DNA of 64,000 nucleotides from Eukaryota sp. GEM-RC1 (GCA_040285855.1 JAUFOQ010000013.1:868001-932000); one strand, 5' to 3'; positions 1 through 64,000 are shown, counted from the stretch's first letter. The notes: generated by a model not told the origin, from the letters alone. Made by a program: numbers and translations.

Positions 1-1
1 T

Positions 2-562
2 AAGTTGAAACCTAGATTGAGGGAGGTTTTGGAAGAAATTAGGAATGGGTCTGTTAGTGAGGTTAGTCTTGGGAATAACTCTATTGGTACTGAAGGTGCC
101 ATTGCATTGGCCGGTGCTTTGAAGGTCAATTCCACTGTTACTAAGATTGATCTTTGGGGTAACTCTATTGGTAATGAAGGTGCCATTGCATTGGCTGATG
201 CTTTGAAGGTCAATTCTACTGTTACTCAGATTAATCTTGGGTATAACTCTATTGGTACTGAAGGTGCCATTGCATTGGCTGATGCTTTGAAGGTCAATTC
301 CACTGTTACTCAGATTGATCTTAGGGTAAACTCTATTGGTAATGAAGGTGCCATTGCATTGGCTGATGCTTTGAAGGTCAATTCCACTGTTACTAAGATT
401 GATCTTGGGGGTAACTCTATTGGTAATGAAGGTGCCATTGCATTGGCTTATGCTTTGAATGTGAATTCCACTGTTACTAAGATTTATCTTGGGGGTAACT
501 CTATTGGCTCCAAGACTAAACAACACATCAAAAGAATGTCAAATAATCGGATCACGTGCTAA
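2..562 (+). CDS. 3' part of RING-kinase-coiled-coil-LRR gene, copy 1 (RI/NLRC3-like 28-aa LRRs); 5' end lies outside the window
   Basis: Frame is open from the window edge. KLKPRLREVLEE cap plus tandem NSIGNEGAIALADALKVNSTVTxIxLxx units match the C-terminus of 34104-36140. The N-terminal domains are inferred from the paralogues. Confidence 0.85.
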   Translation, partial: KLKPRLREVLEEIRNGSVSEVSLGNNSIGTEGAIALAGALKVNSTVTKIDLWGNSIGNEGAIALADALKVNSTVTQINLGYNSIGTEGAIALADALKVNSTVTQIDLRVNSIGNEGAIALADALKVNSTVTKIDLGGNSIGNEGAIALAYALNVNSTVTKIYLGGNSIGSKTKQHIKRMSNNRITC

Positions 563-1085
563 TTCCCTTTTGTTTACGTACTTGTCAATTGATGACGTTT
601 ACTTCTTCAATCATCCTCTTCAGTATGTAGTCTTCTTGTATTATCTGTATTTACGATAAACCTCTTGGAAATTTGCTTCACATGTTTTCGATTCTTTAAC
701 ACATCTGACAATTATCAATATTGCCAATGTATTCCTAAAACCAATCGACTCTTTACCAGTCAATCACTTGGAATCTTTTCCCTGCGGCGTAGTATCAAAG
801 TTCTATCACGTGATTCTCATGACTGATTAACACCCAGAAAGAACCGGAAAAGAAGAATATTTCGATCTGAAATTCTCCTACCACAGTCAGAAGTTCTGAC
901 TGAGAACTGTTTATAGTGGGAATATGGACGTACGAAGTATAGAGTTTCTCTATAGAAACGTTTGTGACTGTAATATCAACGATTATTCTATTGGTTTTTT
1001 ATAGTACCAGTGTTTTTTGTTAGTAAGTACCCATCAATCAAGATAGAAGAACATTTGTTCATCAATAACCTCTACTCTAGTTAAT
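563..1085 (+). repeat. 3' flank co-duplicated with the LRR gene (inverted homologue at about 33580-34103)
   Basis: For example ttgtttacgtacttgtcaattgatgacgtttacttcttcaatcatcc and caatcacttggaatcttttccctgcggc recur as reverse complements downstream of copy 2. The first 60-90 bp also follow copies 3 and 4. Confidence 0.85.
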
Positions 1086-1620
1086 GGAAATGATTTGAAT
1101 CTTGCTACATCTTCTTTTAAATTCTTTTGCTTGAACAACACAGTTTTGCGCCATTGTTTGTCATACACGTATGGAATTTTTGTATCTGTAGTTGAACCTT
1201 CTTCGACGCAGACACTCTATGACATGTTATATATAGTATGTACATGTAGATTAATATACTTTATTCCTCAACTTCATTGGAAATAGAATCGCCTCCATGA
1301 TACCTTCTGAAGGTGTCTGAATCTGTTGCCATTGCTGAACGTGTTTGACCTGGGTTATATACAAACCAGTTTTCTAGCGCGTTCCATTTTAAGTCTGTTT
1401 CTGTTCTTTCGTCTTTTAAAAATAAACAAACTACAAAACAGACTGTTGTCTTGTTTCTTGTGAGTAAATAAGTACGTACTACAAACTGTTTTACACGATT
1501 CTACATAGCATAATTGTGATACAAAATTGATGGAAAATTGTGTAAGCACGAAGTTTGCCTGGCTGAAGAACAACAAAATGAGAGTGTAGGAGATAGTAGT
1601 TAGACATTATGACGGAAAGA

Positions 1621-1727
1621 GAAGTTGGAAAGATTCTGTCAGATATGGTTTGGTGGTCATTGTCAGCCATTCTGCCATACGCCCAAACGCGTATGACAAA
1701 TTTATTTTTGGTTATGGTGCAACACTG
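1621..1727. repeat. About 110-bp dispersed repeat, copy A; likely DNA-transposon end (ends ...GCAACACTG)
   Basis: gttggaaagattctg...tgtcagccattctgccat...cgcgtatg...ttttggttatgg(t/c)gcaacactg recurs at 3279-3393 in the same orientation. Confidence 0.65.
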
Positions 1728-2133
1728 AAACAGCATCTATTTCTAGTACTAGTTTGCCTTTCAATGTTCGTTCGTGAACAAGGGGAAGTGAAAAGTATGT
1801 GAAAATCGAAAACGTTTATCGATGAAGGGCGTAAAAATACATATCATAATCAATGAGTATAATATAAAAATAGGTGTCTTTAAAATTTACACCTTACTTG
1901 AAAAATACAAGGCGTTGAAAAAATAAAAATTCAAAGATGCAGACTAAGGTTTTCAATCAGTTCAGACCAGTTTAAACCCCCATTAAATGCACTGAACTGA
2001 CCACTTGTGGACCCACGAAATGTTAATGTGTTAAAAACCCTCCTTATAGATTATCATCCACTTACATGATCGTTTTATGGCTAGTAATGCATACTAAAAC
2101 TCTAACAATTGTGAATATCTTTTTTTGTCAAAT

Positions 2134-3165
2134 CTTTTTTATGGAACAAAAACACTAAGATAAAAACAAATACTAGAACTAAATATCATTAAAGCAAGAA
2201 TCATTGCCAGCAAAATTCACATCAGCTTTTTCTTCATACAAAATACTGAGAGCTAATAGAGCTTTAGAAATCATGATAGGAATTGTTTTAAATATTTTAA
2301 AAACAATACGATTCAACCAAAACTTGAAATAAATTTTCTTAAAATCAGAGAGAAAACAAAGAGCATCTCTTCCAAGTCGACCATAAATTGAAATTGCAAA
2401 AGGATATAATTTGTACTCAACATGTCTAGTATGTTTGAGAGCAGTCAATGGTACATCATATTTTATTCTCTTGTATTGTTCTGAAAAATCCAGTGGAGAA
2501 ACTTCATTTTTAGCATGCTTGAATGCACTTTTTGTACAAACGTCCACAGTATTCACATCAACAACCGCTAGTTCATCATTGACTGATGGAACTATGACAT
2601 CAGCTCTTCTTTTACCAAAAGTCTTATCAGAATCACTGTTTTTTAAATTATTGATTTCCAGTGATCTCAACAATGGCTCAACGAAAGATTCAATTTTGTA
2701 GGACTTACACATGGCATGAATTTGATCTCTGACAGCATCATGAATGCAAGTTCTATAAGTAATGAAACGATTGCAATTCAAAAGGTGAGAAACAGTAAAT
2801 AATTTACCACAGTTACATTGAAGATCATTAGGCAAATTAGAGGGCCACAAGAAACATCGAAGTCTGAATGCTGTAGTCCGTTGATGATCATTCAACAACA
2901 AACCATAAATCTGAGGAATTTGGTTGATCAGAGCAACTGAAGAACTGTCCTTCAAATCAATTAAAAAATTTGCGAACGCTGGATCTTTTCTTTGGCCGAG
3001 CCAAGTCGAACTTTAAAATCCAGACATTCAAAATGTATTAAAAGGTGTTTTTGGAGTTTCTTAAGAGCAAATTTTAAAGAGGTGACACATCGAACAATTG
3101 TGAATTTCTGACAATTCCTTTACAGTATTTTCATCAAAAGGGAGACATCTATCAAACCATCACAC
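2134..3165 (-). mobile_element. 5'-truncated non-LTR retrotransposon, restriction-like endonuclease (RLE) end, CRE/R2-group-like
   Basis: ORF 2179-2955 has a CCHC knuckle (CNCGKLFTVSHLLNC), then HDAVRD, VEP, RRADV, VVDV, KRIKY. The minus-strand 3' end finishes in gttccat plus a short A run. The same 3' end recurs at 36358-36590. Confidence 0.8.
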
Positions 3166-3278
3166 TGATTGATTGACTGAGTGGTCACTGATTTTTAGAC
3201 ATATAAATTACAAAAATACACAAGTGATGATGTTGTATTATATGTTTTTTTATTTTTAATAGTTTTTAATAGCAGAAA

Positions 3279-3393
3279 GATGTTGGAAAGATTCTGCTAG
3301 ATATGGCTGGATGGCCATTGTCAGCCATTCTGCCATTCTACCATGGGTCCATACGCGTATGGCAAATTTAATTTTGGTTATGGCGCAACACTG
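3279..3393. repeat. About 110-bp dispersed repeat, copy B
   Basis: Direct-repeat homologue of 1621-1727. Confidence 0.65.
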
Positions 3394-4150
3394 CTGATAA
3401 ATTCGTTTGCAAAAACTACTGACTAACAGGCACTTAATACAGTATTTGAACTATGATCATTCTGTTTTTCCCAAAAACCTTGGCTAAAATTGAATTCAAA
3501 TATCTGTTCATTGAGCGAAACAGCGCACACGTTAACCTATTCAACCAAAAAAATTCATTTGAAAAGAGAGGAAATTAAAAAACCTTGCACAGCGTTTATA
3601 TCGACATTTCAACTTGAAATTTTCAAGTGATTGAAACACAAAAGAATTTTACCTGTTTACCTTCAGTAATTAAAGTTTAATTAAATGACAGTACTTCCAG
3701 TTTGTCCTGTTTCAACCCCCAGAAAAACCAACATCAATCTTTTTAGAAACTGTTCTTCCTGTTTGGCTGTCCAATGCCGCTACCATTGCCAATATACAAC
3801 ATTGCTGAGACATTGGTATGTCCAAAGACTTTCTTATTTAGCCGTTTAATTATTGTGTATCATCTAAAATGTCATTGACTTACTTCAGGTGCTTAGAAAC
3901 ATCGGTTTTCCAAATAAGATAGGTCGAATTATAACAGTTAGTGTAACAAGGTTTGGAGATTTTCTACATTTCAACTCTGGATTCAGGACAATTTGTACTC
4001 ATAGTAGTACAAAGGTTAGCTAAAAATTTAAAATTTGTAGTTAGCAGACAGCTCATGATATTGATTAACAGAATCGAATTGAATCCAAACCTAGTGTATG
4101 AAAAACTTGAACAATTATAAAAATGAGAGTTAAGAAGAATCTTTATACAA

Positions 4151-6302
4151 TTAAAATGCTTGCTCATCACCTAAAATTACCAACTCATCGTTAGTATCTC
4201 CGAGCAAAGCAAATTGTCCAGGAAGAAGTAAAGGTTGGAAAGGACCGTAAAGCATCTGACCTAAACGCTGCTTCTTTCCACATCCCAAAACCAAAAGACA
4301 CAATGTTTTCGTCTCCATGACTGACTTCCTAGACAGTCCTATTCTATTACACTTAACACTAGCAGTCTCCCCTTGGTAAACACACCTTGAATCCCCATTG
4401 AGTAAGGTCTCTGACCCAGGGAACAAGGAACACGTGTGGCCATCGTTACCTAATCCAAGGAAACCAAGATGGAATCCCTTGATAGTAGAAAGTTCCTGTT
4501 CATACGACTTCAATGCTTCATCTGGAGAACAATCAGTTCTGATGCGATGGACATTACTATCAGGTATGGGTACCTTGGAGAAAAGACAGTCATTGATCAT
4601 TTTGAAGTTTGAGTCGAAGTGATCAAATGGCACGAGGCGTTCATCACAAATCCATAAGTGAACCTTTGTCCAATCAAGATCTACACAGTTCTTGGCAATC
4701 GTTTCATAAGAAAGCTTAGGAGTAGAACCTCCGCTCAAAAAGCAGTGGAAAAATCCAGACTCTTTGATTGACACGTGTGCAGTACGAGAGAACAGCGCAG
4801 CAGCAGCTTTAGCAACAGAACATTCATCAAAATGAACTCTCTTGATGACGTGACGTCTGACGTCAGCAAGCTTATCAGAAATAATACTACGAGACATTGC
4901 AATAGAGGGGTGATAAGGGATTGGACTAATCTTATTGGTTTCATGAGCTCTAGTGACTTTGTCAACAATAGCCCATGCTGCTTCCACTTCATCACTATGG
5001 GCAAAAAGAGTTTGATCTCCATGAATAGCATCAACAATAACTTTCTCATAGGCATCAGGGACAGGTTGTCCAGCAAAGGGATCGACTGTCATGGTCTGGG
5101 AAACCACGTTGTTCTTGCTTGATTCACCAAAAGAGGAAAGTGATGACGAGAGACTGGCGACCTCGATCTCCACAGCGTGTGATGGCTTGATGTTAAACGT
5201 CATCTTGTTGACCCCCTTGAACCCAGCAGCAAAAGAGGAAGGAGAATCATTGAAGATGACCTCAACTTTATTACAATCAGACTGACCTCCTTTACAAGTC
5301 TGCAGAACAAAAGGAACATCCTTCCACCTGAAAGAATCAATGTAGAGAGTGAGAGCACAAGCAGTTGCAGTGTGACTCTTGGGGTTAACACCTGGTTCCT
5401 CAAGATAGTCATTGTATTGACCCAAAAGAACACAAAAGGCATCAGTACAATTGAACTTTCTGACGGAACGAAGGACTTTGATCTTCTCAGCTCTGACGTC
5501 ATCAGCATTGGTACTGATTGGAGGCTCCATGGCAACAAAGGAGAGAACTTGGAGTAAGTGATTCTGTATCATATCACGAATAACACCAGCTGATTCGTAG
5601 TACCGGGATCGATTCCCGACGAGGCCTTTTTCTTCCATTGTAATAATAACCTTTTTGATATGGTGGCGGTTGAAGAGGGGTTCCCATAAAGAGTTGGCGA
5701 ATCTAAAAGTCATGAGGTTGAGTACTGAGAACTTAGTGGCATAATGATCAATTCTATAGATCTGGTCTTCGTGGAAGTATTGTTGGAGGAAAGAGTTGAG
5801 ATCACGGGCATCAGATTCATTGACACCAAAGGGTTTTTCTAGGAGAAGTTTAGCTTGAGGAAAGGCCAACCCAGACTTAGAGAGAAACTCTGAGATGGGT
5901 CTGTAGGACTGAGGAGGAACAGAGAGGTAGTGAAGGACATTTTGAACGTTCGTTGATTTGACAATGTCCGAAAGACGTTGATAACTCTCGATATCGTCGT
6001 ACGACTTGACTTGAACATAGCGGATTATTCTAGCAAAGGAATCCCAATCTTTGCAGGTATCCGTACTACCTTCTTTCAATCGAGAATGTTTGACAGTGCT
6101 TTCGTAGGCGATGTCACGCAGTTTCTCATCAGTAAGGTCAGATCGAGCAACTCCAATGATATGTGAATCTACAGTCAAAATTCCCTCACAAAAGAGTGAG
6201 TGAAGAGCAGGCAAAATTTTACGCTGTGGTGAGACATCAATCAGATACACATACGGATGCAAGATCTCCAGAAGCTCCAAAGAGGACAAATACTGTATCC
6301 AT
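4151..6302 (-). CDS. G6PD: Glucose-6-phosphate dehydrogenase::6-phosphogluconolactonase fusion; exons 6302-6255 and 6223-4151
   Basis: Removing a 31-nt GT..AG intron (6254-6224) gives MDTVFVLFGASGDLAS-RKILPAL. Motifs EKPFG, YRIDHY and RDMIQNHLLQ follow. The C-terminal 6PGL domain has LSGGSTP, DERLVP and LGLGNDGHTCSLFPG. Confidence 0.95.
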
Positions 6303-6364
6303 AAGAAAGTGGGGGAAAACGTCACCGATATTTTTGGACTGCTTATTCCAACTTTCCTCTTTCA
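6303..6364. promoter_or_regulatory. 62-bp intergenic region between divergent G6PD::6PGL and 6PGD; putative bidirectional promoter
   Basis: ATGs at 6302 (-) and 6365 (+). Promoter function is inferred from position only. Confidence 0.6.
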
Positions 6365-7830
6365 ATGTCTGCTGAATTTGGTGTAATCGGACTTGCCGTC
6401 ATGGGGCAGAATTTGGCCCTCAACGTTGAGCGCTCTGGTTTTAAATGCGCCGTGTTTAATCGAACTACTGCTCGTACTGAAGAATTTGCTGAGAAACACA
6501 AAGGAAAGAACTTCATCTTCACCAAGAGTCTTGAGGAATTTTGTGCCAGTCTGGCCACACCCCGAAAGCTCTTGCTAATGGTAAAATCGGGTCAAGCTGT
6601 AGATGACTTCATCAACAAACTACTCCCATTTCTGTCTCCTGGTGATATTATTCTCGATGGTGGAAACTCTTTCTTTGAAGATAGTGAGAGACGGTTCATC
6701 GAACTAGAACAACGCAAAATTCACTTTATCGGCCTTGGTATTTCTGGTGGTGAACTAGGCGCATTGTGGGGTCCTGCATTGATGGCCGGCTGCTCTGATG
6801 ATGCATGGAAACATGTTTCTCCGATTTTGAAAACAATCGCTGCAAAAGCACCTCAAGACAATGAACCTTGTTGTGCTAATATGGGTCCTCGAGGTGCAGG
6901 ACATGCGACTAAAACAATTCACAATGGTATTGAGTATGCTCTATTGCAGTTGATTGCTGAGACTTATGATGTTTTCCGTAACATTGGAGGAATGTCTGCA
7001 GATCAAATTGCTGACGTATTTCAGTCTTGGTCCAAAGGTGATCTTGCTTCCTATTTGATCGAAATCTCTCATGTGGTTTTAAGGAAGAAGGATGACAGAG
7101 ACCCATCAGTCAACATAGTAGATGTCATTGTGGATGCGGCGAAGCAAAAGGGTTTGTGTTGTATTTTGTATTAATCATAGGCACTGGTAAATGGACCTCT
7201 CAAATGGCCATGGACTTGAATGCCCCAATCCCAACGATTGATGTAAGTACTGGAAGCAGATTCATTTCTTCTTTCAAAGACATTCGAACCTCTCTTTCCA
7301 AGAAAATAGACCCAAAATCCAACACTGCTAAACATGTCACTAAAATTGATATGGATCGTCTAGCTTACATCCAAGAACGAAGTCTTCTCGCGGCTTTCAT
7401 TCTTTCCTATGTTCAAGGCTTAGACATGCTCGCTAAACTCTCACTCGAGCGTTCTTACGATACTTCCATGGTCGATGTAGCTAAGGTTTGGAGGGCTGGA
7501 TGTATCATTAGACATGCCAAGTTGCTCCAAGACTTCACTAATGCCTACAGCCGCAATCCTTCTACTCAATTCCTCATGGCCGATGATACTATCTCTAGTA
7601 TGCTCGCTGAGACCATTCCCTTCCTCCGTGAAGTTGTTGTTATGGGTGTTTCTAGTGGGGTTCCGGTAGCAGCATTAGCTTCTGCGTTGGAATACTTTGA
7701 CGCCATGCATACTGAATACTTGCCTGCGAATCTTGTTCAAGGTCTCCGTGATTGTTTTGGTGCTCATACGTACCAAAGACTTGATGAGACTGATAAGAAC
7801 AAGACATTTCACACTGAATGGATGGAATAG
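6365..7830 (+). CDS. PGD: 6-phosphogluconate dehydrogenase (decarboxylating); exons 6365-7151 and 7181-7830
   Basis: GVIGLAVMGQNLALN, DGGNS and HNGIEY motifs. A 29-nt GT..AG intron (7152-7180) restores QKGTGKWT. C-terminus has RDCFGAHTY. Confidence 0.96.
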
Positions 7831-8394
7831 TTTCTGTTTTTGTATAAATTACTATTCTTTTGTTAGTTCTTTGGTGTTTGACATGTAAATTTCTTGTTAT
7901 AATGTATGTAGTTTGAGATATGAGTTTGAGATGTTGTAGAGGTATTTGTATATGCTAGGGTTCAACCCTAAGGGTTGTCAGCTGATTAAGCTGGCTAATC
8001 AGCTGGTCGGTCCAAGCATTTGGTCAATTTGTCTGGACCAAACCGGCAAATTCCTGATCAAACAGTACCACAGTTCTTATACATCTTTGTTACAATTGAT
8101 TTAACAAACTTAGGCATCGAACGAAACAAAGAAAAAATCTACCTATTATGAAATTTAGAATGCATTATTGATGATGATCTTTTTTGTACTAGTACGTGTA
8201 AAAGTCGTTTATTTTTTTGGGCTCTAAAACTTGTTTTTTAAATAACAAGTTTTATTAACAACAACACAGACAGACTTACTAAAACTGTGAAGTCGTTTAT
8301 TTGTAATGAAATATAATTGTATCTTTTTGTATTTGGATTGCTTATCGTAAATTCGTTGTATTTTTCAATTGATTAGTGAAATTAAACGACTAAC

Positions 8395-10368
8395 TTAATG
8401 CTGACCTAAGAAGCAATGGGTCAATGATGAACTATATGGACAGTCACTGCCACGTGTACACGGCACAAACAAGGATTCTAAATTATCTGGCAGACACGAA
8501 TGAGAGAAAGGAGAAGGGCGTGTCGAGAGACCAAACGTTGTCAGTGCACACGCGAAAATATCAAACTCTCGTTGCGAACACGATAGGACGATTCTGTTAA
8601 AATAAGGGCTGAACCATGTACATAAAAGTGAAAGCTGTACATACATTGAGTGTTTTGGATAATGGAAATAGTCCCATAAAGCAGGTGTAATTACTAAAAT
8701 CTGAACACCATGCTTAATACTACTGTAAAAGAAGGTAAATAATCGGTGGAAAACATTTCGAAGTTGTTTAATGCATCCGAAATCTTCAACAGAGGCTCCC
8801 TCCAAGGTGTTACGACGGAATTGAATTACTTCTTCAGCAACAACTGACAATATAGTAACCACGTGGGGTTCTGGAAGTCGATTATAGCAATCAGAAGGAG
8901 GTCCTCGAAATATTTCAACATTTTCAGATACAATCACGTCATCAGTTAAGGGAAACATAAGTGATTGTGGAGTTGACATTCTATCTGAATAGCTAACATT
9001 TCCAGAATCAACAGCAATAAGAAATGAACTTCGTCTGAATAAATCACCATGAAGTGCAGGAGTACCACAAGTATATGACAAAACATGTGGATCTAGAAAA
9101 TTTAAAATACCAATACTGTTGAAATCATCAGTAACTCCCAGCCAATCATCTGACCTACATTGTAGGTTAGACATAGTATCTGACTGTCTACGTGGCAATG
9201 CAAGCGAAGACAAAAAATCAAACGAGTAAAAAGTATTCTCAATTTGAGCCAAAAATCTAAAATATTCATTCTTTTTTAAACTCCTTGACAAATCTTTCAA
9301 GGCCAGTACTTGATAAAACCCAAGCAAAAGCCTAAAATTAGGATACATGGCATAGTGAGTAACACTTCGGAAACCAGTTAATAACTGACCAAGATCAGCT
9401 GAGTTTTTAGACTTTGACCAATCAGAATATTCGCCAAGTTTAGAAAGAAACAACGACTTTAGAGATTGACCTTCAAGTTGTGTGATTTCACTGTTTGTGA
9501 TTTTTGGAGCTAACAAATTTGGTGCGTATTTTTTTAAACAGACCACAATTAAACGTTTCTCCCCCATAACAATCTGACTATTAACAAAATCCTCTTTAAC
9601 AATGTGGTCAGATGCTAGCACAAGAGTATGTCGAGCGCGGTCTTCGAGGAGGACACCTGGAAGTGAATACGTGGCAGTATTGACATTAGGGAAAGGATCT
9701 GCTGAGGATGACGTCAGCACGATTTCATAAAAGTGTGGGTTTAAAAGAGAACCGGAAAACTTCATTGCACTATAGGTCACATCACCAATTGGATAGGATA
9801 AACTAAGGGTCTGTGTATGGTGTGAAGCATCTACACGAAACTCAACATGTACGAAGTTATAGTCTGGAATTTGATGAACTACTTTTTTAAAGTTGATATT
9901 CCTCTCCTGTAAATCGGTTTCAGCAGCAGAAAGAAAATCGGTGAGGTGATCAGAGCGAATGAAAGGAAAACAAGGGGTTTTCGGAGATTGCTTTGGTTGA
10001 GGTTTTTTTGGTGCCCGTTTTTGTTGAGACCGTTGTGGACGACCTCTGTTAGTTTGAGGGGCTGTATGTCGCTGGCCATCAGATTGTCTGATAACTGGCT
10101 GTGGGTGGAACATTGGATTTATGAATGGATTATTTAGTTGAGGAAATGTGGGCTGACCTGGGTTGGCTGGGTAAGTATGATGAGGATATGTTGGAGTAGG
10201 AGAAGTAGGATATGTTGGAGTAGTAGGAGGAAATGTTGGAGTACTATGAGGCGGAAATGTTGGAGTGTTATATACAGGATGTTGATGTACATTCGGTTGC
10301 TCTTGACCTCGACCAAAAGGACGGGTCTGTATAGAACCCATATCTGAATCCGTATTGAAGAGGTTCAT
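8395..10368 (-). CDS. Pro/Gln-rich N-terminus, divergent microbial-type PARG (DUF2263/TIGR02452-like) macrodomain lacking catalytic motifs, C-terminal PBZ-like CCHH finger; paralogue A
   Basis: 657-aa ORF. ILNF...DLFRRSSFL...FPL..DVIVSENVEIFRG..SDCY..LPEP..V.ILSV..HG..ILVI follows the DUF2263 motif order as recalled. Ends in C-x5-C-x7-H-x5-H. Confidence 0.65.
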   Translation of the reverse strand: MNLFNTDSDMGSIQTRPFGRGQEQPNVHQHPVYNTPTFPPHSTPTFPPTTPTYPTSPTPTYPHHTYPANPGQPTFPQLNNPFINPMFHPQPVIRQSDGQRHTAPQTNRGRPQRSQQKRAPKKPQPKQSPKTPCFPFIRSDHLTDFLSAAETDLQERNINFKKVVHQIPDYNFVHVEFRVDASHHTQTLSLSYPIGDVTYSAMKFSGSLLNPHFYEIVLTSSSADPFPNVNTATYSLPGVLLEDRARHTLVLASDHIVKEDFVNSQIVMGEKRLIVVCLKKYAPNLLAPKITNSEITQLEGQSLKSLFLSKLGEYSDWSKSKNSADLGQLLTGFRSVTHYAMYPNFRLLLGFYQVLALKDLSRSLKKNEYFRFLAQIENTFYSFDFLSSLALPRRQSDTMSNLQCRSDDWLGVTDDFNSIGILNFLDPHVLSYTCGTPALHGDLFRRSSFLIAVDSGNVSYSDRMSTPQSLMFPLTDDVIVSENVEIFRGPPSDCYNRLPEPHVVTILSVVAEEVIQFRRNTLEGASVEDFGCIKQLRNVFHRLFTFFYSSIKHGVQILVITPALWDYFHYPKHSMYVQLSLLCTWFSPYFNRIVLSCSQREFDIFACALTTFGLSTRPSPFSHSCLPDNLESLFVPCTRGSDCPYSSSLTHCFLGQH

Positions 10369-11737
10369 TTTTTAAAAGAAAAATGAAACTGGAAATCTTG
10401 ACTCAACCAATTGTCAGGTATCAACTTGCAGTTGATTTATCTGCGGAGAAAAACAAATCACGGTCCAAAAAATTCTGATGACAGTTCAGATTTCCCAAAC
10501 TACCAGTTGGTGATGTAAACAGTTACAGTAACTCTCTTTTTTTGCAATTTCATAGTTTATAGACAGTTTATTAATGGAGGGTACAAAAATACATATCATT
10601 ATAAAAGCTCTGAAACTGTAATCATACAAAATTCCTGGTCAACAGTACCACAGTCCTTGTTCAGCTTCGTGATAATTGACTTGATAAATTTCAGTCGTAC
10701 CAAAGAAAAAATCAAACGGCTATGGCAAATTCATGAGTAGAATGCCGTATTCTGAAATTAACACATAAATTCAAAATCAGTAAAAACCATACTTGAAAAT
10801 CACAATTCATGTGATGTGATTCTTGTGATTAAGAAAATCACAAACAACTCATCAGTACACTTTCAGAAATCCCAGTATTTGTGTTGTGATTTTTGTAGCA
10901 AAGTATTTTACCATAAAAAAATTTTTTATGTGATTCCTAGACTTTATGTTCAATGTGTATTTCGAACTTCAACTTAATTGGGTCAAATTGAGCTCAAAAT
11001 TTTGAAAATCTGTTGTGATGTAGTATTAAATATACTGATGGCAGGACAGAAAGTAATTTAAATTGTTCAATGACAGAGAACCAACGTCTCGACTCAACTT
11101 CTGTTCTGTCTATGTCTGTTGATCTTTTCAGAAAATTAACTGGCTATTATGCTTTTAAAGAGACTTCTTCCGAATCTTAATTTGCAAGTAGTGCTTATTA
11201 AGCATTTCAACAAGCAAAAGGGTAACTTGATCCGTGAACCTACTGTATGACTTTATGGAAGGTTGTCTTAGAGATTATTTGCGTTTTCGTTATTCAGATC
11301 GATGTACCGCTATTTTGACGTGATTTTGGCCAAATAATTTGGGAGTAATTAATCATTTATTCAGTAGATGTGGGGCGCGCTTATAGTATTTTTATTTAGT
11401 TTGTGTTTTTGTTATCGTTTTACATAAGGTTTTTGACCATAAAGCCCCCTTTTTTACTTAGAATGTTAGAACATTCAGATTAGAATTCAGAAATTAATTG
11501 TTGCAAACCAATACAATAGACTTTATGCATACAGAATATCTTTTATTGTTTATATATTTACTCAACAGATTCTCAGACCAACGTTTCTTACATTGATAAC
11601 CAACATAGTGAATGACAAATCCTATACTGATTGGACAGATTCAACTCACTGACTACTTATAATTTTTCCTCAACCTTTCTACAACATGAAAACACAAAAA
11701 TAATAACAAATTAACATACAATACAGCCCAACCTACT

Positions 11738-13501
11738 TTAATGTCGACTTAAAAAGCAATGAGTTGCAGAAGAAGCCATTGGACAATAACGACCATGTGC
11801 GCAAGGTACAAAGAAGGATTCTAAATTACGCGGGTCACAAGTGTAAGAGAAAGACGATGGAAGCATAATGACATCAAACATTGTCAAAATACAAACAAAA
11901 AGGAAATAATCCTCATCAGAACAAGCTAAACGGATCTCGCTAAAGAAGGGACTAAACCACGTGCATAAAACATAAAGCAATGCAAACATTGAATGTTTTG
12001 GATAATTAAAATATTTCCACAAATCAGGTGTAATTACTAAAACCTGAACACCATGCTTAATACTACTGTAAAAGAAGGTAAATAATCGATAGAAGACCCT
12101 GCGTACCTGATCAATATCAGAAAAATCATAAATAGTTGTCTCTTCCAATGTTGTCCTTTGCAACTTAACAACTTCTTCAGCAACAACTGACAATATAGTA
12201 ACTACGTGGGGTTCAGGAAGTCGATTATAGCAATCAGAAGGAGGTCCTCGAAATATTTCAACACTTTCAGATACAATCACGTCATCAGTTAAGGGAAACG
12301 TAAGTGATTGTGGAGTTGTCATTCGGTCTGAATAGCTAACATTTCCAGAATCAACAGCAATAAGAAATGAACTTCGTCTGAATAAATCACCATGAAGTGC
12401 AGGAGTACCGCAAGTATATGACAAAACATGTGGATCTAGAAAATTTAAAATACCAACACTTTTAACTGGATTCGCGATTCCTAGCCAATCATCTGACGTG
12501 TATTCAACGTTGGTCATCAACTCTGCCTGCCTACGTGGCAGTGAAAGAGAAGACAGATTAGGGAAGGAATACACCGTATTCTTAATTTGACCAAGAAATT
12601 TAAAATACTCATTGTTGCGTAAACCTTTAGATAGATCTTTCAAAGCTCTCAGTTGGTATAACCCAAGCAAAAGCCTATAGTTAGGATATAACTGAAAGCG
12701 GGGAATTTGGCGGAAACCAGTTAATAACTGATCCCGATCCTCAGAGATGTTTCTTTTAGAACTTGCCCACTCAGAATACTTACTCAAAGATGACGTGAAA
12801 AGTGAAGGAAAACTTTGATTCCTTAATTCAGGCTTCGAAATCCCTGGCGATGGAGTTTTAGAGTTATACTTTCTTAAACAAACAACAGTCATGGTGTGTT
12901 TTGTCTGTGAAATCGCCGTCACTTCAATTGTAGTACCAGAGTGTTGGTCAGAAACAACACGATCCGAAGCAAGGACGTATAGATTCCTCTGGGGGTCTTT
13001 AACAATGACACCGGGGAGTCCTGTAGAAGTTCTAGGAACAGCCAGATTTCCCGGAGAAAAGGTAAGGACAATTTCGTAGAAGTAGGGTTGTTGAAAAGCA
13101 GGTAGAGGCTGTATAGATCTGTATTGAATGTCTGAGATGTCATGCTTGAGACCCTTGATAGTGTTGAACTGTTGCCCTCCAATAGTCATTTGGAACTCAA
13201 CATGAACGAAGTCATGGTCCACAACTTCTTGAATTGTTCTGGTAAAGACAATGCCTCGTTCAAGTAAAGCAGCTTCGGCGGATACAACAAATTCCTGTAA
13301 GTGATCGCGATGAACAAAAGGAAAACAAGTAGTTCGACGTTGGACATTGTTGGGTTGAGGAGGATATCCAACAATCCTCGGAGAATTATTGCCAGAATTA
13401 TTCGAAATCGGACCTTGTGGGTATGAAGGGTGATATTGTACACGACCAAATGGACGCATCTCAACAGATCCCATATTTACCGACGAATTAAAAGGATTCA
13501 T
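11738..13501 (-). CDS. Paralogue B of 8395-10368 (pseudo-PARG macrodomain plus PBZ-like finger)
   Basis: 587-aa ORF colinear with paralogue A. The core is nearly identical; ends CAHGRYCPMASSATHCFLSRH. Confidence 0.65.
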   Translation of the reverse strand: MNPFNSSVNMGSVEMRPFGRVQYHPSYPQGPISNNSGNNSPRIVGYPPQPNNVQRRTTCFPFVHRDHLQEFVVSAEAALLERGIVFTRTIQEVVDHDFVHVEFQMTIGGQQFNTIKGLKHDISDIQYRSIQPLPAFQQPYFYEIVLTFSPGNLAVPRTSTGLPGVIVKDPQRNLYVLASDRVVSDQHSGTTIEVTAISQTKHTMTVVCLRKYNSKTPSPGISKPELRNQSFPSLFTSSLSKYSEWASSKRNISEDRDQLLTGFRQIPRFQLYPNYRLLLGLYQLRALKDLSKGLRNNEYFKFLGQIKNTVYSFPNLSSLSLPRRQAELMTNVEYTSDDWLGIANPVKSVGILNFLDPHVLSYTCGTPALHGDLFRRSSFLIAVDSGNVSYSDRMTTPQSLTFPLTDDVIVSESVEIFRGPPSDCYNRLPEPHVVTILSVVAEEVVKLQRTTLEETTIYDFSDIDQVRRVFYRLFTFFYSSIKHGVQVLVITPDLWKYFNYPKHSMFALLYVLCTWFSPFFSEIRLACSDEDYFLFVCILTMFDVIMLPSSFSYTCDPRNLESFFVPCAHGRYCPMASSATHCFLSRH

Positions 13502-13550
13502 TTTTTAAAGCAGAGATTTTTTGAAGGAGAGAAGATCCAATTCTTTGTCT

Positions 13551-13921
13551 ATGGGAAAACGTCTTCATCATCACTTTTCTCCGAGTAAGGGCTTCTATTA
13601 TTGTTCTACTTGTTTTAATCCCCTTTTGCAGCAGACCAAATTATATCACACAATTTTCAAGGTCGAAGTGGGAGTGCAGTTCTTGTCAATTCTTGTTACA
13701 ACATAGAATTAGGTGAAATGGAGCCAAAAACTCTCATGACTGGAGATCATGTAATCCAAAACGTGATCTGTACTGTTTGCGGTACGTCCTCTCCTAATCT
13801 TCTAATACCAGGAGAGTATCTTGGTTGGACTTATGTAAAGGCTTCCGATCATGATCAACAGTACAAAGTTGGAAAGTTTGTTCTTGAGTTAGAGCTTATT
13901 GAGTTATTTAAGGACAGTTGA
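13551..13921 (+). CDS. Yippee-like (YPEL) zinc-binding protein; -1 frameshift near 13621-13627 and 30-nt intron 13782-13811
   Basis: YYCSTC, then (shifted frame) DQIISHNFQGRSGSA, LMTGDH, CTVCG-EYLGWTY and QQYKVGKFVLE: the Yippee signature. Confidence 0.88.
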
Positions 13922-14131
13922 TGACATGAATGGATCTATCCCAACTTGATGTGTGGTGGTTTATGTGACCAAATCCTTTCTAGTTCGTTTGTATATATTT
14001 TCGGGAACAATCGAAACGCTCTTATTTCACAGTCTTACATGTCCCTACATGTAGATGTTTTGTTAATAAAAGTCCTTTAGGATCGGATGACAACAATGAA
14101 GCATAATTTTTTCTTATACATATAGACCAAC

Positions 14132-14461
14132 ATGAGTTCTTCCTCTTCACAGAGAGACCGTCTTCTTGAATCTCAGTCATCACTGGACCATACCGACTCC
14201 CAACTTAAGAAAAGCCGTGTTCTTGCCGAAGAATCTCTTACCATGGGAACCGAAGCTCTTAACAGTCTTCGCGGTCAACGTGAAACTCTTCAAAGGTCAC
14301 GCGGTCGTCTCGATACTACAAACCAGAACATTTCTCAAGGACGGATGTTTATTCGGTCCATGAACCGCAGGGTTATCACTAACAAGATCATTCTCTCTGC
14401 CATCATTTCCTTGCTCTTCTTTTTGATAGTATTTCTTGTTTACAATCGTTTCTTTAGCTAA
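14132..14461 (+). CDS. Vti1-like Qb-SNARE (SNARE motif plus C-terminal TM helix)
   Basis: QRDRLL...LRGQRETL...MNRRVITNKIIL followed by a hydrophobic tail. Confidence 0.8.
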   Translation: MSSSSSQRDRLLESQSSLDHTDSQLKKSRVLAEESLTMGTEALNSLRGQRETLQRSRGRLDTTNQNISQGRMFIRSMNRRVITNKIILSAIISLLFFLIVFLVYNRFFS

Positions 14462-14788
14462 GTTGAGCTTGATGTAAGCCGTCTGTTATTGCTTATGTTT
14501 GGTGTTGAATTTGTAAACTTTTGTATTGTGCTTTACTGTACACTGATGCAAAACACCCTGATTTAGACTATACTATAGTAGTTGAACAATTATCCCTTTC
14601 AGACTATTTCTTTGATAGTCACTAATTGCTGCTTTGATTTAGTAGTTAGATTAAGAACGTGAATAGAATTGGATGTTGAGCAAATGTCATTTACAATTTC
14701 GCTTTGAACTTTTCAAATTATATTTAAATTGCAGCGGACAACGTTAACACAGATTCCGTCCATTGAGGTCTAAACTTACATCACATAA

Positions 14789-16632
14789 ATGATATCAAAG
14801 TACAGCATCGTTATTTGTGTAATTCAAAATTTGCGACCTTCCAACACCACATTCGGGCAACTTATGAAGACACTCATCCCCAGCATTATCAATGGTTTTC
14901 AATCCTTTGATTATCTCGTCTGTACACATCATGCATCAGATTCATCCATTGATATCAAAGTTCAACCAACCACTGCCTCTTTTCATGTCGTAGTCTACCT
15001 GGACCCCCTCTTTACCATCATTTGTGACTATGTGGATCTTCAGTCTTCGTTCACGTCCGTTATTCAAACAGTCAACAATCTCTCCACAGACTATGACAAG
15101 GCTCTTTCACTGGTCAATCTACTTGTTCAAACCATAGCTTCATTCATTGGTACCAACTTCCGTCCTTTACCTGCCCTTGACGTTCCCTCGAATTCCACCG
15201 ATGGCATATTCTCCTCTTCTGATCTCATGGGTTCTTTTGAAGGATTTGATGACTTTGATGGATTTGAAGAATGCACAGAGGACTATCACTTTTCTGCTTC
15301 TCAAGTGTCTATTCACAACTTAGATTGGATACCCTCTTTTCTCAACTGAAGTTTGACCACACCATACCGAAGTTCTCTATTGGAAAGGAAGTCCACATCT
15401 CCATTAGAGTCAACGTGGCCAACTACATGTCCTCCTTTCATATGAAAATCTACGGACTTGAATCTCTATTTGAGTTTGTGTTAATTCTAGGATGTTTTGA
15501 GTCGGATGCTATTACACCAACTATCAGAGTTTGCTCTGACGACAGACCTCAAGTAGAGCGACTGCTGTGTAGACGTATTTCACAACAATTGAAAACCATC
15601 ACGTCAGCAAAGGGATCACGGATCGACGATTTGTTCATTTCTGGACTCACTGTTGTTATTGAAGAAGAATGTCAGAATGTGGCAGATCGTTGTTCTATCT
15701 GTGATATATTATTGTCAAGCCAAGGTCTCAGTTCAGGTCCTAAACTTACATATTGCGATAATCTAGCGTGTGGCTTTTCCTTCACTGAACTAGGAGTCTG
15801 CTTTAACGTAATTGAAGAGATACAACGGAATGGAACAGCAGTTGAGTTGCTCTTGTCATTTGCGTATGCTGCGTTATCTTCTTCTGGCTCTCACCGAGAA
15901 CGGTTATTTACTTCGTGCCCAACAGACTTTCTGGCTAGTAATGGGACTGCTGATTTCTCAAAGCTGTCCTCGGGATTAAGTTTGATTCCTCCAATTCAGA
16001 GTTTACGGAAGGTGTCTTCTGATGGAGAGATTCGGAAGACATTGGGACCAGAGAACTTCAGACTTTTGCGTTATATCATTGCCACTAATCGTAGTTTTAT
16101 ACTGAGCGTTCCATCAACTAGTAAGTACTACCTCTCTGGATTGGGCGGGGATCAGTTTTTGATCTCGTCAGCAGATCCTAAAAGGGAAGTTAAGTTTCAA
16201 CAAGCTTGTCAACAATACGGCTACACGTGGGCCTACCACGGGAGTCGTTCCTGTAATTGGTGGAACATCATTGGATTGAATCAAGGAGTCAAGAACCTTT
16301 CTGGAACTACTCTGCAAAGAAATGGAGCTGCCCATGGACCAGGTGTTTACCTCAGTATAACTCCTGGAACTGCTTGTAGTTATGGTGGTGGTTTTTCTCC
16401 AAGACCAGGAATTTCTAATATATCTTCTGGATCTGCAGTTGTTGTTTGTCAAATAGTCAAAGCTCCGGAGTACAATTCTTGGGTTAAGTCTAATAGTTAT
16501 CTGGTGATTCCCAATGATTTCTATGTTCTACCTCGGTATTTTGTCATCAATTGTAACTCTTCGGGAAATGTTGGCAATATTAATACCACAAATTTTTGTT
16601 CTTCCGAAGTTTTGAGTGAGTTGTTTACATAA
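14789..16632 (+). CDS. PARP6/PARP8-like (mono-)ADP-ribosyltransferase; ORFs 14789-15349 and 15271-16632 joined by a -1 shift or short intron
   Basis: CSICD...CDNLACGFSFTELGV C4 motif; YHGS..NWWNII; NLSGTTLQRNGAAHGPGVYLS; YLVIPN..VLPRYFVI. Start codon uncertain. Confidence 0.85.
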
Positions 16633-16904
16633 AGACTTTGTATAGAAGCAATCTGTAGTTGTCAATTATGATAGAGGAAATTTCAACACAAATTACAGAG
16701 GTATACATACTAGTAAATTTGAACATTCAAAAGGTTCTGTCGAATCAGTGATCTGATCATATTTAATCTGTTGATTTACTGACGTAGGAAGTATGGATCA
16801 GTACCAGATTTTTTCTTCCCGTTGTTCGTCTATGGCCGTATCCAAATGGTTTATCCTCGTGCACCGAAACGCTGCCAAAACGATACCGGTACTGCTATAC
16901 CGTA

Positions 16905-17274
16905 CCGTATTTTCAAAAACGTTGGGTGGAAAAACAGTGGGAATTTTGGGAATATTTGGGAGTTGGCCCAAAGTTTGTTTTCCAGCCTTTGTTTTTTTCG
17001 ATGTTTTTTACAGAAACAATCTAGGTTCTACTAGTAGTGTGGTAATACACGTTTATTGCATTAAATTCAAATACAATCAGTACAACACTCCTGAATTTGC
17101 ATAACACTACTAGCGTCTCTCTGAGAGAAATAGGCATAAATATGACTTCTTTTATTGCCAGCAGATGACATTAAAAAACAAACACTGGGAAGGAAATATG
17201 ATGTTCCCACTTTTTGTTTTCCCACTGTTTTATTTTTCCCACTGTTTTTCCACACAACGTTTTTGAAAATACGG
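16905..17274. mobile_element. Tc1/mariner(pogo)-type MITE
   Basis: About 39-bp TIRs CCGTATTTTCAAAAACGTTG(G/T)GTGGAAAAACAGTGGGAA, flanked by TA on both sides (16903-4, 17275-6). No ORF. Confidence 0.85.
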
Positions 17275-17280
17275 TAAACA

Positions 17281-17354
17281 TCCCGCGTGGCGCAATTGGT
17301 TAACGCGTTCGACTCTTAATCGAACGATTGAGGGTTCGAGTCCCTCCGCGGGAG
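17281..17354 (+). tRNA. tRNA-Lys(CTT)
   Basis: Acceptor stem TCCCGCG/CGCGGGA; anticodon arm TTCGA-CTCTTAA-TCGAA; T arm GAGGG-TTCGAGT-CCCTC. Confidence 0.95.
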
Positions 17355-17419
17355 CAAAATTTATATTTGGTGATTTTACTAAGTAATTGTAATCAACATC
17401 CCTTTTGTCGAAACTATTG

Positions 17420-19316
17420 ATGTTGATCGACGTTCACGTGATTTGGAATTGTATGGGCGACTTTTAAGTGGACTTTATAGAAGCATCTTAATTGAATCAG
17501 TTGATGTATTCTCTTCATTTGCCAGTGATTCCTCTTTAATTGAACCCTATTTTCAATTCTAAGAGTATTACAGAACTTGTTCTACGGAAAATACTTGATG
17601 AGCCTTTGAAATCAAACATTTCTTTTAAAAAAAACTGATTGTTGCAAGATATGCGTCTTTTTTTGTTTTGTTCCAATAAATTCTTCTCTGGTGGAATTAG
17701 TAGTAAGTACCTGTTACAACAGGCTTTTAAGATTTGATAATCTTGAATCACAATCCTTTGTCAAAATGTTAGAGCTCAACACTAGTTTACTTGTTTCAAC
17801 TGTTGATGGCCCACAATTAAATTCTAGTCAATTGAAAACCATTCTCGATGCTCTTGAACACAATACGGTATTAAAGAAAGTCAGTTTTCCTTATATTAAC
17901 TTGAGTTGCCTAGTAGTACTGTTTCAAAAGCTGTCATTTACTAAATTTTCAACAATTATTGATGTTTCGCCACACACTGTAGATCTCTCTCTTGGTTACA
18001 TTCACTTTGGGTCTGATCGATATGACCAGTCAGACGAAGATCAGTTGGACACAATTTTAAATGCTGTACAATCAAATGTCCCTATTAAACGTATTAATTA
18101 CCCTGGTTGGAAGAATGCAACCTTTCTTCAACTTATTTTAATATTTAAAATTTTATCTCTTAACAAATAAATTTTTGATGTCAATTTGCCTTCCCATTCA
18201 ATGGATGTTGACAATGGTCTGTTTTCATGCTCACACCCTTCCTTTGATTATCCTAATTGTTCAGCTTTTGTGCAAGATTTTTGCAAAGCCACAATATCAA
18301 AAGGCTTATCCTTAAAAATTGTATTTTTAATCAGTCGACTTCTACTTTATTTGACTTAATCAAAAACAATACCACGTTAACTTTTTTTGGAAATAAGCCA
18401 CGCTAAACTATCTAATGACTTGACTTTGGAATTGTTCTCGACAGTTAAAAGGAATTTTGGTTTAAAAGAATTCCGCTTTATAAGTAGTTACATATCACTT
18501 ACTAATCTTGTAATATTTTATGATGATTATGCTATTGGTTTGAAATGTCGTGTTGATCGTGATCCTTATTCAATCGATGTCGCACGTGATTCAATTTTTT
18601 CTGTTAGTAGAGCTCATTGTTCCGATTTGACGTGTCTCTGGTATGCTTTAAATACAGGATCTTCTATTAAACGAGTTGATTTTCGCTGGAAGGACCCGAC
18701 TTTCGAAGAATTTTTAGCAGTGTTTCAAATAATGTCCATTGGTCGTTCAGTGCTCGGTTTTGATTTATCGCCACACTGTATCGATTTTGATAATTGTCTT
18801 TATTGTTTTGCACCAGACAAGTCTACATCAATAACAAAAGGGGTGGCGTCATCGTTAGAGTTCTCGTTGCAGTCTTTTAGTATCAAAGAGTTTACTCTTA
18901 ACAGATGTCGTTTTAATCACAAAGAAATCAATAAGTTTTGTGATTGGATTAAAGATCAACATTCCCTGAATTCGATTGATATGAGCCATTGTGAAATATC
19001 TGATGATGATCCTGTGCACATTTTGAATTCAATATCAGGTCTTACAGTATTGAAATTTTTAAAAATGATTAAATATTCAATTGGTACTAAGGGAGCCATT
19101 ACCTTATCAGAGTTGTTAAAGAATAATTCGACGATTGTACTCATTCATCTTCAACACAACTCTGTCTTTAATGAAGGAGCTATTGCTATATCTGAATCTT
19201 TGAAAGTTAATTCACTAATAACTGAAGTTATTCTTAGGGGAAACCCTGTTGATCCCGCAACTAAGCAATCTTTCAGTAGAATTTCAAATAATCGTATCAA
19301 ATGGTCGTTCTGGTGA
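17420..19316 (+). pseudogene. Degenerate or fragmented LRR protein gene of a second family
   Basis: ORF pieces 17691-18170 and 18387-19316 share internal SPHxxD repeats. The C-terminus has RI-like LRRs (EGAIAISESLKVNS..ISNNRIK). The pieces are separated by stops and shifts; the 5' boundary is approximate. Confidence 0.6.
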
Positions 19317-20034
19317 CCCTAAGTTGACAGAAGGTGACGTGTTCTGTCAAATTGAAAGTAGAATATACAAAAGTTATTGTTTACACCTTATCTTATCTGG
19401 TATAACCAGTATCTTTATACGCCAGTTAAAGAACTATTTTTATTGACTGCTTGGAGCACTTTGAGTCCCCCAAAATTTTAATTCAACTCAATCCAACAAC
19501 TGTACAATTTTTTCAAGTCAAAAGTGTTTTTAGTTCAGTTCATTCAGTTGTTTTCACTACTAGTACTAGTACATTGTATATGAAGAAACTACAATACATT
19601 TCTTCATTTTCAAATTATTTCTGTAACAAACGTTAGAGCGACTCATCACCTTCTTAATGTTAACATTTGATGTTAAAATTATTTAAAATAGAAGAATGAG
19701 CCTTGAGTAGTAATTGTGTTTCCAAAAGCCCTTAACAACTCTCTGCAATGAGCCTCAATAGTTCAAAACATTGACATTGAAGGGAACAATAAAGTCGATC
19801 TAAAACGTCGTTTGTACTAAAAGAATGATATACGGGCAATTGCAGTACATTTGAACTATCTAGCTAGTACAGTAACAAAATAGAGGTGGAAAACAATGTT
19901 AGGACACATATACAGGTCCAGGATGCACCAAAATGCAACGATCATGTATGAGTATTGGATTCTGAACAAGGCTCAAAAATTGAGAACCAAATAGGACAGG
20001 ACAAAGTGGCAAAGCTATTTCCCACTCTTTGCCA

Positions 20035-21751
20035 ATGAAACTCCTGTTTGCTTTTGTTATAACGCTGCTCTTTGCACTTATTTCTGCACGTGATGTGTCC
20101 TACACCATCTATCACACCACTGATGTACATGGTTGGCTTCTTGAAAAACGCCACAATCCAGATGAAAACGCCGATTTCGGTGATCTGTTGTCTTTGATTA
20201 CTCACGTAAATGCTACCGCCCTCAAGGAACGCAGAAACGTTCTCTTCTTTGATACCGGTGATCAACTTCAGGTAGGTTCTATATTTATATCTCATCACAG
20301 GGTACTGGGTTATCCGACGCTACTGATCCTGCTGGTACAGTAGTCATGGAAGCAACAGATAAGCTACCATATGATGCTCTAACCATTGGTAACCATGAAC
20401 TTGGCCTACCCGACAGTATGGATTGGATGTACAAGAACTACCGTCATCTCCACGAAGGACGTATGATCTCATCCAATGTTATCTACTCCAATGACAAGCT
20501 CTTTGCCAAACCCTACCGCGTCATCAAGTCTCCCGCCTCTGGTCATAACATCCTCTCCGTTGGGTTTATGTACGATGATAGATATCCTCATAAGAACACG
20601 CGTGTTGAAACTGTCAAGAAGACTGTCCAGTCCGCTGACTTCCAGAAGATGTTACGTGAGAACGAACATGCCGCCTTCATTGTCCTCCTCTGCCATTTCC
20701 CTCATGAAAACCCTGAAACCGAAGTGATTAGAAAAGCCATCCGCAATGTTTTCCCTGACAAGGCCTTATTCTTCCTCACCGGTCATAGACATCAACTCCG
20801 CTGGGCTCAATTAGACAGCAATGCCTACGCCTTGGAAAGTGGATGCTACTATCACTCCATTGGTAAACTTGAATTCACTTTTAGTGAAGAAAACGGTGTT
20901 GTCTCTAATGTCCAACACAAGTGGATCCAAGCTAACCGTGAGAAACTCATTGAAGAAGCGGGTGTTCCTTCCCGTCAATTCGACACTACTGATGGTCTCA
21001 AACTCAAGAAGTTTTTGAAGAAGAAGTTTGAAGATTTGCACCTTGCTGATCGACTTGGATGTGCTAAGTTTACTTATAAAAAACGTGCTCCAATCTCTGA
21101 CAAGGATTCCATCTTTAAGCTTTGGATTAATGACATTTTTCCCTCAATTGAAGCTGAATCTGATAACCAACAGATCTTTGTCATGAACACTGGTTCAATG
21201 AGATCTAACATTTATGAAGGTGACGTGGTTGTTGATGACGTGATGGCTATTGATCCATTTGATAACCAATATGTTTACTTCCAAGATCTTACTCTCTATC
21301 AAATCCAGGCTCTAATCGGTTCCCTCCACTATCACGGAGACTTTGGTGTTACTGAAAACGGCGATCGACTCCCTAATTACTATCATACGTGGTATACAGG
21401 TGGATATGATGGTTATGACGTCATTACTGATGATTACACTGCCGTCAAACTTAAGGATATGTTGAAAAAATCGAACCTTCAAGGGAATGGAATTTTGTAC
21501 CATATGATGGTGAGTTTACTTCTTCTAGAGGTGCTTTGAGTTATCATATTAAAACGTCACCAGATTTTGAGTGCAACTTTTCCTTGGGTAGTAGAACGTT
21601 CTATATTTCTTCTCTTCAAATGCCTGTTGTTTTGGGATCTGCTATCTTGATTTCTGCTGTACTTTCTATGGTTATTGGTTTGTTTGTTAAGAGGCCTTCT
21701 AAGGATGGGGATTTGATTATGAATGATGATTTGATTGAGACTCTGTTGTAA
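20035..21751 (+). CDS. Secreted/membrane-anchored 5'-nucleotidase-type calcineurin-like phosphoesterase; 29-nt intron 20272-20300 and -1 shift in A6 at 21465-21470
   Basis: Signal peptide; HTTDVHGW, DTGDQLQ|GTGLSDAT, GNHE, GHRH, NTGSMR and DPFDN motifs; C-terminal TM helix. Confidence 0.9.
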
Positions 21752-21871
21752 TTGCATTCTAGTATTTGTATATATTAGTTATTATCATTTTATAAATGTT
21801 TGAATTGTAATTTGTTAATTTAATATAAAGATACATTGATCGTCAAAATTTAGAACCTTCAGTACTGTAAC

Positions 21872-22295
21872 TAGGGATGGGGGAAACTCCACTCAAGTTC
21901 TACTGCAAGATTCCACTTCACTCCAAAATGATATACGATTTGGAGTTGTGTCGGAATGTTATGAGTCAAGCGATACTTGCTATTTCATTAGCATTTCTAA
22001 GTAAGAATTGTCCATAGCTGACAAAAAACGCCTAGAGTTACACGATTTGTAGTTATCATTGACCTAATTGAAATAAACGTATCTATGATATCGCTTAAAA
22101 GGCGAAAAAGTTAAAACTATCGTCCAGCAAGACCTGTGTAAACTTCTTACCAAATTCTGAACACAGCTTTTGAAATAACTTCTGAAACTCTTCTTTAGTA
22201 ACCACTGAAAGTCTACAAGTGACTTGAGTTGGAGTGAAGTTCACTTGTAAAATGTTATGTTTGGAGTGAAGTGAAGTTGGAGTTCCCCATCCCTA
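21872..22295. mobile_element. hAT-type MITE
   Basis: Ends TAGGGATGGGG..AACTCCA / TGGAGTTCCCCATCCCTA. 8-bp TSD actgtaac/actgcaac (one mismatch). A related remnant lies at about 44280-44515. Confidence 0.85.
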
Positions 22296-22674
22296 ACTGC
22301 AACTGTTCAGATTCCGTAAATACTCTCCGTATTTCATGACAAGAATATACTTTTTCGGAAATTAAAGTGTGTAATCAACAACGGTACAGAGCTCAATTAA
22401 TCGGAACGACTACAAAACTTATTGATATCCCACTAAATTTTTGTCACTACCCTTTTTTAAAAATGAATCACTCCCATGGTTAGTAAACATGACTCTTTTG
22501 AGTTCCACTTAACAATAACAAATAAGAATCTGTCGTGAAATACTTGCTAAAGAAGTGGAGTTGTGACAGACCAAAAGCAAGACCTTTCAGCAAAGTAGGT
22601 TTCTTTCCAAAGTCATGAGAGATGATCTTAAAAGCTAACAGATATCCGCTGACTGCACCAATTGGATTCCCTGA

Positions 22675-23133
22675 ATGAAAAGCGCAAGGAGGTCGAAGAA
22701 AAGGTGTATATTGGCCAATGTGGAAGCTGTTCCAGAGCAATCAGACCAACAAACAGTTTCACTTAAGTTAACATCACCAGTAATGTTTCAATGCTCACCT
22801 GCAGAGTTAAAGACAATGATGAGGGATCATGAATCATCTCCTCTATTAACACAGTCAACATTCAAAGAAATAGAAGATGTACCATACGAAGCATCTGAGG
22901 AATCCTATCAAAGTGATGAAGATGGAAAAGGATTAGAGAGGGAACTATCAGATACTGCCATTGAAGATGTAAACATGGTCAAGGAACATAGAGAACTTAT
23001 TCATTTATATCGAGGGCTGTCTAAGGAAAACATGGGGTTGGAACATCGTATGGAACAACTGGAGCGAGAGAACGTTCGGCTTAAACTTAGTTTGCGTCAA
23101 TACCAATTCGAACATGAGAAACCAACACAATAA
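22675..23133 (+). CDS. Hypothetical protein with C-terminal coiled coil
   Basis: 152-aa ATG ORF with an acidic middle and a heptad-like C-terminus. No family recognised. Confidence 0.5.
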   Translation: MKSARRSKKRCILANVEAVPEQSDQQTVSLKLTSPVMFQCSPAELKTMMRDHESSPLLTQSTFKEIEDVPYEASEESYQSDEDGKGLERELSDTAIEDVNMVKEHRELIHLYRGLSKENMGLEHRMEQLERENVRLKLSLRQYQFEHEKPTQ

Positions 23134-23969
23134 TGAAAAATCGGTGATCTATTTAGAATAATTTAAATGAGACTACTACATTGTACTATGTAGTAAAACT
23201 GTTTAGATAAAACCATGAAATACAGCTCTTATTCTGTAAATCCAGGCAATCGTCTAGTTAAAGCACTTGGTCTTGATCAATGCATCTTCCTCTAGCCCAA
23301 TGTCTGAACATGTTAAAAATGCCCATAATTTCCTTTCATTTATACTGGTGATTCCCATCAATGTTTGTTATGTGACGTACCATTACTGAACTAATGAGTA
23401 GTTTGGATAAGAGAGAGAATGACTAAAAGCAGAGAATTATGTTTCGTATAGAATCCAAAAGCTTTTCTTGATAAATTTAATTAATTCAATTTTATTGTTT
23501 TTTTAAAAAATCCAAAGGATTTCCAGTCACAGATTCAACGCTTACTCGTAGATAGATCTATAGAACGCCTTGAACATTCTAAAGCTAATAAATCGACCTG
23601 GCCTACAAAACTGCAACAAAAGACATCCATGTGGTTTCTTGTTGATTTCCAAAATCATTTTGATTGCAGAATTCCATTTATCATACTGCTTCCGTTTGAA
23701 CTTTGGAGTAAACACCAACAGAAAACACGTTAGAAACCGTTCAGCTTCAGTTGATAGTGTGATCCCAAACACTGTATGAATGAATTTCTGGTCCATGAGA
23801 GTCTTGGTGTAGTTTTGAATATGACGTGAGTTCGAGTTGACGTACAGGATTTCAAATACAAGATAAAATAGTCCATAATATAACTGATCTACATAATCTT
23901 GATCAATCCAATTCAATTTTAAAAGATAATTGAACTTTCGGACTCTAAAATCTTGAACTTTCTGATTAA

Positions 23970-25784
23970 TCAGAGTTCTTGCTCGTCTTTTACACTTTCC
24001 ACAACTTGAGTGTAGTCATCGACACAATGGTCCAATCCAGCTCCGTTTATATTGAGGAGAGTAAGTAGATAACAAACCAGGGGATTTCTAAACCCATTTT
24101 CACCAAACTTTTCCCTGAAATCTAGGCACTCCTGGAAAGTGTAGAAAGCTTCTTCCAAGTCTTTATGTCCGCAGTTCGATCGTCTGTCCCAATTATGCTT
24201 TTCACTATTAGACTTGGTGTCAAATTCACCTCTTTTGTTCACAGAAAACTTCTTGCTAGTAGGATCAAAGTTTACAAAGTGAAGACAACAGTCCTCAGCT
24301 GAGAAATCACGCACATCCCCTACTAAATGTTGTTGGTCAGGATGTTTGACATTTATATCTTCAACCAATTGGAGAAGTCGTGATGCATTTTGAGTATTTA
24401 CCACAATTCGAACTTCTTCTAAAGGGTTTCCAAATTCAGCAAGGATTGGAAAGTGTTGGACAAGTTCTTGAAAGATCCCAAACTCTCTATATTCCAAATT
24501 TGTCGGTTTTGGAGAGGAAAAGATCAGAATCTTACAAATTTCAGAATTCTCAACACGTTTTTGATATTCGTCTATTACTGCAATCACATCATCATTGTAG
24601 TCACTTGATTGTGATACAGACAGACACCATTCAAGCCATTCAGACGGAATTTGATGAATTTCTGCAGAGAACTTTGAAAAACACGTAACGGAAAACTGAA
24701 GAAGGAAATCTACAAACCAAGTTTCCTTCAACAAAGGTTTAACAAACACTGAAAATATCTTGTTAATGAAGGCTTGTTCAATAAAAGGATCCGTGAACAG
24801 CTTTATCTGAGACGATGTCCACGTGATTTTGTTAGGATTTGCCTTGAAAAACATCACCAAACATTTGATTCTCCATGTGAGGTCAACTTGTGTAAACTTA
24901 AGCAAAGTTAATGGCCGGATAGCCACAGCATCTAGACTGACATCAGACTGAGCAAGGGTTTGAAGAGCAGGAGTTAACAACTCTAACAATTTTGAATTAT
25001 CTTCTTTATCCGCTCTTTCTAGCAAACTTAACACCCAGTCAGAATTGATAGAATTTTCAAGAATAACTTTTTTAACTCTGTCAGACAATGACTTAAAGTA
25101 CATAACATCAGCCAAGTGAAGAAGATCATAGGCATTTTCGAGATTGATGAGCAGCTCTTGACCATACAGAGAAGAGATGAGTGCCTCAAGATTAGGAGGT
25201 TGGATGGTTGTTGGAGTGAAGTTAGCAACAAGATCATACTCATTGATGTCTGTTTCATTGTTCCATAACTTTGTGAAGAAATTGCAGTGATATCCTAATA
25301 GAAACTTGTGTACGTGAAGCTTGGTTCCATTGAAAGATAAGAAATAGTCACAGAACTCTTTTTGAGCATATATGGAGCTTAGAATAGTCTCTGTGTCTAG
25401 AGAAAGAGAAAGAGCTGAAGAATTAGAAATGTTCTCATTAAAGGAGGAGCATGTGGCTATCAGATCTTGTATTTCAAAGAATTCAGCAAGACTGGTCCAA
25501 TCGGGAAGAGTTTCGGATGTTATGTGGACTTCATTACCATAGAAGTATTCGAAAAACTGGTTCAATCCAGCAGGATTTGTTTGAATCTGGCTTGAGAAGT
25601 CAAGGTGCTGCACACGACTGATGTGTTGTTCCTTGGAGAACATTGATGAAAAACGGGAAGATGAGTGAGCGAGAATTGCTCTGTGAAGCTTGAATTGACT
25701 ATCACGGATAGTGACGATCACATCGTGTAGGAAACCCTGCTCATATAATGTTGGGAGACTCGTAGTTGGAGCACGGAAAGACAT
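23970..25784 (-). CDS. Tandem BTB/POZ-domain protein
   Basis: DVIVTI..FKLHRAILAHSSSRF..FFEYFYG, and a second unit DYFLSF..LHVHKFLLGYHCNFF..SLYG. Confidence 0.85.
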   Translation of the reverse strand: MSFRAPTTSLPTLYEQGFLHDVIVTIRDSQFKLHRAILAHSSSRFSSMFSKEQHISRVQHLDFSSQIQTNPAGLNQFFEYFYGNEVHITSETLPDWTSLAEFFEIQDLIATCSSFNENISNSSALSLSLDTETILSSIYAQKEFCDYFLSFNGTKLHVHKFLLGYHCNFFTKLWNNETDINEYDLVANFTPTTIQPPNLEALISSLYGQELLINLENAYDLLHLADVMYFKSLSDRVKKVILENSINSDWVLSLLERADKEDNSKLLELLTPALQTLAQSDVSLDAVAIRPLTLLKFTQVDLTWRIKCLVMFFKANPNKITWTSSQIKLFTDPFIEQAFINKIFSVFVKPLLKETWFVDFLLQFSVTCFSKFSAEIHQIPSEWLEWCLSVSQSSDYNDDVIAVIDEYQKRVENSEICKILIFSSPKPTNLEYREFGIFQELVQHFPILAEFGNPLEEVRIVVNTQNASRLLQLVEDINVKHPDQQHLVGDVRDFSAEDCCLHFVNFDPTSKKFSVNKRGEFDTKSNSEKHNWDRRSNCGHKDLEEAFYTFQECLDFREKFGENGFRNPLVCYLLTLLNINGAGLDHCVDDYTQVVESVKDEQEL

Positions 25785-26003
25785 TGGAGATCGATCGAAG
25801 GCACTTTTACAATTTGTACAGAATTTTTTGCCTTTCTCGCTTCTAAATAAAACACATGTTGTATTTCATAACACTGATATTGTGGCCATCATTATAGTTC
25901 TAATATGGGTTGAACCTTGTTGTTGCTGAGAGCATCAACAAACAGATGCACTGTTTGTTGAATAGCGGGCTGTTGTTCGAACATGTATTTTGCTGTTTAT
26001 ACT

Positions 26004-26710
26004 CAGGGGTACTCAAAATTGAATTGGCAATTAATTGGTTCTCAAATTATGGAAACAATTAATATTGCAATTAGTGCAATTAATTGGCAATTAATTGACC
26101 AATTAATCAGTTATTGTTTATGAAACAAAATCGTAAATTATAATACTAAATTCTAAATACAATCGTATTCCGCATACAAATTTGCTTCGCCAATCTTCGT
26201 TAAAACTTCCCTTCCCACAAAAAAGGCATTTTGTACCCCTCTTTTATTATCCTTAAGAGAATGTCTGCTGACAGAAATCGATCGCTTTCCGTCTGTCTCA
26301 CCATTATCAACATTAACAGCATTGCTTTGAGAGCCATTGTTTGACACTTTAACCGTTGAAAAGTTTTCAGTTATGTTTGTGGAGTCTTGGTATTGCTATA
26401 TAAATTTGTTAATTGAAATACGTAAATCAAAAAAGATTTCACTTCTTCTGAATCGTCTTATGTAGACACACTTTATGAGATTTCGATAACAAAGTTTTTG
26501 TTCAAACACATTTTTTAAAGCTAGATTGATTACTTTTGGCATTTCAATAATTGTTCTGCACCATATTCATGACAAACTGATTAGACCAATAACTGGATAA
26601 TTGGTCAATTAATTGCCAATTAATTGGTGGGGTATGACGATCGACCAATTAATATTGCAATTAATTGATTGGCAATAACTGAATTGGCAATTCAATTTTG
26701 AGTACCCCTG
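26004..26710. mobile_element. hAT-type MITE with subterminal CAATTAATTG arrays
   Basis: TIRs CAGGGGTACTCAAAATTGAATTG. Perfect 8-bp TSD tttatact (25996-26003, 26711-26718). Confidence 0.92.
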
Positions 26711-27243
26711 TTTATACTGAACAAATGAGTTTATGTTCTGTAACAACTGCAAGGTAGAAATAATTAATTTAAGAGAAATTTTCATAAAACAAAGTTTATT
26801 AAACATGAGTTACAAAAACAAAGTTTATCCATGTCGAACCTTGAGTATACATACGAAAGCGTTTTTCCAAATACATCGTTTACTATGCAAATCACAGTTA
26901 AGAGCCTTAAAAGTGCAACAACAGTCTTTTTCAAGAAGGACAACACATTCGATTCTCGACTCTCCCTGCAAACAGCAGTTTACTATTATGCCTTACAAGT
27001 AGACAAAGAGATTACTTGCAATCTTGCAACAAACCGCAACCAATACATTATAGAAAGAACCCCAACAATCCTACAAAGATGAATAAAAATTGTATATTAA
27101 AGTAAGCACGTGATGAATATGAATTAAATTCTTTTGATGTATCAATCTACGTCCGTTTACGAAAAAGTGCATACTATTATTTAATCGATTTCGGGAAAAT
27201 GGTAAAAATATAGAATGCATATACGCTTTGATCATATCTTATA

Positions 27244-28315
27244 CAGTCAACACTGTTTATAGCGGGACTATATGTACCTACGCTATATAGAGTTTCACGC
27301 TATATAGAATAAACGCACTGTGCAGCTCCATCCTCAACAATAAGTGTTTATTTCAAGCAGATCTAGAAAGAGCAAAGTGTGCACCATCCAAATATCCATA
27401 TCGTGGACATAACTACATGGGATGGAGAAGGAAGATTGGACACGACCAGAATCTGGGTGGTAAATATTTTGAACGGAATTCAAGAAATGATCCAGATACG
27501 GAAGTTCCAGTGGAGTAACTTCATTCTGACCCTATTTGGACATGAAAGAGGGAAGAAAAGACATGATCATCTCGCTTAAACCTATGATGACACGATTCAT
27601 CTTCCAAGCAACCTGTTGTATCCCTTGTATCACCCTCCTCTCTGAGTAGATGAGTGATGAATCTCCAGAGATTATGAGAACGGATCTACCTCTTCCATCA
27701 CCCCTTCTATTTCCCTATCAATTTGGGTTTGTTCTTTGGCTTCATGGTAGTTCTGTATAGTTTCTTGTTGGTTCTTCCCATAAACACGATTCAATAAGGT
27801 TGTTTATCATAAATATATCTTCCGTCTACGTCTACGTTATAGCGTTGGTTTAGACCATGTGTTATGCTCTTTTAGGGAACTCTTTTGGAGAGTATGGAGG
27901 GTTGCTAGATAAAAAAGTTCTTGTGGTACGGCAATCAACATCCGACAGGGTTTTGATGGAGGAGTTACATTTGTCAGAAGCTGTAACACCAAAGATAATC
28001 TGAAATGAGCAAGATGTGAAAGGGATGATGTTGACGAGGCAGCTAAGACGGGGATGTCAGGGGTATCAAAGGAAATATGTCCGGTATATGTGAAGTCAAG
28101 AAAGAAGGTAATACAACTTCAAGTTGATGATCAAAAGATGTTATCAGAATGAACGCCAACAATACGACAGTTTATTACCAAAGAGAACTACTGATAGAGG
28201 CGACAGACAGGATGTCATATGGGAAAAAGGAGAGGAAAATGTCGGACCGTGAAAAGTGCACGCTATATAGAGTTTTACGCTATATAGAGTTTCACGCTAT
28301 AGACAGTTTTTACTG
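27244..28315. mobile_element. Non-autonomous Tc1/mariner-type element
   Basis: Imperfect TIRs CAGT(C/A)AA(C/A)ACTGT(T/C)TATAGCG, TA flanks, and subterminal ACGCTATATAGAGTTT repeats at both ends. No intact transposase ORF. Confidence 0.8.
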
Positions 28316-28561
28316 TAGTTGAATCATATCATTTTTTGTGTTGTTTAAATCAATTGCCCCTATTCATCTCCACAGCTTTTATAGTTGAGAGTTCTCAAGA
28401 CAATGCTGTTGTAAGACGTGATAGTGACATGTGTTGATTTAACGATTTCAAATTCTAGTTTTTTAGTATATTAAATCTACAAACATCATCAAAAGGTAAA
28501 ATAATACTAAAAAATGCATATAATGTACATGTGTTTACTTTTCTTTTCAAGAAGAATAAAA

Positions 28562-29679
28562 CTACCTCATAATTGGTTTTCCCATTACTCTATTCCATCG
28601 AACTCCTCCAGGAGAATCAACGACACTAGAATTCTTAACCTCAGTCACAAATGATTGACTTTCACCTTCCTGTTCATCATAATCAACTCCAAAGTTGACG
28701 TCAACCATTCTAACCAATCCATCACCAGTCCCAATTACGCAAAAGTCCACGTCATCAGTATCAATCGAGTAAACTGCTGATTTGAAGAAAAGGCGGCCCA
28801 AATGTTGGCCAGTTTCTATATCTATTAACAGACTACAATTAACTCCGGAACCTCCCACTATAGCAACAGAACCAGATGAAAGAAACCTTGCAGCATAGAT
28901 TAAGCAGTTATCAGTTTCTTTTTTGACATCAGACGTCACGTCATGGTCAACGTCCAGCTGTTTAACTAAAGTTCCATCAGATTGGTAAATCTCCAACTGG
29001 TCAGCATTCCTCCAAGAACCAATCAAAAGTCTGCCATTACGTGTTATGTTAAGAGAATCTCCGCAGCAATGAGGACCGTAGAAAGAACGGATGGCTGCGC
29101 CTGTTCTCATGTCCCAAGCTACGACGTTGTTGTCCCAGCCAGTAGAGAAGATGATAGAAGGATCAAGAGGGGAGAAGCGGATGGAAAAGATACGGTTGCT
29201 GTGGCCAATGATTGAGCGTCCAAGGCCTTTCTTAAAGAGGCAGACTAAGGACTTGGTTTGTTCATCGTACACTCGAACAGCGAGGTCTTTCCCGGCAGAA
29301 GCAAAAGTGTACCATCTTTGGAGTAGTCAACGGCGTAGATTTGGTTGTCTACTTCTTCTATTGAGTGAAGTAGTTGGCCAGAGGTGACATGCCAGTGATT
29401 TAGGAAACCGTCAGAGTGTCCGGAGAGTAGAACGTTTTTTGTGGATGATGAGGATGTACATGGTCTCCATTTGACAGCGGTTACAGGGAGAGTGATATCT
29501 GATTGACCATTGGAAGGAGGAACAAGTGTGTAGAGGATAGCAGCATCAGAGGTACTCAGGACAGCAATAGTTCCATCACCTAAGCCAGCAGCTACTAAAT
29601 TGGAGTTAGGAGAGATATGTAAAGCAAAGACTTCTGAAGGTAGTTTTGTTGAGCATCTATCAGAGAGTGATACAGGCAT
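28562..29679 (-). CDS. WD40-repeat protein; -1 shift near 29303-29306
   Basis: VTAVKWRP, GHSNRIFS..STGWDNNVVAWDMR. Adding one T restores DGTLFASAGKDLAVRVYDE. Confidence 0.9.
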
Positions 29680-30243
29680 TGTGTTGATGATGATTAGTTT
29701 TCTTTCCCAGAATCCAAAAATAGCATTTGTCTGTCTTTTTTGTAGTTAAAATAGGCAAAGATTGTTTACATATCTCATTTTGTGACTTCAAGTTGAACTT
29801 TGCCTAAATGTTATCAGTTTACGATTTTTTCATTTTGACAGTTCCTTTCAGTGATATATAGAAACAGTAGCAGTAAAAACGGCAGTGTAGGGCAAATGGT
29901 GTACAGTGTGATATGCTGTTGTTTTAGGCATCTATTCATAACGTAGAATCATTTATAACTAACATTTTGTTAATTGAAGATGAGTTACAGGGATCAATTG
30001 TAACAAAGTCGAAATATTTCTCGAGTGGACATCCAATCAATTGGAGTGTGCTCATCCACTATTGTTTTTCGAATGATCAATATTTTACATTTCAAAGATA
30101 ATCTACCGACAAAAATTTTATTCAAAACAGAATCTGGTTACTGATCGTAATTTTCAAATAAAGAGGAAATAAACAATCCCTCAAAAATGCTAAATTTCAT
30201 AAGTTATTTAATTATTGCAGAAATTTAAAAACTTCAAACAAAA

Positions 30244-32732
30244 TCACTGAAAGAACGTCCACAAGCGATTGACTTCAACTCTAGTATCAGCATCCAAAGA
30301 TCTACTTGGATTTACCTCTCTCATTGAAATGAACGAAAACCAATCAAAATCGAACATATCGTCAACACTTGCCAAATCTGATAACACTTGAGATATCAAT
30401 GACACCGTACACGAGAATTGATCTCTTGACAAAACAAGAATCTTCTTTAATCTGTTTAATCTTTCAGTTACTATTTGTTTCTCCTCAGTAGATTCTCTGA
30501 TAATTAAATCATTAATGCATAAAAAGAGAAACAAATGAATGCCATGTTCCACTTCCTGAAGTAATCTTGAGTGAATGTAGTGGTACTTCCCATTAGCAAA
30601 TTCAACGACTATTTGCTGGTAATTCTCCAGAATATTTAAAATATAGTCGAAAACCGACCAACAAACACCAGCACCAATTTTTTCAGAAATTTTAAAATAA
30701 ACCTTTCCCCAACGTTCTTTTCAGTAGCAATACCTCTAATCAAACTCTTGTACCTCCCAGTCATTGAAGCAACAACTTTATCCAAGGAAAGATTAGTTTC
30801 AAAGAAACAGCCTGACTGTAGACGGAAGTTAATCATTCTTTCAACAGTATCAGTAAGTGAATAAGACAAAGTACTGGGTTTAGCTAGACAACTTATTTTA
30901 AATTCATCAAAAAATTCTTTAACGTGGCTGGATATAGTATTAGGACCTTCTTGAATTAGGTAAATGGTCAAATATAGAGCTTTGATTGCAGGGATTTTGC
31001 AATCATTTGAGAAGCTTCCTAATCGGGAAATGATTAACTGACTGGGATTGAAATCTGATTCGTAGAGATCAATCACTATTCGACGAATATACTTACACTT
31101 AGGTTGAGTGACACTTTTGTCGATGATTTTGTTGATTGAAGCTTTTGTGGAACTTTCCTTATTCAAAGAGCTCAAAACTGACGTTGATAGGTCATAAAAA
31201 GAACGTGTGATTGATTTACGATAATCTTCGACCTCCACATGACCATCTGCTGACGATAGTTTCCCTTCTTGACTGATACTAACCTTCCTTTTTGGTTTAA
31301 CCTCAATCAAATCAGGTTCGTCATCGGAAGGTGGAGAAATCACAGCATGACAATCCTTTGCTGTAGAAGTAGATTCCATGAAGAAATCTTGAGAGAAAAA
31401 CAAAGGGACATTGGATTTAGGCTTAGGTTTGATTGCAGCTGGCTTGACTTCGGAAGACTTTTTGATTGAATCTTGTTGACTTGGAAAATCAAAGGATTCT
31501 TTTACAGGATCTGAATCTGTAAAAGAGAAATCAAAAAGATTGACAGTGGGACTCGGCGTGACAGCTGTTGAACTAAAGGCAGTTTTAAACTGGCTATCAA
31601 AATCATCAAAAGTGGAAGCTACCTCTTTAATTTCAGTCTGAGTGCCATCAAAGTCGAAACAATCGTCAAAACCACCAAAACTTTCAAATTTCTCAACAGT
31701 TTTGTCATCGGTAAAGGAAAACAAATCATCAGAATTTACCTTTGTTGTTGCACCTTTTGGCTGTTCTTGAGTGAAAAAACAATCTTGGGAATGTTTCGTC
31801 TCTTCATGAACCTTCTTAAAATCAAAAGAACTTCCAAAATCAAAAACTCCATCAGATTTGATTGATGATTCCACCTGCACTGGAGCAACTCCTTCAATTA
31901 ATCCAATCACATCAGCTGCCCTTAGACGTTTCCTATAATCCTTCTCCAAACAACCTCGAATCACGTCAAGAATCAATTTTGACCGGTCAACAGAAGTCTT
32001 TGGAATAGATAACGACTTATTCGTAATTGCCAACTTATTACTACCATCTCCAAAAGGAAAACATCCAAAAGCCAATATATAAACCAAAACTCCCAAAGCC
32101 CAAACATCAGATTTGTCATCAATAGGATCTCCCCTATAAATGTCTACCATTTCAGGAGATCTGTAAGCGGGAGTAGTGAACTTAGAGATCTCAGACTCAA
32201 TGACAAGACGTTGTTTACGGTCAGAGGGAAAGAGAGGTGTAGTTGAAGCAGAACCAAAGTCACATAGTTGATAGGAGGTATCATGTTTGAGAGTGTTTTC
32301 TAGTTTGACGTCTCTGTGGTAGATAGGCGGAGAGAGAGTATGAAGGTGATGTAGGGCCTTGGCAATGTGTAGAGTTATTGTCTGTAGTTGTGAGTTTGAG
32401 AAAGTATGAGGGGATATTTCACAGATATCAGGAAGAGGTGAACATAGAGGAAATAGAAGGTTGTATTCAATGGGATGAGCACGTTTGTTGACGATATGAT
32501 CTGAAAGAGAAGTGATGTTTGGGTGCTGGCCAAGTTGGGTTAGAAGTGCTAGCTCACGATCAAAGAGCTCCTTGCGAGTTGTGTCATGTGCAACCATTAC
32601 CTTCAAGGCAAAGTTTTTACCAGAAGATGCGTGAGATACTTTGTAGACAGAAGCGAATGCTCCATGTCCAATTTTGTTTAAGATGTTGTAGGAACCTTTA
32701 CGCAATGAAACAGACATTTTAGAAGGGATCAT
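30244..32732 (-). CDS. NAK-family (AAK1/GAK/Ark1-like) Ser/Thr kinase with Phe/Asp-rich linker and helical C-terminal domain; -1 shift near 30703
   Basis: GHGAFASV, HRDVKLEN, LCDFGSAS, TTPAYRSPEMVD and KSDVWALG motifs; many FDF/FDDF motifs. The frame continues into ORF 30244-30552. Confidence 0.88.
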
Positions 32733-32861
32733 TAATGGAATTCATTCTCATTCATCACAAATATGACCAACACAGAATATGGTGACAACTAGCACTATTG
32801 ACTGGTTACAAATGTCTCAGAAAACAATCCTCTAGATTCAACTAATGATCAAAAACAAAAA

Positions 32862-32935
32862 TGCCATCCCATGGATTTGAACCACGGACCTTACGATCTT
32901 CAGTCGTACGCTCTAACCATCTGAGCTAGGACGGC
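32862..32935 (-). tRNA. tRNA-Phe(GAA)
   Basis: Reverse complement reads GCCGTCC..GCTC..GAGC G TACGA-CTGAAGA-TCGTA..CGTGG-TTCAAAT-CCATG GGATGGC A. Confidence 0.95.
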
Positions 32936-34103
32936 ATCTGAAATTGTTTTCCTGAAAATAGTGGCTGTAAACATTTTGAGCCGATCCATTTAAGCTCTTT
33001 CGCAGAAACTTTTTAGAATAACAAAACATCCTGCTAGTAAACATGAAGATGGGCTTCTCCAATATACTATAAGTGCGTCTGAATGTCTCACAATGATGAA
33101 CATATCATTCTTCACTAAGTGTAGTCTTGTTACTCAAACTTTCCTTTCTGTCGACCGAGAGATGTGGGAAATTAGTTCAACATACAAGGTCGCAAATTTG
33201 CAAGTGGTGGTATTAGAAGAACCCAATTGATGATCATGTGTGATGTGCTTGCTTATAAGTTGTCAAATTACATGTCACGACTTGGACATTCAAGGTTTAC
33301 CTAAACTGCTATGTCGAATTTAATCGCATATTATTATGATGATTTGTAAAAGCGTTAAACTTCATTTTGCAAATTCATTAATATGTCCTTGTTTACGTTC
33401 AACTGAGTGGTCTTAACGACATAACATTTTGAAATTCATTGATGTTATAGTTCCAAATCATACTGTTGATGTCCTTTGTTCAGGGACTAAAATTAAGTTG
33501 CTTAATAGAAAAAGATGTTGTTTAAAGAAAAGACTAAAAAAAAGATGGTTCTAGATGAAAAACATATCTAACAACCAATGTAGAGGTTAATGAGGAACTA
33601 CTGTTTTTCTATCATGATTCATTAGCACTTGTTAACAAATTATACCATAGAAAACAAACATCGTTACCAATAGAATAACCGGTAAAATCATTAGAATAAT
33701 TGTTGATAGTACAGTCGTAACAATTAATGTAGTGAAACTCCATAATTCGTACGTCCATATATTCTCGTTAAAAACAGTTCTGAATGTGGTAGAATTTCAG
33801 ATCGAAACATTCTTTTTTTTCAGTTCTTTCTGTGTATTAATCATTCATGAGATTCACGTGATAGAACTTTGATACTAGCCGCAGGGAAAAGATTCCAAGT
33901 GATTGACTGGTAAAGAGCCAATTGGTTTTTGGAATACAATGGCAATATTGATAATTGTCAGATGTGTTAAAGAATCGAAAACATGTGTAGTAAATTTCCC
34001 AGAGGTTGATCGTATATACAGATAATACAAGAAGACTACATACTGAAGGGGATGATTGAAGAAGTAAACGTCATCAATTGACAAGTACGTAAACAAAAGA
34101 GAA

Positions 34104-36140
34104 TTAGAACGTGATCCGATGATTTGAGATTCTTTTGATGAGTTGTTTAGTCTCAGAGTCAATAGAGTTACCCCAAAGATAAATCTCAGTAACAGTGGAA
34201 TTCACCTTCAAAGCTTCAGCCAATGCAATGGCAGCTTCATTACCAATAGAGTTACGCCAAAGGTCAATCCGAGTAACAGTGGAATTCACCTTCAAAGCAT
34301 CAGCCAATGCAATAGCACCTTCAGTACCAATAGAGTTTTCCCCAAGATTAATCTCAGTAACAGTGGAATTGACCTTCAAAGCATCAGCCAATGCAATGGT
34401 ACCTTCATTACCAATAGAGTTACCCCAAAGATAAATCTGAGTAACAGTGGAATTGACCTTCAAAGCATCAGCCAATGCAATTGCACCTTCATTACCAATA
34501 GAGTTACCCCGAAGATCAATCCGAGTGACAGTGGAATTGACCTTCAAAGCATCAGCCAATGCAATGGCACCTTCATTACCAATAGAGTTACCCCGAAGAT
34601 CAATCCGAGTGACAGTGGAATTGACCTTCAAAGCATCAGCCAATGCAATGGCACCTTCATTACCAATATGGTCATCCTTACGAATCCAATGATGGTTATT
34701 CAGTCTAACCTCTCTAGCTGAACCATTCCTCATTTCTTCCAAAACTTTCCTCAATCTGGGTTTCAACTTACTCAAACCAATCTCATAATTACTATTAAGT
34801 TCCCTTTTTAAAGGTATTTCTTGTTGTAATTTCTTTTTTGGCTTTGGAATTAAACCTTGAGAACTTCCAAAAGAAGGTGCAATAGATTTGTGCGAATTTT
34901 GATTATTAGGAGAGTTGCATTGTAAAATTGCCGATTTGAGATGTTGAATTTCTTCTCTTAATGATTGATTGTCAACTTCCAAATTTAAAATTTGTTGGTT
35001 AGAAGACTTTTCCCTGTCGTGAAGCTCATTGTTTAGAGTAGATAAACTTTGAATTTGATTGAAAAGTTCAGAATTTTGACGTTTCAAGTTCAAAACTTCA
35101 TCACTGAGTTCATCAACTTTAGTTTTCAAAGATTGATTTTCTTCAATCAAAAATGATTGGTCATTAATAACACCACCAGCTTCCAAAACATCCAAAGTAT
35201 ATAAAATATCAGTGATTTCATTAATTTGAGGTCGTAATGATGGATCTGGATTTAAACACTTCATTATTATCTCTTTCAAACATTCTGGTGTTGAATCATC
35301 AAAAGGTAATGGTTTGCCTTGAACTTTTGCTCCAACAATCTGCATCATTGAATAACCAGCAAAAGCTTCTCGCCCAGTTAAAAGTTCATATAGTATTAAT
35401 CCAAGTGAATAAATATCACTAAAGGGACTAGCATTTGATTCAAACTGCTCAGGGGCAGCATACTTGGGACTCATGGCATTTGCTCTAGTCACTAGAGTTG
35501 TGGCGGCGAGGTTCTTGGAAGTGCCAAAATCCGCAACTCTTACATGGTCGTCAACCAAAAGGACATTGGCAGGCTTCAAGTCTCCATGTACAACAGACTT
35601 GAGATGGAGGAACTTCACTGCCTGGCAAAGTTCTTTAGCGTACCTAACAGTAGTTGGAGAGAGAAGACTTGGGCAGGGGGAGGGAGAAGAAGCTAATTCC
35701 ATGACGATACCAATGGAATCAGCAAAGAAGGTGGTACCAAACACACGTAGAACAGCAGGATGATTGAGATTGAAGAGAAGATTCATTTCTCTCTGGAGTT
35801 CTATGCGTCCTTTCTCTGTGAGGGAGACCATCTTGATGGCGACAGAGAGATCGAACCATTTGGCGGAGTAAACGTCAGCAAAACCTCCCTCCGCGATCTT
35901 ATCTCCGAGAACGATTTGATCTGAGGGGATTTGTGGACAGAGTTCACCATCGCGAGATGCCTTGACCAGGTCCTGTAGCGCATAGTTTACTTTCCTATCT
36001 TCAAGACAATCGCTACGACAAAGGGGACATTGATTCAAGGACTCTGAACATTCAGAGCAACAGGTATGTCCTTCAGAGCAGATTAGGAGGGGAACACGGT
36101 TAGAGAGATTAAACGATTCACAACAAACGAAGCAGTCCAT
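34104..36140 (-). CDS. RING finger-protein kinase (TKL-like)-coiled coil-LRR protein, copy 2 (intact, 678 aa)
   Basis: CFVC..CSEGHTCCSEC..CPLCR; IAEGGFADV, HGDLKPANVL, DFG, YAAPE; heptad region; 28-aa LRR units. First ATG at 36140. Confidence 0.93.
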   Translation of the reverse strand: MDCFVCCESFNLSNRVPLLICSEGHTCCSECSESLNQCPLCRSDCLEDRKVNYALQDLVKASRDGELCPQIPSDQIVLGDKIAEGGFADVYSAKWFDLSVAIKMVSLTEKGRIELQREMNLLFNLNHPAVLRVFGTTFFADSIGIVMELASSPSPCPSLLSPTTVRYAKELCQAVKFLHLKSVVHGDLKPANVLLVDDHVRVADFGTSKNLAATTLVTRANAMSPKYAAPEQFESNASPFSDIYSLGLILYELLTGREAFAGYSMMQIVGAKVQGKPLPFDDSTPECLKEIIMKCLNPDPSLRPQINEITDILYTLDVLEAGGVINDQSFLIEENQSLKTKVDELSDEVLNLKRQNSELFNQIQSLSTLNNELHDREKSSNQQILNLEVDNQSLREEIQHLKSAILQCNSPNNQNSHKSIAPSFGSSQGLIPKPKKKLQQEIPLKRELNSNYEIGLSKLKPRLRKVLEEMRNGSAREVRLNNHHWIRKDDHIGNEGAIALADALKVNSTVTRIDLRGNSIGNEGAIALADALKVNSTVTRIDLRGNSIGNEGAIALADALKVNSTVTQIYLWGNSIGNEGTIALADALKVNSTVTEINLGENSIGTEGAIALADALKVNSTVTRIDLWRNSIGNEAAIALAEALKVNSTVTEIYLWGNSIDSETKQLIKRISNHRITF

Positions 36141-36264
36141 GTTGAGAAGTGATTTAATTTCAATTTTGGACAACTCTCTCAGGTCTTTGTTAAAAAAGAA
36201 GTTCTCATACAATTTTAGCTCTGATCTTGGTAAGAAGGCCAGAGTTGGTTTATTCGAACTACAT

Positions 36265-36825
36265 GTTTTATGAGGTCAATCTTTTCAAATTTTTGTATTT
36301 TCACTGTATGGATCTTTAGGTGAATCTGCAACATCATTACTTTTTTTTGGAGAGAATCATTTTATGGAACAAAAACACTAATATAAACACAAATACTAGA
36401 ACTCAATATCGTTAAAGCAACAATCATTGCCATCAAAACTCACATCAGCTTTTTCTTCATAAAAAACACTGAGTGCTAATAGAGCTTTTGAAATCATGAT
36501 AGGAATTGTTTTAAATATAGTAAAAACAATACGATTCAACCAAAATTTGAAATCAAATTTCTTGTTCACATTCTACATCATTACTTGAAATCTTTGTGAA
36601 GATTGTAAAAGAAAAAACATCTAGGACTTTTGATCTTAGATTTTGGAAAAATCGAATCGTGTTTGCTATCTTTAAAGGTATGGTGACTTCTGTATCTAGC
36701 GCTTTATTATCTCTTGGCAGACATTATGAAGATAAGGTATGTGAAAATTTCTAGTTAGGCAATCTGGACTTTGAGGATCTTGATTATTATATGTGTGTAC
36801 ACTGTAGTGTTGTTGTCAATAAAAC
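36265..36825 (+). mobile_element. 3' remnant of an RLE non-LTR element, interrupted by an antisense fragment
   Basis: FVFSLYGSLGESA (about 36292-36330) continues after about 36590 as FVKIVKEKTSRTFDLRFWKNRIVFAIFK; ends in aataaaa. Confidence 0.65.
36358..36590 (-). mobile_element. About 230-bp 3' end of the retroelement family seen at 2134-3165
   Basis: High nucleotide similarity to 2136-2340 (ttttatggaacaaaaacactaa...aaaaacaatacgattcaaccaaaa). Confidence 0.85.
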
Positions 36826-37740
36826 TTGTCAATGGAAAAAACAATCTTAATCTACAAACATTCAAGGATTTTTCTTCCTTACCTTAAAATCTTCGGCATC
36901 TCATTTATCAACCGACAATCTAGACCTTATGGTCTTCATCTCAATTATGACGCTTGGAAACTTAACATGTGTTTTCGTTTAGGTCTATTTCCGTCTAATT
37001 TCTTAGATAATACAATGTGTTGCTGTGATAAAAGACCGAAAGCTGACTTCAACCACGTTATCAGTTACATAAAGTTTTTCAGTTCAAATCGATTTTAGAT
37101 AATAAAGTTTGTGACGTTATGTATGAAATGTTGAAATTGTCACGGTTTTAATGAGAAAATCGAACCTCTTATTAAGCATTATAGTAATGATAATTTTACC
37201 AATTCTCGACGAGGTGATCTCATTGTATCATATCTTGATTCTTGTCAAGCAGTGATAGATTGTATTACTGTTGATCCTCATGCAAAAGTCTCTTTGAATT
37301 TAGTTTCGAGTGACTCGGAAAATCATTTATCCAAAGCTGAAAAAAAAAGATTGAAACATATTCTGACAGAATGAACAAACTGAATTCCATTTTTTATTCA
37401 TCTTTGAAATTCATTCCATTCGTTATATCAATTCTTGGTAACAATGGAAAATGCTACTGAAAATTCCTTTGATGTTTCTTCAAAATTGTGTCGAGATGAA
37501 ATGAAGAATATCAATCAGACTCTTTGGCGCAATCGCATTGTTTTATCTTTATATAGAAGTTTCCCAAAGTGTTTGAATCGTATACTGGACGAATTGTATT
37601 GTGATAGTTCAAGATTAGATGTAGATCATTTAATATCTTTTAAGTTAGTTTTTGGTTAGTGTACATTGTACGTGGTCAGTTTTAAGTACTACTTTAAGTA
37701 GAAGTTTGTATTTCATCAATTTGTGACATAAATCAAAAAG
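36826..37740 (+). mobile_element. Decayed 5'-truncated RLE non-LTR retrotransposon
   Basis: RPYGLHLNYDAWKLNM.FRLGLFP, CCCD..FNHV, IEP, RRGDL and LWRNRIVLSLYRSFPK, homologous to 38220-39383, with stops and shifts. Confidence 0.8.
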
Positions 37741-37880
37741 GTGTTTTTTCTACTGCAGTTTTTTTGTAGATAGTTATAACTTAAAACTAAACGAACATTA
37801 CCATTTAGTATTGCAGAATATTAACAAAGGAAACAATAAACAATAAAACTCTCAATCAATTGGTTTAGAAATCAAACTAC

Positions 37881-39435
37881 CTAAATGTTTTCTGATTGGT
37901 AAGCGGTTTGCGGAACTTATGTATGGTGAGCAATCTATCCAGTTTGTGGACTATAACACTGAAGCTGTCCGTTTTTTGGGTTCCTATTTTGGCAATCCTT
38001 TGCAGATTGAGAGTGTGCTCAAGAATTATCTTCAGAAAATCAAAGTTCAATTGCAGACTATACAAGATCTCAAGATCGATAACCACTTGGCTTTTTCAGT
38101 ACTTTCGGTCTGTTTTGGATCGAAAATCAATCATCTTCTTAGATCTTTACCACCTGAGCTTTCTCTTGGTTTTGCTCGTGAGTTCAACTCTTTGAGAACT
38201 CAATTTTTAGGGAATTTGGTTGAAATCAATAGTTCCAAAATTCCTTATCATGCCTTTTCAGTTCAAAATTTGGTGGTGTTGGTTTTCAAGAGCTGAGTAT
38301 TTATGTAAAAGTGCTTTCGTTGGTGGTATGAAGAACTTTCTTTTTGAGAGTAAGCTTCGGTTCGAAAATATTTTCGATTCAGTTGTAGACGGCTCTTACG
38401 CTTTATTGAACTCTTTGGAGGACTTAGTTCAAGGTTTGCCTATTGAAGTTTGGAACAAAAGTTTCCCGAAAAGTGTTTCATCTATTCCTGATCGGTCAAT
38501 TGAATTTCTACCTCTTGCTGTAGTTAAGTTACAGAATGCTACATTACTTGGGTTGGAAGGTAAAAGACTTAGTGTGACTAAGATTGATAATCCCGTCTTT
38601 GCAGATTTTTTATGTGACATTCAACAGTGTTCTAGCTTCATCACTCAACAACCTAGACCTTTTGGTTTACATTTGAACAATGATGCTTGGAAGCAAAATA
38701 TGCGTCTTCGTTTAGGTTTATTCCCTAGTGGTTTGCTAAATAATTCAATCTGTGTTTGCGATAACCGATCTACAGCCACATTTCGTCATGTCGTTAGTTG
38801 TAAGAAATTTTTGCAATTTCGATCTGTTCTACATAACGCTGTTCGTGACGTTACTTATGAAATGTTCAAATCCTACAATTATAGTTGTAAAATTGAACCT
38901 CTTCTGAAACATTATAGTGACAATAACGTGTTTGATTCTCGGCGTGGTGACTTAATTGCTCCTTTCCTGGATTCATCTCAAGTTGTGGTTGATTTTACTA
39001 CAGTTGACCCGTTTGCAAAAGTCTACCAAGACTCCATATTGAATGATTCGAATGGTCATCTGGAAAAGGCTGAACAACGAAAGTGTTCAAATTATGCGGA
39101 TGCTTTGCAGAAGCTTAATGAAAATCTATATTCTAAGTTTTCATTTGTTCCATTTGCCATTTCAATTTTTGGTAACATTGGTCCAGCCGGTTTAAAGTTT
39201 TTCAGTGATTTTAGTCTTTTATGTCGTTCTAATGGCAAGGTGTTTAATAGCGCTCTATGGATTAATCGAATTATGTTCGCTCTTTATAGAAGCATTCCCA
39301 AGTATTTATGTTCCATTTATTCGAAGTTGTATAGGGACAATTTTCGTGTTGATGTGAAGAATTTAACTTCTTTCATTTTCTGAATTAGTATGTATTAATT
39401 TATTGTTGCAAATAAACTCTTATATAACAATAAAA
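37881..39435 (+). mobile_element. 5'-truncated CRE-like non-LTR retrotransposon (end of RT, thumb, CCHC, RLE)
   Basis: VRFLGSYFG (RT motif-7-like), INHLLRSLPP, (KF)GGVG, CVC..RHVVSC, HNAVRD, IEP, RRGDL, VVDFT. Possible short TSD aaactac (37874-80, 39433-39). Confidence 0.85.
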
Positions 39436-40540
39436 CTACTATAAGTTTGACACTTTAATAGCCGTAACATGCCACTATAGAAGACGCCACTGGAAGTCCT
39501 CAAAGACTTAGTTTCCACATAAAGGATCAACAAGGGCCTTTAAATATTCGATTGAGGTTAAGTTGGTCTCCTTCAAACAATCTAAATGTGTATGAAATTC
39601 TTCTGTAGGTGACCATGTTAGTTAATTCACAAAAGACCAATCATTTACAACTGTTTACATGGGTGATCACTGTTTAGATCTATTTAAAGACAATGGTTTT
39701 CGTGAGAAAATCGAATCTGTTTTGAATACACTGTCTGATTCAATTTTGGAATGAATAGTGAGGAATGATTACTAGTAGGTATTCTGACTTGATTCTCAAT
39801 GGTCCCTTTGGACTTAGACATGAATATATGGAGTTGAGATATCCTTTCTTAATACTGACTGACAAACAACACAATAAACGCTAATTCAGAAAATGTAAGA
39901 ATAATTAACACTCATATTCTTTATTTGTAATGGGAGATAACAGTCATTGGTTATAGAAGAGAAGATGAAGATAAAGTTCAGCGAGCAATCAATTCAGGGC
40001 CAGTAACTCTTCTAAGAGCATAAACGGCATAAATGGCATTGTCAGTCAATATCAAATGACTCCCGGTTCGTTTTCTTTCATTTTAAACAATAACACCAGC
40101 CGAAAGTCCCCAAACTAAGCTGAGAAAACAGGGGAAAACCTAGACAAGGTTATTTTTTACAAGGTAAAAGATAACTAACTAGAGTCTGTCGGACAGCTCC
40201 AATAGTCTTGAGTAGATAACAAAAAAGATCATAAGCAGAACAACTAGCAAACACTGACACGTACAAGATTGAGATCACTGCTTTAACAAAAGAAGCCAAT
40301 ACTTGATCAACTATAATAAAGGCAACCTTTCGTAGAGCAAGTTTCGAACAAAGAGCTCAAAACCAATCATTAAATAGCAGCAAAACACAACTGAAAAGTA
40401 ACTGCTAAAGTAATAGGAACTTTATGGAGATGTTTCTTTCCAAAGACACTTGTCCAACTATAGTACGAAGTGGAAGCTACTGGAAAATAACCACACAGAT
40501 TCAAAAAAGATTCATCATCTACAACTACCTGGTGAAGACA

Positions 40541-40593
40541 TACGACAAAAACACCGACAAAAACACCGTCCAAAACACCGACAAAAACACCGA
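40541..40593. repeat. 12-bp tandem repeat (cgacaaaaacac), about 4 copies
   Basis: acgacaaaaacaccgacaaaaacaccgtccaaaacaccgacaaaaacaccga. Confidence 0.8.
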
Positions 40594-41319
40594 AGAACCC
40601 CAACCCGATACCAAAAACTCAATGTTGGTCGAGGTTCACGTTAGTTAAAGGAAAGGGGACAAAGAGATCCAAAAATCGGAATCCCCGAGTAAAGATGACT
40701 GACAACTCCAACGTTAACTCTAACATTTGCTATCACGAATGAAATTAAAGGGATAGAGTTATTGAATAACGCCATAAGAAACATTTTCCCCAGAAAACAG
40801 GAAGGAAGTTTCCCTGGGGAGAAGTAGTTTCGATAGGAGGTTAGAAGTACAAGCAAGACAATGGTCGTGATTAAACCAGTGAGTCAAACATTTTCTTTCA
40901 AGAATCTGGATTGAGACTTTCTGTAGCAATACGAATAAAGAGAAAAGATAAACCCCAGAGTAACCAATCAGAAATGGTTTTTGATTGAACTTCTTTTGAA
41001 GAAAAAGAGTCTTAAACTAAGACAATAAAAGAATCACGAACTAGCTTAAGTTAAAGATCAATTGATTGCGATTTCTGGTAGAAACAGGCTCTGGCGGTAG
41101 AATTCTTTTGTCCTACCTTATTTCTTCAACATTAGTAATCTAACATTGCCAGTTAGTCTAAAGATGGAGGTAGATAGTGGAAGTAGAAATCCCAAACTAC
41201 AGTTTGAAAGGTCCAGTCTGGTCTGGATAAGAGACAAAGTACAAGAAAAATACATGAAATAGAGAATATGTATTGAAAGAGCGTTGAGATACAAAGGGAA
41301 AGAGCGAATCCGAGATAGG

Positions 41320-41682
41320 ATGAATTTACTCAACGTAATGTATGCAACAGTACCAGACAAAACTCCACGTGAGCAAATCTATGTAGAAGCAGAAGAACCC
41401 TCCTATCCACCACTTCCTCAGAACCCAGCCTATTCTCCCCAAAGAAAGGATTTCCTCATTTCAATGATTATCTTGGTGTTATCCATCTGCTTTCCTCCAG
41501 CATGGCTTTTGAACTTGATGTTCTGGAATTCCGAAGACAACCGAGCCAGAAAAGTGGCGAGAATTTCATTAGGATTGTTTCTAGCAGCTTTGGCGATCGC
41601 TGTGATAGTTATGGTGAGTATGATGGGCAAGGGACATAAAGGAGGAGGTGGGCACCATGATGACGACCACCACCACCATTAG
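41320..41682 (+). CDS. Small membrane protein with Pro-rich N-terminus and Gly/His/Asp-rich tail
   Basis: Two hydrophobic segments; C-terminus GGGGHHDDDHHHH. Confidence 0.7.
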   Translation: MNLLNVMYATVPDKTPREQIYVEAEEPSYPPLPQNPAYSPQRKDFLISMIILVLSICFPPAWLLNLMFWNSEDNRARKVARISLGLFLAALAIAVIVMVSMMGKGHKGGGGHHDDDHHHH

Positions 41683-42569
41683 TTTTTTGTATATAAAGTT
41701 GACCTTTATACTGTTTGTTCAAGGAATAGGTCTTGATAGTAGAGCGGATTAAGCATTGGTTCATTTCTATACTGAAAGATGACGTCGATTAAGAGAGAGT
41801 GTAGTATAATGAGGTGATGAGAACGTAGGGGAAGACGTATAAGGTGCAATCAAATTTCTGTGAAAATCTCAACCCTTCTGCTTTTAAAGGCATGTATGGT
41901 CACACGAACAGGCTTATGATATTGACATGGTGATATTTCAAAAGGCACCACGTTTGCATTGTTTTCAAATCTATATGAGAATGTCTCTCATTGGAACATT
42001 TAGTTTAGTGTTTGTTAGCCACAGTAGTTAGATATAATTCCATTTATAAAGATCTTTTCACGCTTTGCAATCAAACTGTATCATGTTGATGTAACTAGTG
42101 ATTTTATTGTTTCACTTTAATACTTCGTTAGTTCAGTTTAATTTGACTAAAGATACTAGTAGTGGTTTAACTTCTGCCCACTAAGTTTAACTGTTGTAGT
42201 AAAGTAACTTTAAGATTTCAATAATTAAGTTCACTATTTATTCAGTTCCAGACGATGAAGAATCCTCCAAATAACCAGAGATAAGCTAGACAAGGTTAAA
42301 ATTGAGCTAAAAGCTTACTCAACTTCCCTGACAGATATATTCTACTCCAGCTTGAGCTTTTATTACAAGCATATTCTTTTAATCAGTGCTATGCTGACAT
42401 TGTAGAATTTATTCTATTTGTACTAAAACTAACAGGATGCTATTGGAGTCTTATTCATCGATTGAAGTGTTCTATGGAAGAACCGATTAGTAATACACAG
42501 AGGAAGATAGTAACTGTAATGAAGAGTGCAAACGGATGTTCACTATGGCATCGTGAAGGAAAACTATCA

Positions 42570-42788
42570 TCACGAAACTAGGTATTTCACAGCCAATGCA
42601 AGTGATGCCAATGCTACAACAGGACTAAGCCGTTCCCCAATTCTTGAAGCTTTCCAAAAGACACCCGTGAATCCAGAGCCAGAATTGTGAAAGAGCTTGA
42701 ATCGTGTCTGTAAAAAGGTTGATGTACATATAACCAGAACAATGATGGCGCTGATTGTGTTGAGATTTAGAAAAGCCTTTAGTGGCAT
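42570..42788 (-). CDS. TMEM167: Protein Kish (TMEM167)
   Basis: 72 aa from ATG 42788: ICTST..GFTGVFWKASRIGERLSPVV matches the Kish signature. Confidence 0.9.
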   Translation of the reverse strand: MPLKAFLNLNTISAIIVLVICTSTFLQTRFKLFHNSGSGFTGVFWKASRIGERLSPVVALASLALAVKYLVS

Positions 42789-43150
42789 TGTGGAAAACTT
42801 TTCGTAAACCAACAGATTTCGTTCATTGGTTAAACCTATTCTATGACTTTGCTCTATATTCTGCACATCAAATAACGTGTGTTGCTCACACACTTTTGTT
42901 AATAATCCATGTTCGTATTGATTTATCTTGCTTAATGCATCCATTTCAGTCTATTGCTCTACTCCGTACCACTTCTTCTTAATACCCATCAACTTCTGCA
43001 TGAACATTTCTAACTTTTCAACCATTAATGTCCTAAACGGATATCTTTTGGTCGACCAATCATTGTTCCCAGAAAAGTGCTTTCACTGTTTCAATAATGT
43101 ACTGTGAGTCGGGCTTCAACTCTCCGCCATCCAATCTCTTACATCAAGTA

Positions 43151-43911
43151 ATGTTTTCTTTCTCTATTGACCCCAGATCAACCCTTTCCTAGGAATCGCT
43201 GAACCATTTAGCTGTCTCTCTCACCTAGGCTTGGCTTTGATTGTGGCTTTGAAAGGCAAGAAGCTCTTCTCCAAGGCTCAGGACAAAGCTTCTAGAATTG
43301 GTATAAACCTATACCTCTTTGGTGCTCTATTCAGTATGATTGTCTCCTCTATCTATCATCTTGTTGAACCCTGCACTTCCCGTCGTTACTTCCTCCGTAA
43401 GCTTGACCACTCAGCAATCTTCTTCCTGATCGCTGGAACCTTCAGTGGATGTCATTTGACTTGTTTCAAGAAGTTCTCAGCTAAGTATTTCCCTCCTCTA
43501 CTACTGTGGACTCTTGCAGTTATTGGGGTTACCTTAAAAGTCTTCTTCTTTGATCACATCAATCCAATCCTTTCCCACTCTCTTTATCTTCTTTGTGGGT
43601 GGATTGGACTACTCACTGCCTTTCAGTTATATCAGAAGTTTGGGTTGAGGTTGGCGAGGCCAGCTTTGTTGTATTTGTTACTTGGGGGGATCTTCTATTC
43701 TGGTGGAGCTTTGATTGACTGTTTCCGTAGAGATGTAGTTTTAGTTAGTGGGGTAATAGGTGCTCATGAAGTGTTTCATGTTGGAGTGTTTTTAGGAGTT
43801 ATGTTTCATTTCTATTTCGAAACTTACTGTGCAGAGAAGTTACATCCTTTGATCGCTTTGGAAGATGAAGAGGAAGAAAGAAGTGGGGTGAGCAAGGTTA
43901 AAAGAGTTTAA
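43151..43911 (+). CDS. Hemolysin-III/PAQR (TrhA-like) membrane protein; -1 shift in C4 at 43171-43174
   Basis: EPFSCLSHL, SSIYH, LDHSAIFFLIAGT, YLLCGW, GGIFYSGG and HEVFHV motifs. Confidence 0.9.
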
Positions 43912-44740
43912 TAAACATGGAGGGTTTTTTTTCAGAGAGTTGCATCGACCTTGGGTTTATACCACATGTTATTTTTCCCTATTTGATGTTTACTGTATTG
44001 ATTATGACCATCTACATACATGTAACTGTTTTCTGTGACTTTGAGTAAAATTAGTAAAAACAACTTCGCCTGGAAAAACGGATTTAAGTGCGGAGAAGAA
44101 CACAATACAAGAATACAACAATTAAATAAAGACTATAAAAAACTATCAAACGAACCAATCAATTTCGATAAAATAGTTACCAACAAAAACAACTTGGCCA
44201 AAATAGAATTAAAATACCTATACATTGTCTTAAAAATCGAAAAAGCAAATTTACTCTTCCAGAATGACAAGTTGAACTTCTTACCAAATTCTGAACAATG
44301 TTTCAAACAAATTCAGAAAATCTTTAGTGTGACCACTAGAATTGCCATAAAAGGAAAACAAGATACTTTGAGAAGACATCACGGTCAAAATCGAACGGAG
44401 TTTGTACATCTGAAAAGAAATGACATCATCATCAAACGAGAGGAATCTTGCAAAATTCAATAAGTTTAGTGTGAAGTGAAGTCTACGAGTGACTTGAGCT
44501 TGAGTGAAGCTACACATCACCAGAAATGACTCAATAGGTTTAGGATAAGGTAGTAAGTTGAAACATCATTATAAAACTTGGCAATAGGACAAACATATCC
44601 AAAGAATTCCAGAGGTTTATTGTATGAAAATGTACTTTCTAAATTTTATACAATACTTCAATAAGACTGCATACGGAAGATGATGATGGAAGAAGAAAAC
44701 GTCATCAATTGACACGTAGTGAGTTAACAAAAGAGAATTA

Positions 44741-46501
44741 TCATATGATCCGATTATTTGAGATTCTTTTGACGAGTTGTCTAGTCTCAGAGTCAATAAA
44801 GTTAAAACCAAGATCAATCTTAGTAACAGTGAAATTGACTTTCAAAACGTCAGCCAATGAAATGGCACCTTCAGTACCAATAGAGTTACCCCCAAGATTA
44901 ATCTCAGTAACAGTGGAATTGACTTTCAAAACGTCAGCTAATGCAATGGCACCTTCAGTACCAATAGAGTTACCCCCAAGATTAATCTCAGTAACAGTGG
45001 AATTCACCTTCAAAGCATCAGCCAATGCAATGGCATCTTCATTACCAATATAGTTAAACCGAAGATCAATCTTAGTAACAGACCCATTCCTCATTTCTTC
45101 CAAAACCTTCCTCAATCCAGGTTTTAACTTACTCAAATCAATTTCATAATTACTATTAACTTCCCTTTTACAGGTATTTCTTGTTGTAATTTCTTCTTTG
45201 GCTTTGGAATTAAACCTTGAGAACTTCCAAAAGAAGGTGGTGCAATAGACTTGTGAGGAATTTGATTATTAGGAGGGTTGACTTTTAAAATTTCGGATTT
45301 AAGATGTTCATTTTCTTCTCTTAAGGAGTGATTGTCAGTTGTCAAATTTAAAATTTGTTGGTTGAAAGACTTTCCCTGGTCATGAAGCTTATTGTTCAGA
45401 GTAGAAATACTTTGAATTTGATTGACAAGTTCAGAATTTTCACGTTTCAAGTTCAAAACTTCATCACTGAGTTCATCAATTTTAGTTTTCAAAGATCCAT
45501 TTTCTTCAATCAAAAATGATTGGTCATTAATAACACCATCAGCTTCCAAAACATCCAAAGTATTAAAAATATCAGTGATTTCATGAATTTGAGGTCGTAA
45601 TGATGGATCTGGATTTAAACACTTCATTATTATCTCTTTCAAACATTCTGGTGTTGAATCATCAAAAGGTAATGGTTTGCCTTGAACTTTAGCTCCAACA
45701 ATCTGCATCATTGAATAACCAGCAAAAGCTTCTCGCCCAGTTAAAAGTTCATATAGTATTAATCCAAGTGAATAAATATCACTAAAGGGACTAGCATTTG
45801 ATTCAAACTGCTCAGGGGCAGCATACTTGGGACTCATGGCATTTGCTCTGGTCACGAGAGTTGTGGCGGCGAGGTTCTTGGAAGTGCCAAAATCAGCTAC
45901 TCTTACATGGTCATCAACCAAAAGGACATTGGCAGGCTTTAAGTCTCCATGTACAACAGACTTGAGATGGAGGAACTTCACTGATTGGCAAAGTTCTTTG
46001 GCGTACCTAACAGTAGTTGAAGAGAGAAGACTTGGGGAGGGAGGGAGAAGAAGCTAATTCCATGACGATGCCAATGGAATTATCAAAGTAGGTGGTACCA
46101 AACACACGTAACACAGCAGGATGATTGAGATTGAAGAGAAGATTCATTTCTCTATGGAGTTCTATACGTCCTTTCTCTGTGAGGGAGACCATCTTAATGG
46201 CGACGGGGAGATCGAACCATTTGGCGGAGTAAACGTCAGCAAAACCTCCTTCCGCGATCTTATCTCCGAGAACGATTTGATCTGAGGGGATTTGTGGACA
46301 GAGTTCTCCATCGCGAGAGGCTTTGACCAGGTCCTGCAGAGCATAGTTTACTTTCCTATCTTCAAGACAATCGATACGGCAAAGGGGACATTGATTCAAG
46401 GACTCTGAACACTCGGAGCAACAAGTATGTCCTTCGCAGCAGATGAGGAGGGGAACACGGTTAGAGAGATTGAACGATTCACAACAAACGAAGCAGTCCA
46501 T
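44741..46501 (-). CDS. RING-kinase-coiled-coil-LRR protein, copy 3 (4 LRR strands; two frameshifts in the assembly)
   Basis: Colinear with copy 2. Breaks occur at the C-run region (about 46033-46045) and at A4 versus A5 (45166-45169). Confidence 0.85.
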
Positions 46502-47781
46502 GTTGAGAAGTGATTTAATTTCAATTTTGGACAACTCTCTCAACCAGTTCTTTCTCAAAAAGAAGGTCTCGAACAATCATAGCTCTGATCTTGGTAAAAA
46601 GGCTTGAGTTGGTTGAATCGAACTACATCGTTATATATCTTATCAATCAATTTTCACAACAATTGTGTGTGAAAAGGAATTTTGGCCTTTGTCTTCCTTA
46701 ATTTTCTGAATTTAGTACTTTTGAACTTCTCACTTACACACCCATCCTCCCTCTCCACTGATTTTATCATTATATCAATTATTCGCTATCAGTAACAAGG
46801 ACGTGTTGACTTACTTTATTGTATTACTTGTCATTTTTGGAAAAAAGGGAATGATTACGGAGAATTAGTCTAGGTTAGTACATGGGTTTCCATTACTTTC
46901 TCAACTATAAACACGTCAAAATTAGTTCGATCACAAATGTTCCAACTGTCTGGATGTTTAGAAGAAACTTGACGAATATTCATGTTCCACTATTTCTTTA
47001 ATTTCATGTGCTTATTTCAATTTATGGTAATAATACAAAAAAGTAAATTGACAAGTGACATTTACACTTTTACTGAGACAGAATGTTTCAAAAAAACTCA
47101 GTGAAATTCATCGTTTTGTACCGTTCTTATGGGCTGTTTTTGAAGTGATTGTATTGATAATGTTGTGTCTGCACTTTATAAAGCACTCAGAGTGGGAACT
47201 TACAACAACTTTAATTGTAGTTGTTGAGTGTCCGAATGCGCACTCAGTGCGAAGCATGCTGGCTTACTCATTAAATGATCTCAATCTCTTTTTGCCCATT
47301 TGTTAAAACAGTAACTCAGAGTTTTGAAGGAATCGAGTAGTTTAGTATCTGTTTTCATTAGGGTACGCAACACAGGCAAACTGCCACATGTGTGTTACAA
47401 AGATAATCTTTGAAAGATTACAAATTTGGCACATGTGTTTTCGTAAGATGTTTCTGTTGTATGCGTTTATATCCGTCTATGTTTTTAAGAGGAAAAGATA
47501 AAGTTGTATGTCGTAATTGCAAATTACTGTGTACATCCTTTAAAGATAAGTCCAGAGTACTTACTGGGACTATTGATGTCTCTGATATCTTCATTCTTAT
47601 GACTTTCATTCAATAGAAATAATTTATACAACAATTATAACACGCTCCGTGTGTCAATCGTGAATTTGCTACACATGTGTTTGCACGAGTACAGTATTCA
47701 CTGTTTAACTCATTGTAAGAAATTCATTTTTGTTTAGAAAAAAGGACTAAACAACTTCAACCAATGGTTTATTCATGGAAA

Positions 47782-50700
47782 CTACACATAATGAGCTTGG
47801 GAAACTATACAGCCTTTCAAAATGGTCAATTCTTCTTCAGTAAAATGCTTCTCATGCACATCCCATTGTTCATAATGTGTTTTCCAAAAGTCTCTAATAA
47901 TCTTCCTTACCAACAATCCAATCGGATCGGGATCAGGGGCGTGTCTAGCTAACGTAACAATCGTACCAGGTAAAAACTCAGGAACTTCATAAGGAAAAGC
48001 TAGAATGATTGAAGCTAAACCTAAACATCCAGCATGTCTCTTGATCAAAGTCGATCTGTCCTGTTTGTCTATCTTCACTGAAGCCCAAGCTCTGAACTGT
48101 TTGTGGTGGGATAGCGAAGTCTCAGTATCAGAGAATCTGTGAATAGAAGACAGCACTTGACAACAGTGGAATCTGACCTCGGCATTGGAATCTAACAAGC
48201 ATTGAGTTAGAAAGTCCACGTGAGCAGTAAGAGGTTCTTGGTCAAAGGAAAAGAATAAGCAAACACTCTAACAGCTGATAAAATGTCCTTCCTCAATGAT
48301 GGCGATCGTTCACCGTGGGGACTGTTGTAAGCCTTGGAGAGACTTTCAAGCATGTAGATTGGAGATAGACCAATAGGAGCTACTGGAAGATGTAAAAAGA
48401 ATCTACGTAATCTTTTAGAGATCAGGGGGGTCGGGGTAGGCAATCAGACCGGCAATCACTTCGGTGAGCCCTTCTTCTCTGAAAATGTCAAGTAGAATCC
48501 AGGATTCCCAACTAGATTCTAAATAATTTAAAATTCTACACAACGAACGTGTTGCCAAAACTTCCTTCGACGGAGGCTTATTCGGCTCAAAATCAAAATC
48601 AATCAATACCTTTTGAGCTTGACCAATCAATTTTGATAGCAGAAGATGTACAGACTTATCCCTGATAAAACTATGCTGCTTCTCCACCCCTTCTCCCTTC
48701 ACTAGCTCCACTTTAGGATAAAAGTTAATAGAAGCTGATATAAAAGGGGATAATGACTCTGCTGCTACTTCCCGTAGTAGTTTAAAGTCACTTAAGGCAG
48801 CGTTGGAGAAATGAGGAAGAACCAGGTCAGTTATTGGACCCTTCCTCCAACAAAGTTCTGTAGTTGTAATGTCTAACAAACGTAGACATTTACCAAGGTT
48901 TCCCACACTTCCCTTAGCTTCTTCTACTTGAGTAAGAGTCTTTGCAATCACAATCAGGGGCAAATATCGACGTAGATCACGGTCGAGTGTCACGTAATGG
49001 ATTGTCTGTTGCCAATTATAAGCAGCCTCGTTAGTTAATCGTGGGTAAAGAGAAAGAAGAAGAGATGAAGCAAAAGACCACATCTTATCTTGATCTTTTA
49101 CGCTCCAATTCTTACATCCACGTAACCACCCACAAAGAGCCTCAGCTGCTACTAGCTGGGACCATTTATCGGTAGGATCTGATACTAGTTCAGTAAGGGC
49201 TTCTTCAAAGAAGCTGAAAGGTTTGTATGAGGAGAATTCTGCTAGGAAATTGTTGAAGGCGATTCTGATTTGTGAGTTTGATGAGGTTTGTTCTGTTACA
49301 AATGATAGAAGAATGTCCAGGACGGCTTTCTTATCACAAAAGACTGCAGAGATGATCTCTTCTGCAGGAGTCCAACGTGATAGGAGACCAGTCTTAGCCA
49401 TCGCAGTAGAGCTCAAAGGCCAGAATCCCTCATAGTTGTCATCACGGAATATGATTGAGCTCAACTTTGACTCATCAATTGAAGCAAAGAACCCAGTGAA
49501 ATCAACGTCGGGATTGAAATGGATCTGATCACGTGATTGACCGGGAAGTAAAGCATTCTCTTCAAATGTAGAATCATAGGAAACTTCCTTACCTCGATTA
49601 GGGTCAGGAACTTCAGGTCTATTATCTGGGTAAATCTCAAGAAGGATGTTCATGAGGGAATTTGAGATTCGAACAGATTGACGACGAACCTTTGGAGATT
49701 TAGACCAGAGCAACAAAAGAGCATTTTTAAAATATTTGGAAAACACGAAATTTTCAGAAAATTGAGAAGGTCCAGTAGGACTTTCAGGTCGAGTTATAAT
49801 GGTCTTTTCTTTACTCTTTACAAACTCATCAACATTTAAAAAAGAAGCATGAGGGTCTAATCAAACGTAAAAAGAACTCTAGTAGAGGCGATGCGATAAA
49901 CGTAGGAAGTTCATCAATTGTGGACAATGAAAGAGGACCAGACATCAAGGAAAAGATGTTGAGATAGTGACTGGCATCCTGGTAGTTTTGGGCTGATTTG
50001 TCGTTGATTGATTGAGAGTGGAGCTCAGTGAGGTTATCAGGTTTGTTAAGCAGATACTTGTTCAAAACAACAAGACTTTTCTCGTGATTAATGGAGAAAA
50101 TCGGCTCAAAGAAAGAGAAAATGTCAGAGTAAGATCCACATACATCTAAAAGATGAGGTACCAATCGGGTGACTTCAGAAGAAGAAATATTTGACGGAAA
50201 GTTTCCAGCAATCACCCAATCAGAAATAACAGTGAATATAACCCTCACAAACCGCTCAAAAGAGGCCAAGATCGCGTGACAGTCGCAATCAACCGTCTAC
50301 TTCCAAACAAGTAAATCAAACCCTTTACCTCATGAAACTCCAAGTCATCCGACTTCAAACACTCCTCTAAATAATCAACACTCAACTTAGCCACCCCTTC
50401 CACGTTCTTGGTCACGTAACCAATTGGATCCTGAGCAGTCTCTCTAACAGATAGGTAAGGATGAACAGACAGGTGAAGAAGACCCTCAAGACATCCGTTA
50501 GGAGGTTGAGCTGGACAGGAGAAGCCAATCTCAGTAGTGACTAAAGCGTGGTAGTGGAGGAAAACTCGTTCTACTTGTAAGGCCCTGCTAGTATACTTTA
50601 GATCAAAGGAAACAGTCTCGTCTACGAATAAACCTCGTAATTGGAAGTGATATTCTAGTCTAAAGGCAAACCACTTGGATGAGCAAAAGTTCTTGGAGAC

Positions 50701-53468
50701 GAGGGCATCTAGAATTGAAGAACAGAGGGAAAGAGAGGTGGAATCATCAGGGGAGATAGAAGAGATCAAATTGATTGCAGTGATGACGATTGGAGAAATT
50801 TGATCACGTAGGGTCTTAGGTGATGATAGCTGTTGGAATGAATCAGTGAAAATCGGAAACTTCTCAATCAAATTTGATAGGTCCAGCTTATGAGTGGGAT
50901 TGCCCCATACAGAAAACGAGCTGTTCAACCGATATGGCAACTTCCACATATAATCACTCTGAGCTTCACTATCAATCAATCTCGAAACAGGTGACAGTCC
51001 ATTCACCATTGCTCCAACCATATTCAGGGATATCCCCAACAACATTCTTCTTTCAGAGATTGACACGTCAACAGAAGAATTAAACAAGGAGATACCTTCA
51101 CAACACCAGTTCAAGAGGGATTCACAGAGTTTTAAAACTTCTGAAATGGTTTCTTCACTGGGACTGTAAAAGTCAACACAAGTCTCTGAGAAACATCGAG
51201 ACCTTACGTAACCACCAATCTCTGCAGGATGTTGGTTATTAACTGTAGGTCTACATTCCTGTGGATACGAACATAGCAGTGAGTATAAGGCGAACCTAAT
51301 ACAAGAAACAGATTCTTGCTGAATAGCGGGATTAGAACTCTTTAAAAATCCAGAAACAATCGCAACAATCCTTGGCATCTCCTTTAATAGCATCTTCCCT
51401 CCACTTCTAGTTACAAGACCATTCAACACTGCAATGTAGTAGTGGCTAGAGTCCTCCGCTCCTAGAAATACTGGTCTAGTTGAAGAGTGCTCGTAGAAGA
51501 GAGGTTTACGTTGACTGGAGAGAGCGATTTGAGAGGGGAGGAGGAGGTCTGTGGTACGATCAAATATTCTGCTTTGAATGAAATTTAAAATTTTGGGAAT
51601 TGAATAATCTGGGTTTTTAAAACAGACTGCGGAAACAAGTGCCGATAGTGCACCAAAAGGATCCTCATAAACTATATTATTCTTTAAGAAATCAAAAACA
51701 GTGTCAAAACATCTCTTGTAAAGATCATCATCAAGTCCTTGAAAAATCACGTCAACAAGCCCCTCAAAGGTAGAATCTGATGGGATCTCTCCTACTCTGA
51801 CTAGAACACATAGACGGGAGACGATGTCAGGAATAAGAGACCTCAGACCATTGACAAAGTCAAACCAAGGAGTATTGTTGGTGATTGAGTTGTGATTTGC
51901 AACTGGAATTCTAGCGAAGATGGACAAATACATTTTCAACGCATTCAGACACTTCTTAGAATCTACCGGATCTATCGCAACAAGGCAATCGTTACATATC
52001 TGACCAAAGATCTTCCACGTAGTAGCTTCATCTTCCTTTCGTCCCTCCTTGTTAAGTTGGTCAAGGTATCTTAAGAGAGGCTGTACAGTAAAAGACATGA
52101 GCATTAGACTGGCAGGAACAAGGTGAGGTTCTTGCAGGGCAAGAAGAGACTCCTGAATCGTAGTTAGAAGTTTGGGAATGACAACGTTTGGTTGGAGTTC
52201 AGCAAGATCACTTAGAGAGAGGAGAGCGTCATGAGAAAGAGAGGAAGAGCGAGCATAGACGGCCGTGATGAGACCTGGGTAGAGATCGATGGCAATCTCA
52301 GTAATAACAGAGGAGTCAAGATGGTAGTTATCAGGAGATGGAGGTGTGGAAAGACGAGTGGTAGATTAGGTTTCCCTGCCCACCTTTTCTCTACCCACTC
52401 TTTTGTTAAGTTGGGAAGTAAAGGTGGAGAGCAGATCTCCAATGGATCGTGACCAGTGACCTTCTGTTTGAGGATGAAGGAAAGGCTTAATGACTTTGAT
52501 GAAGTGTTTGAAGTGAGATAAATGGAGAGAGGATATAGAAGGAGGTCTCAGAGCATAGGCTAACCAAGATCCAGCAGCTTCAAAGAACATTGCGGCCTTT
52601 GTAGACACAGAGAGGAAGCTGGAGTATGAAGACTCTAGTTTAGGGGAACGTGATCCTTTATCCGAAAGAGGAAGGTGGAGGAGGTGGAGGACCTTCATCA
52701 TGATTGTTCCAAAGTAGGGCTCCCAATCAAATGTTGGTCTGCTCTTAGCAAGGCGGTAGAGGAGAGACATTGTAAGAATGTGAGGTTCAAGAGCAGTCTG
52801 GTCAGAGAATTCCCAGGATTTAAGAATGAGAGGAACGTAAGTTATCTCGGGTTCAATGAACTTTCTAATTCTGGTGGGCTGAGGTTAGAAGACGGGAATA
52901 TACAAACAAGTAAGACACAGAGGAAGCCATGGGCTTGATGATGTTTAGTATCAAATGGGCAGAATAGGGGTGTGAGGAAGTCTAAGATTTGTGAGGGAGA
53001 GTCTTCAGTGAAGAAGCGAGTGATCGCAGGGAAAAGTGACATTATAGAGTTGGAGACTGATCTGGGTAAGGCAGCGTGATAACGAGAGAATCGGGAGAAG
53101 GCATAGCGTTCAGCAAGATCATAGCAGGCTTTCCAATCAACAACGAAGTCGGTATCAGCTGGTACTGTACCTAGAAGATCGGAGAAGAGACGGCACAGTG
53201 CTGATAATGATTTGTGGTCTTGTTCAGGATGTTGGATCAGATCCCAAACCACATTGAGTATTCTAGGGGCAATTTCATCAGGAATGGGACATTTGATATA
53301 AATGAGAAGATCGAGTCGTTGCATCCAGAACACCAGAGTGTCACGGAAAGCCGACGTCGCCAAACACCACGAAAGACCATCGCAGCACTCTTTAAATGTG
53401 TTTGGAAGATCCTCTGTGAGACGATCCTGTAGATGTGAAGGAAGACCTAGTGATGCAGAGTAGAGCAT
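47782..53468 (-). CDS. PSME4: Proteasome activator PA200/Blm10 (fragmented into about 8 ORFs)
   Basis: FLHPQTEGHWS, AIDPVDSKK, LSVHPYLSVRETAQ; C-terminal RHAGCLGLASIILAFPYEVPEFLP...FWKTH...HFTEEEL...HYV (HbYX-like end). Confidence 0.88.
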
Positions 53469-53566
53469 TGTAAACAAGTTTTGTAGAGATGTCTCGAAGA
53501 AGAGATCCTCAGTTCGAAAAAGTGTTTACCAAAACTTTCAATTTCGTGTTGACTCTCAAATGTTAG

Positions 53567-56500
53567 ATGCACCTCTTCAACTCATTGTCTAGAGGCCTTG
53601 CGTCTGTAGTCAAACGTTTTCTGAGTAAGTTTATTGACAATCTACAAAATGTTTCTATTAAACCAGGGTTTACATCACTTACAGTTGAGGCTTTTGATCT
53701 CTCAATTAACGCAACAGTCCTTCAGCAGCTAGGTTTACCAATATCATCACTTTTTATCCAAAGTCTTTCCCTCACTCTCAAATACGGTATAGAACTTTAC
53801 CCCGGGTCTTTGTCGTTACACGGAGTTGTTGTCTCTATTAACCCCGACCTAGAACTCAATGTTCCCCCTGCTTCCTCTCACTCTCCTTCTACTCCTTCGG
53901 AATTAGATACCAGAATCATTGCTTCCGTATTGTCCTCATCACTCTCCCTGACAAACCTTCGTATAGTCTTTCCTTCCATGATGCTCTCTCTCACTTCTTT
54001 GTCCGTCACTCCCACTATAACTACTCAGGGTTCTTCCTTCTGTCTTTGCTCTCATGACGTGACACTTTCCGAATTGGTATTGTACGTCACGTCTATCAAT
54101 AGAGCGTGTTTTACAATGGATAGACTGTCGGTTTTTGTTGATTATTTCTCGAAGTCAGTTATTATCGGATGTCCTTCAGTCGACGTGATGATTTCGTCTG
54201 TGATTGTGAATCTGATTGAACAGCAAGTGATTGCTCCCTTTTTACCCCTTCTCAATCAGCCGAGGGCAATTATAATCAAACATGATGACGTTGATGAGAT
54301 TGATAACTCTCCTAAAGTAGTTAAACCTTCCACTCCCAATTCTCTCTTTCAATCAGTTTTTGATTTTCTATCACGTGATGACGAAGAAGAGACTGTCTAC
54401 ATTCCATTCTTTATTCTTGGAAACGTGCCTCTTTCTGATTTCTTGACGGTCAAAATTCCACTCAATCAATTTCAAGTGAAGCTTGATAAGTTTAATCTAG
54501 ACCTTGACTTTAAAGTACATTCTTTTGAGATTCTAGGATCTTGTGCTTGCTCACTTGATTTTGGGTTAAGATTGTCAAATGAATTTGTCACGAATTTATC
54601 CACTAATTATTTAAATATTGTTGAGAATATTTGGGGACATGTGTTTTTTAATTTTCGTTTTGCTTTTGCGGATTCATCGACTCAACTTGGATGTTTTATT
54701 TCCCCTTTTTCGAATAGTTTTGGTGTTTTCTTGTCTCAGAGTCGTGGGGGACAATCAATTACTGTAAAGGCAACTGATGATCCTAGTCTTGCTGTTTCAA
54801 CCGATTTCTCGACGTCATTCCAAAATTTTAAAATATTAAACTTTGAGTTGGACTTTTCAAAGCCAACGCTTCTTCTACTCTCACCACAGAGTGATGTCTT
54901 TGTATGCTTGAATTTGGGATTAAAACTCTCGCTGTTGAGAAAATCTTTGTTCTCTATAAAATTGAATTCAATTTCAAAAATTTCGGACATGTTTATTTTT
55001 ACAACTACTAATGAGAGTACTGTTGCCGTGTCAAAATTGCTGTCAGTTTTTGGAAATTTAAATTTCTCAATTCAATCAAATTCCTTTTCTACATTCAATA
55101 TCCAATTTGACCGATTCGTGATTGACCTTTACAATAACTCTACTGCAGTAATCAACCTAGTCCTATCACTGGCAATCTCGAACCTTTCCTTTTACTTTCT
55201 CCTACAGTTATTCGTTGTTTCATTTCCCTTAAAGGTCCTTTCTCATTGTTTTTTTCCTCTAATGATTTAGTTATTCACCCTGACCAACTGCTTCTAGAAC
55301 TTCCCCAGTTAAACAGAGTTGTCACTACATTACTACCTTTTGTTGACGTGATACCTCAGAGTGAGTCTGAAGTTGTACTTCCGATTTTGATTTTAAAAAT
55401 TTCTCAAATTTCAATTATTGGGCATTCAGTCGATTTTTTCAAATCACCACTCGTGTTGAGCCCTACTCCGTCGCTTTTAATCACTCATAGCATCACGTCA
55501 TCATTCTATCCTAATCAACCCAGTTCTTTTCACATTTCTTCTATCAATTACTATCATCAACGAAGGAAGACTTTCCAAATTAATGAAATTAATTTAAATT
55601 TTACTGTTGTTTTAGACCCTCATTTCTCACTAAATGATTGCAAGTTAGATCTCGCTATTGATTCAATTTCTGCTACTTTAAGTCCAGCAACCTATCACTC
55701 AATATCTAAACAACCTGTGTTGATCTCATGTTTAGAAATTCCGATAGTTTTAAATAATGTTGAAGTATTTCCTGGTCAATCAATAATTTACCAATCAAAT
55801 ATGAACGCCTTTGTGGAATCTCAAAATTTTAATATTCTTCATCCCACAAATGTTGAATGTATTTTCTACCGTGAAAATGAAATGTTTCATGGATCAACAA
55901 TTGAATCTAATAACTTATTTGTTTTAAAAGGGCAAGATTATCATTATCTTTTTTCTTCAAATTCTATTTATGTTGATCCGAGTAATCCAGGTGATTACAT
56001 GGCACTTCCTTGTAACGAGAAAAGCTTGAATTCTTTCTTTGTATGTGTTCCGAAATTTAAAACTTCAGTTTTTAATTTTTCTAAGTTTTCTAATTACTGT
56101 TGTGATTCACTTTCTGTTCGATTCTTGTCACGTGCTGATAGCAACGTTTTTGGCGCCAAACTTGGTGATATCGAGCATTCTTATTTTAAACAACAGTTTT
56201 CTCCGTCATTTAGTCTTTCAAATTCTCTGAAATTTGATCTTTTTCTTGTAGAATCTTTCAGAAGTCTTTGGAAGTCAAAGGGTTGTAGTGCTATACTTCC
56301 CTACTTCACAGTTTCCAATCATTCACCGTTACCAATCAATTTTGATCGTCTTGTTGTTACCCCTGACGATCAAATAACGTCAACACGTCGGTCATTCTCT
56401 AGTATTCTAAATACAATTCTTGTGAGTAATTCAGGCTCAGTTTTAATCACGCAAGAATCTGAGTTGGCCATTGTTCTACTTACTATAACTTCTGCGGGGA

Positions 56501-57815
56501 AATTTAAAATATTCTGCCCGATCGTTGTCCGATTGTTTTCATCTCCATCAATTGTTCATGGTTCAGTTACTTTTGATTGTCCCCCATCAGAAGTGATTTT
56601 GACCCCCTTGGCATCTTTTGATTGCGATCCTTCCTCTTTTGTTTTGTTTTTCCCCGCCACAGTCCGCCTTCCTTCTCTGGCTAAATCACTTGAGCTTGAC
56701 TCGTGCTTATTTCTACTTCTGCCAAAGGATTATGACCTTGTGTCTGAGAGCGAATCATCATTCAGTCTTGTAAAGGACGCTGTGACCACACTCCATCAAT
56801 TTATGACGTCGTCTGATCAATCAAAATTGAAAAAATTGGAATTAAATATTGATACATGGGACTTTTTCTCCCCGTTTTTCCAGAAAGTTTCTTGTCTGGA
56901 GTTGTTGTCACGTCATTTCTACTCAAATTCGAAAGTTGATAGCTGTGTTGTGTATACAGCTCCTAGTTCAATTCAACAACCCTGTTTTATAGGAAAACCG
57001 GTAAGTAACTGTGGACCTTCTGAATTGCCTTCCATTTCGATCAAAATTTCAAATATTGGTGGTAATTCTGATTCATTTATGTCATTTCCACCCCTTTTTG
57101 CAGATTTGAATAATCTCCAACTTTATTCAAGCAATTCTAAATTTATTGTCAGTTTTGCTGACGTTTCTGCCAGGTCATCACAGCCATTAGTTTTGATACC
57201 TGGTGTTGTTTCTATAGAAGTTGCTTTGAAAAACAACTCTCTTTCTTCCATTATTCAAAATTTAAACAATTTAAATTTTATTCCGATCTGTTTGAGTACT
57301 AAAATCAGACTTGAACGAATTGAAATCACCCCACATAGAAGCCATCTAACTTCTCTTTTCAAACTTCGTCACGTCTTGGAAGCCAACGTCATCAAATCAC
57401 GTTATCAAATCTGCTGACGTCATCCAGTGCAAGTCTTTCCCGATCTATTTCACTTCCTTTATAGTCTCCCCCCTTGGAAGTTTCCACTCTATTCGGATCT
57501 TCGAGAGCTGAGATCAGAGCTACAAAGTTCATCAACACCTTTTCCAGTTCTGCCATCACCATGTCCAACCTCACCTCACATTATGTCAATTCCCTCAAGT
57601 CCTTCTCCAACGCTGTCTCCACCTTCCCAGCATTAGTCACTGGATTTGGGTCTGCCTTTGCCACGTCAGTTACTAGGAGAGTCATCAGTAGAAGTGAGAC
57701 TTTGGGGGAGAAAGTCAAGAATTTAGTGATTAGATATCCGGGGTGTAGTGTTGCTCCTCATTTCTTTACTAGTTTTGTGGTGTTTTTGGAGTGGAGAGAC
57801 GTGTGTTGTTGTTAG
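53567..57815 (+). CDS. Divergent VPS13/ATG2-like (chorein-N) bridge-type lipid-transfer protein, fragmented
   Basis: N-terminus LASVVKRFLSKFIDNL..DLSINATVLQQLGLPI resembles chorein-N. Long beta-rich hydrophobic ORFs 53567-55270, 55246-57417 and 57474-57815 abut. Confidence 0.5.
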
Positions 57816-58713
57816 GGATGGGCGTGTTATTGAGACACGTGTTGAGAATTCTGCTAATATGAGAATAGGGTCTGACTTTGTTAAGGAAATTTATATAGAA
57901 AAGGGTTATATAGTTTCTTGAAGAATTACTTGATGTGTAGTATAATCGCATTTTTGATGGTCAAATTTATTAAAACAACAATTTTGAAGTTTGTTATTAT
58001 TACTTGCTTAATTAACAATGTGTTTCAAGTCAGCTTTCGGTCTTTTACCACAGCAACACATTGTTTTATCTAACAAATCAGATGGAAAAAGTCCTAAACT
58101 AAAACGCACGTCATCATTGAGATGAAGACCATTCGGTCTTTATGCTCGGTTTTGCAAATTAAAACAGCAAATAACATATTATTTACCCTCGTAACACTAA
58201 GACGTTTAGATAAATCAAAGTCATTTAAGCCAGCAAAACACAACATTGCAATTAAAGAACAGATAAACCAAGATATTCGATTGACTTATCAGGAAAATAA
58301 GTGATTGACTCAGGAAAAGACTTATTCCAAATGTCTGCAGATACTTCTAAGATGATACAATTAAAAGGTCTAAACCACAGAGAGTTCTGTGCAATTACTG
58401 GAAAAATATATCACCAAAGCTGAATTAAAAATCAAACAGGACGTTTTGTAAATCAACCAAGATAAACATTTTGACACAAATGCTCAGCTCTAGAAAATAC
58501 AACTTCATAAGAAGCTGAACAGATAACACGGTAAGTAAGGAAAATCTCTACTCGTATATGTTTCTGGATTAAGATTGAACTCATAAATAAGGAAGCTCCA
58601 TTTAAAATAACTCATGCCCTCGTACCAAGATCAGAGCTAAAATTGTATGAGAGCTTCTTTTTGACAAAGAACTGCCAGTGGTTGTCCAAAATTGAAATTA
58701 AATTACTTCTAAC

Positions 58714-60637
58714 ATGGACTGCTTCGTTTGTTGTGAATCGTTCAATCTCTCTAACCGTGTTGCCCTGTTAATCTGCTGTGAAGGACATACTTGTTGTTCT
58801 GAATGTTCAGAGTCACTAAATCAATGTCCCCTTTGCCGTATCGATTGTCTTGAAGATAGGAAAGTAAACTATGCTCTGCAGGACCTGGTCAAAGCCTCTC
58901 GCGATGGAGAACTCTGTCCACAAATCCCCTCAGATCAAATCGTTCTCGGAGATAAGATCGCGGAAGGAGGTTTTGCTGACGTTTACTCCGCCAAATGGTT
59001 CGATCTCCCCGTCGCCATTAAGATGGTCTCCCTCACAGAGAAAGGACGTATAGAACTCCATAGAGAAATGAATCTTCTCTTCAATCTCAATCATCCTGCT
59101 GTGTTACGTGTGTTTGGTACCACCTACTTTGATAATTCCATTGGCATCGTCATGGAATTAGCTTCTTCTCCCTCCCTCCCCAAGTCTTCTCTCTTCAACT
59201 ACTGTTAGGTACGCCAAAGAACTTTGCCAATCAGTGAAGTTCCTCCATCTCAAGTCTGTTGTACATGGAGACTTAAAGCCTGCCAATGTCCTTTTGGTTG
59301 ATGACCATGTAAGAGTAGCTGATTTTGGCACTTCCAAGAACCTCGCCGCCACAACTCTAGTGACTAGAGCAAATGCCATGAGTCCCAAGTATGCTGCCCC
59401 TGAGCAGTTTGAATCAAATGCTAGTCCCTTTAGTGATATTTATTCACTTGGATTAATACTATATGAACTTTTAACTGGGCGAGAAGCTTTTGCTGGTTAT
59501 TCAATGATGCAGATTGTTGGAGCAAAAGTTCAAGGCAAACCATTACCTTTTGATGATTCAACACCAGAATGTTTGAAAGAGATAATAATGAAGTGTTTAA
59601 ATCCAGATCCATCATTACGACCTCAAATTAATGAAATCACTGATATTTTATATACTTTGGATGTTTTGGAAGCTGGTGGTGTTATTAATGACCAATCATT
59701 TTTGATTGAAGAAAATCAATCTTTGAAAACTAAAGTTGATGAACTCAGTGATGAAGTTTTGAACTTGAAACGTCAAAATTCTGAACTTTTCAATCAAATT
59801 CAAAGTATATCTACTCTGAACAATGAGCTTCACGACAAGGAAAAGTCTTTCAACCAACAAATTTTAAATTTGGAAACTGACAATCAATCCTTAAGAGAAG
59901 AAATTGAACGTCCCAAATCCGAAATTTTAAAAGTCAATCCTTCTAATAATGAAATTCGTCACAAGTCTATTGCACCACCTTCTTTTGGAAGTTCTCAAGG
60001 TTTAATTCCAAAGCCAAAGAAGAAATTACAACAAGAAATACCTGTAAAAAGGGAAGTTAATAGTAATTATGAAATTGGTTTGAGTAAGTTAAAACCTGGA
60101 TTGAGGGAGGTTTTGGAAAAAATGAGGAATGGGCATGTTACTCGGATTAATCTTACGAGTAACTCTATTGGTACTGAAGGTGCCATTGCATTGGCTGAAG
60201 CTTTGAAGGTGAATTCCACTGTTACTCAGATTAATCTTGGGTTGAACTCTATTGGTAATGAAGGTGCCATTGCATTGGCTGAATCTTTGAAGGTCAATTC
60301 CACTGTTACTCGGATTGATCTTGGGTTTAACTCTATTGGTAATGAAGGTGCCATTGCATTGGCTGATGCTTTGAAGGTGAATTCCACTGTTACTGAGATT
60401 GATCTTTACAGTAACTCTATTGGTAATGAAGGTGCCATTGCATTGGCTGATGCTTTGAAGGTGAATTCCACTGTTACTCGGATTTATCTTCGGTGGAACT
60501 CTATTGGGAATGAAGGTGCCATTGCATTGGCTGATGCTTTGAAGGTCAATTCCACTGTTACTAAGATTGGTCTTAGGGACAACTCTATTGACTCTGAGAC
60601 TAGACAACTCATCTCAAATAATCGGTTCTTCTGCTAA
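58714..60637 (+). CDS. RING-kinase-coiled-coil-LRR protein, copy 4 (6 LRR strands; frameshift at about 59170-59181)
   Basis: ORFs 58714-59208 and 59234-60637 are colinear with copy 2. Confidence 0.87.
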
Positions 60638-61639
60638 TTCTCTTTTATTAACTCACTTCGTGTCAATTGATGACGTTTTGTTCTTCAATCTCCTCCTTCA
60701 GTATGTAGTCTTATAATAGAACAGCAAAATTTTGTCTTTGTTAGCCAAAGGTATTAGTATGGTTATGTAGTCAGTTAATTCATTTTATAAACACCTTTTA
60801 CCTGTCTCATTCACCTGTTTTGGTGTCATCGTGAATCAATTTGGAAGAGGCAATTTGATCTTAGGTCAGTCTAGATACTGTGTCTGGGTATCTTCGGTCA
60901 TTAATCAACTATTGACAATGCACAAGACGATTTTGTTGCTCAACATAACAGTTACGAAGACATAAAAAGATTTGATTGTCAAGGTACTGTTTTTTGGTTA
61001 AGATATCTGTTCAGTTTAAATATGAATCTCCATAATTAGTCTGATTCAGACTAATATTCCCAGTCATTAATTAGTCCAAGTTAGACGAATTGTTGTGACG
61101 GCTGTAGTTAATACTGCAAGTGTTAACACGTGCTCAACAATTGAATTGTAATTGTATTTCCTAGATCTTGTTTCCAACAATGGTACCGTTCCGTTTTAAC
61201 TTCTGCCTTCAGTTTATTACTTCGCAAAATAGAAAAAAATAGGAAACACAATCGACATGCAATCAACTCAGTACTTGTACTAGTAATGTATACTTAACAC
61301 CAATATCAACAACTAGCAGTATTTTGTCTGTTGGTAACTGAATTTCATAAATATGGGCAGCACAAATAGCACTTGGTGTACTGATTTTGGATCTATGTGT
61401 GAGTCTCAGAATAAGAGATTCAATTAATCAATTTGGAATAACCTTTTCATTTTTTCTTTGTAACCCATGTTTGTGTATTTTTATCGTGTCTCAGTTTCGA
61501 AACTGAGGCCCTCCTTAACGTGGGGTTTACGTGTTATGACAGTTTTATCATGCTATTTAATTGTATAACTTCAGAAGCGATAGTATAATAATATAGAAAA
61601 CGATTTTTCGGCACCCAATAAGGTAACCTTCCTACAAAA

Positions 61640-62620
61640 CTGTGAAAATTATAAAAACAAAGAAATAATACTAAGATTAAATCCAAACCACTTCATCACC
61701 ACCCGGTAAAAGATTACGTTTATCAACATTAATCTTCGCACCAAACTTGAACAATTTCCCAATTAATCGAGAGAAATAGATATGCATATTCCGATATATG
61801 GAAAACACTATACGGTTTTTCCATTCAGCCATTCTAAACTTACGCTTCTTTTCTTTACACAGTTTGAAAAGAAGCTGCAAAAAGCTGTTAACGGATTAAA
61901 AGAAGAATCTAATATCCCACTAACACAAGATTTGTTACAAACATCTACTGTAGTAAAATCCATGAATGATTGACTCGATTTATGCGACGGAGTATGGAGA
62001 TCCCCTCTTTTTGATCAGTAAATTGATTTTCTGAAAGATGATTCAAAACTGGTTCAACTTTAGAGTGAAAACCATGTGCTTTAAACATGGAATAACAAGA
62101 ATCACGTACACCAACAGTAATTACTGCACGCAGATGAATAAAATATCGACAATTAATTAAATGACGAAAAACACCATTAGCTCCACAAGAGCACGTTGAA
62201 TAGTTTAATAAATTTGCAGGCCAAATAGCCAAACGAAGACGCATATTGATCATCCAAGCCTCATCAGATAGATGTAATCCATACACCTTTGGAATTTGAG
62301 AAATAAATCCAGAAGGTCCACTATTACAAAGCTCCATTAGAAAAGCAGCGAACTCGGGACTATTAGTTTTAGCCAAGCTAATACGATTATTAAAGTCCAT
62401 GAGTTCATACTCCGTTGTCAATTTATTTTGCAGCTTACATACATCAGACGATAGAGATGAAAAATTTTTTTAGAGGAGTCTCCTTAAAATGAGCAGGGAA
62501 CAAAGATTCCCACATGTCAGGAGACAAGGATGATACCAAATCTTTAGCAGATTGAATCCAACGGCAATTACTGGAATTCAACAGATTGATTCCATCCAAG
62601 GGAAACCGTTTCAAAAATAG
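61640..62620 (-). mobile_element. Decayed 5'-truncated RLE non-LTR retrotransposon
   Basis: QIPKVYGLHLSDEAWMINMRLRLAIWP, CSCG..RHLINC, KVEP and WKNRIVFSIYR, homologous to the other fragments. Confidence 0.8.
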
Positions 62621-63299
62621 AGAGCGGTTGATTTCAAGTACACTCTAGTTACACTACTTCAGCGCTTTGAGCTCCAATGGTTTAGTTATTGTACTACAAA
62701 AAGCGAATGATAAAGGTTCATATACATTAATATAAGGAATGTCATCAACTGTCAGGTTGGTACTGTGTTAAGAGTTATTGTTGTGGTTATAGTCACGAAT
62801 GTTTGAAGATGTGTCAGAATCAATGAATGACGACAATGTCCAGTAAAAGGGACACAATGAATACAATTTACACTCTGTTAATATGTTTTATTGAACAATA
62901 AAGAAAAAACGAGCAGAAACCAAAACTCAAATTTGTGAATAAAAGTTTTGCAGATCTATTAACACTCGATATCAGAAACTAAATCGAGCTGACATGTCTC
63001 TAAGTACTAGTACTGTAATATTCTGAAGAAGATCCAAAATAGGCAGTTAATGTGACTCTAATGGTATCAAATGTAGTTTTAATGAATTCTTTGATGACCA
63101 TTAACTTAATGTATTGCATATCGAACAGAACCTCCTGTGTAATTCATCAAAGAAATTTGGCAAAGAAAAGCCATAACAGCAATAAATCAAACAAACTTTT
63201 TTTTTGAAATAAATTTATAATACATTGCAGAATACAAATGAACATGATCATTAATTGGAATTGTTAAGTTAAAACAAAAAATATACACGCAAAATTAAA

Positions 63300-64000
63300 T
63301 TAAATTTTACATTTCTTTCCTTTCAGTTTCGTTATAGACATTCGAACTGGTTCAGTAATTAGAGAATTTAAAACACTATTTGACCGACTAACAGAAGTTT
63401 TGTTGGAAACTTCATTGTAATGAATACCTCCAACACAAAAATCCTTGACCCAAGGCGCCAGATTTTTTAATTTTCCAAAATTCGACAAAATTTTCGACCT
63501 CACTTCATCTGACGTTTCCGTACCGTTCTGTTTCGTCAATTGCATGATTAACTGACAAATCCTGATTGCAAATGACCGAGCCATTTCTAATTTTTGAACT
63601 TCACCAGACAATATTTTAATATTTTCAACTGAATTATTGCAAAAACTTGACACACAATCTCTATAAACTGAAGGTACAGCCAAATCATTCCACAACGACT
63701 TTAATCTAGATGAAAGTGCAGACATTGCCTTCATCACGTCATCATCTGAGAAGTCTTCAAAAGTCAAAACATTTTGGACAGAATCCGGCAGACTTCTACA
63801 TAACTCCGATTTAACACTCCATGAGACAACTTTCTGATACAATCCATCAAATTTGATTGAGCAATCACACTCCCTTATTCTTTCCCTAACTAAATGCAGT
63901 TTTCCTACATCTAGCTCTGGCAATCTAGTCTTTTTAATAACACTTCTACACGTCTTAGACAGCGCCCATTTATTATACGGATCAAGAAGAGAATCATAGG
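63300..64000 (-). CDS. Coiled-coil protein, possibly MAP65/Ase1/PRC1-like (5' end outside the window)
   Basis: Frame is open to the window edge. RLKSLWNDLAVP...SVENIKILSGEVQKLE resembles MAP65 repeats. Confidence 0.5.
   Translation of the reverse strand, partial: YDSLLDPYNKWALSKTCRSVIKKTRLPELDVGKLHLVRERIRECDCSIKFDGLYQKVVSWSVKSELCRSLPDSVQNVLTFEDFSDDDVMKAMSALSSRLKSLWNDLAVPSVYRDCVSSFCNNSVENIKILSGEVQKLEMARSFAIRICQLIMQLTKQNGTETSDEVRSKILSNFGKLKNLAPWVKDFCVGGIHYNEVSNKTSVSRSNSVLNSLITEPVRMSITKLKGKKCKI

Follow-up and report, generated by a model that had tools for sequence, protein, structure and literature searches.

The stretch of DNA analysed here, a window of 64,000 nt, holds one gene family in four copies (A, B, C and D) that joins a RING finger, a protein kinase and a coiled coil to leucine-rich repeats (LRRs). 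The repeats are homogenised by recombination, positive selection acts on residues of their predicted binding face, and we consider it fairly likely that the family provides an inherited set of cytosolic sensors for foreign proteins, which would signal through kinase and ubiquitin outputs. To our knowledge, the means by which free-living heterotrophic protists detect viruses, symbionts or toxic prey are poorly known, and the family offers a concrete metamonad candidate for this task. It shows the pattern typical of immune receptors from fungi, algae and plants, but lacks the NLR switch and is joined directly to the predicted outputs. Its natural, near-perfect scaffold of 28 residues, in which four positions are free, could also serve as a ready-made design for binder libraries. 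Among named proteins, the closest carry the labels Eukaryota sp. GEM-RC1, TZLM1-RC (which we take to be S. litria) and TZLM3-RCL; the organism likely belongs to the skoliomonad group and is likely a free-living single-celled anaerobe. In the available part of the skoliomonad genome paper, the isolates GEM-RC, TZLM3-RCL and S. litria are described as free-living bacterivorous metamonads of soda lakes (PMC11316075).

All four copies lie where the initial annotation had placed them and contain all 14 of the repeat strands that it quoted. The complete architecture, which it had ascribed to the four, was recovered in B, the only whole open gene within the window because A is cut by the edge and C and D are frameshifted:

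2..562, plus strand: copy A, 3' end of a paralog, LRR part only, the rest cut off by the window edge; six units with the four-residue codes ESGN, KDWG, QNGY, QDRV, KDGG and KYGG
34104..36140, minus strand: copy B, intact single frame of 678 aa with the order RING, kinase, coiled coil, linker, LRR
44741..46501, minus strand: copy C, paralog with two frameshifts; four units, KDRF, ENGG, ENGG and KDGF
58714..60637, plus strand: copy D, paralog with one frameshift in common with C; six units, RNTS, QNGL, RDGF, EDYS, RYRW and KGRD

In the lesion common to C and D, two nucleotides are missing from a C-rich stretch of the kinase (46031-46047 in C; 59168-59184 in D), and C carries a second one, a 1-nt loss ahead of the array (45163-45174). 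Retroelement-like remnants are found about 2 kb or less from copies A, B and D; Pfam and PDB searches with them gave no match, and a reverse transcriptase domain was absent from the three remnant ORFs scanned against Pfam.

The AlphaFold model of the whole copy B protein (pLDDT 83) consists entirely of RING, kinase, helix, linker and LRR, and the gene can be divided as follows:

36018..36134, minus strand: putative RING-HC zinc finger (aa 3-41), ligands C3, C6, C21, H25, C28, C31, C38 and C41 read from the sequence
35205..35912, minus strand: protein kinase, TKL-like, non-RD (aa 77-312; Pfam Pkinase E=2.8e-39), with K103, E118, HGDLKPAN at 185-192, DFG at 204 and APE at 229
34917..35156, minus strand: coiled coil of 80 residues (aa 329-408), a single helix in the AlphaFold model, 67% of its a/d positions hydrophobic
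34782..34916, minus strand: disordered linker (aa 409-453; pLDDT < 50)
34614..34781, minus strand: N-cap helix and degenerate first repeat, from the AlphaFold model
34110..34613, minus strand: six 84-nt LRR units with the codes RDRG, RDRG, QYWG, ENGE, RDWR and EYWG, the last being the C-cap
34605-07, 34599-601, 34593-95 and 34590-92, minus strand: variable codons of the first LRR unit, recurring every 84 nt

By its zinc ligands the N-terminal finger reads as a member of the RING-HC E3 ligase class, with weak profile scores. All eight C3HC4 ligands stand in the proper spacing and are kept in most paralogs, the Pfam match to Sina_RING (E=8.7e-4) falls under the cut-off (19.8 vs 29.3 bits), and the 24 weak PDB matches (E 0.003-0.64) are RING E3 ligases without exception. 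The kinase keeps every catalytic K, E, D, N and DFG residue (VAIK, E118, HGDLKPAN, DFG, APE) and has no Arg before the catalytic Asp, the non-RD state; its glycine loop retains the central glycines alone, and its look-alikes are STY46, TAK1 and NEK7. Comparison among B, C and D gave pN below pS in the kinase, and likewise in the RING (pN 0.014-0.021 vs pS 0.23-0.33). The coiled coil of copy B is predicted to form an in-register parallel homodimer, with a complex score of 0.55 vs 0.26 for the best control, agreement between runs in 100% of contacts and pLDDT >= 87. Among microbial proteins, 21 of 30 known homodimers but none of 23 monomers attained this mark of 0.55, and among eukaryotic proteins 17 of 29 homodimers but none of 30 monomers, with the proviso that coiled coils may pass it through resemblance to solved coiled coils. 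A hydropathy scan of copy B revealed no hydrophobic segment (best 19-residue mean 1.49). This agrees with the presumed cytosolic location without a transmembrane helix in the case of B; some paralogs end in a hydrophobic tail (P0023 and P0030, more weakly P0011), and hence the family is not soluble throughout.

The array is predicted to be a ribonuclease-inhibitor-like (RI-like) LRR solenoid. The assignment to LRRs follows from the 84-nt period, the Pfam match to LRR_6 (E=7.8e-25) and the LxxLxLxxN pattern of the 28-residue units, and strands and helices alternate in the AlphaFold model of the array (pLDDT 86). The nearest folds include NOD2 (TM 0.83-0.88), NLRX1, ribonuclease inhibitor, RanGAP and axonemal LRR proteins; ordinary axonemal and regulatory RI-like LRR proteins rank first in the fold and PDB lists. 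With positions numbered V1 T2 x3 I4 x5 L6 x7 x8 N9, the model strands comprise x3-I4-x5, and x7 and x8 occupy the loop directly after. The x positions of LxxLxLxx form an exposed concave array, and positions 5, 7, 8, 2 and 3 carry specificity in the plant receptor RPP1, according to the available text of PMC8226289. Predicted secondary structure and this published rule together place the four variable sites, x3, x5, x7 and x8, on the concave strand and its adjoining loop, the face to which the initial annotation had assigned them.

A motif scan in all six frames, restricted by inspection to the four arrays, yielded 22 repeat units of 84 nt, 18 internal and four terminal caps (A, B and D have six units apiece and C has four). 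The scaffold had been described as near-invariant and as barely varying at silent sites, with four variable codons per unit in which almost all changes are non-synonymous. Among the 18 internal units, protein identity amounts to 91% over the 24 scaffold positions vs 25% at x3, x5, x7 and x8; within genes it is 84, 84, 76 and 83%, and for the scaffold 93-94% in three copies and 83% in C. The four sites show 4, 5, 5 and 11 residues, which combine into 20 distinct codes in 22 units, with W, Y or F at 14 and R at 13 of the 88 variable positions. Entropy reaches 1.98, 1.88, 1.88 and 2.86 bits at x3, x5, x7 and x8 and at most 1.23 bits elsewhere, where 15 of 24 positions hold a single residue. The uneven distribution of variation thus stands, with the restriction that codons 13 (N/T, 12/6), 21 (D/E/G/Y) and 25 (GTC/GTG, 11/7) vary as well; at codons 13 and 21 the variation is dimorphic (N/T and D/E). 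Codon 13 is a weaker fifth site, since its pi rises to 0.69 among 55 distinct near-scaffold units from 24 relatives, those encoded in the window included.

The four sites also bear the mark of positive selection. Non-synonymous diversity is 0.436 there, vs 0.043 in the scaffold, whose silent diversity of 0.093 is similar to what B, C and D show against one another in the rest of the gene (pS 0.05-0.14). A tree-free minimum count at the four codons gave 24 non-synonymous and 2 synonymous changes (binomial p=1.4e-5 against all 12 silent changes). Our own two-class fixed codon model estimated omega at 7.2, 15.0 and 5.4 on three trees, with 0.4-0.6 in the scaffold. Because the four sites had been chosen after the fact, the model was also run with the five a-priori sites of xxLxLxx, giving 5.5, 9.8 and 4.1, and omega=1 was rejected in all six tests (p<=1e-6). 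A dN/dS above 1 is thereby borne out, over a range of 4.1-15; recombination and post-hoc site choice can inflate omega, and the sample is small, comprising 22 units from one assembly. No stop occurs at the 88 variable codons and no indel in the 22 units. The four-fold site of L6 (CTT), the neighbour of x7, is unchanged in 22 of 22 units, which makes a local hotspot of mutation unlikely.

Recombination has reshuffled these sites within and between genes. B, C and D are mosaics in which 30 sites in a row unite C with D and the following 12 unite B with D; 39 runs were observed vs 58.8 in shuffled data, and none of 10000 shuffles reached so low a number. The frameshift common to C and D falls inside the tract in which these copies agree. 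The repeats behave as one pool, since the variable sites show no association in any of six pairs, a four-gamete signal is present in 23 of 36 site pairs within 33 nt, and four-codon diversity is 0.38 within genes and 0.39 between genes. Repeat number changes between paralogs, P0058 and P0128 differing by one repeat, and in P0029 and P0127 the heads are 98.5% identical, yet only one code is held in common. At each variable site, a single base change separates nearly every codon from some other codon present there, which is what point mutations kept by selection and distributed by exchange would produce. The data fit an origin of the diversity by germline shuffling and selection.

The array is one module among several in a larger set of proteins. 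RING, kinase and LRRs occur together in at least 7 GEM-RC1-type models, and a search for the RING-kinase head among proteins of similar length gave 10 matches, all from GEM-RC1. The same LRR cassette follows BTB-BTB heads (P0058, P0128) and TRIM-like heads with RING, B-box and coiled coil (P0029, P0127). Conversely, the RING-kinase head precedes a SPRY-like domain in P0131 (atlas score 0.97), and in more distant relatives, Anaeramoeba included, it is combined with TPR, UBA, ARM, ankyrin, SH3, TLDc or PCMT domains. By inspection, LRR and SPRY tails are intermixed on a tree built from 32 selected heads. Heads and tails have thus been exchanged.

The full architecture pointed out by the initial annotation was also found in TZLM1-RC, in the pair P0260 and P0397, whose heads are 96.7% identical and whose arrays are unequal in length. 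Their homogenised scaffold is a different one, and the same four sites rank highest (pi 0.75-0.92), with 18 codes in 18 units. The pair is an independent replicate and the strongest support that the regime is maintained. The order RING-kinase-LRR is not unique, as it also occurs in the transcriptome protein P0316, with an RD kinase and irregular repeats. None of 31 aligned skoliomonad heads has an RD kinase, compared with five of six named Anaeramoeba heads; the non-RD state may reflect inherited history rather than mark immunity, since it is also found in heads with non-LRR tails.

The evolutionary regime itself is already known, and the likenesses drawn here follow the available excerpts of the cited papers. 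In Podospora, the HNWD/NWD genes (het-d, het-e, het-r) encode near-identical repeats that evolve in concert and have four selected binding-face codons (PMC4986451, PMC12222747). The family resembles HNWD in concerted evolution within and between genes, change in repeat number, few diversifying codons and combinatorial heads, and its within-gene identities (84, 84, 76 and 83%) come close to the HNWD threshold from just below, given in those excerpts as repeats more than 85% identical across at least 100 residues. The Podospora proteins and the fungal NLRs with highly conserved ANK/TPR repeats have WD40, ANK or TPR repeats and a NACHT/NB-ARC switch, where our family has LRRs, a RING-kinase head and no such switch; no LRR was found in the study of highly conserved ANK/TPR repeats of fungal NLRs, as far as the same excerpts go (PMC4986451, PMC12222747). 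Similarly, the LRR-ROCO and LRR-kinase genes of Ectocarpus, which encode candidate immune receptors, are clustered and join a signalling enzyme to LRR units with four selected concave residues (PMC3341825). They are described there with one exon per repeat and, in the shuffled class, a Roc-COR GTPase as the enzyme, whereas the window copies have uninterrupted C-terminal RI-like repeats of 28 residues after RING, kinase and coiled coil; a GTPase domain was absent in Pfam searches and the arrays are continuous open frames, which sets the family apart from the brown-algal LRR-ROCO proteins. The plant NLRs RPP1 and RPP13 share the variable x positions of LxxLxLxx (5, 7, 8, then 2, 3), aromatics included, in the text available (PMC8226289). 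Those receptors vary by position among alleles and need NB-ARC, in contrast to the near-identical repeats within a gene found here, with no NTPase. As copy B contains no NACHT or NB-ARC Pfam family, it does not belong to the NLR/STAND proteins.

Other proteins resemble the family in domain content. Arabidopsis KEG unites RING, kinase and repeats in one chain (PMC5385374); it is likened by description, and its ankyrin and HERC2-like repeats are absent here, so that the family falls outside KEG. Giardia, also a metamonad, has expanded Nek/Protein 21.1 proteins with kinase, repeats, coiled coil and RING (PMC3218828), with the difference that the excerpt gives them ankyrin repeats, a Nek kinase and a C-terminal RING, and the organism no TKL group. 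Hypervariability at four sites is not described for either family in the available parts of PMC5385374 and PMC3218828. A constant ligase head with a fast-evolving substrate-binding tail and birth-death turnover, a plan similar to that of this family, is reported in excerpts on the nematode F-box and MATH-BTB proteins, TRIM proteins and the F-box, BTB and RING-LRR proteins of Parachlamydiaceae (PMC4334554; PMC4209131). Those adaptor families, unlike ours, carry no kinase, and the chlamydial ones are secreted effectors under purifying selection. Copy B is not a TRIM/RBCC protein, having a kinase in the place of the B-box; the sisters P0029 and P0127 are. Lamprey VLRs are somatically assembled, extracellular and membrane-anchored. 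The comparison with VLRs made in the initial annotation overreaches because nothing in our data points to somatic assembly. A variable concave LRR face is what the two have in common (PMC3341825, in part), and copy B begins with a zinc finger and bears neither signal peptide nor surface anchor by hydropathy. The available text of the skoliomonad genome paper (PMC11316075) does not contain the terms 'leucine-rich', 'LRR' or 'kinase', and LRR terms are absent from its searchable supplements (one image-only file apart). A literature search, with most subscription journals outside its scope, returned no description of this architecture or of such a family in this lineage. The regime is that of Podospora HNWD and Ectocarpus ROCO, and the RING-kinase-coiled-coil-LRR architecture in skoliomonads appears to be new.

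In the sensor reading that we favour, the predicted parallel coiled-coil dimer would carry a pair of RING-kinase heads at one end with a pair of LRR arms at the opposite end, and 4-13 repeats with four residues each would form a variable binding surface, which unequal crossing-over and conversion would reshuffle in the germline. A foreign protein bound on the concave face would cluster the dimers and activate the non-RD kinase, and the RING would ubiquitylate the bound target or the receptor itself. Targets could be proteins of viruses, intracellular bacteria or prey; ligand binding, kinase and ligase activities and a role in defence are presumed throughout.

It is rather unlikely that the arrays serve self/non-self recognition between conspecific cells or internal genetic conflict, for example with retroelement proteins, and not antimicrobial defence. 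The closest evolutionary match, Podospora HET-D/E, works in allorecognition according to the excerpt of PMC12222747, and three copies have retroelement-like remnants close by; however, no co-varying partner gene was seen in the window, and this proximity says little, as Pfam and PDB yielded no match for the remnants and 48% of the genome of the named relative consists of repeats. An unlikely alternative is that the proteins are ordinary substrate receptors in a lineage-specific ubiquitin and kinase network, diversified to bind numerous proteins of the cell itself in the manner of KEG or the Giardia Nek-ankyrin-RING proteins. KEG, with its comparable domains, regulates endogenous proteins, and expanded kinase-ankyrin-coiled-coil-RING proteins exist in Giardia (PMC5385374 and PMC3218828, in part); Anaeramoeba heads bear SH3, ARM, TLDc and PCMT domains. 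Stable host targets should, however, fix the binding face, yet near-identical paralogs have almost no codes in common, array lengths shift and many copies are broken. An extension of the sensor reading, which we regard as a long shot, is that skoliomonads have an NLR-free intracellular immunity in which short-tract conversion, drawing on a pool across the chromosome with broken copies among its members, continually reshuffles one hypervariable LRR cassette that serves three kinds of ligase head (RING-kinase, TRIM-like and BTB). Reshuffling would then be fast or targeted enough for clonal lines to differ, amounting to anticipatory immunity.

Programmed diversification within a lifetime, by cassette conversion, a diversity-generating retroelement or repeat splicing at AG|GT, is very unlikely. 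Consistent with it, variable sites assort freely within 18 nt, the broken copies are possible donors, and the deposited model P0001 equals the copy A array minus one repeat. A programmed mechanism is nevertheless not indicated, because adenine bias and cassettes are absent and the repeat junction is unlike the introns. Polymorphism affects 3 of 19 A columns, vs 8 of 22 G and 5 of 14 C columns, and the silent A of GCA and GAA never varies; with A columns no more variable than others and no reverse transcriptase family in the three remnant ORFs scanned, the family does not qualify as a diversity-generating retroelement. The arrays are continuous open frames, complete and already assembled, and the AG|GT present at every repeat boundary does not fit the intron pattern, for which the window provides only two clear examples.

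It is highly improbable that the four sites reflect no more than neutral drift at unconstrained surface positions of conversion-homogenised repeats. The same positions are indeed the most variable in many 28-residue arrays. Often together with x10 and codon 13, they show the highest within-array variability in Mortierellaceae (11 of 14 proteins usable) and in NACHT-LRR proteins (15 of 15), and they do so in bdelloids (5 of 7 usable) and other eukaryotes (7 of 8). Neutrality was, however, rejected in every test above, and x2 and the helix-face positions, equally exposed, hardly vary, whereas vertebrate NLRC3 (19 of 19) varies across all of its exposed positions. The pattern is therefore not peculiar to the window, and this suggests that homogenising a scaffold while diversifying four residues arises repeatedly in eukaryotes. 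From 24 metagenome loci, the eight with at least 4 consecutive units were used and 16 left out. One array (L003/L004) gave piN 0.60 vs scaffold piS 0.06, four loci were weaker with ratios of 1.4-1.5 (L001, L002, L006, L007), and L005 and L008 showed no signature. The DNA pattern of the scaffold had no match in metagenome contigs, and none of four candidate array relatives in viral contigs was confirmed; viral fold matches cover the kinase or the LRRs, never both, the best query TM being 0.34 among the 50 matches listed.

Sequencing or assembly error in collapsed repeats can be dismissed as the source of the variation, which consists of substitutions in the first two bases of four recurrent codons without stops or indels and is repeated in another species, even if the frameshifts sit in homopolymer tracts, where long-read errors are expected. 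Such error may account for the frameshifts only, which may be either real lesions in C and D or homopolymer artefacts. Purifying selection on RING and kinase is evident even where the copies carry frameshifts, so that these lesions are either recent or artefactual; truncation is also seen in several deposited paralogs. The deposited models P0003 and P0125 bridge the kinase frameshift with a 25-nt intron, which does not fit the two clearest introns in the window, both of 29 nt with the pattern GTTTGT...YTAAY-N3-AG. A 29-nt candidate intron at 45160 on the minus strand could bridge the second frameshift of C, though its end is GAG.

The diversification of a few positions in near-identical repeats is also seen in proteins from other sources. 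Two GC-rich metagenome contigs (L003:1757-2500 and L004) carry a homogenised array of 28-residue LRR units, in which replacements are in excess at the same four sites, x3, x5, x7 and x8 (piN 0.60 versus a scaffold piS of 0.06). In the deposited protein model P0268, the RING-kinase head carries TPR repeats that are almost identical to one another except at a few variable positions. This is possibly the same strategy, used in a third species on a TPR instead of an LRR scaffold.

Among kinase-LRR paralogs, P0011, P0023 and P0030 end in a hydrophobic C-terminal stretch, possibly a tail anchor, which would keep these sensors on a membrane, for example that of the food vacuole. Four other deposited models (P0002, P0003, P0004 and P0125) skip part of one C-rich kinase hinge, corresponding to the tract at 59168-59184 of the window. 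The recurrence of the same skip suggests either repeated slippage or repeated sequencing error at this tract.

Four decayed ORFs resemble non-LTR retrotransposons in their motifs:

2179-2712, minus strand
36360-37660, plus strand
37919-39383, plus strand
61945-62400, minus strand

The likeness is to the terminal part of such elements that bears the zinc knuckle and the restriction-like endonuclease. Pfam gave no match for the three ORFs scanned, nor did PDB for the one searched. Retroelement-like ORFs lie within about 2 kb of candidate receptor copies A, B and D, and the stretches 2137-2340 and 36360-36563 match each other at 92%.

The window holds further genes:

4151-7830, head-to-head genes, oxidative pentose phosphate pathway cluster
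8395-10368 and 11738-13501, minus strand, tandem paralogs (77% identity over ~1 kb)
15271-16632, plus strand, PARP16/ARTD15-like protein (E=1.9e-5 for Pfam ARTD15_N, narrowly short of the cut-off)
17766-19316, plus strand, broken or intron-split gene of a separate LRR subfamily

This last gene combines a few degenerate repeats with a C-cap similar to that of the candidate receptor copies. The tandem paralogs have N-termini rich in proline and glutamine and matched no family in a Pfam search. As read from its genes, 6-phosphogluconate dehydrogenase opposite a fused glucose-6-phosphate dehydrogenase/6-phosphogluconolactonase, the oxidative pentose phosphate pathway is held in a single cluster. 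The 6-phosphogluconate dehydrogenase gene and a PSME4-like gene host two 29-nt introns (7152-7180, plus strand; 52879-52907, minus strand) of the pattern GTTTGT...YTAAY-N3-AG, whose 3' site and branch point appear fused.
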